Part shown: positions 1-64,000 of the stretch, one piece after another
Numbering within the stretch: the first letter of the stretch is position 1
Layout of the letters: every line of letters begins with the position of its first letter
DNA from: Phaeosaccion multiseriatum
Lineage: Eukaryota > Protista > Ochrophyta, other classes
Assembly: GCA_965112735.1 (NCBI GenBank)
Contig: OZ218957.1
Location: 1,798,001 to 1,862,000, forward strand
Reading direction: 5' to 3'
DNA: 64,000 nt
Made by a program: the position numbers and the translations under genes
The notes under the pieces: model-generated
What the model was told of the DNA's origin: nothing
What the model saw: only the letters and a program-made list of their open reading frames with translations
The model's database searches: none

Positions 1-1771
1 GATTGAAGTCCCTGCCAAAGTGGATCTTCTTGAGCGAGACAGGCAGGTCCAGAGGGAGGTTAAAGTCAGCCCCCATCCGCACCTCCTCCACACCGCAAGG
101 AAGGACCATGTGCTGATTGAAGCGAGAGTCCTCACAAAATCTGATCTTCTTGAGCGAGGCAGGCAGGTCCAGAGGGAAGTTAAAGTCAGCCCCCATCACC
201 ACCACCTCCTCCACACCGCAAGGAAGGACCACGCGCTGATTGAAGACCCTGCCAAAGTGGATCTTCTTGAGCGAGACAGGCAGGTCCAGAGGGAGGTTAA
301 AGTCAGCCCCCATCACCACCTCCTCCACGCCGCAAGGAAGGACCACGTGCTGATTGAAGTCCCTGCCAAAGTGGATCTTCTTGAGCGAGGCAGGCAGGTC
401 CAGAGGGAGGTTAAAGTAATGCCCCATCACCACCTCCTCCACGCCGCAAGGAAGGACCACGTGCTGATTGAAGAACCGGCTAAAGTAGATCTTCTTGAGC
501 GAGGCAGGCAGGTCCAGAGGGAGGTTAAAGGAAACCCCCATCACCACCTCCTCCACGCCGCAAGGAAGGACCACGTGCTGATTGAAGTGATGACCAAAAT
601 CGATATACTTGAGCGAGGCAGGCAGGTCCAGAGGGAGGTTAAAGAACCATCCCATGGCCACCTCCTCCACGCCGCAAGGAAGCACCACGTGCTGATTGAA
701 CTTCTGGCCAAAGTGGATAAACTTGAGCGAGGCAGGCAGGTCCAGAGGGAGGTTAAAGTTATCCCCCATCACCATCTCCTCCACGCCGCAAGGAAGGACC
801 ACGTGCTGATTGAAGCTCTGGGCAAAGATGATCTTCTTGAGCGAGGCAGGCAGGTCCAGAGGGAGGTTGTAACCCCCCATCCGCACCTCCTCTACACCAC
901 CAGGAAGGACCACGTGCTGATTGAAGTGATACCCAAAGCGTATCTTCTTGATCGAGGCAGGGAGGTCCAGAGGGAGGTTAAAGTCCCACCCCATCTCCAC
1001 CTCCTCTACACCACAAGGAAGGACCACGTGCTGATTGAAGTCCCTGCCAAAGTTGATCTTCTTCAACGAGGCAGGAAGCAAGATCCTCCCATTGAAAGCG
1101 CCTCCAAAGGACACTTCTTCCAATGTGTTGGGCAGAGATACATCGGCCTCATCGAAATAGTCGGAGAAGACCACACGCTTGACTGATGCGGGCAACTGCG
1201 CCAGCGCCTTCGCAACGAGAGCCTTGTCTGCAGATTTCATGCCTTCGTCTCGCGAATCATGGGCGTGACTGAACGCGGCGGCTAAGACAGCCTTGTCTGC
1301 AGGTTTCATGCCTTCGCATCGCGGGTGTCCGTCTCCGTATCTGAAGCCAAGCCGCACAGCCGCCACACGAAATGACCCTGGTACAGATTCACCGCGCTGT
1401 TCTTTCACCTGCTCTTCCTGATTAGCACGCATACCCCCAGACCTTCGGCCCCCCTCCAGGACCGATCTTGTCGCCTCACTCGCAGCAGTAGCACCTGCTC
1501 CCTCGGGAAAGGAAGATGCTGCAGAACAACACCTCTTCTCTTCAGCCTTCTGTTGCCGGAGCAAACTCAGGAAACGACGCTGCACACACTCAGGCATGGC
1601 GCCGCTGATCACCAGAGTGCGGGAGGTGCCCTCGTCAACCTCCCTACACACTCCCCACAGAGCTGTGTCCGAAGTGAAGCTGGCCACAGTTCTCAGGGCC
1701 GCTCTCGCCGCGCTATGCTCAGGCAGTGCCCCACGAGACTGCCCATCCTCACTCACGCCTCCCTTATCCAT
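1..1771 (-). CDS. FNIP-repeat (LRR-like) protein, paralog A, possible degenerate N-terminal F-box; 3' end beyond window start
   Basis: ATG at 1771 (MDKGGVSEDGQSRG...), open to position 1 by manual translation. Repeats LPASLKKIxFGxxFNQHVV / LPCGVEEVxMGxxFNLPLD from ~1195 to 1. N-terminus nearly identical to 15212..16903. Not in the ORF track because no stop lies inside the window. Confidence 0.9.
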   Translation of the reverse strand, partial: MDKGGVSEDGQSRGALPEHSAARAALRTVASFTSDTALWGVCREVDEGTSRTLVISGAMPECVQRRFLSLLRQQKAEEKRCCSAASSFPEGAGATAASEATRSVLEGGRRSGGMRANQEEQVKEQRGESVPGSFRVAAVRLGFRYGDGHPRCEGMKPADKAVLAAAFSHAHDSRDEGMKSADKALVAKALAQLPASVKRVVFSDYFDEADVSLPNTLEEVSFGGAFNGRILLPASLKKINFGRDFNQHVVLPCGVEEVEMGWDFNLPLDLPASIKKIRFGYHFNQHVVLPGGVEEVRMGGYNLPLDLPASLKKIIFAQSFNQHVVLPCGVEEMVMGDNFNLPLDLPASLKFIHFGQKFNQHVVLPCGVEEVAMGWFFNLPLDLPASLKYIDFGHHFNQHVVLPCGVEEVVMGVSFNLPLDLPASLKKIYFSRFFNQHVVLPCGVEEVVMGHYFNLPLDLPASLKKIHFGRDFNQHVVLPCGVEEVVMGADFNLPLDLPVSLKKIHFGRVFNQRVVLPCGVEEVVVMGADFNFPLDLPASLKKIRFCEDSRFNQHMVLPCGVEEVRMGADFNLPLDLPVSLKKIHFGRDFN

Positions 1772-2231
1772 GCTTCCCTCTGTTTCTCTTTCTTAACGTG
1801 TGTGTGTGGGCGCTACTACTGCGGTCAGTGGTAAGAGAAGAGAGGAAGGGTTTGAAAACCCCGGTTCAGAGCTACAAGCTGGTCCCACCAAGAGACCGAA
1901 AAATCTTCAGACGCGTCGACAGAAGAATCACATGGAGGGAAAAACTAGGGCTATGCTTTCGTTCGTCTTGACGCCCTCTATCGATTGACGCTGTGCCCTT
2001 CTCACAAGTCTGTTGTCATCGCGCTCTAAATCAGCGCCAGTTTTCCTCGATTTTCCCGAAATCTCCGTTTTTTTCGAACTTATACCCCCCAATCACAATG
2101 GGAAACGGCGTGGTCATACAGTACTCCTCAGCATGAGGCCAAGAGAGAAAACCGCCTGAAAATCGACTCGAATCCCGCATCGGAATCACGAGATGAAAAA
2201 AATTTCCCTCTTTTCGTGGGACCAGCTTGTA

Positions 2232-2962
2232 ACCGGCCAGGGGGAAGACTTTATTGACTTAATAACTGGTTTTTCGAGCAGAGCGAGTTTACGAGTCGAT
2301 AGGTCGAAAAACGTATTTTCAAGCAGCGGAGGATAGACAGATGGAAAGGAGTAAAGGGACGTGTAGAAGGCAGGGCATGCGCACGCCGGCTGGCGCAACG
2401 GCCCAACGGCCCTACGTAGCACACGCACGAGGCCCACCGACGGGGGTTACAAGGAGTCAGGAATTAGCAGGAATTAGCAATCACTACTGTAAAAGAGGAG
2501 GCGACGCGAGTACGGCGTCGCAAGAGTCGCAGCAAGTGTCGAAGAGCTCAGCGCGGTGAGAAGGACAGCGAAGGGAGCAGCCCAGCAGTCCACCGCACGG
2601 AAGGAGACGGCAGCGACAGCAAAAGTTTCCCCACCCGCCCGGCCCGGGGGGACGAGTGGGATTATCGGGAATCCAACGGGGTGGATGGGAGTAAGGGCGA
2701 GGCAGACGCGTCTGCCCGCCCTGCTTTGGCACCCCCTGGAAATCGCATGTACCCCCCTTTATACAAATAAACAAGCATTGAGTATTAGTTTGACTGAACG
2801 AGAGGGTGGTCGAGGTAAAGGCATATAGGTAGTATTAGGTGTCGGGACACAGCGGACTGAAAAGGAATCACCTAAGAAACTGAAAGTGTGAAAGTGTGTG
2901 TGACCGGCCAGGGGGAGACTTTATTGACTTAATAGGAATCACCTAAGAAACTGAAAGTGTGA

Positions 2963-2973
<11 letters not shown>
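2232..2973. repeat. Tandem copies of a ~65-bp element ACCGGCCAGGGGGAGACTTTATTGACTTAATAGGAATCACCTAAGAAACTGAAAGTGTG; the first copy is split by ~600 bp
   Basis: Left half 2232-2264, right half 2863-2902, intact copy 2903-~2970, variant copy 3364-3414, truncated copy 24622-24686 in the opposite orientation. Confidence 0.75.
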
Positions 2974-3010
<37 letters not shown>

Positions 3011-3363
3011 GTGTCGCTGTGTCTCCGGGGCCCTCGAGGGGCCGGTTACTCCCCCTCTAGGGCGGGGAGGGGGAGTGCGGGACCGGCTCCGCGGTTGAGC
3101 CGACCCAGGAAGGCGCGCTCCCGCTCCGAGAGCCACATCTGGTGGCTGCAGCTGACGAGGCGGCGAAGTCTTGTCAGGACGTGGCCCTTGGTGGTGGAGG
3201 AGCCAGTGCGGCCAGTGCGGGTGACCACGTGCTCGGCGAGTGCGTGCAGGAGCGATTGCGCCTGTGCGCCGAGTCGGCCGTGGGTCTCGATGGCGAAGGT
3301 GGAGAGGCGAGCACGCTCTCGGTCGTAGGTGCCCCTGTAGTGTCGCTCCTTGCGGGTCTCGCT
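2963..3363 (-). mobile_element. 5'-truncated CRE/R2-type non-LTR retrotransposon remnant: restriction-like endonuclease C-terminus, short 3' UTR and (CA)n tract
   Basis: Minus frame 3363->3046 reads SETRKERHYRGTYDRERARLSTFAIETHGRLGAQAQSLLHALAEH..., matching the RLE K-x-x-x-Y ... F-A-x-E-T-x-G-x-L-G signature. (CA)n follows at ~2963-3008. Confidence 0.7.
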
Positions 3364-3927
3364 ACCGGCCAGGGGAGGCTCCTTTCACTTTATTGACTTA
3401 GTAGGAATCACCTATAGGAAGGAAAGGAAGGAATTAGGGAGGCGAAGAGGCTCTTCTTCGCAAAGTAATGCTGCTGTGGTTCTGCCCTGCAACAGCTGTC
3501 GACCACCGCCGCACCCCCCTCTGCGGCCGATCACCCTCTGCTAACGTAAAACCCAACCCAGCCTCTGCTCCTCTGCTTCCCCTCTAACTATCCAAGTATG
3601 TAGGTCTTCATCGACTCGCCAGGCTACACCTCCTCCGAGCACCTCCAGCTGCTATCTCCCTCACCTTGGCTGGGCACCATCTGTCGGCAGGGGAGAGAGG
3701 GTCGGAGGGAGGCAAAAGAGGAGCAAGCAACCAAAGAAGAGGAGGGGGCGTGAGACAGGATATACAGAGCCCGGTACTGTATGCAATGCTCCCGATGTCC
3801 GAGCACTGAGCTGACTGCCCTCAACCGCACTACAACCATGCCTCGTGCGATTTGATCGTGATTTCCACGTGACGTGATCCTCATTTCATCTAATTTTATG
3901 CATCAAAAGTCATTTGATTGAGAGAGA

Positions 3928-4730
3928 TTAGGTGATCAGGTCCGCCGCTCGCATAAAGGCGGCCTTGAGGGTCATCACCCCCGCACTCAGCTTCTGACCA
4001 GCGACCACCGCTACCTCCTCCTCCTCCTCCTCCTCCTCCTCCTCCTCCTCCTCCTCCTCCTCCTCCTCCTCCTCCTCCTCCTCCTCCTCCTCCTCCTCCT
4101 GCCCCTCCTCGCCCCCCTCTGCTGCCATACCACGATGGTTCCCCAACCCTGATCCCAACCCTGATCCTGACCCTGACCCTCCTGTTGCAAGCTTTGCTGC
4201 TGCTGCTCCTCCTCCTCCTCCTCCGCCTCCTCCTCCACCTCCACCTCCTCCGCCTCCTCCGCCTCCTCCGCCTCGTCCACCCAGGGATGGCAGCGGGCCC
4301 GAAGACCGATACATGCTGCTACTATTTGGGGGGGGGGGGCTAGAATGTTGGGTTTGTTGGCGTTGATGTTGTAGCCTTTGAAGTCGCTTCACAACCTTCT
4401 CCCACCCCTCCCTACTCCGACACTGCAGGGTCCACCGGCGCCGCTTCAGCGTTGTCTTGGCAAAGAGGGCCAAGAGAGCCCCGCTGCCTCCTCCTCCACC
4501 CCCTCCCCGTCCTCCTCCTTCTTCTCCTCCTCCACCCTCCTCACTAGCTTCACCCCCTCCTCCTCCACCTCCTCCTCCCTCCCCTCTTAGCACGATAGTC
4601 ACGAGGAGCTCACGACCAGTGTTTCCTCTTCCTCGTCCTCTTCCTCTTCCCTTTCCACTGCCCCTACTCGTGCTGACCGTCCCCGTTCCAAGCCTCAGCC
4701 CGCCCGAGCCTCGACTCCTCTCTATGATGG

Positions 4731-4764
<34 letters not shown>

Positions 4765-5188
4765 GCTGCTGTTGCTGGACGACCAACTTGTTCTGATGGC
4801 CCTGCTGTTGCTACTACCTCTGCCACCGCCCTCGCCCTCCTCCTCGTCGTCCTCATTCTCCTCCTCCTCGTCGTCGTCCACCTGCACACCCACAACATCA
4901 CACAGGTCGGCGCTGTCTACCAGGCGAAGCCATGGAGCAGCAGCAAGACCACCTCCATCCCATCGACTGCCACTTCCCCCCCTGGAGAGGTCCGCATCAC
5001 AGAGTAGGATGCGGGTGGATGTGATGACCAACGCGCGAGGCGCCAGCAGCCACGGCCGCTGCTTCCATCTCTGAAAGAGCAGCTGATAAAGACTCACCCC
5101 CACATCCTCCTCTGTGCGTACAGACGGACACAACGGTGGATGTGGATGATACCCTTGCCCTTGCCCTTGTCCCTGTCCCTGCCCTCCT

Positions 5189-5223
<35 letters not shown>

Positions 5224-6490
5224 TCGGGCAATGGCATCGAGGGTGTCGTCATCCTCATTGCCGATGGACAGCGTCAAGTGGGCGGCGATGGCCTCAAAGT
5301 GTCGGGTCAGAGTGAGTGTCCTTGAGCGGTCTCGGGTCAGCACCGCCAAGGCTGCTCCTTGGCTGCTGCAAACGCAACAGCCCCCCTTGCGCCCTTGTCC
5401 TCCTCCTCTCCTCGCGCGGCTGCCGTTGACGCCGTTAACGCCGCTGACGAGGCCGTTGATGCCGTTAACGCTGGCCTCATAGGAGGACAAAGATGACCCC
5501 CAAGACCCGTGTCGCGTGTTGCTCGTGGTCCGGGAGAAGTAGGCCTGAGTCATCGCGCCATTCGCCCTACTGGTAGGGGAGACAGAGGAGATAGAGGAGG
5601 AAGAGGAGGAGGAGGGTGCCGCTGTACCACCAACTGCTGTACCGCCATTTGCTGTACCACCAATTGCTACACGAGCTGCCGTCATGTCGGGCAGCACCTC
5701 TATGCGCAGCAACTGCAACTCAAACCCCAACACTAGTGCGCCAACTCGCCACAAGGGCCAGCGACGGAGCACCAACGGCCGAGGGGCGTCGCCAAAGGTC
5801 ACTCTCCGCCGCCGTGAAGACGACGGCGCCGTTGACTGCCACCCGCCGGCTTCTCGGCCTTTACTTTCGCTACTGCTGCTGTTGCTGCTGCTTGTGCTAA
5901 TGAGGTTCTTCTCGTCCATAACGTACAGACAAAGGTCCGTGAGCACGAGCACCACAGCCCGCTCCCCGCACACGTACTCCTGCTGTCGCTGCTGCTGTAT
6001 CACCAACTGCTGCCCCAGGGTGTGAGTCCGTTCTCTGGCATCTCCATGCACATCCCTTCGCAGCACGGGCACAAAGAGACAGAGTCCACACGGGGCCTGC
6101 CGCGAGGAGCCTCGGCCTGAATTACAGCAGCAGCAGACAGCGCCCTCTTCTTCCTCCCCTCCTCCTCCTCCTCCTCCTCCTCCACCACCACCACCACCAC
6201 CACCATCACCACCATCACCACGTCCTCCTCCTCCTCCTCCTCCTCCTCCTCCTCTCGGCTTGCAAGGAAGCACTGTGTCTCTGAACACGTGGAGCACCGT
6301 CTCGGAAGCAGAGGGCATCCCGTTCCGACACTCACACGCCGAAGGGACGGTCAAGTACGGGGCCCTGCCCAAGCGCGGAGTGAAGACTTGCTCGCGGAAG
6401 TATCTTTGCGTGGAGTTGTGGTTGTGGTGGGTGGGTGTGTGTGTGTAGGTGGGTGTGTGTGGGTGGGTGGGGGGTGAGTGGGTGGAATGG

Positions 6491-6532
<42 letters not shown>

Positions 6533-8293
6533 TTGTGCGCGTGTGGGTGTGCGCGTGTACTTGAAGAATGAGCCACCCCTCCCCCCCAACACCAACACCG
6601 GAGCCGTAGCACCAACTTCTCTTCTATGGACCTCTCAAGTAGAACCACACCATACACAAAATGCAACTCACAAATAAAGTCTCCGGGGGCCACCCATACA
6701 CACTGGTAATACACTAACCGTAGCAGGTCGTCGCCAACAGCCGTCGTTGCCAGGTCGGGATTGCCAACGTATTGACGTTTGCTGCCATCTTCACCTCCTC
6801 CCCCTCGTCGTCGTCCCACTCCTCCTGGCCCCGTTTCTCCTCCTGGTCGTCGTCCTCCTCCGCCTCCTTCTGCTCCTACCTCTGCTGCCGTATCACCAAC
6901 TGCTGAAGGGAGTGCCCCCCCCGGTCCACCCGTCAGCCGAACCTCCCTCCTCACGCCCTCTCGCGCCTCTGCTGCCCCCCCACCCCCACCAACACCTCCG
7001 CTACCGCCAGTCGTGTCCCCTGTACCACCAACACGAGCACCAACACCTGTATCTCTTCCACCTGTCCTGCTGCCCCCCGTCCCGCGGCTCCCGTTGACGC
7101 CGCCTCCAAAGTACTCTCGAATTCGCCTCTGTTGCAACAGCTCTTGCTCCCTCCGCTCATCGCCGCTCAATTGCAGCCGCACCGGCCCCGATTGGCGCCT
7201 GCGTCTCTGCCTCTGTATCACCAACTGCTGCTCCTGCTGCTCCCCGTCGTCCACAATGCTTCCGCTTCTGTCGGGGTAGGGGTGGGAAGAAGCTGGCCGA
7301 GACGATGTGGCTACGGCTCTGGTTGTGGCCGCTGCTCTCAGCGAGGGCGGGGGAGGGAGGGGGGCGATTCCTGTGCTGTTGCGACGGCGGCGATCCGGGG
7401 GGCTCTGTGACTGCCCCTGTACCACCAACGGCTGTTGTTGCGGCTGCTGCGTGCTGGACTCCACCGCGCCACCATTCACATCACCCCCACCCCAACCCCC
7501 ACCACCACCACCAGCAGCAGTAGCAGCGGTTGGTGATACAGCAGTTGGCGATACATCCGTGGGTGATACAACGGCAGCCTGTTGTGCCTTGTTATTGGCG
7601 CTCTTGTCCCTCTCCGACGCATCCAGGAGCTCAGCGAAGGTCTTCCTGCGTGTCCCAGTCTCCGTCTGCTGCCATCGCCGCTGATCCTTCTCCCTCTCCG
7701 TCCTCATCTCCTTCTTCGTCTCTCTCTCTGTCTGTGAGGTGAACAAGGACCGAGCTCTCGCCCCCAAAGTCTCTGCCATGCCGAGTGATTCACCTTTCGC
7801 CGCCGAAGAGGCCGCTGAATCACCACCTGCTGTTGCTGCCGTACTCACGTCCGCGACCGGGTTCCCCCCTCTCTTCGAGAGCGGGTCTAATGAAGCTGCT
7901 GCTGCCGTTCCTCCGCTCTCCCCCTCCTCCTCGTTCTTTTCTTCCTCATTCTTCTTTTGCTCCACCTGCTCCTCCTCCTGGCCCTGCTCCTCCTCCTGGT
8001 CCTGCTCCTCTTCCTGCTGCTGCTGCTCCTCCTCCTCCTCCTGCTCCTCCTGCTCCTCCTCCTCCTCATCCTCCCCCTCCTCCTCCTCCTCGATTCCCTT
8101 CGCATCATCCAGCGACTCTTGGTCTTCTCTCTCAATACTACTTCCACTATCTCTACTACCACCATTTGTACTTGTACTACTAGCGTGTCCTTCGTCGTCA
8201 TCCTCATCCCGCAGCAACAAGTCTGGAGTTCCCTCCCCCCCCTTCGGTGAGAGCAAACGCCTCGATCCGAGCAACGCTACCTCCACATCATCA

Positions 8294-8324
<31 letters not shown>

Positions 8325-8964
8325 GGGACGTCTCTCCCTCCCCATCCGCAGTGACACCATCCTGTGGGAAGGGCGAGGAGGCCCTCCTCCTCACACCCCC
8401 ACCGCGCAAACCAAGCACAAGCTCCTCCATGCAATCGGAATCGGCCTCTTCCTCCTCCTCTTCCTCCTCCTCCTCTGCGAGCCCCCACCTCGGATGCCCT
8501 CCCTGTATCACCAACACGTGCTGCTGCAGCTTACTGGCACCCTCCACCTCTGCACCTCCACCTGCACCGCCTCCAGCCGCTGTTGTTTCACCAACTGCTT
8601 CGGATGCGGTCGCCGCCAGCACCGCTGCTGCTGCTGCTGCTGCTGCTACATCACCAGCTGCTTCACCCCCCCCCATGTTCTCTATACTCGCCAAAGCCGA
8701 ATTGCGCCGCCTCCGTCTCCTACTCGTCCCTTGCCATGGCCCTTGCTCCGCCCCTTCCCTGCCCCTACCCCGTCCATTCTCCTGTCCCCGTCTCCCTCCT
8801 TCCTCTTCCCCTTCTCCTCCGTCTTCACCCCCCTTCCCCTCCTTCGAGGCGGTCTCCGACAACCTCCAGCGAGAGACACTTGTGTCCTCGCCGCCCTCAT
8901 CGCGTCCACTCGTGGTGCTCACTCGACTCTCTCTACCCACTCTGCCGACACTGGCCATACCACT

Positions 8965-9000
<36 letters not shown>

Positions 9001-10153
9001 AGAGGAGGAAGCCTGAGACGGTCTCCGCCTCGGCCGTTCTCCGTCTCCTCCTTCTTCGCCTCTTCTGTGCTGCTGCTGCTCCTGCCGCTGCTGCTGCTGT
9101 ATCACCAACTGCCGCTGCTGTTGGTTCATCGCCGCAGCTCCAAAACTGCGATCTGTGAGCACCTTCCGCTCCTTCAGTGATGGATACCTCCCGTCCAGTG
9201 CAAGGCCACTCATCCCACTCACTCCACTCACACCTCCCTCAACCCCGTCATCTCCCTCGCCCCCCCAGAACCAGTCGTTGCTCCTCCTCCTCCCTCCCCT
9301 CCTCTGCCTCAAGACATCGCCCCCACCCCCTTCCCCATCTGCAGCTCCTCCCCCGGTGCCCCAGTAGTCGCCGCCAGCCTGTGTCCTCCCAACACCCAAC
9401 AGCTCAAGTATGGTCACACGGTAGCTCTCGCCGAGGGCTTCCGCCACGGGGTTGCTGCGTAGCACGATGCCCGATAAGCAAGGCAACTTCGACAGGCGAG
9501 ATATATCCTCTTGCCGTGCGAGTTGGTTGTCCGAAAGGTCGAGGTACCTGTGAGGGTGAGGGATGGATGTTGCAGATCGATTTTTTTGGTGTAACGTAAG
9601 GGATCGATACAGGAGTAAGCAAGGTCTAACATCCTGCAACTGAAACTATGCCTGGGGGAGTAAAAGACCAGCTGAAACTGAACCTGTATCTGACAAGAGG
9701 ACTAGACCCGAACCTCTCCTACCACCACTTCCTCTCTTCGGGGCGCAAATAGTTTGAATGTCGTAGCTTAGTATAGTCTTCACACACGAGTCTGCAAGGA
9801 GTAGACCGGTATATACCGCTCCTACGCTCTGTATCACTCTCCTGTGCATATTTATATAGAGTTAGTGACAAAGAGGAGGCCACGTGACACTGAAACTGTG
9901 GCTGCTGCAACCCACACAAACCACTGCAACTGCAAAAAAATGTAAACCCAAATTACCTGAGAGAATAGAGCTTGTCCAGGCCGAGCGTGCTTTGAAGTGC
10001 ATTGTGCCGCAGGGAGAGACGCACGAGGTTACCAAGCACTTGGTGGATGCCTTTCGGGGGAGGTGCATGCGGGGTGTGATCAAGGGCATGTGAGTGGTGG
10101 TGGTGTGGGTGAGTGGATGGGAGCCGGGGGTGGGGTGCGTGTGTGGTGCGTGC

Positions 10154-10239
<86 letters not shown>

Positions 10240-12352
10240 GCGTGTGTGTGTGCGTGCATGTGTGTGTCTGTGCGTGCGCGTGTGTGTGTACTGATTCCTT
10301 CAATCGCGTACACTCATACACCAACATGGAGTACATCTATACGTACCTTTGGCGGAGGAGATGCGATTGAAGCTAAGGTCCAGGCTGGTGAGGGCTGAGC
10401 AGTCCTGCAAGTACGCCACCCTCGAGATGGAGTTGTGAGGCAGCTCCACGCAGCGCACGTGGGGCAGGAGACGTAGGGCTCCATCCAGGCGCTTTAGGCC
10501 GCACGAGCTGGCTCGAAACAGATCTAACTTGCTCCAATGCAGCGCCGGGATGCGGCCCGTTCCCAGCAGGCTCTCCTCTCCTTGTTCTTCTTGTTCTTCT
10601 CCCCCTCCTGCTCCTTCTTCTCCCCTTCCTCCTTCCTTCTCCTCCTCCTCCTCCTCCTCATCCACCCCTTCCTTCTTCTCCTCCTCCCCTGCTCTCTCCG
10701 CTGCTGAGGCGAGAGGTTCAGGCCCTAACAAGGCCTGCAAGGACGGGAGATGCGCCTCTTCAAAGCTTAGGGCCTTGAGCTGCAGCCTAAGGGCAAACAA
10801 GCGGGACACATACTCGGGCCCAATGCGCTGTAGAGAGAGCACCTGGGTACACATACATGAACACGTATATATATACATACCACATACACAAACACGCGCG
10901 CACACGCACGGAACGAGGCTCCGATGTTAGGTTAAACGGGTGTATGAACCGACGGATGACACAAGTGTGGATTGGCATACGCCTTCTCTCCCCCCTCCTC
11001 CCCCTTCTCGGTCGCTTGAATCCCCAAGCCCCCAATCCACACACAAGCACATTTCCATGATCATAATGAACTAAGACTGCACCACACCACACCACACCAT
11101 CACAGTTGGTGATACACCACGTCACAGATACACCACATCCCACCTGCAGGCTCGGAAACACGCTCAAGTCAACGTAATGAGGACTGCTGTGTCCCCCATT
11201 GTGCGCCACTCTGAGGCTGGTCATGGCCATGACCTGCTGGTAAAGGTTCCCCACCAGTTGCCGCTCGTACTTCATCTGCGTCGCCTCTGCACCACCACCC
11301 GCGGCGGAGAAGGAGGAGCGGGACTGCTGATGCTCTTGTTGTATCACCAACTGCTGCTGCTGGGGGCCTTGGAGGTGCTGCTTAAGCTTGCGGGCGAGGA
11401 CGTACACCTCTCGTGGGGTGAGCGTCGCAGGCTCGGTATTGTTCATACGCCCTCCATGACCGTACAACCGCAACGAGTCTTGGAGGACGGATGCCTGCCC
11501 CACTCTTGAAGCTTCCCATCCTTCTCCTCCTGCTCCTCGAGCCCCGGCATCGTTTGGCCCTTCCCCTCCGAGGCTGCCCCCCACCCGTCCTCCCTCTTCT
11601 TCCGTCGTGCGCCTTCTCCGAAGGCCGTTGTCTACATCGCTGCTGCTATTATCGCTGCCACTTCCACTCTTAGGAAAGTAAGATTGGCCGCTTAGGAGAC
11701 TGCCACTGCCGCTCCTCCATGCTCCTTCAACACCCGACCCCTCACGGCCCCTTGTCGAAGCTCCTCGGTTTGTGGGACTCTGACTGGCGTCGGGGCTGCC
11801 GGTGACGCTTGCTGTGAGTCCACCTAGGCTCCACAAGCGAGAGCCTCCAAAGTCGGAGGGAGAGAAACCAAAGCTACTGCGTCGTCGTCCACTGCCGATT
11901 GCCCCCCCGCCGAGCAGTTGTTGCAGACTCTTGATGCGAAAGAAGCCTTTGCCGTCGTCGGCTTCCCTCTCTCGGTTTTCTTCCCCTAGCCCTGCCCTTG
12001 CTCTCTGCCCTGGGATAGCCGGTCTTCTTGCGCCAGCAAGAGTCCTCGTACTGCTTCGGACCTCCAGAGGAGTCGCGGCCTCCTCCTCTGCTCTGGAGGT
12101 GAGCAGATTGCTGAGAATTCCCTCAAGCACGACGTTGCTGCTGTACAAACTGACGCTCCTGTCAGCCCTACTGCCAGTGCCAGTGCTTACATCTTCGGGC
12201 CATTGCTCTCTTGCACGTCCACCGCTGACAAACCGCCTTTCTCCCTGCTCCTCGCTGTGTCGAGGCCCGTCGACGCCGACAATCCCGACCTTGTTCGTCT
12301 CGCTGCTGTCGCTTCGCAGGAAGACGTCTCCAATCGACCATTCCTCCTCCAT
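3928..12352 (-). CDS. STK11IP/nischarin-like LRR protein with long low-complexity middle and C-terminal PH-like regions (5 exons)
   Basis: Exons 12352-11144, 10842-10347, 10050-9957, 9547-6719, 6403-3928 with GT-AG sites and consistent phases. LRR: WSKLDLFRASSCGLKRLDGALRLLPHVRCVELPHNSI...LDLSFNRI...LGNLVRLSLRHNAL...LDKLYSLRYLDLSDNQL...LRSNPV. C-terminal VVLVLTDLCLYV and ALVITSTRILLC strands. Confidence 0.8.
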
Positions 12353-12702
12353 CCCGTGCCCCTCGCCTTTCTTCTCCCTCGTTAACGGCAGATGGCATTC
12401 ATAATTGTTGTCTCGGGTCTCTTTTTTGAGCTCTCTCTGGTTGGTGTCCTAATTAAGGTAAGGCCGTCTGACCCATCGACTCCCTCCCAATCGACAATAC
12501 CTCTTCGGCCCTATCTGTCTCGAGAAGCTCATGGTTAGGGTCATTAGCTAGGGGAGCGGGAGAATGTTACATAATGTACGGCCGATCCCGATCATCGCGG
12601 GGTGAGTCAGGGTAGCGTGTTGGTCGTATTCTTCTGGGGTCACAGCTGGTGTTGTGGGGAGTAGAGAGAAAAAACTGAGAAAGAGAGAAGGAGCAGAGAA
12701 AG

Positions 12703-13764
12703 ATGGAGGCAGCACCAAACTCTCTGCCTAAGCTCTCCTTTAAGAGCTCGGATCTCTCGTCTATCACCCTGCAGTGGAGTGGGGCAAATCCAGAATGCAG
12801 CTATCGAGTAGAGTATCTCTGTGCAGATGCGGAGCAACCGGTACGCGACACTCAAGCCCCATTTTTCTGCTCCCTGAGGCACCTCCACTTCATCCTCCCT
12901 GCTTCATACACCATCTCAAAGGCCATACACTGAACACGGAGAGCAGGGATAAGATGATCGAATCATGTCTTCCGTGTGCGAAGACTCATTTGTCCCCCGC
13001 CCCGCCCCTTTCCACCAGGACTGGAGTAAGGCAAAGTCCTTGGCGACGAGCAGTGGAAAGGACACTCACGAGATCACCTTGGTAGATCTGGAGGCGTCGA
13101 CATCTTACCTGTGCCGGTAAGCGTTAACACTAGCAAGCTGGCACATGAAGCTGGCGACACACTGCACGTCCGCTCACCACCATGTTCATTCTGCTCAGGC
13201 TGTATGCGGTGCCAGGGGATGGTAGCAAGGAGCTCGGGCCCACAAGAGAAGTGGTGTTCGATACCGAAGGTGAGGAGCAAGACAGGGAGGGAGGGAGGGA
13301 GGGAGGGAGGGAGGGACGTGAGAAGGGTAGGGAAGGGTGGAGCCATGGAGCGACGGAAGAGGAAGGAGGAACGGACGGGGAGGAAGAGCGAATAGGTCAG
13401 CCCCTTTTGTCTCGTCAGGGTCGCATTTTTACCCTCCTCCTCCACCTCCCACGCCTCACCAGACACGTACCCAATACACACACGCACACACGCTCCGCTC
13501 CACCCCTCTCGCCCCCTTCACCCTCACCGACCACGGACCTACATGGGGTATGGTTCTTGCGGCCCACTCTCTCTCTCTCCCTGTCTCTCTCTCTCTCGCC
13601 TCTCTCCTCTCTCCTCTCTCCTCCCCCCTCTCCCTCTCTCTGCCTCCCTCTCCCTCCCCCTCTCCCTCTCTTTGCCTCCCTCTCCCTCTCCCTCTCTCTC
13701 TCATCGCCTTCCTTCAGTCGTCTCCTGCACGCCGGATAAGCGGAGTTGCTGTGTCGTGAGCTAG
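12703..13764 (+). CDS. Small (117 aa) fibronectin type III domain protein with C-terminal CaaX box (CCVVS)
   Basis: Exons 12703-12840, 13019-13116, 13199-13269, 13718-13764 splice in frame (354 nt): ...SSITLQWS...SYRVEY...DWSKA...ITLVDLEASTSYLCRLYAV...VVFDTEVVSCTPDKRSCCVVS*. Confidence 0.8.
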
Positions 13765-15211
13765 GGAAGGAGGGAGAGGGAGGCAGGAGACTGACAGAAC
13801 GCTCTTCTCTCTCTCTCTCCCGATCTCCCGATCTCCCGACTTGTGACTGCTGCCACTGCTGCCGCGGGTGCCGTCTCTCCCTTCCCTCCCCTTCTCCTTG
13901 CTTGGGATGGTCCTTGATGGGCTCTGGGCATGTGGGGTAGACACACCTCATTGGCCCCCTTCATTCATTCACTCACTCACTCGCATGCTCGCCGTGGATG
14001 GTTGCAAAAACACCTTCGCTCTCAGTGAACAAGTGCTTCAAGCAGAGGAAGGGCAGTGGCGGCGGCAGCGGCAGCGGCAGCAGGAGCAGCAGCAGCAAGC
14101 GGCGGTAGGGCGTGCATGAGGGAGGCAAGGAAGGCATGGAGGGAGGGAGGGAGGGAGGGAGGGAGGGAGGCGTGGCGAGACCGTGCCAGATGGGACGGAG
14201 GGTTGTTGCAAGTCATCCCTAGAAGCAGTGATTTAATTGCGCTTTTGAGCGGCTGCCACGAGAGGGAGTGGGCGGGTACCACGTGCGGCGAGGAGTGTGC
14301 TGGCTCAGATGGCAGTCAAAGGCTCGGATGGCAGTCAAGGGCTTAGATGCAGTCAAGTGAGGATAAGTATGGGCCTCAGCCGCGCCATTCCACCAGAGCA
14401 GGGGGGGGGGATGCGACAGCGCATCGAAGCAGCCGAGGACTAGAGACGCAATCACAGCGCTGACTGTGCACACACACGCACATGCGCACGCGCACGCGCA
14501 TGCCCACAGCACAGCGGGAGCGTCCGCGTCAGCGTCAGCATGAGCATCAGCCAGTACTTGAGAAGCGACCATTTGAGTTTCGGCTTTCGAATGGTGCCCC
14601 GGCTGCTACCACTTTGGATAGCGGGGACTAATTTCGCTGGTCGGAGGGAGGAAAGGGCAGGGCAGGCAGGCAGCAGGAATGCAGGCAGCAGGAACGCAGG
14701 CAGGCAGGCAGCAAGGGAATCAGAAGGGAAGCTTACGGTTAGGACCAACTGCCCCTGCTGCGTGCAGATCTACCCCAGCAGCCTAGGGTGTGTCATCACG
14801 AGTAGCGATGATGTTTGTCGGCCGCTAAGGACGATTAGGGAGGTATGGCCTGGCGAGTCAGCAGCAGCGCAGCCTGTGCAGAGTAGGGCAACGGACAGGT
14901 GGAGGGTGGGGGTGCTGACCTACATACTTGGACAGTTAGAGGGCAAGCAGAGGAGCAGAGGCTGGGTTGGTTTTACGGTAGCAGGGTGATCGGCCGCAGA
15001 GGGGGGTGCGGCGGTGGTCGACAGCTGTTGCAGGGCAGAACCACAGCAGCATTACTTTGCGAAGAAGAGCCTCTTTGCCTCCCTTATGCGTGATCTACTC
15101 AAGCTCTGGCACCGTTGAGACGTTACTTTTAGACGACCATAGATGGCACTTAATGGTATATTTTGAGCCGTTCTTTTTGAAAAATAGCCCTCACAGTGTT
15201 AGTAAGAAAAC

Positions 15212-16903
15212 ATGGATATGGGAGGCTTGAGTGAGGATGGGCAGTCTCGTGGGGCACTGCCTGAGCACAGAGCGGCGAGAGCGGCCCTGAGAACTGTGGC
15301 CAGCTTCACCTCGGACACAGCTCTGTGGGGAGTGTGTAGGGAGGTTGACGAGGGCACCTCCCGCACTCTGGTGATCAGCGGCGCCATGCCTGAGTGTGTG
15401 CAGCGTCGCTTCCTGAGTTTGCTCCGGCAACAGAAGGCTGAAGAGAAGAGGTGTTGTTCTGCAGCATCTTCCTTTTCCGAGGGAGCAGGTGCTACTGCTG
15501 CGAGTGAGGCGACAAGATCGGTCCTGGAGGGGGGCCGAAGGTCTGGGGGTATGCGTGCGAAGCAGGAAGAGCAGGTGAAAGAACAGCGCGGTGAATCTGT
15601 ACCAAGGTCATTTCGTGTGGCGGCTGTGCGGCTTGGCTTCAGATACGGAATCTCGCGAGACGAAGGCATGAAATCTGCAGACAAGGCTCTCGTTGCGAAG
15701 GCGCTGGCGCAGTTGCCCGCATCAGTCAAGCGTGTGGTCTTCTCCGAATTTTTCGATGATGCCAATGTAACTCTGCCCAACACCGTGAAAGAAGTGTCCT
15801 TTGGACACGCTTTCAATGGGAGGATCTTGCTTCCTGCCTCGTTGAAGAAGATCAAGTTTGGCAGGGCTTTCAATCAGCACGTGGTCCTTCCTTGTGGTGT
15901 GGAGGAGGTGGTGGTGATGGGGGCTGACTTTAACCTCCCTCTGGTGCTGCCTGCTTCGCTCAAGAAGATACGCTTTGGCACAGAATTCAATCAGCACGTG
16001 GTCCTTCCTGGTGGTGTGGAGGAGGTGCGGGGTTACAACCTCCCTCTGGACCTGCCTGCCTCGCTCAAGAAGATCCACCTTGGCGAGTACTTCAATCAGC
16101 ACGTGGTCCTTCCTTGCGGTGTAGAGGAGGTGGTGATGGGATGGCACTTTAACGTCCCTCTGGACCTCCCTGCCTCGCTCAAGAAGATCCACTTTGGCCG
16201 GAACTTCAATCAGCACGTGGTCCTTCCTTGCGGCGTGGAGGAGGTGGTGATGGGGCTTGACTTTAACCTCCCTCTGGACCTGCCTGCCTCGCTCAAGAAG
16301 ATCAGATTTCATGAGTACTCTCGCTTCAATCAGCACGTGGTCCTTCCTTGCGGCGTGGAGGAGGTGGTGATGGGCGGTTACTTTAACCTCCCTCTGGACC
16401 TGCCTGCCTCGCTCAAGAAGATCCACTTTGGCAAGAAGTTCAATCAGCACGTGGTCCTTCCTTGCGGCGTGGAGGAGGTGGAAATGGGATGGTTCTTTAA
16501 CCTCCCACTGGACCTGCCTGCCTCGCTCAAGAAGATCGATTTTGGGCATCACTTCAATCAGCACGTGGTCCTTCCTTGCGGCGTGGAGGTGGTGGTGATG
16601 GGGGCTGACTTTAACTTCCCTCTGGACCTCCCTTCCTCGCTGAAGTGGATCAGATTTTGTGAGGACTCTCGCTTCAATCAGCACGTGGTCCTTCCTTGCG
16701 GCGTGGAGGAGGTGGTGATGGGGGCTGACTTTAACCTCCCTCTGGACCTCCCTGCTTCCCTGCGGATACTGGAACTGGGTCGACGTTACACATGTCCTTT
16801 GAGGACATTGCCTGCTGGCCTGCTAGAGCTTGTGGTTGGGAGGGACTGCCCGCTGCCTGCAGATCTACCCGAGGAGCTTGAGGTGTTTCATCACGTGGAA
16901 TGA
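15212..16903 (+). CDS. FNIP-repeat (LRR-like) protein, paralog B, 563 aa, intronless, possible degenerate F-box
   Basis: About 20 repeats of 19-21 aa (LPASLKKIxFGxxFNQHVV / LPCGVEEVVMGxxFNLPLD) at ~15713-16880. N-terminal LPEHR...VASF...ALWGVCREV resembles an F-box. Confidence 0.92.
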   Translation: MDMGGLSEDGQSRGALPEHRAARAALRTVASFTSDTALWGVCREVDEGTSRTLVISGAMPECVQRRFLSLLRQQKAEEKRCCSAASSFSEGAGATAASEATRSVLEGGRRSGGMRAKQEEQVKEQRGESVPRSFRVAAVRLGFRYGISRDEGMKSADKALVAKALAQLPASVKRVVFSEFFDDANVTLPNTVKEVSFGHAFNGRILLPASLKKIKFGRAFNQHVVLPCGVEEVVVMGADFNLPLVLPASLKKIRFGTEFNQHVVLPGGVEEVRGYNLPLDLPASLKKIHLGEYFNQHVVLPCGVEEVVMGWHFNVPLDLPASLKKIHFGRNFNQHVVLPCGVEEVVMGLDFNLPLDLPASLKKIRFHEYSRFNQHVVLPCGVEEVVMGGYFNLPLDLPASLKKIHFGKKFNQHVVLPCGVEEVEMGWFFNLPLDLPASLKKIDFGHHFNQHVVLPCGVEVVVMGADFNFPLDLPSSLKWIRFCEDSRFNQHVVLPCGVEEVVMGADFNLPLDLPASLRILELGRRYTCPLRTLPAGLLELVVGRDCPLPADLPEELEVFHHVE

Positions 16904-17436
16904 TGATGCAACTTCGTCACTGAGGAACAATTGGGGCGGTGGGAGGAAGAGCTCGATAGTGGAAGTAGAGGACGACCTCTCTCTCTCTCTCTGGTCGCGA
17001 AGTGGAGGGGAGCTTTGGGGATTGGGATTGGCCAAATCAGGCACTTGCGGCAGTGGTGCCTAGCGAAGTTGAGGGATGTAGTAGCAGTGTGAGCAAGAAG
17101 AGGGAGCAGGAGACGGAGATGGAGCAATGCGTTAAGGCCATCCCAAGATCAGCAGCTGGAGGGGGGGGAGAGAGACAGACAATATCGCTCACGAAGACGA
17201 GCACAAGGAATCTGGTTGAAACGTTTACGCATACACATACACATACACCCGCTAAACTGGCAACTGCTCGCCCCATACATGTGCATGCACGCACACACGC
17301 GCCCCTCCTTCACAATTGCTTCCTTGATACTTTAGTAGGAGCAAAACATCGCGACCGAACGAAGGCGTTGCAAAAGAGAAGAGAGGTTATCAAAGGCTCT
17401 GCTGCTCTCGCCCTGTCCACCCAAGCAGCGCCTGCG

Positions 17437-22301
<4,865 letters not shown>

Positions 22302-22641
22302 CCTTCTCTTCCTCTCCTTTCCCCCTTCTTTCGCGTCTTTCTATTACACCGGCGTCAAGCAGGCAACAGCCTCTAACATATCAATGGGGCCAAGGGCTTA
22401 ACCCTCTCATGCTGGCTTGAATTGTAGTCGAGGGAGATTCGAGGGAAAAAGGCGTGTACGCCAACCCAACTAATAATGGGAGGACCAACTCGTGAACGAA
22501 GCCGTTGTTTTTTTCTTTTTTCTTTTTTTGCTCTTCCCTTCCCTAATACTGCTAATATATAGTCTTCCCTTTCCCTCCTCTCCTCTCCTCTCCTTGGGCT
22601 CTTGTCCACACCTCAGCCTCTCTCAGTAAGCGAAGAAAAGT

Positions 22642-23355
22642 ATGTCGAATGTCCCTAAAGCAGAGCAGTGGAAGCAGCTATGCGAAGCCTGCATGAACCA
22701 ACAAACTGATGTCCTGCGGCGTCTTCTCGTCGTGGAGAAGTTCGACCCAAATGCCAGGGCTGAAGATCCGCTCTCCCCACCCGATGCCACCAACGAGGCA
22801 GCTGGAGACACAGCTGGTCACCAGGCAGCGAGGGACGGACAGGCGCTGTACATGCAGTGGATGCTGCAGGCGGGCCTCGAAGTGGATGGCGTGAACGCGC
22901 GAGGCGAGACCATGGCCCACCTCGCTGGCCGGTGCCGCAGCGCTTCGGGGCTCAAAGCCCTTCTCGACTTCCTCCCGGACTTTGAAAGGAGGACTTCTTG
23001 CGAGTACCCAAAAGGAGGAGGAGGAGGAGGAGGAGGAGGAGGAGGAGGAGGAGGAGGAGGAGGAGGAGGAGGAGAGAGAGAGGGGGGGGGAGGGTGGGGG
23101 GAGGGTTTGCTAAGAAGAAAGGGGGGCAGAAACGTCGAAGAGGAGGTCTTGGCCGGGACGGAAAGCGGCATCATGTGTAAAGGGGGAAGCGTTGAGGAAT
23201 GCCTATCCATCTTGCAGTGGTATCGAGACGTGGGGGTCCCCCAGGCCCGACGTAGGCATAAGGAAGCCGAAGCTGCGCGCATCGCGGCCGGAGAGCGCCT
23301 AAAGAGCGTGCTGTATGGACGCGATGTGGTGTGCGCGCCGTCGCCGGACATCTGA
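22642..23355 (+). CDS. Ankyrin-repeat protein, 237 aa, single exon
   Basis: GDTAGHQAARDG and DGVNARGETMAHLAGR ankyrin motifs; poly-G tract. Confidence 0.75.
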   Translation: MSNVPKAEQWKQLCEACMNQQTDVLRRLLVVEKFDPNARAEDPLSPPDATNEAAGDTAGHQAARDGQALYMQWMLQAGLEVDGVNARGETMAHLAGRCRSASGLKALLDFLPDFERRTSCEYPKGGGGGGGGGGGGGGGGGGGGEREGGGGWGEGLLRRKGGRNVEEEVLAGTESGIMCKGGSVEECLSILQWYRDVGVPQARRRHKEAEAARIAAGERLKSVLYGRDVVCAPSPDI

Positions 23356-23396
23356 GACCAAGAAGTGCTACGATAGTTGTTGTTGTTGCGATACTT

Positions 23397-23507
23397 TCGG
23401 CCCCTGACATGCTTCTGAGACAGGCCAGCCCAGAAGCAGGAAGCAGGCCGGCTGGCGCCGGCCAGAAGCAGGAAGCAGGGTCGCCTCAGAAGCATGTCAG
23501 GGGCCGA
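23397..23507. mobile_element. 111-bp MITE-like element with 23-bp perfect TIRs and 6-bp TSD ATACTT
   Basis: TCGGCCCCTGACATGCTTCTGAG ... CTCAGAAGCATGTCAGGGGCCGA; ATACTT at 23391-23396 and 23508-23513. Confidence 0.75.
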
Positions 23508-23827
23508 ATACTTTTCGAACTCGAGCGCAAGAGTCCAAGGACAGAGGCCCCCGGCCGCGTGTGCGTCTCAGAGGTGAGGAGCGCTTCGATCAGAAACACT
23601 TTGCTGATCAAAGTACTGCGTACAGCGAGGGCGAGACGACTGATGGGCAGCTACTTACACTAGCGCCAGGACGGCCTTCTTGCTAAGCACATGATGAGGC
23701 ATGCAGAAACTTGGATCCTTTGGGACGAGTCTCTCAGAGGGTTTCAGTGACTTCAGAGGCGGCCAGGAGGGCCCGTATCCAGTACTGGTCCAATAATAAT
23801 AAGTGTTATTACTTATAAGACATCGCA

Positions 23828-24137
23828 TTAGAAGTCAGCGAAGAGCGCCGGGTTGCCCGTATAGGGTTGAGTGTGCTGAGGAGGAGGCATCTCCTCCTCC
23901 TCCTCCTCCTCCTCATCCTCCCCATCCTCCTCCCCCTCCTTCTTGTCCTCGTTCTCGTTGGCACCGGGTCGCCAAGGCACCTTCACTTTCTTGGACGTGA
24001 GGTCGTCCCAATCCACCGTCTCGAAGAAGGGGTGCTCCTTGATATCTCTGGTTGGTTGGTTGGTTGGTTGGTTGGTTGACTGGTGGGTTGGTCGGTTGAT
24101 TGCTTGGGAAGGGGGGAGACACGTAGACTGACAGACC

Positions 24138-24187
<50 letters not shown>

Positions 24188-24602
24188 AGAGATGACCGGT
24201 CACTCACTTGACTCGGTTGGCGAGGTTCCCCAAGCGGGCAGCGGGGTCGAACTGCAAGAGCCGGAGCACAAGGTCTCTGCAGTGTGGGCCCCCTGCCTTC
24301 TCGTCAAAGGACTCAGGGAAGGGTACCCCCTTTCGCTTCACACACGCAATGGCGGTAAATAGAGGAGTCATGTCGCCGTCGGCGTCCTTGGGGCATGAAG
24401 AAGGTCGTGGTACCATACACCATATGGGAGTATGATTGATTTCGGTGGGGGAGTAGGTGAGTGGATCAGTGGGTTGAGTAGGGAAGGAAGCAAAAGCAGG
24501 ACACACGTATATATATACACCTACGCACTGCAATCTGTGACATAGTAACCACATCTTACAGCGTATCACCACACCCTACACCCGTATCCAAACATGACCT
24601 TG

Positions 24603-24646
<44 letters not shown>

Positions 24647-27151
24647 ACTTTCAGTTTCAGCGTATATGGTGATTCCTATTAAGTCACTTTACGTTCCACA
24701 TATATCACCCACCTTGTCGGGCATAAACGGGGTATGTGCCATGACAAGTTCAAAGATGAGCACCCCCATGGCCCAGTAGTCAGCCGAGTGGTCGTGTCCC
24801 TTGTTGAAGATGAACTCAGGAGCAAGGTACTCAGGGGTGCCGCACATGGTGTGGCTCTTGGGATGCACCTGCCAGGCATGTTGATGTGAGAGGTGTATGG
24901 GGGAGGGGTGGTAGGTGTATATGAGAGGTATCGGAGAGGTATAGGAGAGCTTTCTGAGAGGTATGTGAGACGTTTCTGCCAGGTATGTGAGAGGTATATG
25001 AGAGGTACCGGAGAGGTATCGGAGAGGCATATGAGAGGTAGGAGAGGTTTCTGAGAGGGGATATGAGAGGCATGATAGAGGCATATCAGACGCAAACTAG
25101 AGGCATATCAGATGCAAACTCGAGGCCTAAGTAGAGGGAGGCTTTTGAGAGGTATAGGAGAGGCTAGACATGAAGGACGCACACACGCACACGCACACAC
25201 ATACGCACACACGCACGCACGCACCTGGACCTCTCCGTCGACCTCCACCACGAAAGGGATCTTCTTAGCGAAGCCCATGTCAATGAGACGGAGGTAGCCC
25301 TCAGAGTCGACTACCAGGTTCTGGGAGGGGAGGGGGATCAGGGGAGGGGAGGGGAGGGGAGGCAGCGAGTGACAGAGAGGACGAGTGAAGGAGAGGGACA
25401 GTGAGAGACAGCCACACACAGAGAGAGAGAGAGAGAGGAAGGGAACGAGCGAGGGAGAGAGAGGAGAGAGAGATGGAGAGGGAGAGGAAGGTAACGTAAG
25501 GAGGGCCGAGGGGATGGGGCAGCATAGGAACACGCTGTGACACACCTCCGGCTTCAGATCCCGATAGGCGATGCCCTTGGTGTGTATGTAGCCGATAGCC
25601 TCGACGACGTTAGCCCCATAGAAGATGGTCTGATTGGAAGGCAAGCCTCCTGTACCGAAGCCACTGTGGCCCTGTGGGAGGGGAGGGAGGAAGGGAGGGA
25701 GGGAGGGAGGGAGGGAGGGAGGGAGGGAGGGAGGGAGGGAGGGAGGGAGGGAGGGAGTGATGAGCGAAGCAACGCGGAGACAAAACAGCCCAACCGCAGA
25801 GGGAGGGGAGGGAGTAAGAGGAGGAGAGGGCCACCCATCCACCCTCCCTCTCATTGACATACTACACCCGCTGACTTAGGACAGCCACGCACCCCACCCC
25901 ATGGCCCCACCTCGTAGATGATGCTCCAGAGCTCTCCCCCACTAAGCGCCTCGGTGAGAAAGTAAATGTAATCCTTCTCTTGGAAAGTGGCGTACAGCTT
26001 GAGGATGAAGGGGTGGTTGAGAATCTCCAACACCGCTTTCTCCTCCTTGACATGCTCCAATTGCCCCCCTTGCAGCACGCCCTGCTTGGACAGCTCCTTG
26101 AGGGCGAATGTCTGCCCTCCCATTCTTCCCCCCTCCTTCTTCTTGACGAGCATCACCTGTCCGAAGCTTCCCTGGCCGAGGAAGCGAATCTGTTCGAAGG
26201 AAGCCTTTCCCACGCCTTCCTCATCACTGCTGCTGCGGAGGCGCGTCACCGTCTCGCTCGTGGACTGCGCGATCATGTGTGAGAGCTGTCTACGGCGGCT
26301 CCCCTTCCTACTACTACTACTCGCTGCAGACGACGACGACACATCCGCACCACCACCATCACCCCCACCGCCGCCACTTGGGTTTCGTCGGCGCCTTGTC
26401 TTTCGTACAAGCCAATCGCCCCGTCCACCTCGGCCTTCTTGGTCATCATCTTTCCCCTCCTCCCTCCCCCCTCCTTCTCCCCCTCCTCCTCCTTCTCCTA
26501 TAGCAGCAGCGGCAGCAGATGGTCCATCCAAGCTCGTCATCAACACACTCTGCAGTCCACCCACAACCTTCTCGAAGGTTGCCACATCAAAGAAGCTCAG
26601 CACCACGTTACCCTTGGCGCGGAGGGTCACGGGACACACACACCCGCCCACTAACTCCTCCTCCTCCTCCTCCTCCTCCTCCTCTCCCTCCTCCTCCTTC
26701 CTCTTCTTCTCCTCTTCGTTCCCCTCCTTCTCCTTCTCCTCCTCCTCCTCCTTTCCCTCCTCCTTCCTCTCTTCCTCCTTTCCCTCCTCCTCCTCTCCTT
26801 CCACCTTCGGTCTTCTCCTCCTCCCACCCTCCTCCCCAGCAGAACAACAGGGGGATCCCGACCCACCCCCACTCTCCCCACTCTCCCCACTGCTGTTCGA
26901 GCGGCCTGAGAACTGCTCCTCTAACTCCTTCAGCGCCATCGATGCCGCTGTAACCGTCTCCCAACCCGGCAGCCCTTGCAACTCCAGCCCGGCCATGGCC
27001 AACAGTACCCCCATTCCCAGGAAGCTCCCCTTGGTGTATAGCACACGCGCCATGCCGCCCTTTGCTCGTTCTCCGTAGTCCCAGTAAGGCTCGCATGCCG
27101 CGAGGTCAATCAGAGCCGACATACCGCCCCCCGCCGGCCCTCCTCCTCCTC

Positions 27152-27183
<32 letters not shown>

Positions 27184-28412
27184 TCTTCTCCTCCTCCTCC
27201 TCCTTCTCGTCCTTCTTCTTCTTCTTCTTCTTCTTCTTCTTCCTCTTCCTCTTCCTCTTCCACTTCTTCTGATGCTGCTGCTGCTCCCTCTTCACCCCCC
27301 CTCAGTTGCTCCTTCTTCGCGGCTTCATCGGCGGTGACGACAAGCGAGCCCTCGCTTCCCTGTAGCTGCAGCCGTCGGTCATCCGCTTGTACATCGCTAC
27401 CGCTGCAACCGCTATCGCCACTTACCCTCAGCGACGTCCGCCCGGAGCTGCTGCGGTCTCCCCCCCCTCCTCCTCCTCCCCCGCTGCTCCTTCTCCTGGT
27501 GCCATTTACTCCGTCCCCATTAGTCAGACAGGGATCGCTAGTGCGGTCAGGAGGAAGGTCGGGGTCTCCCCCCCGACTCGACCTTAATGGAGGCGCACGA
27601 CAGCCACCCGTTGCCTCTGAGTTGTCGGAACAAACGGAAACGAGATGCCGACTTGAGGAGGACTGGAACGAGGAGAGAGTCGACGAGGCGCGCCGGACCA
27701 TGCGCTTGGGGCGCTTGCACATGAGTTGGCGCTCCGTAGCGATACAGCTGTCGACGCTCGGACTCACGTCCTTGTCCTTCTCGGGAGGGGCCTCGGCAAT
27801 AAGCCGTCCTGCCTCCACGAGGTAGCATGTTGAAGTTACATCGCCTCTGTGCAGCACCACTTCGCCGTCTTTAAACGCCCTCACGCGTAGGCAGCCTGTG
27901 ATGCAGCAGCATGTATGGGGGTGATGTTAGGGTGTTGGTGCTTCGTGCCATGGCCCGACAGATGTGTGTGGGGGGCGACGATAACGGCGACGAAGGTTGA
28001 CGATGTGTGTGTGTGGGTGGGTGGATGGATGGGTGGATGGGTGAGTGGGTGGGTGGGTGGGTGGGTGGGCGGGTGGAAGGATGAATGGGTGGGTAGGTGG
28101 GTGGGTGGATGGGTAGGTGGGTAGATGCGTGGATGGGTGGGTGGGTGGGTAGGTGGGTGGGTGGATGGGTGGGTGGGTGGGTGGATGGGTGGGTGGGTGG
28201 GTGGGTGGGTGGGTGGGTGGGTGGGTGGGTGGGTGGGTGGGTGGGTGGATGGGTGGGTGGGTGGATGGGTGGGTAGGTGGGTGGATGGGTAGGTGGATGG
28301 GTGTGTGGCTGGGTGGGTGGATGGGTGGATGGATGGGTGTGTGAGTGGGTATGTGGGTGGGAGGGTGGGAGGGTGTCTGGCTTGTACACGTGGCAAGAGA
28401 CGACAGCACATG

Positions 28413-28448
<36 letters not shown>

Positions 28449-30926
28449 ACACACACATACCCACACCCGCCCAACCCCCCCTCCCCACCTACCTGCCAGG
28501 CGCGACAAGTCGAGCAGATCCAGCCCCCGTAGACAGGGGACAGCGCGTAGGAAGGTGGTGCGATTTATGCTCTCCCTGGCACTGGCCACCGCCTGTACAT
28601 GCTTGAAGGTATCCCGATCGATGGTCCACAGCACGCACGGGGAGTCCGTCTTGACCGTGGCACTCCTTGGCGCATTGTAGAGGAGGGCAAGCTCTCCGAC
28701 GGGGTCGCCTGGGCCCATCTCCCGCTTGAGAGCGCCGTCGATAGTGACCGACACCTGTTGAGTGTGTGTGTATGTGTGTGTGTGTGCGTGTGTTGCGCCA
28801 GTTGTCAGTTTGAGGTGATTCATCTCGACGAAATATCGATGGATAATATCGATGTCGATATCGTTAGATATCGATGATACGGCCTCTCATGCTCCTTCTC
28901 TCTCTCACTCACTCACTCACTCACTCACTCACTCACTCTCACTCTCATGCCCTCTCCCTATCTCCCTCAAGCTCCCTGTCCCTCACTCACTCTCTCTCAC
29001 TCTCGCTCCCGCTCTCGCCCTCTCTCCCTCATACACACACACGCTCTCACACCCACGCGCTCTATCTCACTTCTCACGCCCTCTCTCCCTCTCCCCCTCG
29101 CTCCCTCTCTCATTCACTCACCTGCCCCTCTTGAATGATATACATCTTATCTCCCTCCTCCCCCTCGCGCATGAGCTCGTACCCCTCGGGAAGGTCCTCT
29201 CTGGTCATGGCCGCAAGCAACGCACTCGTCGCGTCTTGGCTGCTCAGCCCCCCCTCCTTCTCATCCTGCTCCAAAAAGAAGAACTTATGCATCGCTTCCA
29301 ACACCACTTGACGCGCGTTCGAATCCATGGGGAACTGCTGCTCTTGCTGTTGCTGCTGTCGTTGCTGCTGCTGCTGCTGCTGCTGCTGCCCGCCGCTCCC
29401 TCGTCGCTCTCCTTCCACTACCATCCCTGCTCCTTCTCCTCCTTGTGCACCGAGGCTTCCCTCCTTTCCCTGAGCCGCAGTATCTACCCCCTTCCCTCCG
29501 CCTCCTTCTGCTCCGACGGCGGTGTCTTTGCCTACCCCGGACGAATCTGGACCTTGCTGCGTCTTTTCTTCGCCAACTGCTGCTGCTGCTGCTGCTGCTC
29601 CTACTCCCGCTCCTGCTGCTCCTCCCTTTGGAGGTCCGTGCTCACTCGTACCATCAAAGGATAAGGTGGAGTGAAACCTCTTCTTCTCCTGCGGGCGGAG
29701 AAATGTTGTGAGCGGCGCTTTACACATTCGCTGTGGGCAGAAGTCTGTCCCCCTGTCCCTCCCTCCTTCCCTCACTCACCTGTGCGATGAGCATGGCCAC
29801 CAGGTCAGAGCTCACAACACCCTTTTCGAAGATCTGTGCCCGCCTCACCGGCTTGTACTCATCTCCCAAGTCGTCCCCCGAGAGGGGCTTAACACTTGCC
29901 TCACTCATTCGCCGGCCGGTGGGGGACAGGCTGGGGTTGCGCAAGTTTTCCTTGCTGTCTTTTCGATCCATTCCGCTATGCTGATGACTGCCCCTTCCTC
30001 CTTCCTCTCCTCCTCCTCCTCCTCCTCCCCCGCCTACTTCTCCTCTACCTTCTCTATCTTGTTGCCCTTCAATTTCAGTGTCAGTATTGACGGACAGAGG
30101 AACCGGGCCCATTTGTACCATCCTTGAAATCTCTCTCCTTCCCCCGCTAGTCGACACCATGCTACGCGCTCGGTTTGTTCTATTCTTACCCCACTGCTGC
30201 TCTGTGGTAGAGCCGATGCTATAGTGGTTCCCATTTCTGTCTTCTTCTCCTCCTCCTCCTCCTCCAAACCCCAAAGGGCCATTCGAGCTCCCCGTTCTGG
30301 TCAGGGCCCCAATTGCAGACATTTGATGCTGCAAGATGCTGTCCTTGGTTTTGGCCCATTCCCCGGCCCCTCCTGCTGCCTCTACTGCCGCGGCCTTAGC
30401 CTCGGCGAGCTTGGCCAGCCCGTCAAAGATTTGCTGGTTGCTGTTGAATTGGGGGAAGAAGGAGGGGGGGGAGGGGGAGGCAAAGGGAATCGCGGTTAGA
30501 AACGGGATTAGGTTGAAGGAGCCTCCTAAGTCGTCAGGGGGAAGCCAAAAAGTGAGGTAGCATCCAAATGAACCATGTATTGCTCTTTCGTCTAAGGCAG
30601 ACAACCTTTCACACATACTCACGCCTTCCCCCCCTCCTTCTACTCCAAACCCTAGGCCTAACCATTCCATGCCCGCTTCCAACCGGTATACACACACATA
30701 TTCGCTCCTTGCCCCCTCCTACTGGAACATATACTCACTCCTTTCCCGCCTCCTTCTGCTCCAAGACCAAGATCTTGAGCATGTCGTACTCTACACTCCC
30801 TTCGCTGCCGCTGCTCTCGCCAATGTCCTTCAGCTCGCGCTTTCTCTTCTTGCGCCCTGCGTTCTTGGGCCCTTCATAAAACCCAGAGAAGCTGCGTCTC
30901 CGGGAGGAGCTCGCTCCGGCCCCCAT
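23828..30926 (-). CDS. PKG: cGMP-dependent protein kinase-like AGC kinase with cNMP-binding domains, multi-exon
   Basis: Start MGAGASSS (ATG 30926). CNB motif [15 protein letters not shown]. Kinase motifs [45 protein letters not shown] tail HPFF...DWDDL...PW...FADF*. Confidence 0.88.
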
Positions 30927-31894
30927 CCCTGCCTGCAAGCCGAAGTGCCGACCTCCTTCCGACGAGGGCGAGAAAGAAAAGAAAAAATGAAACGTCGAAA
31001 ATCACAAGTTCGCGTGTTGGTGATAGCATACGCACAAAATGTACAAGTTGGTTCTAAATTCATTTAGCACTACGTTGTCCACCCTGCTATCTATCAACAG
31101 CGGGAAAATGTGCGTCACGCCATCCCATGCCGTGCCCCTGACCCGTGCAATGCATCAGCCGCTGCCTCACAAGACAGCAGTCCACAAGGGACATTCTCAC
31201 GCATGAGAAAGCACGCACGCACCCACCCACGCACAGAGCGAGGCATGCATGGAGGCGTATGGGCCGACTCCCCTTCGCTGTCCTCTCCTCTCCTCTCCTC
31301 TCCTCTCCTCTGCAGAGCCGAAGTAAGACCCTCTGCAGTCAGTGACGCCACACCCTCCTTCCCTCCCTCTCTCCTTCCCTCCCTCCCGCCCTCCCTCCCT
31401 CCTCCCCCCTCCCCATCCCTCTCCTCCCCTCCGTCCCTCCCTCCCCTCTCCCCCCCCCTCCCTCCCTCCCTCCGCCGTGTACAATGTTACACGTATCAAA
31501 ATTGTAGGTATGTAGGTGGCCTAGACGCTCCTAACCCCCCCCACCCTGCCACTCCACTCCACTCCACTACCCCGTCCTTTTCACCGACCCGACAACCCAC
31601 TGTCCCACCTCAACCTCACGCGCCCACACCAACCCCTCACATGTTCAAAACGGGGGAGAGAAGCCACTGTAGACACCCGAATAACTTGATCACCAGTCAA
31701 CCCGCCAGGGCCAGCCGCCATCACACACCCTAGCTGCAATGCCTCCTCCTCCCCCTCCTCCTCATCATCATCCTCCTCCTCCTCCTCCTCCTCCTCCTCC
31801 TCCTCCTCCTCCTCCTCCTCTGTCCTCCTCCGTTCTTCCTCCTCTACTGTTTGCTGGTGATGAACAAGCGACCGCTACCACCACGCTGCTGCCT

Positions 31895-34160
31895 CTACAA
31901 CATCGCCTCTCGCACCTGCTCTTCCACCGACAGTCGCCTTCTCGTCGCCCCGCCCCCCTCCCCCTCCTCCTCCCCTCCTCGGGGCATCGACTTGCTGCCC
32001 TTCCTCTCCGCCTCAGGAAGGGACGACTCCGCCTTCGGACTCCGCTTTAGAATAGACTTGGGCCCCTCCCCCTCCCCCTCCCCCTCCCCCTCTCCTTGCC
32101 TTGCTCCCCCCCCCCCCTGGGGCTTGAGCACCCCTCTCAGGTAGGCAGGAGCGGTCGGTTGTTGTCGAAGCAGCCCCGCCGCCGCCGCTGCCTCCCACGC
32201 CCCCCCAACGTCCACTGCCCCTCCCGATCCTGACACCCCTGAGTTGGATCGGGAGCGAATCATGGAGTGCACAGAGCCCTCGATGCTTTCATCCTCCTGA
32301 CTGCCCTCCGCCACCATCTCGGCACCACCTAACCCCTCACTGACTCCTCTAACAACCCCTCCACTCCCACCCCTCCTTCCTCCTCCCCCCACACCTCCTC
32401 CAGTCCCACCATTGGCGGCCCGAGCCTTAGCTTCCCTCTGCTTGCGCTGGTGCTCTCTCTTGGCCTCTTTAAAAGCGAGTGCGTCCCAGCTCTTGCTGCG
32501 ACGGTAGTAAAAGTTTGCCATCGAAGTGGACTTGGTGACGTTGCCGTGGCCGAGCGAGGGAAGCTCCTGTAGGGGTGAGTGGGCGGGTGTGTTGGGTGGA
32601 TGAGTGAGTGTTGGGGGGGTGGGTGGGTGGGGTGGCACACGCATAAATAAAAGTGTAGGAGGATGGGTGGGTAGGGTAAAGGTGAGTGTAAGCGGACGGC
32701 AGACAGGCAGGCAGATACACAGACAGCCAGACAGGCAGGCAGGCAGACAGGCCGGCAGACTAAAGGCGGCCCACAGCAACAACCAAGCCAAGCCAAGCCA
32801 TCGCCTCCTCTCTCCTCTCTCCTCACACTCACCTCCTCCAAAGCCGCATTGACCGAGGGAGGCACAATCGGGGCACCCTGCTCGGCGGAGGCATCTGCAG
32901 GCAGACTCGCAAAGCCGCCACTCTTTCGCACAAAGATGCCTCTCTCCATCTGCTGCTGCTGTTGTTGCAGTCTGATCAAGTGCTGCTGCTCCTTCAGAAT
33001 CTGCAAATCCTCCTGTGCCCTCACCAACTTCTCCTGCTTCTGCTCCTCCGTCAATTGGAGTTCCTGCTCGATGGCTTGCTCGATGGCCTGCTTCTGCACC
33101 CGCAACACCAACTCCGCCCTTGGCGACATGGGCGATGGCACCCCGGCCATCACTTCTCCCAAACCGGATCGCAGACTCGACCGACTGCCACTCTTCAGCC
33201 CTAGCAGTGGAGGGTGAGCACCGGCCAAGCCTCCTCCTCCTCCTCCTGCCCCCCCCGCATCTCCTCCGCCCACCAACCCCAGCCCCGCACCATGCATCAA
33301 GCTCCCTCCACTGTTCGAGCGTGAGAACGTTCCCCCTCCTGTCCCCGCTCGGCTGGAGAGGAAAGAGCTGCTCCCGCCACTGCTAAGGAGCGCCTGCCCG
33401 ATACCGCCGTGCCCTCCTCCTCCTCCTCCTCCTTCGTCGTTGAGCGAAACGTGATACGGGAGCGCTACATCTCCCATCGGCACGTCCCCTACGGTTACAC
33501 CTCCCACCTCGCCCCCCTCCCCTCCCTCCATGTCCATCCCTACATTGGCAACACCTCCTATGTGGTAGTCGTCGTCCTCCTCCTCGTCGCCACCAGGCAA
33601 AATCCCGTCGAGCGAGAGCCCGCCCACCCCACTTGGGTCGATGACATTCAGCCCCGACAACCCCACGATACTACGGGACGTGTAGAAGGACGGCACACGC
33701 CCGCGTTTGCTGAGGGACAGGAGTGAGGCGAGCCCCGGATCCTCCACTGCCGCACCCCCCTGCCCGGGCTGCCCCTGCGCCTTCCCCTTCTTCCCCTCCT
33801 CCTCCTCCTCCTCCTCCTCCTCCTCCTCCTCCTCCTTCTCCTCCTTGCCCTCCTGTTGCTGCTGCAGTCGTAACGCCAACTGCCGCACCAGCTCCCTTTG
33901 GCGGGAGGTGAAAATGGCCTTATTCTCCTTCGTCACCTTCTTTCGCATCACCTGTACGCAGCGCTCCAGCGCCACCTCCACCGCGCAGTGAGAGCGAATC
34001 ATCTCGATCTGTAGATGAGAGAGAGAAACAGAGAGAAAGAGAGGCAGACAGGCAGACAGATAGAAAAAGAGAGAGAGAGCGAGCGAGCGAGAGAGAGACA
34101 GAGAGAGAGAGGGGGGGGGGGACGGAAAGCGAGCGAGAGACACACAGAGAGAGACAGAGA

Positions 34161-34198
<38 letters not shown>

Positions 34199-37103
34199 TA
34201 TGGGTGTAAGGGCTGGCGTTATGGGGCATTAAGTCCGACATGAGGGCAGGCATACGAACGCAGGTGTATGGGTAGACACGCTGGACAGGCATGCATATGG
34301 ACAGGCATGCATATGGACAGGCATACGGGACCCACCCACTGACTGTCCTGACACCCCTGACCCCCCCCTCACCTTAGGGTACGTGGTCCTCTCTGAGTTG
34401 CGCACGATCTCCTTGTATTCTGCGCGGGTGGGGTTGTTGAGCATCTTCTTGAAGGCACCGAGCTTGGGGTAGAGCAGCACAGTGAGTTGGTGATACAGCA
34501 CGGCATAGCACAGCCAGTTGGTGGTACATAACAGCACCGCACATTCATTGCAGACAGACACACACACATACACACGTACATACAAGCAGGCAAGCGAAGC
34601 ATGGAGACCAGGTGAGTGAGATGAGTCTGCATACAGAGGCAGGTGAGTGAGATGAGTCTGCATACAGAGGCAGGTGAGTGAGATGAGTCTGCATACAGAG
34701 GCAAAGCATGCAATGTAAGGTACGGCCAAAAGGCCAGTGACGATGAGAGACCTTGCGCTGTCCCCATTAAAGGAAAGGTAACGAAGGCCGATAGACGGAA
34801 GTGTCTCCGCGATTCCCTCCGCTCCCCTCTCCTCCCCTCCGCCTCCCGTCCTATCCCCTCCTATCACCTCCTATCCCCCCCCCCCCCCCTCCCCTCCCCT
34901 CCTCCTCCTCTCCTCCCCTCCCTCTCCTCCCCTCCTCCTCCCCCTCTCCGCCCCTCCCTCTCCTCCCCTCCCCTCCCCTCCCCTCCCCTCCCCTCCCCTC
35001 CCCCCATCCCCCTCTTCCATCCCACTTACCACACTCTCGTGCCCCTCCCACGGCATGATGGTGACGTCACAATGCCTCCCCTCGTACTCCTGCGTCAGGA
35101 GCTGAATACCCCCTCTCCTCGTGGCCCACACTGGTGCAATACGGCGACTCGCAAGAAGCTCAATCACGTTCCTGAACCAGTTCCGGACCTGTGCCCGCAG
35201 GAAGCCCACAAGACCGACGAGGTACGAGTATATGGGGTGATTCCACACGCTGTCCGGAAGGTTCATCGTTGACAGCAGAGAGGCGTGGGGGTTCACCTGG
35301 CGGGGCAAGATGGATGGCAGCGGATGTATGGATGGATGGCAGCGGATGGGAAGGGGGGTGCATGGAGCATGAGTGAGGGGGATGCACAAGTAGCCGCCCA
35401 GCCCTTCCCCTCCCCCTCACCTTCTCCTCCCCTGCACCCATACCCTTACTCCTCTCCTTCCCTTTCCCCTTCCCTCTCCCCTTCCCCATACCTGGCTGAC
35501 GATGAAGTGGTTGATGTTGAAGAGCTCGCTGATCTGTTGCATGGGTAGGTCTGCCTCCATGCTTCCATCCACGTACACCTAAGTAGAGCAGAGCAACAAC
35601 CATCAGCAGTCAGCAAATCAGCACCAGGATTTAGCAATCGGCACCTGCACCAGCACCAGCACCAGCAACCAGCACCAGCACCAGCAAATCGATCACATGG
35701 TCAGTTTAGCAGACCGAACAGAGCAGATTTATCCTGCAGAAAACAGAGACCAGCGAGCAGAGAGACCAAGTGCGATCGTAGCGGAGACGCCCTTCCCCTT
35801 CACTCGAAACACTCCACTCCAACTTTTTTAAACTCTTTTGACCCGTCTTCAACCTTACAAACTAAAGACTTACCTCCTTCATGCAGCTGCTCTCGGGCCG
35901 CACGCTACCATCCGCCTCCTTGACAAAGAGAGTGGAGGCCTCGAACACACCGGGGACTGAGCTCGAGCACACCGCCGCACTCCACACCTGCAGGTATATG
36001 GGTATTATTTTTTGTCGCGGAGCTCGATACTCAGGGTGGGGCTCGATAGCAGTTTCTTCCAGTGTCCATCAGTCAGTCAGTCAATCAGTCAGGCAGTCCA
36101 TCAGTCCGTCAGTCCGCCCGTCAGTCAGTCAATCAAACAGTCAGTCAGCCAGCCAATCAGTCAGTCACCAATCAATCAGTCAGTCACCAACCAACCAGTC
36201 AGTCAGCCAATCAGTCTGTCAGTCAGTCAGTCAGTCAGTAAGTCAATCAGTCAGTCAACCAGTCAGGCAGTCAGTCGATCAGCCAATCAATCAGTCAGCC
36301 ATGAATCAAACTGTCAGCCAGTCAATCAATCAGTCAGTCACTAGGCAATCAATCAGCCAGTCAATCAATCAGTCAGTCACTAGTCAATCAATGAGTCAGC
36401 CACTAATCAATCAGTCAGCCAGTCAGCCAATCAGTCAGCCAGTCAATCAATCAGTCAGCCAGTCAACCAATCACAAATCAGTCAGTCTATAGTCATACCG
36501 TCACGTGCGGGGCAGTGAGGTAGTTGAGTAGGCGGGGCGGGTCGGTGCGGTTGCGAGGAGCCACGGTGATGTTCAAGATACGGCCTGCAACCCAACCCCG
36601 AAGGAGGGAACGGGGGAGGTGGGGAAGGGGGGGTGTGCGAGGTGACAATGGGCAAGGTTTCAGTTTGCTGAAACATGAGAAACATCGAAATTGGGAACCC
36701 AACCCACACCCCAACCCAACCCGACCCGACCGATTCAACGCAACCCCAACCCAGCGCCAACCTGTTCGATCGAAGGCCTCCTGGAAGGTAAAGGAACCAA
36801 TGTTGTGCCTCATGACGCCTCGGAAATAGTCCGTGTCCATTTGCCATAGATGCCTCCCTCCTCCCTTGTGGAACAGGGTGGACCAGAACACTTCGGCCAC
36901 GACGCGTAGCGGGGCGGGCACCAGCAAGGACCAGAATGCCACACTGCGCATCTTCTCTTTCCCCTTCATGTCCTGCTGGGCGGCCTGATGGCAGTGGATG
37001 GCAGTGGATGAGTGGGGGGGTGCGGGGAGGTGGGGTTGCGAGTGAGGTAGTGAGTACGCTGGATTGGTACGCGAGAACAGATAAGGACAGGCACGGGCGC
37101 ACA

Positions 37104-37143
<40 letters not shown>

Positions 37144-37802
37144 CCACGCATGCTTCACACACAGAGAGAGAGAGGCAAGACAAGACCGCCCCAATGAGGG
37201 CCCCCTATGAGGGGGGGGCGGCGCATCCTCCGTAAGGCTAAAGCATCATACACACTATACGAAACACCTCCTCACCTCCTTCTGCTGTCTCTTGGTCTCT
37301 CTCATGTACCGGAAGAAGTCAGTGATGATGTCCCTCCCGTAGAACATGGGCACAAGCTCGCTGTCCGTGCGAGTGCCCACCATGGCCGCCACGATGGACC
37401 CCGCTGACGCACCACTCACCACACGAGGCAACATACCCTGAGTAAGTCAACAAGTCCGTACGTCCATGACATGACGTGGGGGTTGTTGGGGGTCAGTGTT
37501 GAGTTGACTTGTGGTGTTTGGTTCTCCTCCCCTCTCCTCCCCTCTCCTCCCCTACCACCCTCCCTACCCCCCCCCCCCTTCCCCTCTCCTACCTGCTGCA
37601 ACAATGCCTTGACCACGCCCACGTGATAGAACCCCATGGCCGCCCCTCCGGACAACATGAGCGCGGTGCGGCCGTAGGCATGCCTTGTCTCGTTAAAGAA
37701 GGCGAGCTTGGCGTCGGCAGGGATGTTCTGAGTGGTCAAGTTGGTGTGTGCGATGAAGTTCAGGGCCTCGCACACCGCTGTTTGGTAGCGCTCCACCAGC
37801 AC

Positions 37803-37863
<61 letters not shown>

Positions 37864-39906
37864 TGGGGTTTGGGGGGGGGGGGTTGGACAGAGAGAAAGG
37901 AGTGAGAATGACGACAGCGAGAAGGAGGAAATACAGACAAGAGGGAGAAGGGAGAAAGAGGGATGGAAAGTCCGTGAGGGAAAGTCCGTGAGGAGGGAAT
38001 GAGGGATGGAAAGTCCGTGAGGGAATGAGGGATGGAAAGTCCGTGAGAGAATGAGGGATGGAAAGTCCGTGAGGGAATGAGGGATGGAAAGTCCGTGAGA
38101 GAATGAGGGATGGAAAGTCCGTGAGGGAATGAGGGATGGAAAGTCCGTGAGGGAATGAGGGATGGAAAGTCCGTGAGGGAATGAGGGATGGAAAGTCCGT
38201 GAGAGAATGAGGGATGGAAAGTCCGTGAGAGAATGAGGGATGGAAAGTCCGTGAGGGAATGAGGGATGGAAAGTCCGTGAGGGAATGAGGGATGGAAAGT
38301 CCGTGAGGGAATGAGGGATGGAAAGTCCGTGAGGGAATGAGGGATGGAAAGTCCGTGAGAGAATGAGGGATGGAAAGTCCGTGAGGGAATGAGGGATGGA
38401 AAGTCCGTGAGGGAAAGTCCGTGAGGGAAAGTCCGTGAGGGAATGAGGTGAGGTGCGTGTGGAGGCCTCCCCTCCCCTCCCGTTTCTCCCCTCCCCTACC
38501 TGCCTGCTCAAATCCCTCACTCCCCATCCCTCTGTCCTGACACCCCTCACCCCTCTGTCCTGACACCCCTCACCCCTCCTGTCCTGACACCCCTCACCCC
38601 TCTGTCCTGACACCCCTCACCCCTCTGTCCTGACACCCCTCACCCCTCTGTCCTGACACCCCTCACCGCTCTGTCCTGACACCCTCTGTCCTGATCCCTG
38701 ATCCCTGACCTAGGTGCACACGCACACACACACACACACACACACACGCCACAGCCACTCAATTCATAGGCTGAATCCCCCCATAAGTCAACACATACCC
38801 AATACTCACCTTGGTGCCTGCATGGGCCCTACTAAAGAGGCCCTCGTGCAACATGCCAAGCTTGTTCCTACCGAGGCTGCCCCTCAGTTTGAAGATGAGG
38901 GAGAAGGCATCCCCTGCCACAAGCATGCGGTTGATGTCGTCAATCTGCCCCTGATTGGATGTGGTGGACGGTGCATCAAGCATGCCGTTTCAGCTTGGTG
39001 CACTCACTCATTCAATCCCTCACTCACCCACTCACTCCCTCCCTGTCTGACTCCCTCCCTTCCCCCCTTCTTTCCTTCCTTCCTTCCTTCCTCCCTTCCT
39101 TCCTCCCTTCCTTCCCTCCCTCCCTCACTGGCGTTCTGACCTGCAGCACTTTATAGTCGTAGAGCTGTGAGTCAGGCCTCCGTCGCCACTCGTCAAGGCC
39201 CAGGAGCTCGTCGCACTTCTCCGCCCAGTCCATCCACTTGTCGTACGTCTCAGCGTCCTTCATGCCCCCCTGTGGTGCCCAGCAGTCAGAGGAAGTCAGC
39301 CAGTCAGCCAGTCAATCAGTCAGTCGGCAGGGAGGGAGGGAAGGAAGAACGGAAGAAAGAAGGGAAGGAAGAAATGGGAGGTCAACAAGTTGCCTACTCC
39401 ATCCTACCCCGCGTCCTTGATGCCACCCTGTGCACCTTTTCCACAGTTCGGGAGGTTCATCATCGATCGTTCCAAGCAAGTCTGTTTGTTCAGTCAATCA
39501 GACAGGCCATCCGGTATGCCCCACTTTCCTAACGTACCTTGCATCTCTTGATGTTCTTGTACTGCTGATTGAAGCGACTCAGCAGCCGGCCAGACGCGTT
39601 GACCAGCGTATTCCACCCAATGAGGCCGGCCTGCAGCACGAGCGCCGCCACCAGGTGCCGCAGCAGCAGGCGGGGGGCGAAGATGGTGTCCAGCCCCTCG
39701 AAGATCCACGACTCCACCGTAGGCATGCGAGCGCTGAGGAACTTGAGCACGTCGTCCGCGAGCTTGCCGAAGAAGGAGCTCAGGTGGGCCGCCTTGTCGT
39801 CCAGACTGCTTGCTACAAACGACCCTCCTCCTGGCGAGCTTGACCCCCCCGCCCCTGCCCCCCCCCCTCCATCTCCTGTCCTTCCTGGGGTGGCTCCGGG
39901 AGCCAT
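31895..39906 (-). CDS. SDP1: Patatin-like triacylglycerol lipase of the SDP1/TGL4 family, multi-exon
   Basis: [67 protein letters not shown] (GxSxG), [16 protein letters not shown]...[42 protein letters not shown]. Confidence 0.92.
36068..36487. repeat. Degenerate (CAGT/CAAT)n tetranucleotide tract in an SDP1 intron
   Basis: Visible directly; the QSVS ORF over it is a shadow. Confidence 0.85.
37958..38445. repeat. Intronic 26-bp minisatellite (GAGGGATGGAAAGTCCGTGAGGGAAT)n, about 17 copies
   Basis: Near-identical units with a G/A variant (GAGGGAAT vs GAGAGAAT). Confidence 0.9.
38528..38700. repeat. Intronic ~23-bp minisatellite (CTGTCCTGACACCCCTCACCCCT)n, about 7 copies
   Basis: Tandem units; one matching unit also at ~34343. 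Confidence 0.85.
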
Positions 39907-40345
39907 CTCGGGTGTCTCACAGCGTGTTGAACCCCACTTGAGGTTGGTTTGCCTGCCTCAGAATAGCGATTCAATCCGAGGAGTGGGGGGACAAAGGGGA
40001 CAAAGGGTGCATCGACCAGGTGGGGAAGATGACCCACAGGTTCTGGTTGTGCCGCCTGTCGTAATATGTTCACCCCCCCCTTCCTTGTAAAGCAGTAGAG
40101 GGGGGGCGGGGAATCTGAAACTCAAAAATGGCCGCCCGTTGATTTCCATCTTTCCCGATTCTCGATTCTCCCTTCCACCCTCTCCCTGCTTTTTCCCCTC
40201 CTTCTTTCTCCCTCTTCTCCGTCTTCTCCCTCGTTTCCCTCCCTTGATGTCACACGACTTGTACAACTCTTCGCTCCATCCAAGCTTCCCAGTCTGTCCT
40301 CGTAAGCGGGCTACTCTCTGTGCATGCTCCTCCCGTTAGAAAACG

Positions 40346-43300
40346 ATGGTGCTTGCGTGCGAGAGGACGGGACAGCAGATGGGACAGCAGAATCAGCCAA
40401 ATTCATCTTGTGTGATGAGGGGCGGCACAGCGAGCAATAAGTACACAGCAGCAGCAGAGAGAGGAGGAGAGGAGGTTCACGAGGCGGCGGCGGTGGGCGA
40501 CATTAGGGCAGTGCTTTCCTTCCTGGAGAAGGGCGGGAGCGTGGATCAGAGAGTCCGTTTCGGCACCCGCAGCCTGCTTCATGAGGCGGTTTCCCACGAT
40601 CAAGCCGACGTGGTCAAGCTGCTCTTGGAGCGGGGCGCAGATGGTGAGTGCCGTAGACTCCCCCATATTGAGCTCTCACTGCTACTCAACGATACGCGCT
40701 TCTCGCCCAGTCTTTCTATCTACCCCCCTGCTTGCTTCTGAGCCTGATGCAAGGGCTCACAGAGGCTAAGGTACAGACAGTCCTGCTTGCTTCTGCGCCT
40801 GATGTAAGGGCTCACAGAGGCTAAGACACAGAGACTGTCCCTGCTCCACCTGCTCCTCCTCCTCGATCCTCCTCCCCCTCCCTGCAGCCAATCTCTTGGA
40901 AAAAGGCGCCACTACCCCGCTACACCTTGCCGCCAAGCACGGCCATGACCAAGTGCTGGCCCTCCTCCTGAGAAGTAGAACCCCGATCGGCGCTGGACAA
41001 GGCAGCAGCAGCAGCACCACCACCAACAACAACAACAGCAGCAGCAGTCATTTAGGCAGCACCAGCAGGACCCAGGGCGGTGTCATCCATGTGTGTGCTG
41101 CAGACGCCCTGCTTAATACTCCGCTACACTTTGCGGCATCTCCAGCGGCGGTGTCGATGCTCCTGGCCTGTGGAGCCGATCCTTCCCAGTGTAACGGCCA
41201 AGGCCTTACGCCAGAACACACGGCACAGGGGAGAGAGGCGAGGGGCGCCATTCGAGACCGTCTAGCGCGCCGGAAGGAGGAACAGGAACAAGTACAACGA
41301 CGACTGCGGGAGGAGGAGGAGGAGGAGGAGGAGGAGGAGGAGGGGGGGAGGGGGGATCTTGAGGAGGAAGAGGAGGACGGGCGACGGTACACCAGCAGTA
41401 GCAGTAGCAGTAGCAGCGACAGTAGCAGCAGCAGTAGCAGCAACAGCAACAGCAGCAGCAAGAACAGCAGCAGCAGCAGCAGCAGCAGCGGCGGCGACAG
41501 CAAACGCCGTGTCCCGGCCAGATCGAGGGGAGTAAGCACCGCCACCACCGTGCTGCACCACCATCACTACTACCACGACACCAGGCAGCAGCAGTTGCTC
41601 ATACAGCGGCAGAAGCAGCTGGTGATGCAGCAACAGGAGGATGAGCAGAAGCAGCAGGCCCAGCAGGAGCAACAGGCAGTAGATGATATGAAGGAGCAGT
41701 TGGGCGAAGGAAAAGTACGCACGGGCAAGAGCCACAGCCACAGCCAGAACGAGAAAACGATCACCCACCGCCACCCCTTAGGGGCAGGTCGAGGGCATGG
41801 GCACTCCTTCTCCTCCTCCGCCAGTGAGGTTGGAGGAGGAAGGGAGGGCAAGGGCCGAAGGGCTGGCGACTGCGCGGACGAGGAGGGTGTGGAAACGGAG
41901 GGGGAGGTAAGAAGGCAGGAGAAACACAAGGCAACGAGCAGGGGGGCGACACCAACACGTCAGCATCGTCATCGGCATCATCGGCACCGTAGGCTCTCGT
42001 CAGCGTTGGCCCTGACCCACGCCATGGACAGGGTGCGAGAGCAGGCCGAGAAACACCTCACTGCGTTGCGTAGGAAAGAAACGAAGCGGTTACAGAAGCC
42101 GTTACAGTCTGTGTTACACAAGAGTAAGAACGCGGAGGGGGAGGAGGAGGAGGAGGAGGAGGCGGAAGGGGCAGAGTCTATGTCTTCGGAAGAGTTGTCG
42201 TCGACAACGCATTCGGATGAGCTGCTGAGCAGGAGTACAAGCGAGGAGGAGGAAGGGGGGGGAGAGGAGGAGGAGAGGCGGCAAGTGCTGGGGCAGGACA
42301 AGCCGAGATGGCAGTGGATGGAGGAAGGAGCGGGCAAGAGAGTGGAGAGCACAAGGAAGGGGCCCGAGGAGCAACAGCAGCAGGAGGAGGAGGCGCCGCC
42401 TGTATCCGCCGAACCGCCTTCGGAGAGGAGGAGGCAAGCGAGAGGAAGAGGAAGTGGAGGAGGAGGAGGAGGAGGAGGAGGAGGAGGAGGAGGAGGAGGA
42501 GGAGGAGGAGCACGTGCGCTTGATGACAGCAACGTCGTGTTCTCCTCCAGGGGGAGGGTGGGCCTGGGCCGCTCCTCCCTCGTTCAGCAGCACGCCATCA
42601 AACGCACGGGATGGTGTGCGCAGAAGGAGCTACAGGAGCGGTGTGCCGGTCTGGAGGAGGAGCTGAGCGGTGTCAGAGGGGAGGCGGACAGGCTCCGAGC
42701 GGTGCTAAGAGAGGCCCTGCTGCAGCTAAGGGGGCTCAAGAAGCAGGAGGGGGGAGAGGGCACGACGAGCAGGAGGAGGAGGAGGAGAAGGAGAAGGCCT
42801 CCTGTGATGATGGAGGCGGAGGGGCAGCAGCAGCAGCAGGAGGAGGAGGAGGAGGAGGAGGAGGAGGAGGAGGAGGAGGAGGAGGAGGAGGAAGAGGAGG
42901 GGGAGGAGGGGAGGAGGAGTGGTGGACCTTCGTGTGGGTCTCCTTCGAGGGAGGAAGAGGCTGTGCGAGCTGCAGAGACAGCCGTAAGAGAGGAGGAAGA
43001 GAGGGTTGAGGAGGAGCAGGGAAAGGTCCGCGAGAGTCGACGCTGGGGAGTGCTGTTCGACCTTCAGGCGGCCTATCGGGAGGATACGCGACGGCTGAAG
43101 GGGGAGGTGGGTAGGCTGGTTGGGGAGGTAGGACGACTGACGAGGGAGAGGGAGAGGGAGAGGGAGGTGGCGGCTTTGAAGGCATTGGGTGGCAATGAGG
43201 GGAGTGTACATGTGCAGCAGCAGCAGCAGGAGGAGGAGGAGGGTCAGGAGGAGGAAGAGGAAGGGATGGTGCGGGGGGGGAGAGAGCAGGAGGGTGGGGC

Positions 43301-46300
43301 GACGAGGCAGAGAAGGAGAGGAGAGCAAACAATGCAGAGACGAGGAGGAGGACAAGGAAAAGGAGGAGGGGGAGGAGGAGGAGAGGACGATTGCAGCAGC
43401 AGTAGCAGCAGCAATGGCGGTGGTAGAGGTGTGGGACAAGAAGCGGGGGGAGCCTCGGGCCTACAGAGGGGGCTTATTGCTCAGCTGGAGGAGGACAACG
43501 CTGCGCTACGCAGGGCTTTTCTACTCCACACACCAGATGGCAGCAGATGCCACACGAGGGAGGCATTGGATGGCAGCACATGCCTCACGAGGGAGGCATT
43601 GGATGGCAGCAGATGCCACACGAGGGAGGCGTTGGATGGCAGCAGATGCCACACGAGGGAGGTGGTGGATGGCAGCAGATGCCACACGAGGAAGGCGTTG
43701 GATGGCAGCAGATGCCACACGAGGGAGACGGTGGATGGCAGCAGATGCCACACGAGGGAGGTGGTGGATGGCAGCAGATGCCACACGAGGGAGGCGTTGG
43801 ATGGCAGCAGATGCCACACGAGGGAGGCGGTGGATGGCAGCAGATGCCACACGAGGGAGGCGTTGGATGGCAGCACATGCCACACGAGGGAGACGGTGGA
43901 TGGCAGCAGATGCCACACGAGGGCGGCGTTGGATGGCAGCAGATGCCACACAAGGGAGGCGGTGGATGGCAGCAGATGCCACACGAGGGAGGCGTTGGAT
44001 GGCAGCAGATGCCACACGAGGGAGGCGGTGGATGGCAGCAGATGCCACACGAGGGAGGCGGTGGATGGCCGCAGATGCCACACGAGGGAGGCGGTGGATG
44101 GCAGCAGATGCCACACGAGGGAGGCGGTGGATGGCAGCACATGCCTCACGAGGGAGGCGTTGGATGGCAGCAGATGCCACACGAGGGAGGCGTTGGATGG
44201 CAGCAGATGCCACACGAGGGAGGCGTTGGATGGCAGCAGAGGGCGCACGGCCATGGGCGTTTTGGACGGCTTGGGGGGCAGAGGGCAGCGGGGCAGAAAT
44301 GGAGAGGGAAAGGATCCAATCGAGCAAGAGGAAGGAGGGGGGGTAGAGAAAGGGAGAGCAGAAGGTGTTCCGCGTTTCCGAGTTGAGGAAGATGGGAAGG
44401 AGGCTCCGCAGGGTGTGGGGGCCGAGGGGCAGCGGCAGGAGCAGGGGCAGGGGCAGCAAGAGGAGGATGCAGCCGGAGACGAGGAGGGGGAGGGGGAGGG
44501 GGCGGCCGGGAGTCTGTCACTGTCCGCAGCAGAGGACTTGTCCGCAGACGAACTGAGCAAGTTGGTTCTTCGTCGCCAGGAGATGTGTCTGATGCAACAG
44601 ATGTTGCTGAGACCGGAGCTGGCGGGGCTGCTGCTGAGAGGGACATCGGCAATCAGCACGGGCATCAAGCAGAAAGAGGAGGAGAAGGAGGAGAATGACG
44701 AGGAGAAGGAGGAGCGGAGGGGGGTCACAGAGCTGGTGGAGCTGCTGATGGCACTACGTCCTCTCTTGCACAACGAGAGGTGGCAGGCTCCAGAAGGGGG
44801 CGAGGAGGAGGAGGAGGGGAAGGAGTGGGAGGAGGAGGAGGAGGAGGAGGAGGAGGAGGAGGAGGAGGAGGAGGAGGAGGAGGAGGAGGAGGAGGAGCCG
44901 CAAGAGGAGAGAGTACTGCAGGCGGTGGGCCCAGATGGTGCGACTGTATCACCAGCTGCCACTGCTGCTGCTGCCGCTGCTGCTGCTACTCCTCGTGCTC
45001 CTGCTCCTTCTGTTGCTGCGGCTCCTTTTCCTCCCTCGTTTGGCCCTGAGGGGGACAGAAACCCCTACCCGTCTGTCCTCGTGGCGCATCAAGGCGATGA
45101 TGGCTTGGTGCAGAAGGAGAGGGAGAAGGTGGGGAATGGGGTAGGGGAGAAGCTTCACCTTGCGCACCACCACCCCCTCCACCTGGAGCAGCTTCAGCAG
45201 CGTCACCAGCAGCAGGAGGGTTTGGTCGTACAGCAGCAGCAGCAGCACTTGGTGACACATGAGCAGTTGGTGTCGTCTCCGTCTACTCTGGCATCGCTAG
45301 CGGCTTGCACCCCGCCCCCCGGGAGATGGCGGCCCTCAGCCCAGACGGGGTTGTCGCACTTGGGAGGGGAGCTGAGTCCGCTCAGTCTGGCAGGGAGCGT
45401 GGCCACAAGCACCGCAGGGGATGAGGAGGGGGAAGGAGGAGAAGGAGGAGGAGGAGGAGGAGGAGGAGGAGGAGGAGGAGGAGGAGGAGGAGGAGGAGGA
45501 GGAGGAGGATCCTGGGAGGAGGCAGGAGCTCTACATGGGACAGGGGCAGCAGAGGTGGGGCAAGCAGGGAACGGAGGCGCCGCTCCGAGTGGGAATGCGG
45601 GGTCGGTAGCAGCAGTGGGTGATACAGTAGAGCCAGAAGCAGCAGCAGCTGTCAGTGATACCGAAGATACGTCAACAGACCCAGCAACACCAGTTGGTGA
45701 TACGTCAGCACAGGAGTATCTTGCCCGAAGCTATGGCGAGACCCCAGGACCACCCGCACCATCACCACCAGGGACAGAGATGCCCTCACCGCCGTCACTT
45801 TTAGGGACGGCGAGTGCAAGGCCGCTGTCGGAGAGGCGCGGAGAGGAGAGAGGACGGGCAGCAGCGACAGTTGGTGATACAGCAGTCGGTGATGCCCCAG
45901 TTGGTAATACAGCAGTCGCGGTGGGGGCAGGGCGAGGCCCACCAATGCTCAAGGAGGACTCTTTGGAAGGGGTAGGGGCATTGCCTGGGTCAAGGGCAGG
46001 GGTGTTGCCTGGGTCAAGGGTGGAGGCATTGCCTGGGTCAAGGGTGGAGGCATTGCCTGAGTCAAGGGTGGAGGCATTGCCTGGGTCAAGGGTGGAGGCA
46101 TTGCCTGGGTCAAGGGTGGAAGCATTGCCTGGGTCAAGGGTGGAGGCATTGCCTGGGTCAAGGGTGGAGGCATTGCCTGGGTCAAGGGTGGAGGCATGGC
46201 CTGGGTCAAGGGTGGAGGCATTGCCTGGGTCAAGGATGGAGGCATTGCCTGGGTCAAGGGTGGAGGCATTGCCTGGGTCAAGGGTGGAGGCATTGCCTGG

Positions 46301-48548
46301 GTCAAGGGTGGAGGCATTGCCTGGGTCAAGGGTGGAGGCATTGCCTGAGTCAAGGGTGGAGGCATTGCCTGGGTCAAGGGTGGAGGCATTGCCTGGGTCA
46401 AGGGTGGAGGCATTGCCTGGGTCAAGGGCACGAGTATGGCAAGGGCCGTCAAGGGCTGCTGAAGGCCCTCGATTAGAGCCTGGACAGGGAGGAGGACGAG
46501 GAGCAGCAGAAGGTGAACAAGACGCTGTCGCTGTCGCCGCCGCCAGAGGAGAGAGGGAGAGGGAGAGACACCAAGGCCAAGAGGAACAAGCTCACGTGCT
46601 GTGGCACCCCCCTCGGGGTGCCGAGGCCGAGGGAGGACATCAGGGAGGAGAAAAGGAGGAGGGAGAGGAGGAGGAGGAGGAGGAGGAGGAGGAGGAGGAG
46701 GAGGAGGAGGAGGAGGAGGAGGACGAGGAGGACGAGGAGGAGGAGTCTCGGGGCTCGAGCGGGCTATATCACAAACTGCTGCACTCCCCTCTGAGTGCGG
46801 TGGGTCGCCTCGCGTCACGCACCCTTGCCAGTCTGCCCTCTCCCTCTTCCCATCACCGCATGTGGTCACTGCCGCTCCATGTCGATCTGGAAACCTCCGG
46901 CGATTCCTCTGGAGAAGGAGAAGGAGAAGGAGAAGGAGAAGGAGAGGGGAGGGCGGCTAAGGCTAGGAGGAGGCGGCGGCAGCGGCGTAGCAGCCGCTTG
47001 GGGGGCAGCAGCCCAATTCCGACTAGCAGTGGCACGGGGAGCGTCCGCCTGACCCGTGCGCAGCCGCCTGAGGAGTGCCGCGAGAGGGACGAGGGACAGA
47101 CCCCCCCCGACACCACGGGCAGCGCATCGAGCCTTGACCCAGGCAATAGTCGACAGGACCAGATGGTGATACAGGAGCAGCAGTTGGTGATACAGGAGGA
47201 GGTGTACGGCATGTTTCGGGACGGGGCGGCAGGACACGCATCATCACACAGCAGAGCCAATATAGGAGGAGATGACTCCGGCTCAGACAGGGGCAGCGGC
47301 GCCAGCAACAGTGACAGCAGCAGCAGTGACAGCAGCAAGGGGAGGAGGGGCAAAGGCAAGGACAAAGGCAAGGACAAGCGCAAGAGCAAGGGCAGCGACA
47401 GGAGCAGCAGGAGCGGGGCGATGAGGGGTGGGGGCCGGACAAGGGCCCAGGAGGACTCCGGGGGGGAGGTGAGAGCCGGGTCAGCGCCATTGCATACGTC
47501 AAGGCCAATCGTCGCCACAGAAGGAGAGAGTCCTGCGACAAGTAGAAGGGTTGGTAGCGGTCAGCAGCAGGGCATGCTTATCTCCGGGGAGAAGCGAAAT
47601 ACGGCACTATTGCATCACGGGGCAAGGGTGGCGGCGGCGTTATCATCGGACCGACCGGGGAGCGAGAAGGAGGGCGCCACGCCTCCTGCCTCAAACTCCT
47701 CCTCGTCCTGCCGTTCCCTCCCGCCATCATCACTTCCGACCGGCCCGAGCACAAGCGATGCGAGGCGGACATCTGTGATGAGTGATGAGGTGCGGAGCCA
47801 CTGGCCGAGGAGGAGGAGGAGGAAGAGGGTTTTCGAGTCGAGGAGGGGAGGGGGGAAGAGGCGAGAAGAGAGGAGGCAGGAGGAGGAGGAGGAGGAGGAG
47901 GAGGAGGAGGAGGAGGAGGAGGAACAGGAGGAGGAGGACGAGGGGGGGGGGGGGAGGGAGGAGAATACGACAACGGCCAACGCCCCGGATGACAGCAGTG
48001 AACGAGCAAGAGGAAGCAGGAGGAGCAGGCACCACCAGCAGGAGACCATAGACGAGGAGGAGGGAGGAGCAGCAGCAGCAGCAGCAGCAGGAGGAGGAGG
48101 AGGAGGAGGAGGAGCAGGGAAAGGCGGGCGAAGAGGAGGAGGGGGTGATGTCTTCAAGCGCCGTAGCAGCCAAGTGCTCCGTGACTTGGAGTCGCACCGA
48201 GCCGCCCTCGGATCAGCCTTCGGAGACGCCACCCAAAGGCGAAGAACCTCTCACCTCCCAACTCCCCTGGGCCAGCAGCAGGAGGAGGGCCAGCAGCAGG
48301 AGGAGGGCCAGCAGCAGGAGGAGACAACGACGAAGGCGACGACTAGTCCGGGGTGGAGGGCCTTCCTGTCGCCCAGGGAAGGGGCGAGGGTGGGGGGCGC
48401 TAGGCGTGCGTCTGACACGGTGCTGTTCACCTCTGCGGGGCGGCGCCTGAGAGAGAGAGGCGCCCCGTGGAGGGAGACGCTGCAAGGCTTGCTGCAAGAG
48501 TACCGCCCGGAGCCCGTCAAGCACCCATACTGGGACAACATGTACTGA
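40346..48548 (+). CDS. Very large protein with N-terminal ankyrin repeats, coiled-coil and low-complexity regions, and two internal tandem-repeat arrays (2 exons)
   Basis: Exon 1 40346-40643 ([33 protein letters not shown]). GT-AG intron to ~40887. Exon 2 continues [20 protein letters not shown]...NTPLHFA as a 7.6-kb open frame to the stop at 48548. Confidence 0.75.
43536..44240 (+). repeat. Exonic 33-bp minisatellite, about 21 copies ([11 protein letters not shown])
   Basis: GATGGCAGCAGATGCCACACGAGGGAGGCGTTG units. Confidence 0.95.
45976..46429 (+). repeat. Exonic 24-bp minisatellite, about 19 copies (LPGSRVEA)
   Basis: TTGCCTGGGTCAAGGGTGGAGGCA units. Confidence 0.95.
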
Positions 48549-49322
48549 GCAGGAGTGAGCAGACTGAGCTGATGTTGACACATATCGATGTCGACACAGG
48601 ATCTCGATCTCTACATCGCTGGTACATGTCCATTCACCAGAGGCGCCGGGAGGGTGGTACGGAGGAGACGGAAGGGAGGGTAGGAATCGGTATGCCCTCG
48701 AAGCGCCGTGAAGAGTGGGAGGTGGGTTCAATAGAATGCGTTCCAACTTCCTTGGACCATCCAATACAATGCTCTGCTAAGCGACTATCTATGTATGTAT
48801 GTATGTATGCATGTATGTGTGTATGTATACATGCTTGTATCTCGACGTGCCCGTCCTGTCCCACTACACATACACCGCCTGCGGGATGTTTCTCTTTCTT
48901 TGTAAGAGGAGAGAGGGAGACAAAAGAGTATTGTGATTGGAACCACTGTTTGTCTATATATTTAATTAAAATTCCTTGGTCCCTCGAGTGTACAAATGTA
49001 TGCCCATGTCCTACGCGTGGCCTACACTGCAACCACTTCGGCCTCTAAATTGGCATACCTCGTTTGCGGGGGGGCAGTACAAGACTGCTTCCCTCATTTG
49101 GTTTTTCCAATCGACTTAACTTTGTTTTTTCTATATCAACAATACGACATAACAAGTACATTCTTTCACTGCTGCTGCACCACCCACACGTCGAAGTAGG
49201 AGCGCAATGCATGCCCTCACCAAGGCAAGCCTCGCTCCTCTGCTATCCGTCCTCGACGTCCTAGAGACCACTGATGTGCGGCGGCCGGATCAAGCTGCCC
49301 TTGCATTTATGTTGGACTGTGA

Positions 49323-52300
49323 TTAGACCGTGGTCCCCTGTAAATCCTGAAGAAGGAGCAGATGGAGAGAGACGAAAAAGAAGCGGAAGGCATGTGTGAG
49401 AAAGGAGGACAAAAGCAGGACCGCGACTCCGCAAACAGCACCCGCAACAAACCCCAAACAGATCAGAGTATGCAGAGGAGGCGGTGCACCTCTTCTTGGC
49501 CCCTTCCTTACCTTGGCTCCGTTCTGCGCGTAACGCTCCTTGAAGTCGTGGAAGGTTTGCACGTCCTTCTTGCCCTTGGAGTAAAACTTGGCGGCAAGGG
49601 CGGCGAGGGCAACAACGGCGACGAGGGCGAGGACGAGAAGCGCAATAGCCCAGTCCGGGATACTCTTCTTGCTTCCTCCGGAGCCCACCGACGACGTGCG
49701 GACAGTGCCGCCAGACGTACCGCCCAGGCAAGCCTCGGTGCCCGGCACGTAGACGTTGTTCTGAATCAGACCTCCCAAAGCTTCGCAGTCGATGCTCATG
49801 TCGGGCAGCGCGTTGACCAAACGCGTGAAGGCCTCATCGAAAGGCATGGCAGACATGGGCGCCTCCTCGTTAATGTCGGCGTTGGTGCGAAGGTCCCGGG
49901 CGAGGTCCTCATCGTACTGAGCAATGAAGGGGATGACGGCGGCGGAGTAGGCCCAGTGCTCGCCCCACACCTTGTCCAGGGACTCCCCGGCCTCCTGTGC
50001 TTGTGTCGTTTGGACAGAGTACCTGTGTGTGAGATGGGTGTTAGAGGTAAGGATAAGGGAGTAAGGAGAGTACGCGGCGCAGCGAAAGAGAGGAGGGCTC
50101 CGTCAGAGGTAGACAACAGATGAAAGAAAATCGGATACTTGGTTCGCAGACAGGGAGTGAGTGATGACCCACACCGCTGGCGAATGCCACAGCATGTCAG
50201 CCAATGCCCACTCTGTATCTCACCTGATCATGCCCTGCATAAGAGGGATCATCATCTGGCGGATGATGTCGTCCTTGATTTCCGCCGCCTCGCTGCATTC
50301 GCCCGCGAGGAGGTCCTTGCGGCCCTCGTTGAACAGGGCGAGCATGCGCACGTTCACCAGAGCATCCCCCGCGGTGCCCTCGCTGCCAAGGCACGTGCCG
50401 GCGCCGCTGCACCTCTTGAGGGCGGTGTTGTAGCCGAGGAAGCCCACGCTCGAGTCTCCACTGCCGTTCTCGCCTTCCAGGGATCCCGTCCAGAATGCCA
50501 CGGCCTCCTCCCAGGCCTTGACTTCGGCGTCGTTGTCGTTGAGGTCCCCGGCCTCACAGTCCTCGATGGCGTCCTCCATCTCGTGGATAACGTACTGGAA
50601 GATGTTGTGGAACTGTGCGCCCTTGGTGCAGCACTGTGGAGCAGGGGGAGAAGGGAGGAGTTGGAATTTCACAGCATCGAAGTGGCCGTGAGACAATAGG
50701 AGAAAATGGGGGGAAATCAAAGGACAACGACGATGCCAAGGAAGGAGACACCCAAAGCACCAAGGAAGGCCGTACTGTATGTGAAGCCCCTCTTCCTCTC
50801 TCAAACATACCTCCTGGCGCATAACGTTGTCCTCGGCCATGCCGCTAAAGTCACCAAATTCGCCGCCGTCGGTTCCTCCGCAGGCCGCAGCAGTGAAGGC
50901 ATCTGCGTAGAAGTCCTCTCCCCAGTATGCCTTGTACTGCTGGTACGTGTCGCCCTTGAGCTCCTTGGTTCCAAAGCCTTCAATGGTCCTGATGGAGTCG
51001 GACTTCAAACTATTGCCACCGTTCTGGTACACAAAAAATGCGTCGGCGAGGTCCCCTGCGTCGACCAAAGTGTCCATGTCCCTCACGTCGAGGTCGATGC
51101 GGGCGTGCTGAGACACATCCGTAGTGGGGATGAAGCTGGCCATGGAGCGAAGGGTCTGTCCGCAGGGCTCAACACCCGTTACGTAGGCACCATCCTGAAT
51201 CAGACCACCCAAAGCTTCGCAGTCGATGCCCATGCCGGGCAGGGCGGTGAGCAGCGCCTTGAAGGCATCTTGGTAGGTTAAGGCAGACATGGGCGCCTCC
51301 TCGTTCACGTCGGCATTGGTGCGAAGGTCCCGGGCGAGGGCGGAGTCGTATTTGGCGATGAAGGGGATGACGGCGGCAGAGTAGGCCCAGTGCTCACCCC
51401 ACACCTTGTCCAGGGACTCTCCGGCCTCCTGTGCTTGTGTCGTTTGGACAGAGTACCTGTGTGTATGTGTGAGGGTGGGATGGGTGTCAGTAAAAAGATC
51501 GGATATTTGTTCGCTGACAGGGAGTGACATTCGTGCCAAGGAATCCCAGCATGCAAGCCAATTACCAAATAATCATGTTTCTCACCTGATCATGCCCTGC
51601 ATAAGAGGGATCATCATCTGGCGAATGATGTCGTCCTTGATCGGCTTCGCAGTGTCGCATTCGCCAGCGAGGAGGCGCTCGCGGCCCTCGTTGAACAGGG
51701 CGAGCATGCGCACGTTCACCAGAGCATCCCCCGAGGTGCCCTCGCTGCCAAGGCACGTGCCGGCGCCGCTGCACCTCTTGAGGGCGGTGTTGTAGCCGAG
51801 GAAGCCCACGCTCGAGTCTCCACTGCCGTTCTCGCCTTCCAGGGATCCCGTCCAGAATGCCACGGCCTCCTCCCAGGCCTTGACGTCGGCGTCGTTGTCG
51901 TTGAGGTCCCCGGCCTCACAGTCCTCGATGGCGTCCTCCATCTCGTGGATAACGTACTGGAAGATGTTGTGGAACTGTGCTCCCTTGGTGCAGCACTGTG
52001 GAGCAGGGGGGGAGGGGAGGGGTTGGAAGGGAGTCAGGACGGAGGGTAGGTAGGTGTCAGGAAAGATGGTGGGTGCGTGTCCGGACAGAGGGAGACCACA
52101 GAGTGGTGAAGAAAAAAAATGGAGAATCAGGCGTCATGCGCCCCCCGCTAACACGCCGCGCCTCGGAGTAGTAAGTTGGGGCGAATACAGTAAGGAAAGT
52201 CTGCAACACAAAAAAGAGACCCGGTAACACAAACACACACCACACATAAAAAGCTTCCTCAGGCCCTCTCACCTCTTGGCGCATAAGATTGTCGTCCCCC

Positions 52301-54037
52301 ATGTCGCTGAAGTCACCAAAGACTCCTCCGTCCGTTCCTCCGCAGGCTGCAGCAGTGAAGGCGTCGGCGTAGAACTCTTCTCCCCAGTATGCCCCGTAGT
52401 CTGTGTACGTGTCGCCCTTGAGCTCCTTGGTTCCAAAGCCTTCAATGGTCCTGATGGAGTCGGACTTCAAACTATTGCCACCGGTCTGGTACACAAAAAA
52501 TGCGTCGGCGAGGTCCCCTGCGTCGACCAAAGTGTCCATGTCCCTCACGTCGAGGTCGATGCGGGCGTGCTGAGACACATCCGTAGTGGGGATGAAGTTG
52601 GCCATGGAGCGAAGGATCTGTCCGCAGGGCTCGAGTCCCTCAACGTATTCACCGTCCACAATGAGGCCCCCAAGTTCTTCGCACTCGATGCCCATAGAAG
52701 GCAGTGCGGCGAGCAAGGCCTTGAAGGTGTCGGCGTAGGAAAGAGCAGACATGGGCGCGACCTCGTTGATGTCGGCGTTGGTGCGAATGTGCGTGGCGAG
52801 GGTGGCGTCGTATCTGTTGATGAAGGGGATGACGGCGGCGGAGTAGGCCCACAGCTCGCCCCACACCTTGTCCAGGTCCGCGACATCTGGACTAGTGGCC
52901 TGGTAGTGGTACCTGGGGGAGAGGTTAAAGGAGAGGCGCAAAAGGTCAATACGTCAATCTCAGGAACGTGGGCATAAGGGAAACACAGCATAAGGGAAAC
53001 ACACACACACACACACACACACACAAGGGGTAGTCAACTCCCAATGCCTCAAGACTGCGAGCCTACTTCCATGTCTAGTTCCTCACCTGATCATGCCCTG
53101 CAGGAGAGGGATCATCATCTGCCGGAGGATTAGGGATTTGACCGGCTCCGCAGCACCGCAATCGCCATCTTCGAGGTACCCGCGGCCCTCCTGGAACAAG
53201 GCGAGCATGCGCGCATTTACCAGAGCCTGACCAGACCTGCCTTCGCTACCGGCGCACGTGCCAGCGCTCTCGCACCTCTTGAGGGCGGTGTTGTATCCGA
53301 GGAAGCCCACGCTCGTGTCTCCGCTGCCGTTCTCGCCTTCCAGGGATCCCGTCCAGAAGGCCCATGCCTCCTCCCATGCTACCACCTGATCATCATCGTT
53401 GTCGTTGGCGTCCCCGGCGGCGCAGTCCTCAATCGCGTCCTCCATCTCGTGGATGACATACTGGAAGATGTTATGAAACTGCGCACCCTTGGTGCAGCAC
53501 TGTGGGGCAGGGCAAAGGGGGGGGGCATCAGGTCGTTGAGAGTGAGAACATGACATTGAAGTAAAAATATAGCGCAGTACACAAAGCACAGACAAAAAAT
53601 CACGGAGCCCTCACCTCTTGGCGCAAAGCACTGTCTTGCCCCATGTCGCTGAAGTCACCAAAGACTCCTCCGTCCGTTCCTCCACAGGCGGCAGAGGTGA
53701 AGGCGTCTGTGTAGAACTCCTCATTCCAGTAGGCCGCATAGTCCTGGTACAGGACACCCTTCAGCGCCTTGGTTCCAAAGCCTTCAATGGTCCTGGTTGA
53801 GTCGGTCTTCAAACTATTGCCACCGGTCTGGTACACATCAAATGCGTCGTTGACGTCCCCGGCGTCGACAAGGCTGTCCATCTCCCTCACATCGAGATCG
53901 ATGCGGCTGTGCTGGGTCACGTTGGTGGTGAGGATCCAATTGGCCAGCTCCAGTTCCTGCCCTGTGCTCATGGGTAAAGCGGCTGCAAGCAGCATACACA
54001 CCGCCGCTGCCCCTCCCATCTTCTTCCTTCCTTCCAT
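49323..54037 (-). CDS. Low-iron-inducible FEA1-family protein with three tandem FEA1 domains, signal peptide and C-terminal transmembrane helix (8 exons)
   Basis: Three copies of QHxRIDLD...YQxGGNS...RTIEGF...YW...YxDAF / KGAQ...YVIHEMEDAIEDC...AWEEAxAFWTGSLEG...ALKRC...IPLxQGMIRY / GExWAYSAAVIP...MGIxCxxLGG. Hydrophobic N-terminus (ATG 54037); TM WAIALLVLALVAVVALAALAA. Confidence 0.85.
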
Positions 54038-54730
54038 TGTGGAAGTCCGCAGTCCACAGAAGTAGTGTGTGGTGCGAGGGACAAGAAGTGTGGGCGGCAA
54101 AGATCCTGTTTGGGTTTAGGAAGGCTTGGCTGGGCGTGTGCCCCCCTTCCAATTTAAACTCAAATCTCTATGTGTAAGTGTGGCGGGGGGTCTCCGTTTT
54201 TATTTTGTTCCCTTTTCCCTTTCTCTTTTTTTTTTTAGCGCGTAGGAGCTGGGTGCCTACCTATAGGGATAGAATGGGGCGGCGAAACGTGAAGGTCGGT
54301 GACCTCAACAAGGGGACGAGAGGGAGGAGCGTGTGCCAAGTAGAGAGCACGAGGGGTGCAGAAGAAGCCCCAGGGTGGGTGGAAGAGTATGGGTCAAGCA
54401 CACGCTCGATACGGGAAGTCGATGAGGTCGATATCCGAAAGGGAACTTGGTGCGGTTTTGGCGGTGGGATAGTGGGGGGGGGGGGCACCGCATACAGGGT
54501 GCGAGTGGTGGCACAGGATACATTCGAATACATCGGCAAGGCACAGCAGGGTACAGGCAGGGTGGAAGTGGTGGCACAGGATGCAGCAGGGTGCGAGTGG
54601 CTGATGCGTGGCGAGGAGGGACACAGAGGAAGTGTTGACGAAACCAGCTGCCCATCCGGGGAGTATACTATTTTCGCACCCGTGAATTCCCCTACGACGA
54701 CACGTGAGTCTGACGGAGGGCGCCGAGAAG

Positions 54731-54951
54731 CACGAATCACGCATGTGGCGGTGTAGAGAAGCACGAATCACGCCTGTAGCGGTGCACAGAAGCACGAATC
54801 ACGCCTCCCGCGGCCGCCAGCATCAGAATCACGTTTCCCTGACTTATTATTACGCACTACGCTACGATGTCATTCATTGCCTTATTTCTGAGGCGCACCG
54901 CCGAGAATCACGAATCACGCCTGTAGCGGTGCACAAAATCACGAATCACGC
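54731..54951. repeat. Five copies of CACGAATCACGC with 31-bp period, in two blocks
   Basis: At 54731, 54762, 54793, 54909 and 54940, plus a partial GAATCACG at ~54826. Confidence 0.85.
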
Positions 54952-55140
54952 CTCCCTCAGACCCTTGCTGCCTAAAAGTAACCACTTTTGACCGCCGGGG
55001 TTTAATCTGCAGACGCGTTAGTCTCCTCCGAGCGAAGCAAAGGGACGCAGTGGATGCCCTGCGAGTGTCCTATGCCTTATCTCCCGCGCATAGATGGACC
55101 GCTGAAGACCCAACCATAGCACGTGCATAGACAGCCAAGT

Positions 55141-56378
55141 TCAGATGTTCGCCCCCCAACCCCTTCCTTCCTTCCCCCCTAATGCACCGTACTGTTCTAA
55201 GGCGAAGGGTACCAACTGGTTCCTCGCTGGGTCAGAATTGATGACCTTTCCTTGTTCCCCTACTTCCTCACCCGGCACCCCGTAGGTCACCTCCTTCCTC
55301 GGTTCCGCCTTGGAGCTTGCCGCAAGTGGCTGACGTGACGCTGCATGGCTGTTGGAGTCATTGGCCGGATCCGCTAGTATCATATAAACCAGCAGTTCCT
55401 TGCCAGTGCCATAGGGATGTCCTTCCTCCACGTCAAGTGAGTCCAGGGGCAGTACAATGTCCAGTTCCAACTGTTTCGGGATAGTCCCTTCGGCCCCTGC
55501 TTCGAAGGTAGGGCTCACCGAGCCCACCTTTTGTTACGATGTAAGGCATCCCAATGTGCCTTCAGTATTATCCGAACGTTTGGATAATACTGAAGGCATA
55601 TTGGGATGCCTTATATCGTAACATCCCTGGTCGCATGAAGAAGAGGAAGCTCTGGTTCTGGGAGACGCCCCATACCCTTCCCAGGGTCTTTGTTATGGAC
55701 ACCAAGTCTCTCTGAAGCGCGTCATGCTGCACTGTTCCTAACCCGGACGGCGTGCAGCTCAGCATCATGTGACTCGGTCTCAGCGGACACTTGGTTGGTG
55801 CTTGTGGCAGGGCCTGGAGTAGATTGCGCTCACATCCGCTCCAAGCTCCTTCCGCACCACGCTCCTTCCGCACCACGCTCCTTCTATCCGGTGTGCTCCC
55901 CCGGGGCGCATTGGCTTGAGCTAGAGCCATGCGCCAGAGCCCTTCTGCCTCTGACTGCAGTACCCAGCCTTGTTAGGGGATGACGAAGCTGCGCTTGTCC
56001 GCTTGGCTGGTGAGGTTGGTGTAGTGCTTCTGTGCCCCTCTGACCTCCGTCACCAGAGTCCTGGTAATAGGACTCCTCGTAGGTGCGATACTTCTGCTTC
56101 CCTTTCGTTCCGTTGTTGTCACTGTCATCAGGCGGATCCTCCCCCTTAAACTGAAGCATCGTCGCAAACTCATTGTACGCGGCTCTAGCCCCCCCGCGAG
56201 ATTTCTCTGGCTCCTGGCTTCTGGGCGGTAGCCCCCTCCTGGCTTCGGGCTTCTGGCCGCAGGCCAGCGCTGGCTTCTCGGCTTTCGGCCGTAATCCGTA
56301 ATCCCGCAGGCCGATGTGTAGTACCAACATGTGCACCTGGGGGGCGCTATTCGCGCAATTCTTTAATTCCGTGATCAT
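55141..56378 (-). mobile_element. Degenerate CRE-like non-LTR retrotransposon 3' half (zinc-knuckle and RLE endonuclease), frameshifted
   Basis: HMMLSCTPSGLGTVQHDALQRDL (H-x-x-x-x-C...HD), then ELDIV...DP...AA...AEPRKEVTY...LVPFALEQYGALG, split over three ORFs. Confidence 0.7.
55532..55623. repeat. 92-bp near-perfect palindrome with TG...CA ends, inserted in the retroelement remnant
   Basis: TGTTACGATGTAAGGCATCCCAATGTGCCTTCAGTATTATCCGAAC|GTTTGGATAATACTGAAGGCATATTGGGATGCCTTATATCGTAACA; three mismatches, all G.T. Confidence 0.92.
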
Positions 56379-56485
56379 TCCGCCATCCTACGCGCGGATG
56401 CGGCATAGTCGTGTGGAGGCCTATCGCGTTTGAGGCAGAGGGGGGGGGGGAGCGGAGGGAGGACAGTGGACGAGGAAGAGGCGGA

Positions 56486-59157
56486 ATGGCGGAGGTTGGG
56501 GCATCATCGATCATGGTGATCCCAGAGAAGAACGGATGGCAGGAGCACCGGTGTAGAGAGAGCGGTCGTAGATACTACCACCACGGAGCCACCGCCGCAA
56601 CTACTTGGGTGAGTGAGAGTTTGGGGTGGTCTGAGTGCAGGGGGGGGAGGAGGGGGAGCACAGCAATCATCCGGGAGTGAGCATGAGCAGCCTGCACGCC
56701 GGAGGAAGCGCCAACCAACCCCGCTCCTTCCTCTTGATCCGTGCGCACCCTCATTCAGGAACGGCCCGATGACTACATCATTCCCCCTCGGTTCGAGAGC
56801 GAGTTAAGAGCGGCTGACGAAGCGGCAGCGGCAGCAGCACAAGCAGAAGCAGCAGCAGCAGCAGCAGCAGCAGTAGCAGCGGGAGAAGCGGTTGAGGCTG
56901 GAGCATCAGCAGCAACAGCATGGCCACCTGTCCCTCCCGAGCGCACCGCCTCCATGAAGTGCGCGGCCGCCGCTGCTGCTACTGCTACACCACCAACTGC
57001 TGTAGCGCTCAATGGTGGGCTGGAGGCACATGGGGAAGGGGGGGGGGAGAGGAGGCAAGAGGAGGAGGGGGAGGAGGAGGAGGAGGAGCAGGAGGAGGAG
57101 GAGGAGGAGGAGGAGGAGGAGGAGGGGGAGGAGGAGGAGGAGGAGGGCACACACAAGGAGGGGCAGGGGCCGAATCGAGCTCGATCTGTGTCCGCGGTGC
57201 TGGAGGAGAGCCCCTCTTTAAAGGAGTGGAGCGCGGAGTTCTTGGACCTGCTGGGCTTGGGTGGGGTGGGGGGTGGGGATGGCAACGGACAGGCTGAGTC
57301 GTCGCAACAGGCCCAAACAGTGAAGACCAGCAGCAGTGACGGCAGGGACGAGGAGCTTTTGAGACTTCGCACAGCGGCGGAGATGGTCGCGCAGCCCAGT
57401 GGAAGCGAGGGCGAGGGCGCGCGCGAGGGCGAGGAGGTCAACAGCAGCGAGGCGGCGGGTAGGCGGCGTGTGAGTGCGTGTGCGGCCCCCCTTGCGGCAA
57501 AGTTCCAGCAGGTGTACGCGCTGATGCAGTCCGTGGGGAGCGAGGAGGACTGGGCGGCGCTCCTCGAAGCGGATGGTTGGGCACTGCCGAGAAGGGCCGT
57601 GGAGAGTATGGACGCCTTGTTGGGGGGGGGGGAGGGGGGCAGGCCACCCAAGGAGGGGCAGGAGGAAGGGCAGGGGGAGGAGGAGCAGGATGAGGCGGTA
57701 CAGGAGCTCTGCACCAACGCCTCCGCCACCCTGTGCCTGAGCACCGCACTGCACGAGGGCTGCTGGGCGGGTCTGCAGGTGCGTGCGTGCCCAGGGAGGC
57801 GCGGGGGGGGGTCGGGGCCTGGAGGATGGTGATGAGTCGTTCAACTCTCCAGTGGAATTGGAAAGAGGATGAACAGGGAAATGGTGCCGGTTGAGATGCA
57901 TGGTGCCGGTTGAGATGCATGACGCAGGAGCACTTGCCAACCATCCCTTTCCCCATGCGCCGCTTCGTTCCCCTACTGTTGCCTGCCCCTTGATGTCTGT
58001 CACCCTTGTTGCCTCTGTTACCTCTGGACTGTTACTTCTGTTGCCTGGGCCGATGTCAATGTCCTCAACTTCCTCGATGTCCAACTCTGCCCCCCAAAAT
58101 GTCGGTGTCCCTTCATGCCTTCCTTGCCCAGGCGGAGGCACGGGTCGGCAACCTCGCCTCCACCCTGGTACGGGCCTCGCTGCCGGGCCTCAGGGGGGGG
58201 GGGCTCAAGGGAGGTACGTGCCCAAAGTGTTTGCTTTCCTATTATAGGTACAGCGGCTGGGTGGAGATGCCTTTGTGTCTTCTTAGTTTTGTTGGTGACG
58301 AGTGGTGACTCCCCTCCCCTCCCCTCCCCTCCCCTTGCCCAAGAAGTTGCCTCACAAGGCACTGTCACCTTCAAGGAGCGGAATGGGGGGGGGGGGGGGG
58401 CTCGGATTGGGCATAGCAGTTGCAGTTTGTTTTGGTTTGTGCCTGGCCTCCACCCATCGGCAAGTAGTTTTGCGGCTCACAGTGGTGGGTGGGTGGGTGG
58501 GTGGATTGCGTGGGTTGGGGTGGGTGGATAGGGAGGGTGGGTGGATAGGGTGGGTGGGTGGATGAATGGGGTGCGTGGATTAGGTGCGTGGATTGGGTGG
58601 GTAGGGTAGGGTGAGTGGGCAGAGTTTGATCACTTCGACCACCCTTCCACCACCCCCAATGGTACTAGTGACACCTCCCTTGACACTCTTTATACCCCCT
58701 GCAACGTGCTGCTTACCACTCCCTCCTCCTCCTCATCCGCTTCCTTCCCTCCTCCCCTCCCTCCCTCACTCCCTCCCTCCCAACAGGGAGTGATGTCGAC
58801 ACCGAGCACCACCAGCTCGTGGCCTTGACCCTCCTGAACCAGCTCTTCCTCGCTGCCCAGGGTGGCCAAGTCAAGCTCCCCCGCGGGGCACACGCACACG
58901 CACACGCACACGCACACGCACACGCACACGCACACACAGACGCTGACGTAGGCACAGACAACCCCCATCTCCAACCCCACCCCCACTTGGACCTTCGACC
59001 CGTGGTGTCATTGTGCCTGGAGGCGCTGCTGGGTGGTGGAGGGGAGCGTGAGGTGCACTTTTTGCTGGCGGTGAGGGTGCTGATGGGCGTCAACGAGCTG
59101 GACTACGCCGCGAGCTGCCATCTCATGGATGTGTTGCAGACGCACCCCGCCAGGAAC

Positions 59158-59202
<45 letters not shown>

Positions 59203-59273
59203 GTGCTGTGTGCTGTGTGTGTGTGTTTATGTGTGAGTGTGCGTGTGCGTGTGTGTGTGCTGTGTGCTGTGTG

Positions 59274-59304
<31 letters not shown>

Positions 59305-60206
59305 CGTGCAGCTTCCACCCCATACCTTTAATTTAAAAAAAAAACCGCCCCACACGCATGAATGGATGCACCCAACTCTGCCCACTCACCCTACCCTACC
59401 CACCCAATCCACGCACCTAATCCACCCACCCCATTCACCCACCCACCCACCCTATCCACCCACCCACCCCATTCACCCACCCAACCCACGCAATCCACCC
59501 ACCCCACCCACCACACCCACCAAAACAGCATGTCGGAGGCGCTCCTACACGTGCTCAACGACTCGGATTCCCTCAGCGGCGCCCCCCTGGAGACTCTGGC
59601 GTGTGTGCACCTGTGCCAGGACGTGCTCGAGGCGTCCACAGAACTCGCCACGGGATTGTTCTACGCCAATGACGTCATCGTCTTGGTGGACATTGTACTG
59701 AGGGAGGTGAGCAGCTCATTGCTTAGAGGGGTGGGGCCCGGGCTGTATCTCCAACTGCTGGGGCTGACGCTGGGGTTGGTGTGGGTGTGCGCGTGTGTGC
59801 GTGTGATCCTCCTCCTCCTCCTGCTGCTGCTGCTGCCCATCTTGAGCGCATCTTCCTGACTTGCTTTCCACGCCCCCCCCCCCCCCCCCCTAAGACCCTA
59901 AACCGGCCCGCGGAGGACCCCCTGCGCTTCGAATACGTCCGTCTGTTGCGGCTGCTGCTCAAGGCATCGCAGGCGATCGGACAGGCATATGGGCAGCAAC
60001 AGGCGGAGGGCTACAAGGCCGATCCTCTGCGGCAGTTGCTCAGCGGCCTGCGGGAGGAGACGAGGCACTGCATGGCGGAGGAGGGGCAGGAGGGGGGTGG
60101 GGGAGAGGGTAGCCTCGACAAGACGCAACAGACGGAGGAGAGGCGGCGGGTGGGGGCCGAGGTGCTGCGCATCGAGGAGGAGAGCGGGCATCTGCTAGGC
60201 CTGTAA
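56486..60206 (+). CDS. WW-domain plus SPIN90/Ldb17 (NCKIPSD/DUF2013-like) domain protein, multi-exon
   Basis: GWQEHRCRESGRRYYHHGATAATTW|ERP (WW). C-terminal LFYANDVIVLVDIVLRE|TLNRPAEDPLRFEYVRLL matches the SPIN90/Ldb17 signature. Confidence 0.8.
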
Positions 60207-61160
60207 CGCCTGGCTGCATCGGGATATTGAATGCCCTTTTTAGCATACTACGGCATTCATTCTTGTCATTAAGTCCTAGAGGTTCAAGCAAAGACGGACG
60301 ATCTTGGTATCTTTGGTATCTGTGTGGCTGGGCGTGAGAGTAGTGAGAGGATGCATGAATTTTTTGGTCCAGGGGTAGACCAGCAGCAGCAGGAGGAGCG
60401 AGGGGTGGAGCACAGAGCAAGAGCGTAGGTAGGTAGGTAGGTAGGTAGGAAGGAAGGAAGGAGGAAAAGAGAGAGAGAGGGGAAGAAGAGGAGTAGTAGC
60501 TACAGTATGGTCAATGGGGAGCTCGTACTATCACAACAGGTCGTCGTTGTCGGTAGCCATCGGCTCGCCCGGGGTGCGTAAAAAAAAAAATACGTAAATT
60601 ATGTCAATGATAATCACATAATCACCGCTCCCTCCAAACCGAAAACTTACCTGTGGCGCGAAATTCTGCTGCCACAACCCTCTCTTATAGGGTAGCACTG
60701 TGAAAGCTCAGGAGAGCAACGCAGGCCACTTGGGCACGAGCAGGGCAGAGTGGGGACCGCGCAGCGGTAGATTGGGAGCAGGCTTTTTTGTAGAGAAAGG
60801 GAGAAATACCCCTCTTCTGTTCCAAGGTTGGGGATGAAAGTGCTTTGAGAGGAAGGGCGGATTTGGGAAACGAGAACGTGTAGCCGTGGCAGGAAAGGCG
60901 AGGTTGGAATGGTGGCACAGACACACACCCCAGTGCATGGAGACGTCTGCAGCAGCATATAGAGAAAAAAAGGCGGGGAGCCTGTTTCGGGCTGTCTTGC
61001 CCTCGAATTCTGCCGCTGTTCGAGTGGGACGGAGAGTTGACAGGTCAAGTGGCAGCAGCAGCAGCAGCGCTGCACTCCCCAGACTACGAGAGAGAGAGCA
61101 CTATGAGTCTAACAAGCGGCCAGTAGCACACCACGCCAGTCTCGCTAGCGAGCAGTAAGG

Positions 61161-61930
61161 ATGAGTGAGAGCACGACAACGAACACGAGCATCCTAACGA
61201 CAGCACTCACAAGCGCCTCCGAGCCGAGCGTAGGGAGGCAGAGATGGAGTATCTGGGGGGGAGGAGAGGAGTCCACTGTTGCTTCAGCCACCATTGCAGA
61301 GGAGTCATCCACAGTAGCGTCCTCAGCGGCCTCGCTATGGACTGCGTCGACTGGGCCTCGGCCAGCGCCGCCGGGCCCGTGGGAGGCATCGCAGAAGGCG
61401 TCTAGAGCAGCAGCAGCAGCAGCAGCAGGATCAGCACCGCGAGACTGTCCGCTGGAGGAGGAGGAGGATGATGAAGAGAAGGAGGAAGAGGAGCAGGAGG
61501 AATGGAGCTACACCAGCATGGGTCCTGTGCAAGCGGGGGGACGAGCACCATTGTCCGGCTCCAATGTTGGTGTGGGTGAGAAGAAGCAGCAACAGCAACA
61601 GCAGCAGGAGCAACAGGAGCAGAAGCAGGAGAAGAAGATAGGGGAGCACCTGGAGAAGAATGGGGGGCAGGGCGCCAGCAGCAAAAAGTCGCAGGGGAAC
61701 AAGAAGAAGCGGAAAGACTTTGAAATGGACCTTGACGAGGGAAACGGAGACGCAGCAGCTGGTGATAAAGCAGCAGCCCCAGCCCCAACCCGCAAGTGTG
61801 ACCGCCTGTTCGTGCGGCACTTCACGGCCAAGTGGCTGTGTGAGCTTGGGAAGGCCGTTGCCCACCGACCTCTCCTGACCATCTTCACTACCCTCATAGG
61901 TGTGTGTGCGCGTGTGTGGGCGTGTGTGGG

Positions 61931-61961
<31 letters not shown>

Positions 61962-64000
61962 TGCATGCATGTGTGTGTGCTCTCCTCTCTCTTTCCTACC
62001 CTTACCTCTCTCCCCAACCCCTGTAATCCCACACAAACAAACAAACCTTCACCCCAATCCCCCCCCCCCCCAACCCAACCCAACCCAACCCAACCCAACC
62101 CAACCCAACCCAACCCAACTCAACCCAACCCAACCCAACCCAACCCAACCCAACCCAACCTAACCCAAACAGTGGTGGGTTGTCTATCCCTCGGCGTGCT
62201 TTGGATGCCGGTAGACCTCCGTCTCTTCGACCTCTTTGTGCCCGCCAAGAGCGCCAGCATGAGGGGCCGCAGCCTGCACAACGACGTCTTTGGGGAGATC
62301 GAGGTGGAGACCGTCCTGGTCGTCGCCAAACCAGACGGGCCTTACCAAGGGGAATTGCTTCAAGCAGGGGCCCTCCTTGAAACCCTGGACATTTATGATG
62401 AGGTGACGCAGCGTGGCAGGAGTGATAGGGGGCACGGGTATGAGGATGTTTGTTCACGCACAAGCTCCGGCGCGTGCAACCCACAGACGCTGCATGGCTT
62501 GTGGGGTTGGGAGAGGGAAACCATTGCAGCACTCTCTCGGGAGCAAATCACTGCCTCGGTTAGTGCCCCGCTACTGCAGCTCTCCACAGGCACCTTCCTG
62601 CCGCGAGAGGCGCTGCTAGGGGGCGTTACGCTCTCAGATGGCGATGGCAGTAGCACCAACAGCAGTGATACTGTCAATGGTATCGGCGGCATCACTGCTA
62701 TTATCAGTGATATGTCTGGTGTCAGTAGCCTCGGTAATTTAGGTGTTAGTTTTAGCGGCGAAGTGGTCACGGGGGCCCGTGCCATGATGATGGTGTTTCC
62801 GCTGGACGAAACGCGGGGTCCGGGCAGATCTGGCGTCAGGGCCTTCGATCAGGACGTGTTCCTGCGAGCCTGTGTGGAGCGGGAGGAGAGTCCTGGGGTG
62901 GAGTTGTACTGCATGGGTACAACAACGGTTGAGGTGGGTGGGTGGGTGAGGGAGGGAAGGAAGTACACACACGCACGCACACACACACATACACACACAC
63001 TTACGCTGCTGACACACTTGACACTCATATTCGCAGGTGGAGTCTAAGGCGGCGCTGGAGGAAGACCGAGACATCATGGCGTACTCCATCATCATCCAGG
63101 TACGGTCACAAATGGCAGGGCCGGGTTGGGTGGAGATAGGGTGGAAGGAGAGCCTCCCAGTCCGTACCGTCGACCATTTGAACCCTTTGGCTTGGCTGAC
63201 GACCTTCCTCTGGACCTGCCTCCGCTCCCATCTCTGCCCGCGTGCGTGTGTTTGTGTGTGGCGTGCTTGTGTATTTATGTATATTATATGTGTGCTGCGT
63301 GCGTGTGTGCGTGCGTGTGTTTTGTGTGCGTCCTCCCATCCCATCGAAGGTGGTGTTCATCGCAGTCATCATGGGGGGTGTACACTGGATCCGCAGTCAA
63401 ATGCTGCTGGCGTTGTCCGTGGTGCTCGTGGTGGTCATGTCTCTCGGCGTGGCCTTCGGCATGACAGGGCTGGCAGGAGTGCCTTTCACACAAGTCTCTC
63501 TCTTCAGCTTCTTCATCGTACTCGGGGTCGGGGTGGATGATATGTTCGTAGTTGTGGATTGTTACAAGCGGCTCTTGCCACATGTGCCGAAGCTTAGCGA
63601 GCGAGTGGGACTCACGTTGATGGAGGTGGGCCCGTCCATTCTCTTTACGAGCATAACGGACTGCTTGGCCTTCATCACCGGCAGTTTCATTGACGTACCG
63701 GTGAGAGACAGAGAGAGAGAGAGCGAGAGAGAGAGAGAGAGAGAGAGAGCCGGGTGGGGGGCCAGGGGGAGATAGAGCGACAGAGGGATGAGGGAGGGAG
63801 AGAGGACAGGGCTGTAAGGGCGGAGCGCACCTTCACCCTCACCCACCCAACCGACACGCCCCCCACCTCTTGCCTTGCCTTTGCTGCTCGTGCCTTGCCT
63901 TGCCTCATGGCATTATCCCACCAGGCCATATCCTATTTCTGCATCACGGCGGCCATCGCGGTAATGTCCGTCTTCTTCATCACCGTCACCTTCTTCGTAG
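61161..64000 (+). CDS. Patched/NPC1-family sterol-sensing-domain membrane protein; 3' end beyond window
   Basis: LGKAVAHRPLLTI, YEDVC...C, FIVLGVGVDDMFVVV...ERVGLTLMEVGPSILFTSITDCLAFITGSF...PAISYFC. Confidence 0.9.

Follow-up and report, generated by a model that had tools for sequence, protein, structure and literature searches.

A recent inverted pair of FNIP-type repeat genes in Phaeosaccion multiseriatum, probably remodelled by block gain or loss of tandem repeats

Background

In the alga Phaeosaccion multiseriatum two FNIP-type repeat genes with nearly identical N-terminal regions carry the same distinctive repeat modules at different places in arrays of different length. How did the arrays come to differ? 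A reading made from the letters of the locus alone (the sequence-only reading) proposed recombination or gene conversion that draws on a shared pool of cassettes, with the constant framework as homology arms, and likened the process to lamprey VLR assembly and to the shuffling of brown-algal ROCO repeats. The other possibility is simple descent from one duplicated gene, followed by gain and loss of repeats. Both genes lie in a stretch of 64,000 nucleotides (contig OZ218957.1, positions 1,798,001 to 1,862,000), which we call the window; all positions below are counted from its first letter.

The systems that could serve as models differ in what they require. The VLR system of lampreys and hagfish depends on a germline gene that is incomplete, on hundreds of promoter-less donor cassettes at its flanks and on somatic copy-choice via AID-like deaminases. 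Brown-algal ROCO and NB-ARC-TPR genes have one repeat per exon, and their shuffling proceeds via introns and alternative splicing; the ROCO type also has symmetric intron phases and a ROC-COR domain. They are described as fast-evolving candidate receptors of repeat type in stramenopile algae (PMC3341825, PMC11378527). A further model is provided by repeats of “high internal conservation” (HIC) in fungal NLRs, namely the WD40 repeats of Podospora HNWD/het-e/het-d, ANK and TPR. HIC repeats gain, lose and shuffle their units with ease, dynamics that are attributed to unequal crossing-over and to ectopic conversion between paralogs (PMC13449251; also PMC4986451, PMC1805685).

Location and structure of the two genes

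Paralog A is encoded on the reverse strand. Its ATG is at 1771, its in-window part spans 1..1771, and it runs on to about -343, some 343 nt outside the window; with the sequence beyond the window start included, the ORF comprises 704 aa and 25 half-units (defined below). Paralog B is a complete ORF on the forward strand (15212..16903; 563 aa, 19 half-units). The genes are inverted, head to head, with an ATG-to-ATG distance of 13.4 kb. Both lack introns, as had been read from the sequence, and each is one continuous ORF that starts at its ATG and includes the C-terminal cap. B matches the Pfam family FNIP (PF05725) with E=9.8e-49 and a score of 163.7 bits, the cut-off being 21. In the Pfam search of the whole B protein FNIP was the sole family, and no NACHT/NB-ARC, death-type N-terminal or ROC/COR domain was detected. 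The 167-aa N-terminal region matched no Pfam family at E<=10; THUMP-like matches from a protein-atlas feature search were of low recognition and were disregarded. The N-terminal region of A (192 aa; 1196..1771, reverse strand) carries 75 nt that B lacks, inserted at about 1256-1330.

Upstream, A and B have in common a non-coding piece that is 95.9% identical (14917..15084, forward strand; the A copy, inverted, at 3436-3606). Two dispersed-repeat insertions of undefined strand (2256-2880 and 2909-3363, together 2256..3363) stand between A and this piece.

The repeat period of 114 bp consists of two alternating 57-bp half-units, type a (LPASLKKIxFGxxFNQHVV) and type b (LPCGVEEVxMGxxFNLPLD). Within A and B, units of the same type have a mean pairwise DNA identity of 85-89% and a Psim of 0.86-0.90. 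Among 564 units, the entropy is 2.5-3.8 bits at positions a9, a12, a13, b9, b12 and b13 and 1.8 bits at b19, and it is at most 1.24 bits (mostly below 1) at the remaining positions. We call hypervariable the codons for both x positions of GxxFN, for the residue two places ahead of its G and, in type b, for the final residue.

AlphaFold2 modelled the repeat region with a pLDDT of 80-97 and the N-terminal region as cap-like elements with disordered loops. The top PDB matches in Foldseek were 6nyr (CroV588, E=1e-19) and 7zal (CroV FNIP LRR), and the proteins are predicted to form LRR-type solenoids. The equivalent xx residues of the solved FNIP LRR structures lie along the concave face's edge; by this analogy A and B probably are binding or recognition proteins.

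Divergence of the pair and its family

The near-identity of the N-terminal regions was confirmed: 12 mismatches among 501 aligned nt, i.e., 97.6% DNA identity, the 75-nt indel apart. The C-terminal caps are 96.7% identical, pS is 0.03-0.05 across the N-terminal region, units 1-3 and the cap, and the flanks and the upstream non-coding piece show equal divergence. The next-closest paralog has just 67-68% protein identity to the pair.

Six-frame searching of the 67-Mb assembly (22 contigs) gave 177 matches to the family, from which we sampled 57 ORFs, a subset of all members. Therefore the “two FNIP paralogs” initially noticed are a real pair, but one pair within a family of at least 57 sampled members; they are the sole members on this contig. 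The framework of the repeat shows unusual synonymous conservation across the family: codon mismatch is about 0.2 and flat with paralog divergence, and the conservation persists between paralogs with N-terminal regions just ~36-70% identical. Among public sequences, a word-index protein search found eight distant FNIP proteins, at most 35% identical, which are too distant to serve as an outgroup for polarising block indels into gains and losses.

Order of the repeat modules

Every module named in the sequence-only reading occurs in both genes where it had been placed. MGWFFN followed by IDFGHHFN forms A10-11 (569-682) and B14-15 (16457-16570). MGADFNFPLD followed by IRFCEDSRFN forms A18-19 (104-226, reverse strand; its first copy in the A-only block described below), A22-23 (beyond the window) and B16-17 (16571-16690). 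VEEVVVMGAD is found in A18, A22 and B4, with the version VEVVVMGAD in B16, and the short GGVEEVR..GYNLPLD is unit 6 of both genes (854-907 in A, 16004-16051 in B).

The distinctive blocks stand in one relative order. Units 1-6 of A (854..1195, reverse strand) are positional orthologs of units 1-6 of B (15713..16051, forward strand), which include B4 with its VVV-AD motif (15887-15946) and the short B6. Then B has six half-units, B7-B12 (16052-16399, forward strand), where A has A7-A8 alone; the net surplus of four half-units is given here as B9-B12 (16166..16399, forward strand), the exact four being ambiguous. There follow the orthologous modules A9-11 (QK, WFF, HH; 569..739, reverse strand) and B13-15 (KK, WFF, HH; 16400..16570, forward strand). 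Ten half-units, A12-A21, are present in A only (1..568, reverse strand, extending 10 nt past the window start). Inside this block A17-18 (167-283, reverse strand) is a near-duplicate of A21-22 with one mismatch in 117 nt: A17 and A21 differ at one site, and A18 equals A22. The last block, B16-19 (ADFNFPLD, CEDSRFN, AD unit and C-terminal cap; 16571..16903, forward strand), is orthologous to A22-25.

Several comparisons agree on this order. A rare-k-mer dot plot gave a single main chain of A1-6/B1-6, A9-11/B13-15, A18-19 or A22-23/B16-17, and A25/B19, and the best three- and four-unit windows of A versus B formed three collinear diagonals. In maximum likelihood (ML) unit trees A3/B3, A6/B6 and A23/B17 were paired with support of at least 99, and A10/B14 and A11/B15 with support of 83-85. 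The unit phylogeny that had been proposed as a check on shuffling thus mostly follows position, as simple descent predicts. The positional orthology of A4/B4 and of A5/B5 is fixed by rare silent markers unique to each pair, TGT in A4/B4 and ATA CGC in A5/B5. Since the distinctive multi-unit modules are collinear, the “different array positions” amount to block indels; of the claim that the arrays differ in length and order, the difference in length holds and the difference in order is not supported.

Single units are less informative. A unit-level dynamic programming (DP) alignment of the two arrays shifts with the gap cost: the few informative sites of a single 57-nt unit do not suffice to settle it. 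When the order of the interior units of B was permuted, the alignment cost did not rise significantly (p = 0.12-0.23), a result that is underpowered and supports neither side. The case for collinearity is therefore carried by a few distinctive blocks. Not every relation follows the chain: B4 clusters with A18/A22 (99/99) and A4 with B8 (85/76), the nearest unit to A19 is B11, and A16 and B18 have the same 57 nt. Our own implementation of the PHI test, applied to the 57-nt units of types a and b, was non-significant (p = 0.19-0.94), its power being low and odd-length units being excluded. A tandem pair of the same family (L006/L007), used as a control, is likewise collinear; its arrays differ by one repeat pair and by hypervariable changes at scattered sites.

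Divergence of hypervariable codons

In nine positional ortholog pairs the framework differs at 16 of 426 sites (0.038), the same as the flanks, and the hypervariable codons differ at 17 of 84 (0.20; Fisher p = 1.4e-6 for the comparison). The hypervariable change is bimodal. In units 3-5, whose orthology is set by silent markers, 14 of 30 hypervariable sites are replaced versus 3 of 54 in the other six pairs; elsewhere, in the framework and at the remaining hypervariable codons, divergence is at the 4% background. Synonymous differences are elevated in units 5 and 8 (pS about 0.26-0.29, from small numbers), which suggests partial overwriting of these units.

Search for a cassette pool

The CEDSR, WFF(+HH) and VVV-AD module cores are absent from the 67-Mb assembly outside A and B. 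Within the sample of 57 family genes, most of the hypervariable cores that we checked occur in a single gene, and those of A5 and B5 each have one exact copy genome-wide. In the window extended by 8 kb, tblastn found no FNIP unit beyond A and B at E<3. Other paralogs were considered as unit donors and rejected: their nearest units are 2-8 nt away but lack the A/B-specific hypervariable cores, and they are this close because the framework is family-wide. Seeming “orphan” arrays elsewhere in the family resemble ORFs split in two, into a half with the first unit and a half with the cap. Neither a shared cassette pool nor orphan cassette arrays, both envisaged in the sequence-only reading, emerged from these searches.

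Discussion

We consider it probable that the pair arose by a recent local inverted duplication and that its arrays combine inherited modules, in-register gain or loss of blocks and point change of hypervariable codons. One intronless FNIP/FGxxFN-type leucine-rich-repeat gene, belonging to a large lineage-specific family of this GC-rich alga, would have given rise to A and B, now about 3-4% diverged. The distinctive modules common to both would have been inherited from the shared ancestor with their relative order retained, while whole a/b repeat pairs gained or lost in register after the duplication would have changed their ordinal positions. The B surplus would be the four half-units that follow unit 6 and precede the QK/KK-WFF-HH module, and the A surplus the ten between the HH and the ADFNFPLD-CEDSRFN modules, a fresh internal duplication included. 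Unequal crossing-over or replication slippage is the likely cause, acting between 57/114-bp units with a DNA identity of 85-89%. Hypervariable codons would have evolved at about five times the rate of the framework, likely by point substitution under diversifying selection, and short-tract conversion from another unit of the A/B pair may have affected one or two units, the candidates being B4 and A4/B8. The recombination or gene conversion originally proposed thus survives in a generic sense, as the in-register block indels, the A17-18/A21-22 duplication and the off-position B4 and A4/B8 need recombination, slippage or short conversion; its specific shuffling form does not.

Ongoing ectopic conversion between the inverted A and B and/or within the arrays could move partial units, so that part of the module sharing would postdate the duplication; we regard this as rather unlikely. 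B4 and A18/A22, besides clustering together, share an identical tract of 39 nt (GGT...VVV-AD...AAC) while B4 retains the TGT specific to unit 4, A19 joins a consensus 5' half to the A23/B17 core, and a single nucleotide separates the A5 core from the HH core of B15; the identity of A16 and B18 and the bimodal hypervariable change fit as well. However, the link of B4 rests on a slippage-prone GTG insertion, on the commonest hypervariable pair (AD, in 7 of 19 type b units) and on the family-ancestral codon GGT, and a donor within the same gene accounts equally well for each case. The equal divergence of flanks and non-coding sequence gives no sign of A/B homogenisation, and the PHI test, for all its low power, does not speak for conversion. 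The concentration of change in units 3-5 could also come from a dedicated or locally targeted diversification of hypervariable codons, either by templated micro-conversion (about 10-40 nt) or by focused mutagenesis; the family-wide synonymous conservation of the framework would fit this as well, yet we hold it to be improbable.

Two readings have very little probability in our view. One is programmed or pool-based shuffling, in which the arrays are built or rewritten, as in VLRs, from a reservoir of 57-bp cassettes with the framework as homology arms. The identity of the units and the synonymously conserved framework would supply ample homology for it, and a few units are indeed off position. 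Nevertheless, A and B are complete ORFs, their modules are collinear and limited to these two genes genome-wide, orphan units are absent from the window and 8 kb around it (tblastn), and the orphan arrays elsewhere look like split ORFs. Moreover, most hypervariable cores have no possible donor in the 57 sampled genes, and the B5 core has no exact second copy genome-wide. The other reading is that the arrays, or the order and number of their units, were mis-assembled from a repeat with a 114-bp period. Errors are easily made in tandem arrays whose units are 85-100% identical, and the equality of A18 and A22 could be of this kind. Against it, the reading frame is intact in both arrays from the ATG to the conserved cap, the arrays are just 1.0-1.4 kb long in a 22-contig assembly, and several cores per array are unique in the sampled family, the exact cores of A5 and B5 even genome-wide. 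Their opposite orientation and the 13 kb of unique sequence between them show that A and B are not collapsed haplotypes.

Duplication with block gain or loss, our preferred explanation, also agrees best with a known mode of repeat evolution. A and B resemble VLRs in having LRR modules with variable residues on a conserved framework, which could guide copying; the VLR analogy fails in that A and B are complete in the germline, have no flanking cassettes in the window plus 8 kb and have modules unique to the two genes. With brown-algal ROCO and NB-ARC-TPR genes they share the stramenopile/algal setting and fast-evolving repeats, but they are single continuous ORFs without introns, ROC-COR or NB-ARC, which does not support exon shuffling of that kind. 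The best match is HIC repeat dynamics. The Psim of A and B lies above 0.70, the value from which repeats count as HIC, their unit identity falls within the 80-100% of classic cases, few positions are hypervariable on an otherwise fixed repeat, and repeat number varies (25 versus 19 half-units between ends that are 97% identical), here between paralogs and not alleles. The differences are that the repeat is an FNIP/FGxxFN LRR of alternating 19-aa a/b units, that the fungal architecture of NACHT/NB-ARC with an N-terminal effector is absent, and that inter-paralog exchange, attributed in fungal NLRs, is a candidate process in A/B.

By Pfam and fold matches A and B agree with the FNIP/FGxxFN proteins of Cafeteria roenbergensis virus, mavirus and Dictyostelium (PF05725; 6nyr, 7zal). 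Those proteins have units of 21-22 aa, whereas A and B have 19-aa units of two alternating subtypes (FGxxFNQ, MGxxFNLP), and the A/B family is host nuclear and algal. The authors who described FNIP/FGxxFN LRRs likened the repertoire to VLRs and stated that it is not somatic (PMC9525666).

Conclusions

The evolution of A and B is most probably the ordinary fast evolution of a tandem-repeat gene, not antibody-like cassette shuffling. The pair reveals no new diversification machine: no cassette reservoir emerged from the assembly searches and programmed assembly has left no sign. It is instead a clean, datable case of rapid remodelling in an LRR array of high homogeneity. With neutral divergence at about 4%, 14 half-units are unaligned (6 net) and several residues of the predicted binding edge have been replaced. 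This extends the HIC mode of repeat evolution, best known in fungal NLRs, to an algal family of FNIP-type LRRs and supports the view of such families as diversifying recognition repertoires.

Structure and duplication of the gene pair

Genes A and B of the window are neighbouring intronless ORFs with FNIP leucine-rich repeats (LRR), placed head-to-head at an ATG-to-ATG distance of 13.4 kb. Gene B (15212-16903, +) encodes 563 aa. Gene A (-, 704 aa) has its ATG at window position 1771 and extends beyond the window start; it is whole in the fetched locus L028. FNIP (PF05725, E=9.8e-49) is the sole Pfam match of B, and none was obtained for the 167-aa N-terminal region. Tandem Repeats Finder reported a 114-bp period in both genes. 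Each period consists of two alternating 57-bp half-units: type a, LPASLKKIxFGxxFNQHVV, which has a 21-aa long form with xxSxFN, and type b, LPCGVEEVxMGxxFNLPLD. There are 25 half-units in A and 19 in B (A1-A25 and B1-B19 from the N-terminal end), two special first units and the C-terminal cap being counted in each. We call hypervariable the xx codons of GxxFN, the codon two before that G, and the last codon of type b; the rest is framework. Units within A and B share 85-89% DNA identity (Psim 0.86-0.90).

The N-terminal regions of A and B are indeed near-identical, as the sequence-only reading had it (97.6% DNA identity outside a 75-nt indel), and their C-terminal caps are 96.7% identical in DNA. 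The indel is an insertion in A relative to B (1256-1330, -); it resembles a diverged (~80%) partial tandem copy of the following segment (GMKPADKAVLAAA vs GMKSADKALVAKA). Homology ends ~4 nt 5' of the ATG and ~55 nt 3' of the stop codon, with the exception of a 171-nt upstream piece common to both loci (3436-3606 for A and 14917-15084 for B, 95.9% identical). The N-terminal region, units 1-3 and the cap all show a synonymous divergence of 0.03-0.05 between A and B. Since this equals the divergence of the non-coding upstream piece, the comparison gives no sign of special homogenisation of the ends and points to an origin of the pair by one recent duplication.

Two dispersed-repeat insertions sit between gene A and its copy of the upstream piece. 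One (2909-3363, ~445 bp) has ~30 copies on many contigs among the matches listed; about two dozen of these are 94-99% identical. It resembles a short, non-autonomous mobile element that was active recently. The other is older (2256-2880, ~600 bp), with copies 80-88% identical on many contigs. A ~50-nt motif lies 45-100 nt 5' of the ATG of B (15113-15167). It is found at dozens of loci at about 90% identity, including sites on contig 1 that lie ~140-200 nt 5' of other FNIP genes (near C1:6331250, 6401891 and 6421930), and may be a common promoter element or a mobile-element end. The window also holds two very long low-complexity ORFs, 3928-9639 (-, 1903 aa) and 40896-48548 (+, 2550 aa), which are probably portions of spliced genes; the latter contains tandem repeats of 33 nt (x21, 43536-44240) and 24 nt (x19, 45970-46428).

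Order of the repeat units

All modules listed in the sequence-only reading were found at the relative places it gave. The WFF and HH module is at A10-11 and B14-15, and the ADFNFPLD and CEDSRFN module is at A18-19, A22-23 and B16-17. The three-valine unit is at A18, A22 and B4 (B16 has VEVVV), and the short GYN unit is unit 6 of both genes. The arrays were said to differ in order and length. The length does differ, by 25 vs 19 half-units; the multi-unit blocks with distinctive modules keep the same order in both genes. When k-mers rare in both genes are dot-plotted, a single main chain emerges: A1-6/B1-6, A9-11/B13-15, A18-19 or A22-23/B16-17, and A25/B19. The best 3- and 4-unit windows fall on three collinear diagonals (offsets 0, +4 and -6). 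Maximum-likelihood unit trees pair A3/B3, A6/B6 and A23/B17 with support >=99, and A10/B14 and A11/B15 with support 83-85. Two in-register block differences thus account for the shifted ordinal positions: six half-units of B (B7-12) stand opposite two of A (A7-8), and ten of A (A12-21) opposite none of B. Inside the A-only block, A17-18 differs from A21-22 at 1/117 nt, which we read as a fresh internal duplication in A.

Two silent markers are confined to units of equal number, TGT (Cys) to A4 and B4 and ATA-CGC to A5 and B5. Such rare markers fix positional orthology despite differing hypervariable residues. The 57-nt units hold little information: the unit-order permutation test was not significant, and the unit alignment by dynamic programming shifts with gap cost. 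The collinearity claim thus rests on the multi-unit blocks and the silent markers.

Replacement and possible exchange between units

Nine unit pairs that are orthologous by position differ at 16/426 framework sites (0.038, equal to the flanks) and at 17/84 sites of hypervariable codons (0.20; Fisher p = 1.4e-6). Most of the hypervariable excess comes from units 3-5 (14/30 sites); the remaining six pairs, both shared modules included, have almost no hypervariable change (3/54).

Several units lie off the main chain. B4 clusters with A18/A22 (99/99) through an identical 39-nt tract and still has the unit-4 TGT codon. A4 is grouped with B8 (85/76), A19 joins a 5' half of consensus sequence to the core seen in A23/B17, and A16 is identical to B18. 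This thin evidence could reflect short conversions, either inside a single array or between the two genes. Three features underlie the B4 link: a GTG insertion of a kind prone to slippage; the hypervariable pair that is commonest in A/B; and GGT, the ancestral codon of the family. A PHI-type test on these little-informative units was not significant. Of the proposed recombination between the arrays, we therefore regard short unit-level conversion as possible but unproven.

The family and the question of a cassette pool

Although described as "the two" FNIP paralogs, A and B are one pair within a larger family. A six-frame search of the assembly (67 Mb, 22 contigs, GC-rich eukaryote) gave 177 matches, clustered on contigs 1, 9, 13 and others; A and B are the only members on their contig. 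From 62 fetched loci we took 57 non-redundant ORFs apart from A and B, and most intact ones have the same architecture. A and B are mutual nearest relatives by a wide margin, the next paralog having 67-68% protein identity. A word-index search of public proteins gave only distant FNIP proteins (<=35% identical).

A shared cassette pool is not borne out. Whole-genome pattern searches found no CEDSR core (<=2 mismatches), WFF core or VVV-AD core (<=1 mismatch each) outside A and B. Among the 57 sampled genes, most A/B hypervariable cores are restricted to a single gene; genome-wide, the B5 core has no second exact copy and the A5 core recurs only with another glycine codon. A tblastn search with B detected no FNIP units beyond the two ORFs in the window and 8 kb upstream (best stray E ~3). 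Family ORFs elsewhere without the first unit or without the cap occur as neighbouring halves, and so resemble split genes more than stores of cassettes. At L061 (C12:8000-11700) and L032 (C13:2959501-2968150) a member is split into two adjoining ORFs, the first unit being in one and the cap in the other; in both cases a pseudogene or frameshifted copy is likely.

Framework positions hardly vary among the 564 standard units, even in codon choice, and for a given residue the two types differ in codon (a vs b: Phe TTC vs TTT, Asn AAT vs AAC). Entropy reaches 2.5-3.8 bits at a9, a12, a13, b9, b12 and b13, and 1.8 bits at b19. Whichever paralog is compared with B, the synonymous codon mismatch of the framework stays at about 0.2, whereas that of the N-terminal region climbs from 0.23 to 0.61 with growing divergence, which argues that the repeats are held together family-wide, via homogenisation or constraint.

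The young pair L006/L007 changes in the same style as A/B: the array is collinear, with one additional repeat pair and scattered hypervariable changes. At least five paralogs on contig 1 at 6.32-6.42 Mb (L024, L013, L044, and L048 with two genes) are 97-98.7% identical over the first ~600 nt and far more diverged in their arrays; like A/B, they have conserved ends and a remodelled array.

Protein fold and comparison with known systems

An AlphaFold2 model built from 31 family sequences (mean pLDDT 79, repeats 80-97) has one short strand per half-unit and models the N-terminal 167 aa as cap-like strand/helix elements with two disordered stretches. Foldseek ranks the circular LRR CroV588 (6nyr, E=1e-19) and the CroV FNIP LRR 7zal first, then YopM and Toll-like receptors.

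The arrays had been likened to lamprey VLR assembly and brown-algal ROCO shuffling. What defines VLR assembly is a germline gene that is incomplete, with cassettes flanking it; A and B, in contrast, are complete germline ORFs with no cassettes in the window and 8 kb upstream. ROCO-type exon shuffling, with one repeat per exon, does not suit intronless genes. In FNIP LRR structures the two residues between FG and FN are most variable and lie at the concave-face edge; the structure paper likens the repertoire to VLRs, yet describes it as not somatic (PMC9525666). Among described systems, the nearest in behaviour are the "high internal conservation" repeats of fungal NLRs, which have nearly identical units with few hypervariable positions and frequently gain, lose and shuffle units, ascribed to unequal crossing-over and ectopic conversion (PMC13449251). 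The A/B pair agrees with this class at the repeat level but lacks NLR architecture. With short conversion contributing occasionally at most, the differences between A and B most likely arose by ordinary tandem-repeat dynamics after the recent duplication of one member of this fast-evolving FNIP-LRR family.

Follow-up and report, generated by a model that had tools for sequence, protein, structure and literature searches.

How does a repeat protein come to keep one framework from unit to unit, in its DNA as well as in its protein, and to exchange a few codons in every unit for others? This question is raised by an inverted pair of genes, A and B, in a 64,000-nucleotide stretch of the Phaeosaccion multiseriatum genome (contig OZ218957.1; the whole stretch is called the window below), in which the neighbours are a kinase, ankyrin repeats, Fea1 and LMF1. 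An earlier interpretation of this DNA, the sequence-only reading, took the pair for a diversifying, modular recognition-protein family, possibly immune-like and antiviral. The account that we consider probable is that A and B are young paralogues of the FGxxFN class of LRR proteins, in which an exposed stripe of variable residues would have been shaped by the copying of units and patches together with selection. Table 1 lists the features on which this account draws.

Table 1. Features of genes A and B and their flanks (positions in the window)
Feature	Position	Strand	Remarks
Gene A, inverted paralogue, intronless FNIP/FGxxFN LRR gene	1-1771	-	At least 590 aa, without a stop; 3´ end lies beyond the window start
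Gene A repeats	1-1078	-	Part of gene A
Gene A cap units	1079-1195	-	Part of gene A
Gene A N-terminal part	1196-1771	-	DNA 95.5% identical to gene B
Extra segment in gene A only, 75 nt / 25 aa, in frame	1262-1336	-	Resembles a tandem copy of the adjoining segment that follows (alignment)
Relic like an FNIP gene 3´ end, 84 nt, upstream of B	14730-14813	+	77% identity to 16827-16908
Upstream segment common to both genes	14917-15084	+	Matches 3433-3606 (-) at 95-96% identity
Gene B, FNIP/FGxxFN LRR protein	15212-16903	+	Complete intronless ORF, 563 aa plus stop
Gene B N-terminal "head" motif, residues 36-69	15317-15418	+	Common to a subset of distant FNIP homologues
Gene B Ala/Glu/Gly/Ser-rich spacer, residues ~72-130	15425-15601	+	Predicted disordered, pLDDT <50
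Gene B units 0-1	15713-15829	+	Degenerate N-terminal cap repeats
Gene B units 2-17	15830-16747	+	Alternating type 1 / type 2 19-aa repeats; variable codons at unit positions 9, 12 and 13
Gene B units 18-19	16748-16900	+	Divergent C-terminal cap

Gene B, whose exact sequence is not on record in public assemblies, belongs to the Pfam family FNIP (PF05725; 163.7 bits against a cut-off of 21, E 9.8e-49, 12 stretches), the sole Pfam match above the curated cut-off in its protein. The class is marked by tandem LxxLxFGxxFN(Q) units ending in LP, IP or WP, and in A and B two types of such unit alternate. Type 1 (LPASLKKIxFGxxFNQHVV) carries SLKKIxFGxxFNQ followed by LP; in type 2 (LPCGVEEVxMGxxFNLPLD), MGxxFN replaces FGxxFN. 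Together they form a double unit of 114 nt, and a few units deviate in length (16, 18, 20 or 21 aa). Strict alternation of 19-aa repeats had been described in the sequence-only reading, and apart from these few exceptions we find the same; its lists of the paired variable residues in A and B were reproduced exactly, every one. The usual FNIP repeat is longer, about 21-22 residues. However, because 56 of 155 homologues have 19 aa as their most frequent spacing, the shorter unit marks a sub-class and gives no ground for excluding A and B from the FNIP class.

Comparison with solved structures points to an LRR solenoid, as had been claimed. In a phmmer search of the PDB, the repeats aligned in register with those of CroV588 (E 1e-46) and CroV539 (E 5e-15). 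In the AF2 model, pLDDT is >95 throughout the repeat region and every unit has a strand at positions 7-10; the best Foldseek match of the model is CroV588 (6nyr; E 3e-22, TM 0.50-0.59), followed by 7zal (E 5e-8). The fold is thus predicted to be an LRR solenoid like that of the CroV proteins. One short β-strand from each 19-aa unit would join a concave sheet, the framework residues (LP, the aliphatic residues, F/M-G and FN) would build the solenoid, and the side chains of invariant Lys-Lys (type 1) and Glu-Glu (type 2) would take turns on the concave face.

The framework is repeated closely enough that one 23-mer from it occurs 17 times, against 0 occurrences expected by chance. In each unit, variation is confined to three codons, one at the x of KI-x-F and two at the xx of G-xx-FN, with a per-codon entropy of 1.35-3.0 bits at unit positions 9, 12 and 13 and of 0-0.8 bits elsewhere; the third variable site of the sequence-only reading, that in KI-x-F, is position 9 of this set. 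Among 35 units there are 25 distinct variable states. By the CroV588 alignment and the statement in PMC9525666, unit positions 9, 12 and 13 are LRR positions 5, 8 and 9, and A and B therefore vary, by entropy, where the FNIP class does. Placement of these residues on one face follows from the strand register of the model and from the register-matched crystal structure of CroV588. They would be the only free positions, forming a continuous stripe along the concave face and rim that is likely to be a protein-binding surface, presumably for a protein ligand.

Rates of change differ sharply between the framework and the three variable codons. When units are compared with their consensus, the framework has a pS of 0.079 (24 synonymous changes) and a pN of 0.017 (omega 0.22), and the pN of the variable codons, 0.39, is five times the framework pS (Fisher p 2e-17). 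When positional counterparts in A and B are compared, their orthology having been inferred from shared silent markers, the framework pS is 0.106 and its omega 0.33, and the variable codons have a pN of 0.288, which is 4.4 times the reference pS of 0.065 (p 2e-6). The framework is under purifying selection (omega 0.22-0.33), and the nonsynonymous enrichment of the variable codons, which had been proposed as a check on the diversifying family, is present in both comparisons. Inside the variable codons pN is close to pS (0.39 and 0.36 against the consensus, 0.29 and 0.12 between counterparts; these are small counts and depend on the mutation path), and the replacement excess thus rests on comparison with silent sites in the framework and the N-terminal part. 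We infer that selection, rather than a bias in copying, drives this excess, such that new residues at the three exposed positions would be favoured. Selection need not account for all of the excess if short-tract copying homogenises the framework and halts where variable codons are mismatched.

The manner in which the codons change bears on how they arise. The sequence-only reading had them replaced wholesale, which does not fit most variant codons, as these lie one or two bases from consensus AGG GAC (RD) or GCT GAC (AD), but does fit the counterparts in A and B, where change is all-or-none and involves several bases. Among 29 such codons, 18 are unchanged, and 3, 6 and 2 differ at one, two and three bases, respectively, where a binomial model expects 12.7, 12.1, 3.8 and 0.4 (p 0.0013). 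All 11 changed codons are nonsynonymous, none purely silent, and 8 differ at two or more bases. Larger blocks also recur: a WF / D-HH cassette stands at different ordinal positions in the two genes (units A9-10 and B13-14, each 95% identical), and an AD(F) / R-CEDSR / AD block is common to both near their 3´ ends. The arrays probably change by duplication, loss and copying of whole units and of short patches, with the framework DNA staying alike as cassettes move.

It is possible to go further and suppose that templated exchange is the main generator, with patches (the third base of Gly-11 plus codons 12-13, or codon 9) copied among units to give a germline combinatorial repertoire, and with point mutation playing a minor part. 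The all-or-none change argues for this, as does the tie between the silent state of Gly-11 and the codons that follow: GGA stands before TGG in 3 of the 4 Trp units but in none of 9 others, and CAT CAC and TAT CAC follow GGG. Possible donors can be found within A and B, such as CGG in A19, which also occurs in A5 and B5, and GGG TAT CAC in A4, one base from GGG CAT CAC in B14. There are, in addition, many more copies in the genome that match in DNA framework but differ in their variable codons. Read contigs carry the framework beside different codons (KIKFGKL, KITFGWS, IKFGNL), and reads cover the repeats at 40-400 times the single-copy depth. The runs with reads at the locus are DNA, as their depth is even over intergenic DNA. 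Upstream, X1 and the window differ by about 1%, and over the repeats the X1 contigs are too fragmented for the arrays to be compared. However, no donor was found within A and B for several states (TE, QS, EY), descent of whole units explains the Gly-11 linkage equally well, and repeated selection on a single codon would likewise yield multi-base change. We therefore regard patch exchange as unlikely to be the main source of variation. A germline pool of cassettes, in which genomic FNIP units share a DNA framework and short templated patches carry two or three variable codons and the adjacent silent Gly base between units and between genes, seems to us quite improbable. If such a pool existed, re-assortment of binding stripes would far outpace point mutation, and a stramenopile alga would have a germline counterpart to gene conversion in VLRs or chicken Ig.

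The same data could be read without selection. The three positions might simply be unconstrained, with silent differences wiped from the framework by gene conversion or unequal crossing-over that halts at mismatched codons. Units plainly do move and duplicate, and the near equality of pN and pS within the variable codons (0.39 and 0.36) is what such neutrality would give. Still, the framework DNA, which had been described as almost invariant even at synonymous sites, proves not to be so: its silent divergence of 0.079-0.106 is not below the dS of 0.040 between the N-terminal parts, and there is thus no sign of recent erasure. The stretches of framework between variable sites, only 6-42 nt, would be short for recombination tracts, and a complete lack of purely silent change among the 11 altered counterpart codons also speaks against neutrality. 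We judge it very improbable, and selection on an exposed stripe continues to be the reading that we prefer.

A and B appear to be young inverted paralogues that have diverged by about 4%. Over the 207 N-terminal codons their dS is 0.040 and their dN/dS 0.94 (17 replacement and 6 silent changes), which would fit a weakly constrained or disordered region but also decay of one copy. Unrelated DNA of 1.66 kb begins 4 nt upstream of the gene A ATG, where gene B has 123 nt. A transposon was considered for this segment and rejected; its matches within the window are to microsatellites only.

One or both genes could, then, be young pseudogenes or unexpressed duplicates, with frames held open by chance and by the repeat structure. 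In keeping with this are the N-terminal dN/dS, the unrelated DNA so close to the gene A start and the relic of a gene 3´ end upstream of B. Yet the reading frame stays open for 563 aa in B and for at least 590 aa in A across many unit-length indels, all in frame, the framework omega indicates purifying selection, and conservation of the head motif extends to homologues with only about 30% identity in the repeats. Decay is in our estimate less probable again than neutrality, and A and B are presumably expressed. Their products are probably soluble, judging by eye from a sequence in which neither a signal peptide nor a membrane segment is visible.

A TALE-like code of one repeat for one target is scarcely credible, and so is diversification of the VLR or DGR type, whether programmed or somatic. 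The resemblance is formal only, in that each of the near-identical repeats has two hypervariable residues. In the germline, B is a complete ORF, and the frame of A stays open throughout its part in the window. No assembly cassettes were seen (the only flanking fragment being the 84-nt relic), and the unique flanks are free of variants in contigs of the assembly's own sample. A partial look, by two tblastn queries and by Pfam searches of the larger window ORFs, found no reverse transcriptase or template repeat nearby. The predicted fold is a beta/loop LRR rather than a helical DNA reader, with 25 states in 35 units in place of a small reused alphabet and no evident relation of one repeat to one ligand unit.

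The N-terminal part adds a second point of interest. The head motif has no Pfam match, and neither do the heads of seven homologues; a word-indexed search with residues 1-170 gave no relatives, and all 5323 hits of an exhaustive search begin at about residue 160. Only a small hand-built HMM recovered it. Built from six homologues, with A and B left out, the HMM scores 17.7 bits (E 2.6e-4), where the best of 2000 shuffles reaches 9.2 bits, and a search from the head of P0049 yielded two further proteins. The motif is present in nine homologues. In these the head is followed directly by the first repeat, and relative to them the gene B spacer falls within the head region. A protein-language-model search with the N-terminus returned viral "F-box and FNIP" clusters (scores 0.83-0.85), which we treat as a lead only.

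What, then, might such proteins do? Given the LRR solenoid, the fast exposed positions and the further genomic copies, a diversifying family of binding proteins is a fair reading, and to this extent the earlier proposal stands. Its immune and antiviral part finds no support: Pfam detected no signalling, NB-ARC, TIR or F-box domain, and searches of the whole protein and the N-terminus gave no NB-ARC, NACHT or signalling domain joined to the repeats, as in NLR/STAND proteins. An F-box or other known N-terminal domain was sought at Pfam E values up to 1 in the whole protein and in residues 1-167, without a match; a divergent F-box may be present. An integrated giant virus or virophage was likewise considered and rejected, as no viral island was found and the window is even in GC content. 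Part in a conflict of host with virus or parasite can be put forward tentatively, a role as substrate adaptor of a ubiquitin ligase or similar is only slightly less likely, and other protein-protein scaffolding accounts for the rest of the odds.

Giant viruses, Dictyostelium and brown algae all have FGxxFN LRR proteins among their largest repeat families, and none of these proteins has a known ligand. The value of this locus lies in a clean, young pair of paralogues, in which the replacement excess can be measured against silent sites and the copying of units and patches is directly visible. It also points to a conserved N-terminal head without a Pfam family, and the pair could serve as a model for finding the ligands of FGxxFN proteins.

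Among known systems, lamprey VLRs, TALE repeats and the exon-shuffled LRR-ROCO and NB-ARC-TPR candidates of Ectocarpus (PMC3341825) share with A and B modular repeats in which a few fast, ligand-facing residues are set in a fixed scaffold. A and B, however, are intronless, with no somatic assembly, DNA-reading helical fold, signalling domain or one-exon-per-repeat structure. A further comparison is with the F-box/FNIP proteins of Megavirus and the FNIP-type Skp1 interactors of Dictyostelium (PMC9525666, PMC9485057), which also place an FNIP array after a short N-terminal module. Unlike the Megavirus proteins, gene B has no F-box by Pfam (E up to 1), and an F-box occurs in only 2 of 48 close homologues.

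Brown algae resemble the source of A and B as stramenopile algae with a large FNIP family, and sequence matches include proteins of Ectocarpus fasciculatus. The accessible text of two papers describes expansions of 121 FNIP genes in Saccharina japonica (PMC4421812) and, per PMC9525666, about 104 in Ectocarpus, giving counts and a link to giant viruses without a repeat-level substitution analysis. Homologues with 19-aa repeats in public assemblies, such as P0013 and P0014, share the spacing, and P0013 also alternates two unit types, but identity is at most about 40% and none has the A/B spacer.

The nearest relatives of solved structure are CroV588 and CroV539 of Cafeteria roenbergensis virus (PDB 6nyr, 7zal). 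The crystal structures had already placed variability at LRR positions 8-9 (the xx of FGxxFN) and 5, with the same three positions variable in CroV, mavirus and Dictyostelium FGxxFN proteins, and the comparison with VLRs was drawn there (PMC9525666). The pattern in A and B is real, but the novelty that the sequence-only reading attached to it was overstated: the variable stripe and the VLR analogy are in print for the FNIP class, and A and B leave knowledge of the class unchanged. Like A and B, the CroV proteins have the LxxLxFGxxFNQ...LP motif, a solenoid (predicted for A and B), variable position 5 on the concave face and 8-9 on the rim, and near-identical repeats within one protein. They differ in unit length (22 aa against 19, three convex-loop residues being missing in A and B), and A and B have two unit types in strict alternation, a Met in every second unit for the first Phe of the CroV "double Phe spine", and alternating KK and EE on the concave face where CroV has a His/Tyr ladder. 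A and B, moreover, are cellular, algal genes rather than viral ones, and they add an N-terminal head and a spacer to the solenoid.

The repeat arrays of genes A and B, two FNIP paralogues, alternate units of the form LPASLKKIxFGxxFNQHVV (type 1) and LPCGVEEVxMGxxFNLPLD (type 2) to give a 114-nt double unit, with a few units of 16, 18, 20 or 21 residues. On re-reading the units, we found the description of alternating 19-aa repeats in the sequence-only reading to be accurate, and its lists of the paired residues in the xx slot were reproduced exactly for both paralogues. Positions 9, 12 and 13 of the canonical 19-aa units have an amino-acid entropy of 1.35-3.0 bits, and all other positions 0-0.8 bits. 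The xx slot takes 25 distinct states in 35 units, its residues being 30% aromatic or His and 39% charged. A framework 23-mer occurs 17 times, with no occurrence expected, and at the sequence level the arrays resemble diversified copies of one 114-nt unit. The observation is confirmed subject to two corrections, one concerning silent sites and the other the distance of the variant codons from consensus.

The framework DNA had been described as almost invariant even at synonymous sites. It carries 24 silent changes from the unit consensus (pS 0.079), and pS between A/B positional counterparts is 0.106. Silent divergence between the N-termini of A and B (dS 0.040) does not exceed either value, so nothing suggests constraint on the DNA itself, and the likeness of the framework is that of young or recently copied repeats. 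At the protein level the framework is under purifying selection (pN 0.017, omega 0.22 against the unit consensus).

The three variable codons depart sharply from this pattern, with pN against the unit consensus reaching 0.39, fivefold the silent rate of the framework (Fisher p 2e-17). A second test was restricted to units whose A-B correspondence has support from silent markers or oddities in common (A1-6/B1-6 and A17-19/B15-17, numbered per gene). Here variable-codon pN was 0.288 and the pooled silent reference 0.065 (ratio 4.4, p 2e-6), with a framework omega of 0.33. The 29 variable codons in these counterparts comprise 18 that are identical and others with one (3 codons), two (6) or three (2) changed bases; a binomial expectation for zero to three changes gives 12.7, 12.1, 3.8 and 0.4 (p 0.0013). 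Change is all-or-none, and the residue was altered in 11 of 11 changed codons. The claim that these codons are replaced wholesale thus holds for those changed between A/B counterparts, but most variants lie only 1-2 bases from a consensus unit reading RD (type 1) or AD (type 2). Inside the variable codons, pN is about equal to pS relative to the consensus, on small counts and dependent on the assumed mutation path, so it is silent sites in the rest of the gene that supply the comparison on which the case for selection depends.

Unit-by-unit identity indicates how the arrays have changed. A cassette of WF followed by D-HH (units named by their variable residues) is found with identical codons at A9-10 and B13-14, an AD(F) / R-CEDSR / AD block lies near the 3´ ends of both arrays, and B10 (HEYSR) is 94% identical to A18 (CEDSR). 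The number of units also differs between the arrays; shared cassettes at different ordinal positions, together with this difference, are the ordinary outcome of unequal exchange among tandem repeats. The Gly-11 codon is GGA before TGG in 3 of 4 Trp units, compared with 0 of 9 others (p ~0.014, calculated by hand), and GGG before CAT CAC and TAT CAC. This linkage of a silent base to the codons that follow argues that variable patches pass on as blocks, by inheritance or copying, and do not arise afresh each time through separate point mutations. In contigs of public DNA sequencing runs from the same organism, summed depth over the repeats is 40-400x single-copy, a figure that is not a copy number. 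In the same contigs the framework also adjoins variable codons that neither A nor B has, such as KIKFGKL, KITFGWS and IKFGNL, so the sub-family has further members elsewhere in the genome.

An AlphaFold2 model of the gene B product, built from a 50-sequence alignment, has pLDDT above 95 over the repeats, falling below 50 in most of the first 150 residues. A short strand is predicted at positions 7-10 of each unit, which would set position 9 mid-strand between core I/V-8 and F/M-10, facing outwards from the concave sheet; the Gly at the strand end is followed by positions 12-13. The top fold matches are CroV588, an FGxxFN leucine-rich repeat (LRR) protein of Cafeteria roenbergensis virus (6nyr, E 3e-22, TM 0.50-0.59), YopM, and CroV539 of the same virus. 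Sequence alignment with CroV588 is in register, with three convex-loop residues missing from the Phaeosaccion units, and equates unit positions 9, 12 and 13 with LRR positions 5, 8 and 9. Both this register and the crystal structure underlie the predicted placement of the variable residues on one face. KK in type 1 and EE in type 2, both invariant, also lie on the predicted concave face, probably as an alternating charge ladder, which would confine variation to a narrow stripe.

The earlier interpretation is partly supported. A family of diversifying binding proteins is a reasonable reading, but the code, programmed diversification and immunity that were attached to it are not shown. For an immune function, Pfam scans found no signalling domain. 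A single search for runs that could bear on transcription returned DNA-like ones only. Assembly in the manner of variable lymphocyte receptors (VLRs) is at odds with gene B being a complete germline ORF and gene A being open as far as the window reaches; a search of the window revealed no flanking LRR cassettes, and Pfam scans of its larger ORFs found no deaminase. For a TALE-like code the fold (LRR) is wrong, the states are too many, and no unit-by-unit target is in evidence.

Residues 1-165 of the gene B product gave no match in Pfam or in two large protein searches. In homologues, a head motif, approximately ELWxLSRSxDLLAxRG followed by hydrophobic residues, was first seen by eye and then tested. 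An HMM of six homologues, excluding A and B, matched gene B at 17.7 bits (E 2.6e-4; best of 2000 shuffles 9.2 bits) and also retrieved three more homologues. The motif, which matched no Pfam family, occurs in at least nine distant FNIP homologues from public assemblies (P0015, P0020, P0028, P0037, P0049, P0069, P0073, P0115 and P0147), and may be the link between the repeats and a partner. The head is followed directly by the first repeat in the homologues, but by an inserted low-complexity spacer of ~60 aa in A and B. Within it, the extra segment of gene A resembles the segment that follows and appears to be a tandem duplicate of it, CEGMKPADKAVLAAA adjoining DEGMKSADKALVAKA. A language-model search with the N-terminus returned viral "F-box and FNIP" clusters (scores 0.83-0.85, rated by the tool as a lead only); an F-box is detectable in 2 of 48 close homologues. 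On this basis the head is given no family name. Over the N-terminal 207 codons, dN/dS between A and B is 0.94 (17 replacement and 6 silent changes), a value that points to weak constraint, in keeping with a largely disordered region, but that decay of one copy could also produce.

The genes lie in microsatellite-rich eukaryotic DNA of ~58% GC, and the species-named protein matches are to Ectocarpus fasciculatus. Gene B scores 163.7 bits against Pfam FNIP (PF05725; cut-off 21). A and B are inverted, with 13.4 kb between start codons, and are 95.5% identical across the N-terminal 487 nt. Homology breaks off 4 nt before the ATG, giving way to 1.66 kb of unrelated DNA in A versus 123 nt in B; the extra DNA matches only microsatellites within the window. 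No FNIP genes besides A and B were found in the window, and a short relic suggests that another may once have stood just upstream of B. Across the upstream region and first 120 nt of B, summed contig depth is ~40-80x single-copy in runs X2-X4 and not in X1, which may reflect a repeat family, a simple-sequence artefact or a real sample difference. The long antisense ORFs that cross both arrays most likely result simply from a repeat unit without a stop in that frame. Two ORF pieces matching LMF1 / LMF1_C (lipase maturation factor) are apparently exons of a single spliced gene, convergent with gene B and ~530 nt from its 3´ end. Ankyrin-repeat ORFs downstream of B are not adjacent to the FNIP genes.

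Features of the FNIP locus and its surroundings (window coordinates)
Feature	Position	Strand	Description
Gene B	15212-16903	+	single uninterrupted ORF, 563 aa
Gene A	1771 to window start	-	at least 590 codons, stop-free, 3´ end beyond window
Head motif	15317-15418	+ (B)	gene B residues 36-69, same residues in gene A; HMM of homologues
Gene A extra segment	1262-1336	-	in-frame 75 nt (25 aa) in spacer; alignment
Non-homologous upstream DNA	A 1776-3435; B 15085-15207		similarity returns farther upstream
Shared upstream piece	14917-15084 (B side); 3433-3606 (A side)		170 nt common to both genes
FNIP-gene 3´-end relic	14730-14813		84 nt, 77% identity to gene B last codons and stop region (16827-16908)
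Raised contig depth	14946-15333
Antisense ORF, array B	15722-16684	-	320 aa
Antisense ORF, array A	20-1186	+	388 aa
LMF1 ORF pieces	17437-18000; 19881-20501	-
Ankyrin-repeat ORFs	22642-23355; 40896-48548	+

Most of the inference drawn from this locus is already covered by the CroV588/CroV539 crystal-structure paper (PMC9525666). According to that paper, FGxxFN proteins of CroV, mavirus and Dictyostelium vary most at the pair of residues that separates FG from FN, the concave face varies at position 5 alone, binding is probably via the concave surface, and Ectocarpus has ~104 FGxxFN proteins. The Saccharina genome report gives 121 FNIP proteins (PMC4421812), and in Cafeteria virophages the FNIP gene is the hypervariable gene. 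The architecture of A and B is likewise shared: 19-aa spacing is the commonest in 56 of 155 FNIP homologues, and one homologue, P0013, also alternates two unit types. To these known systems the Phaeosaccion locus adds a DNA-level measure of replacement excess, all-or-none codon replacement, and the head motif.
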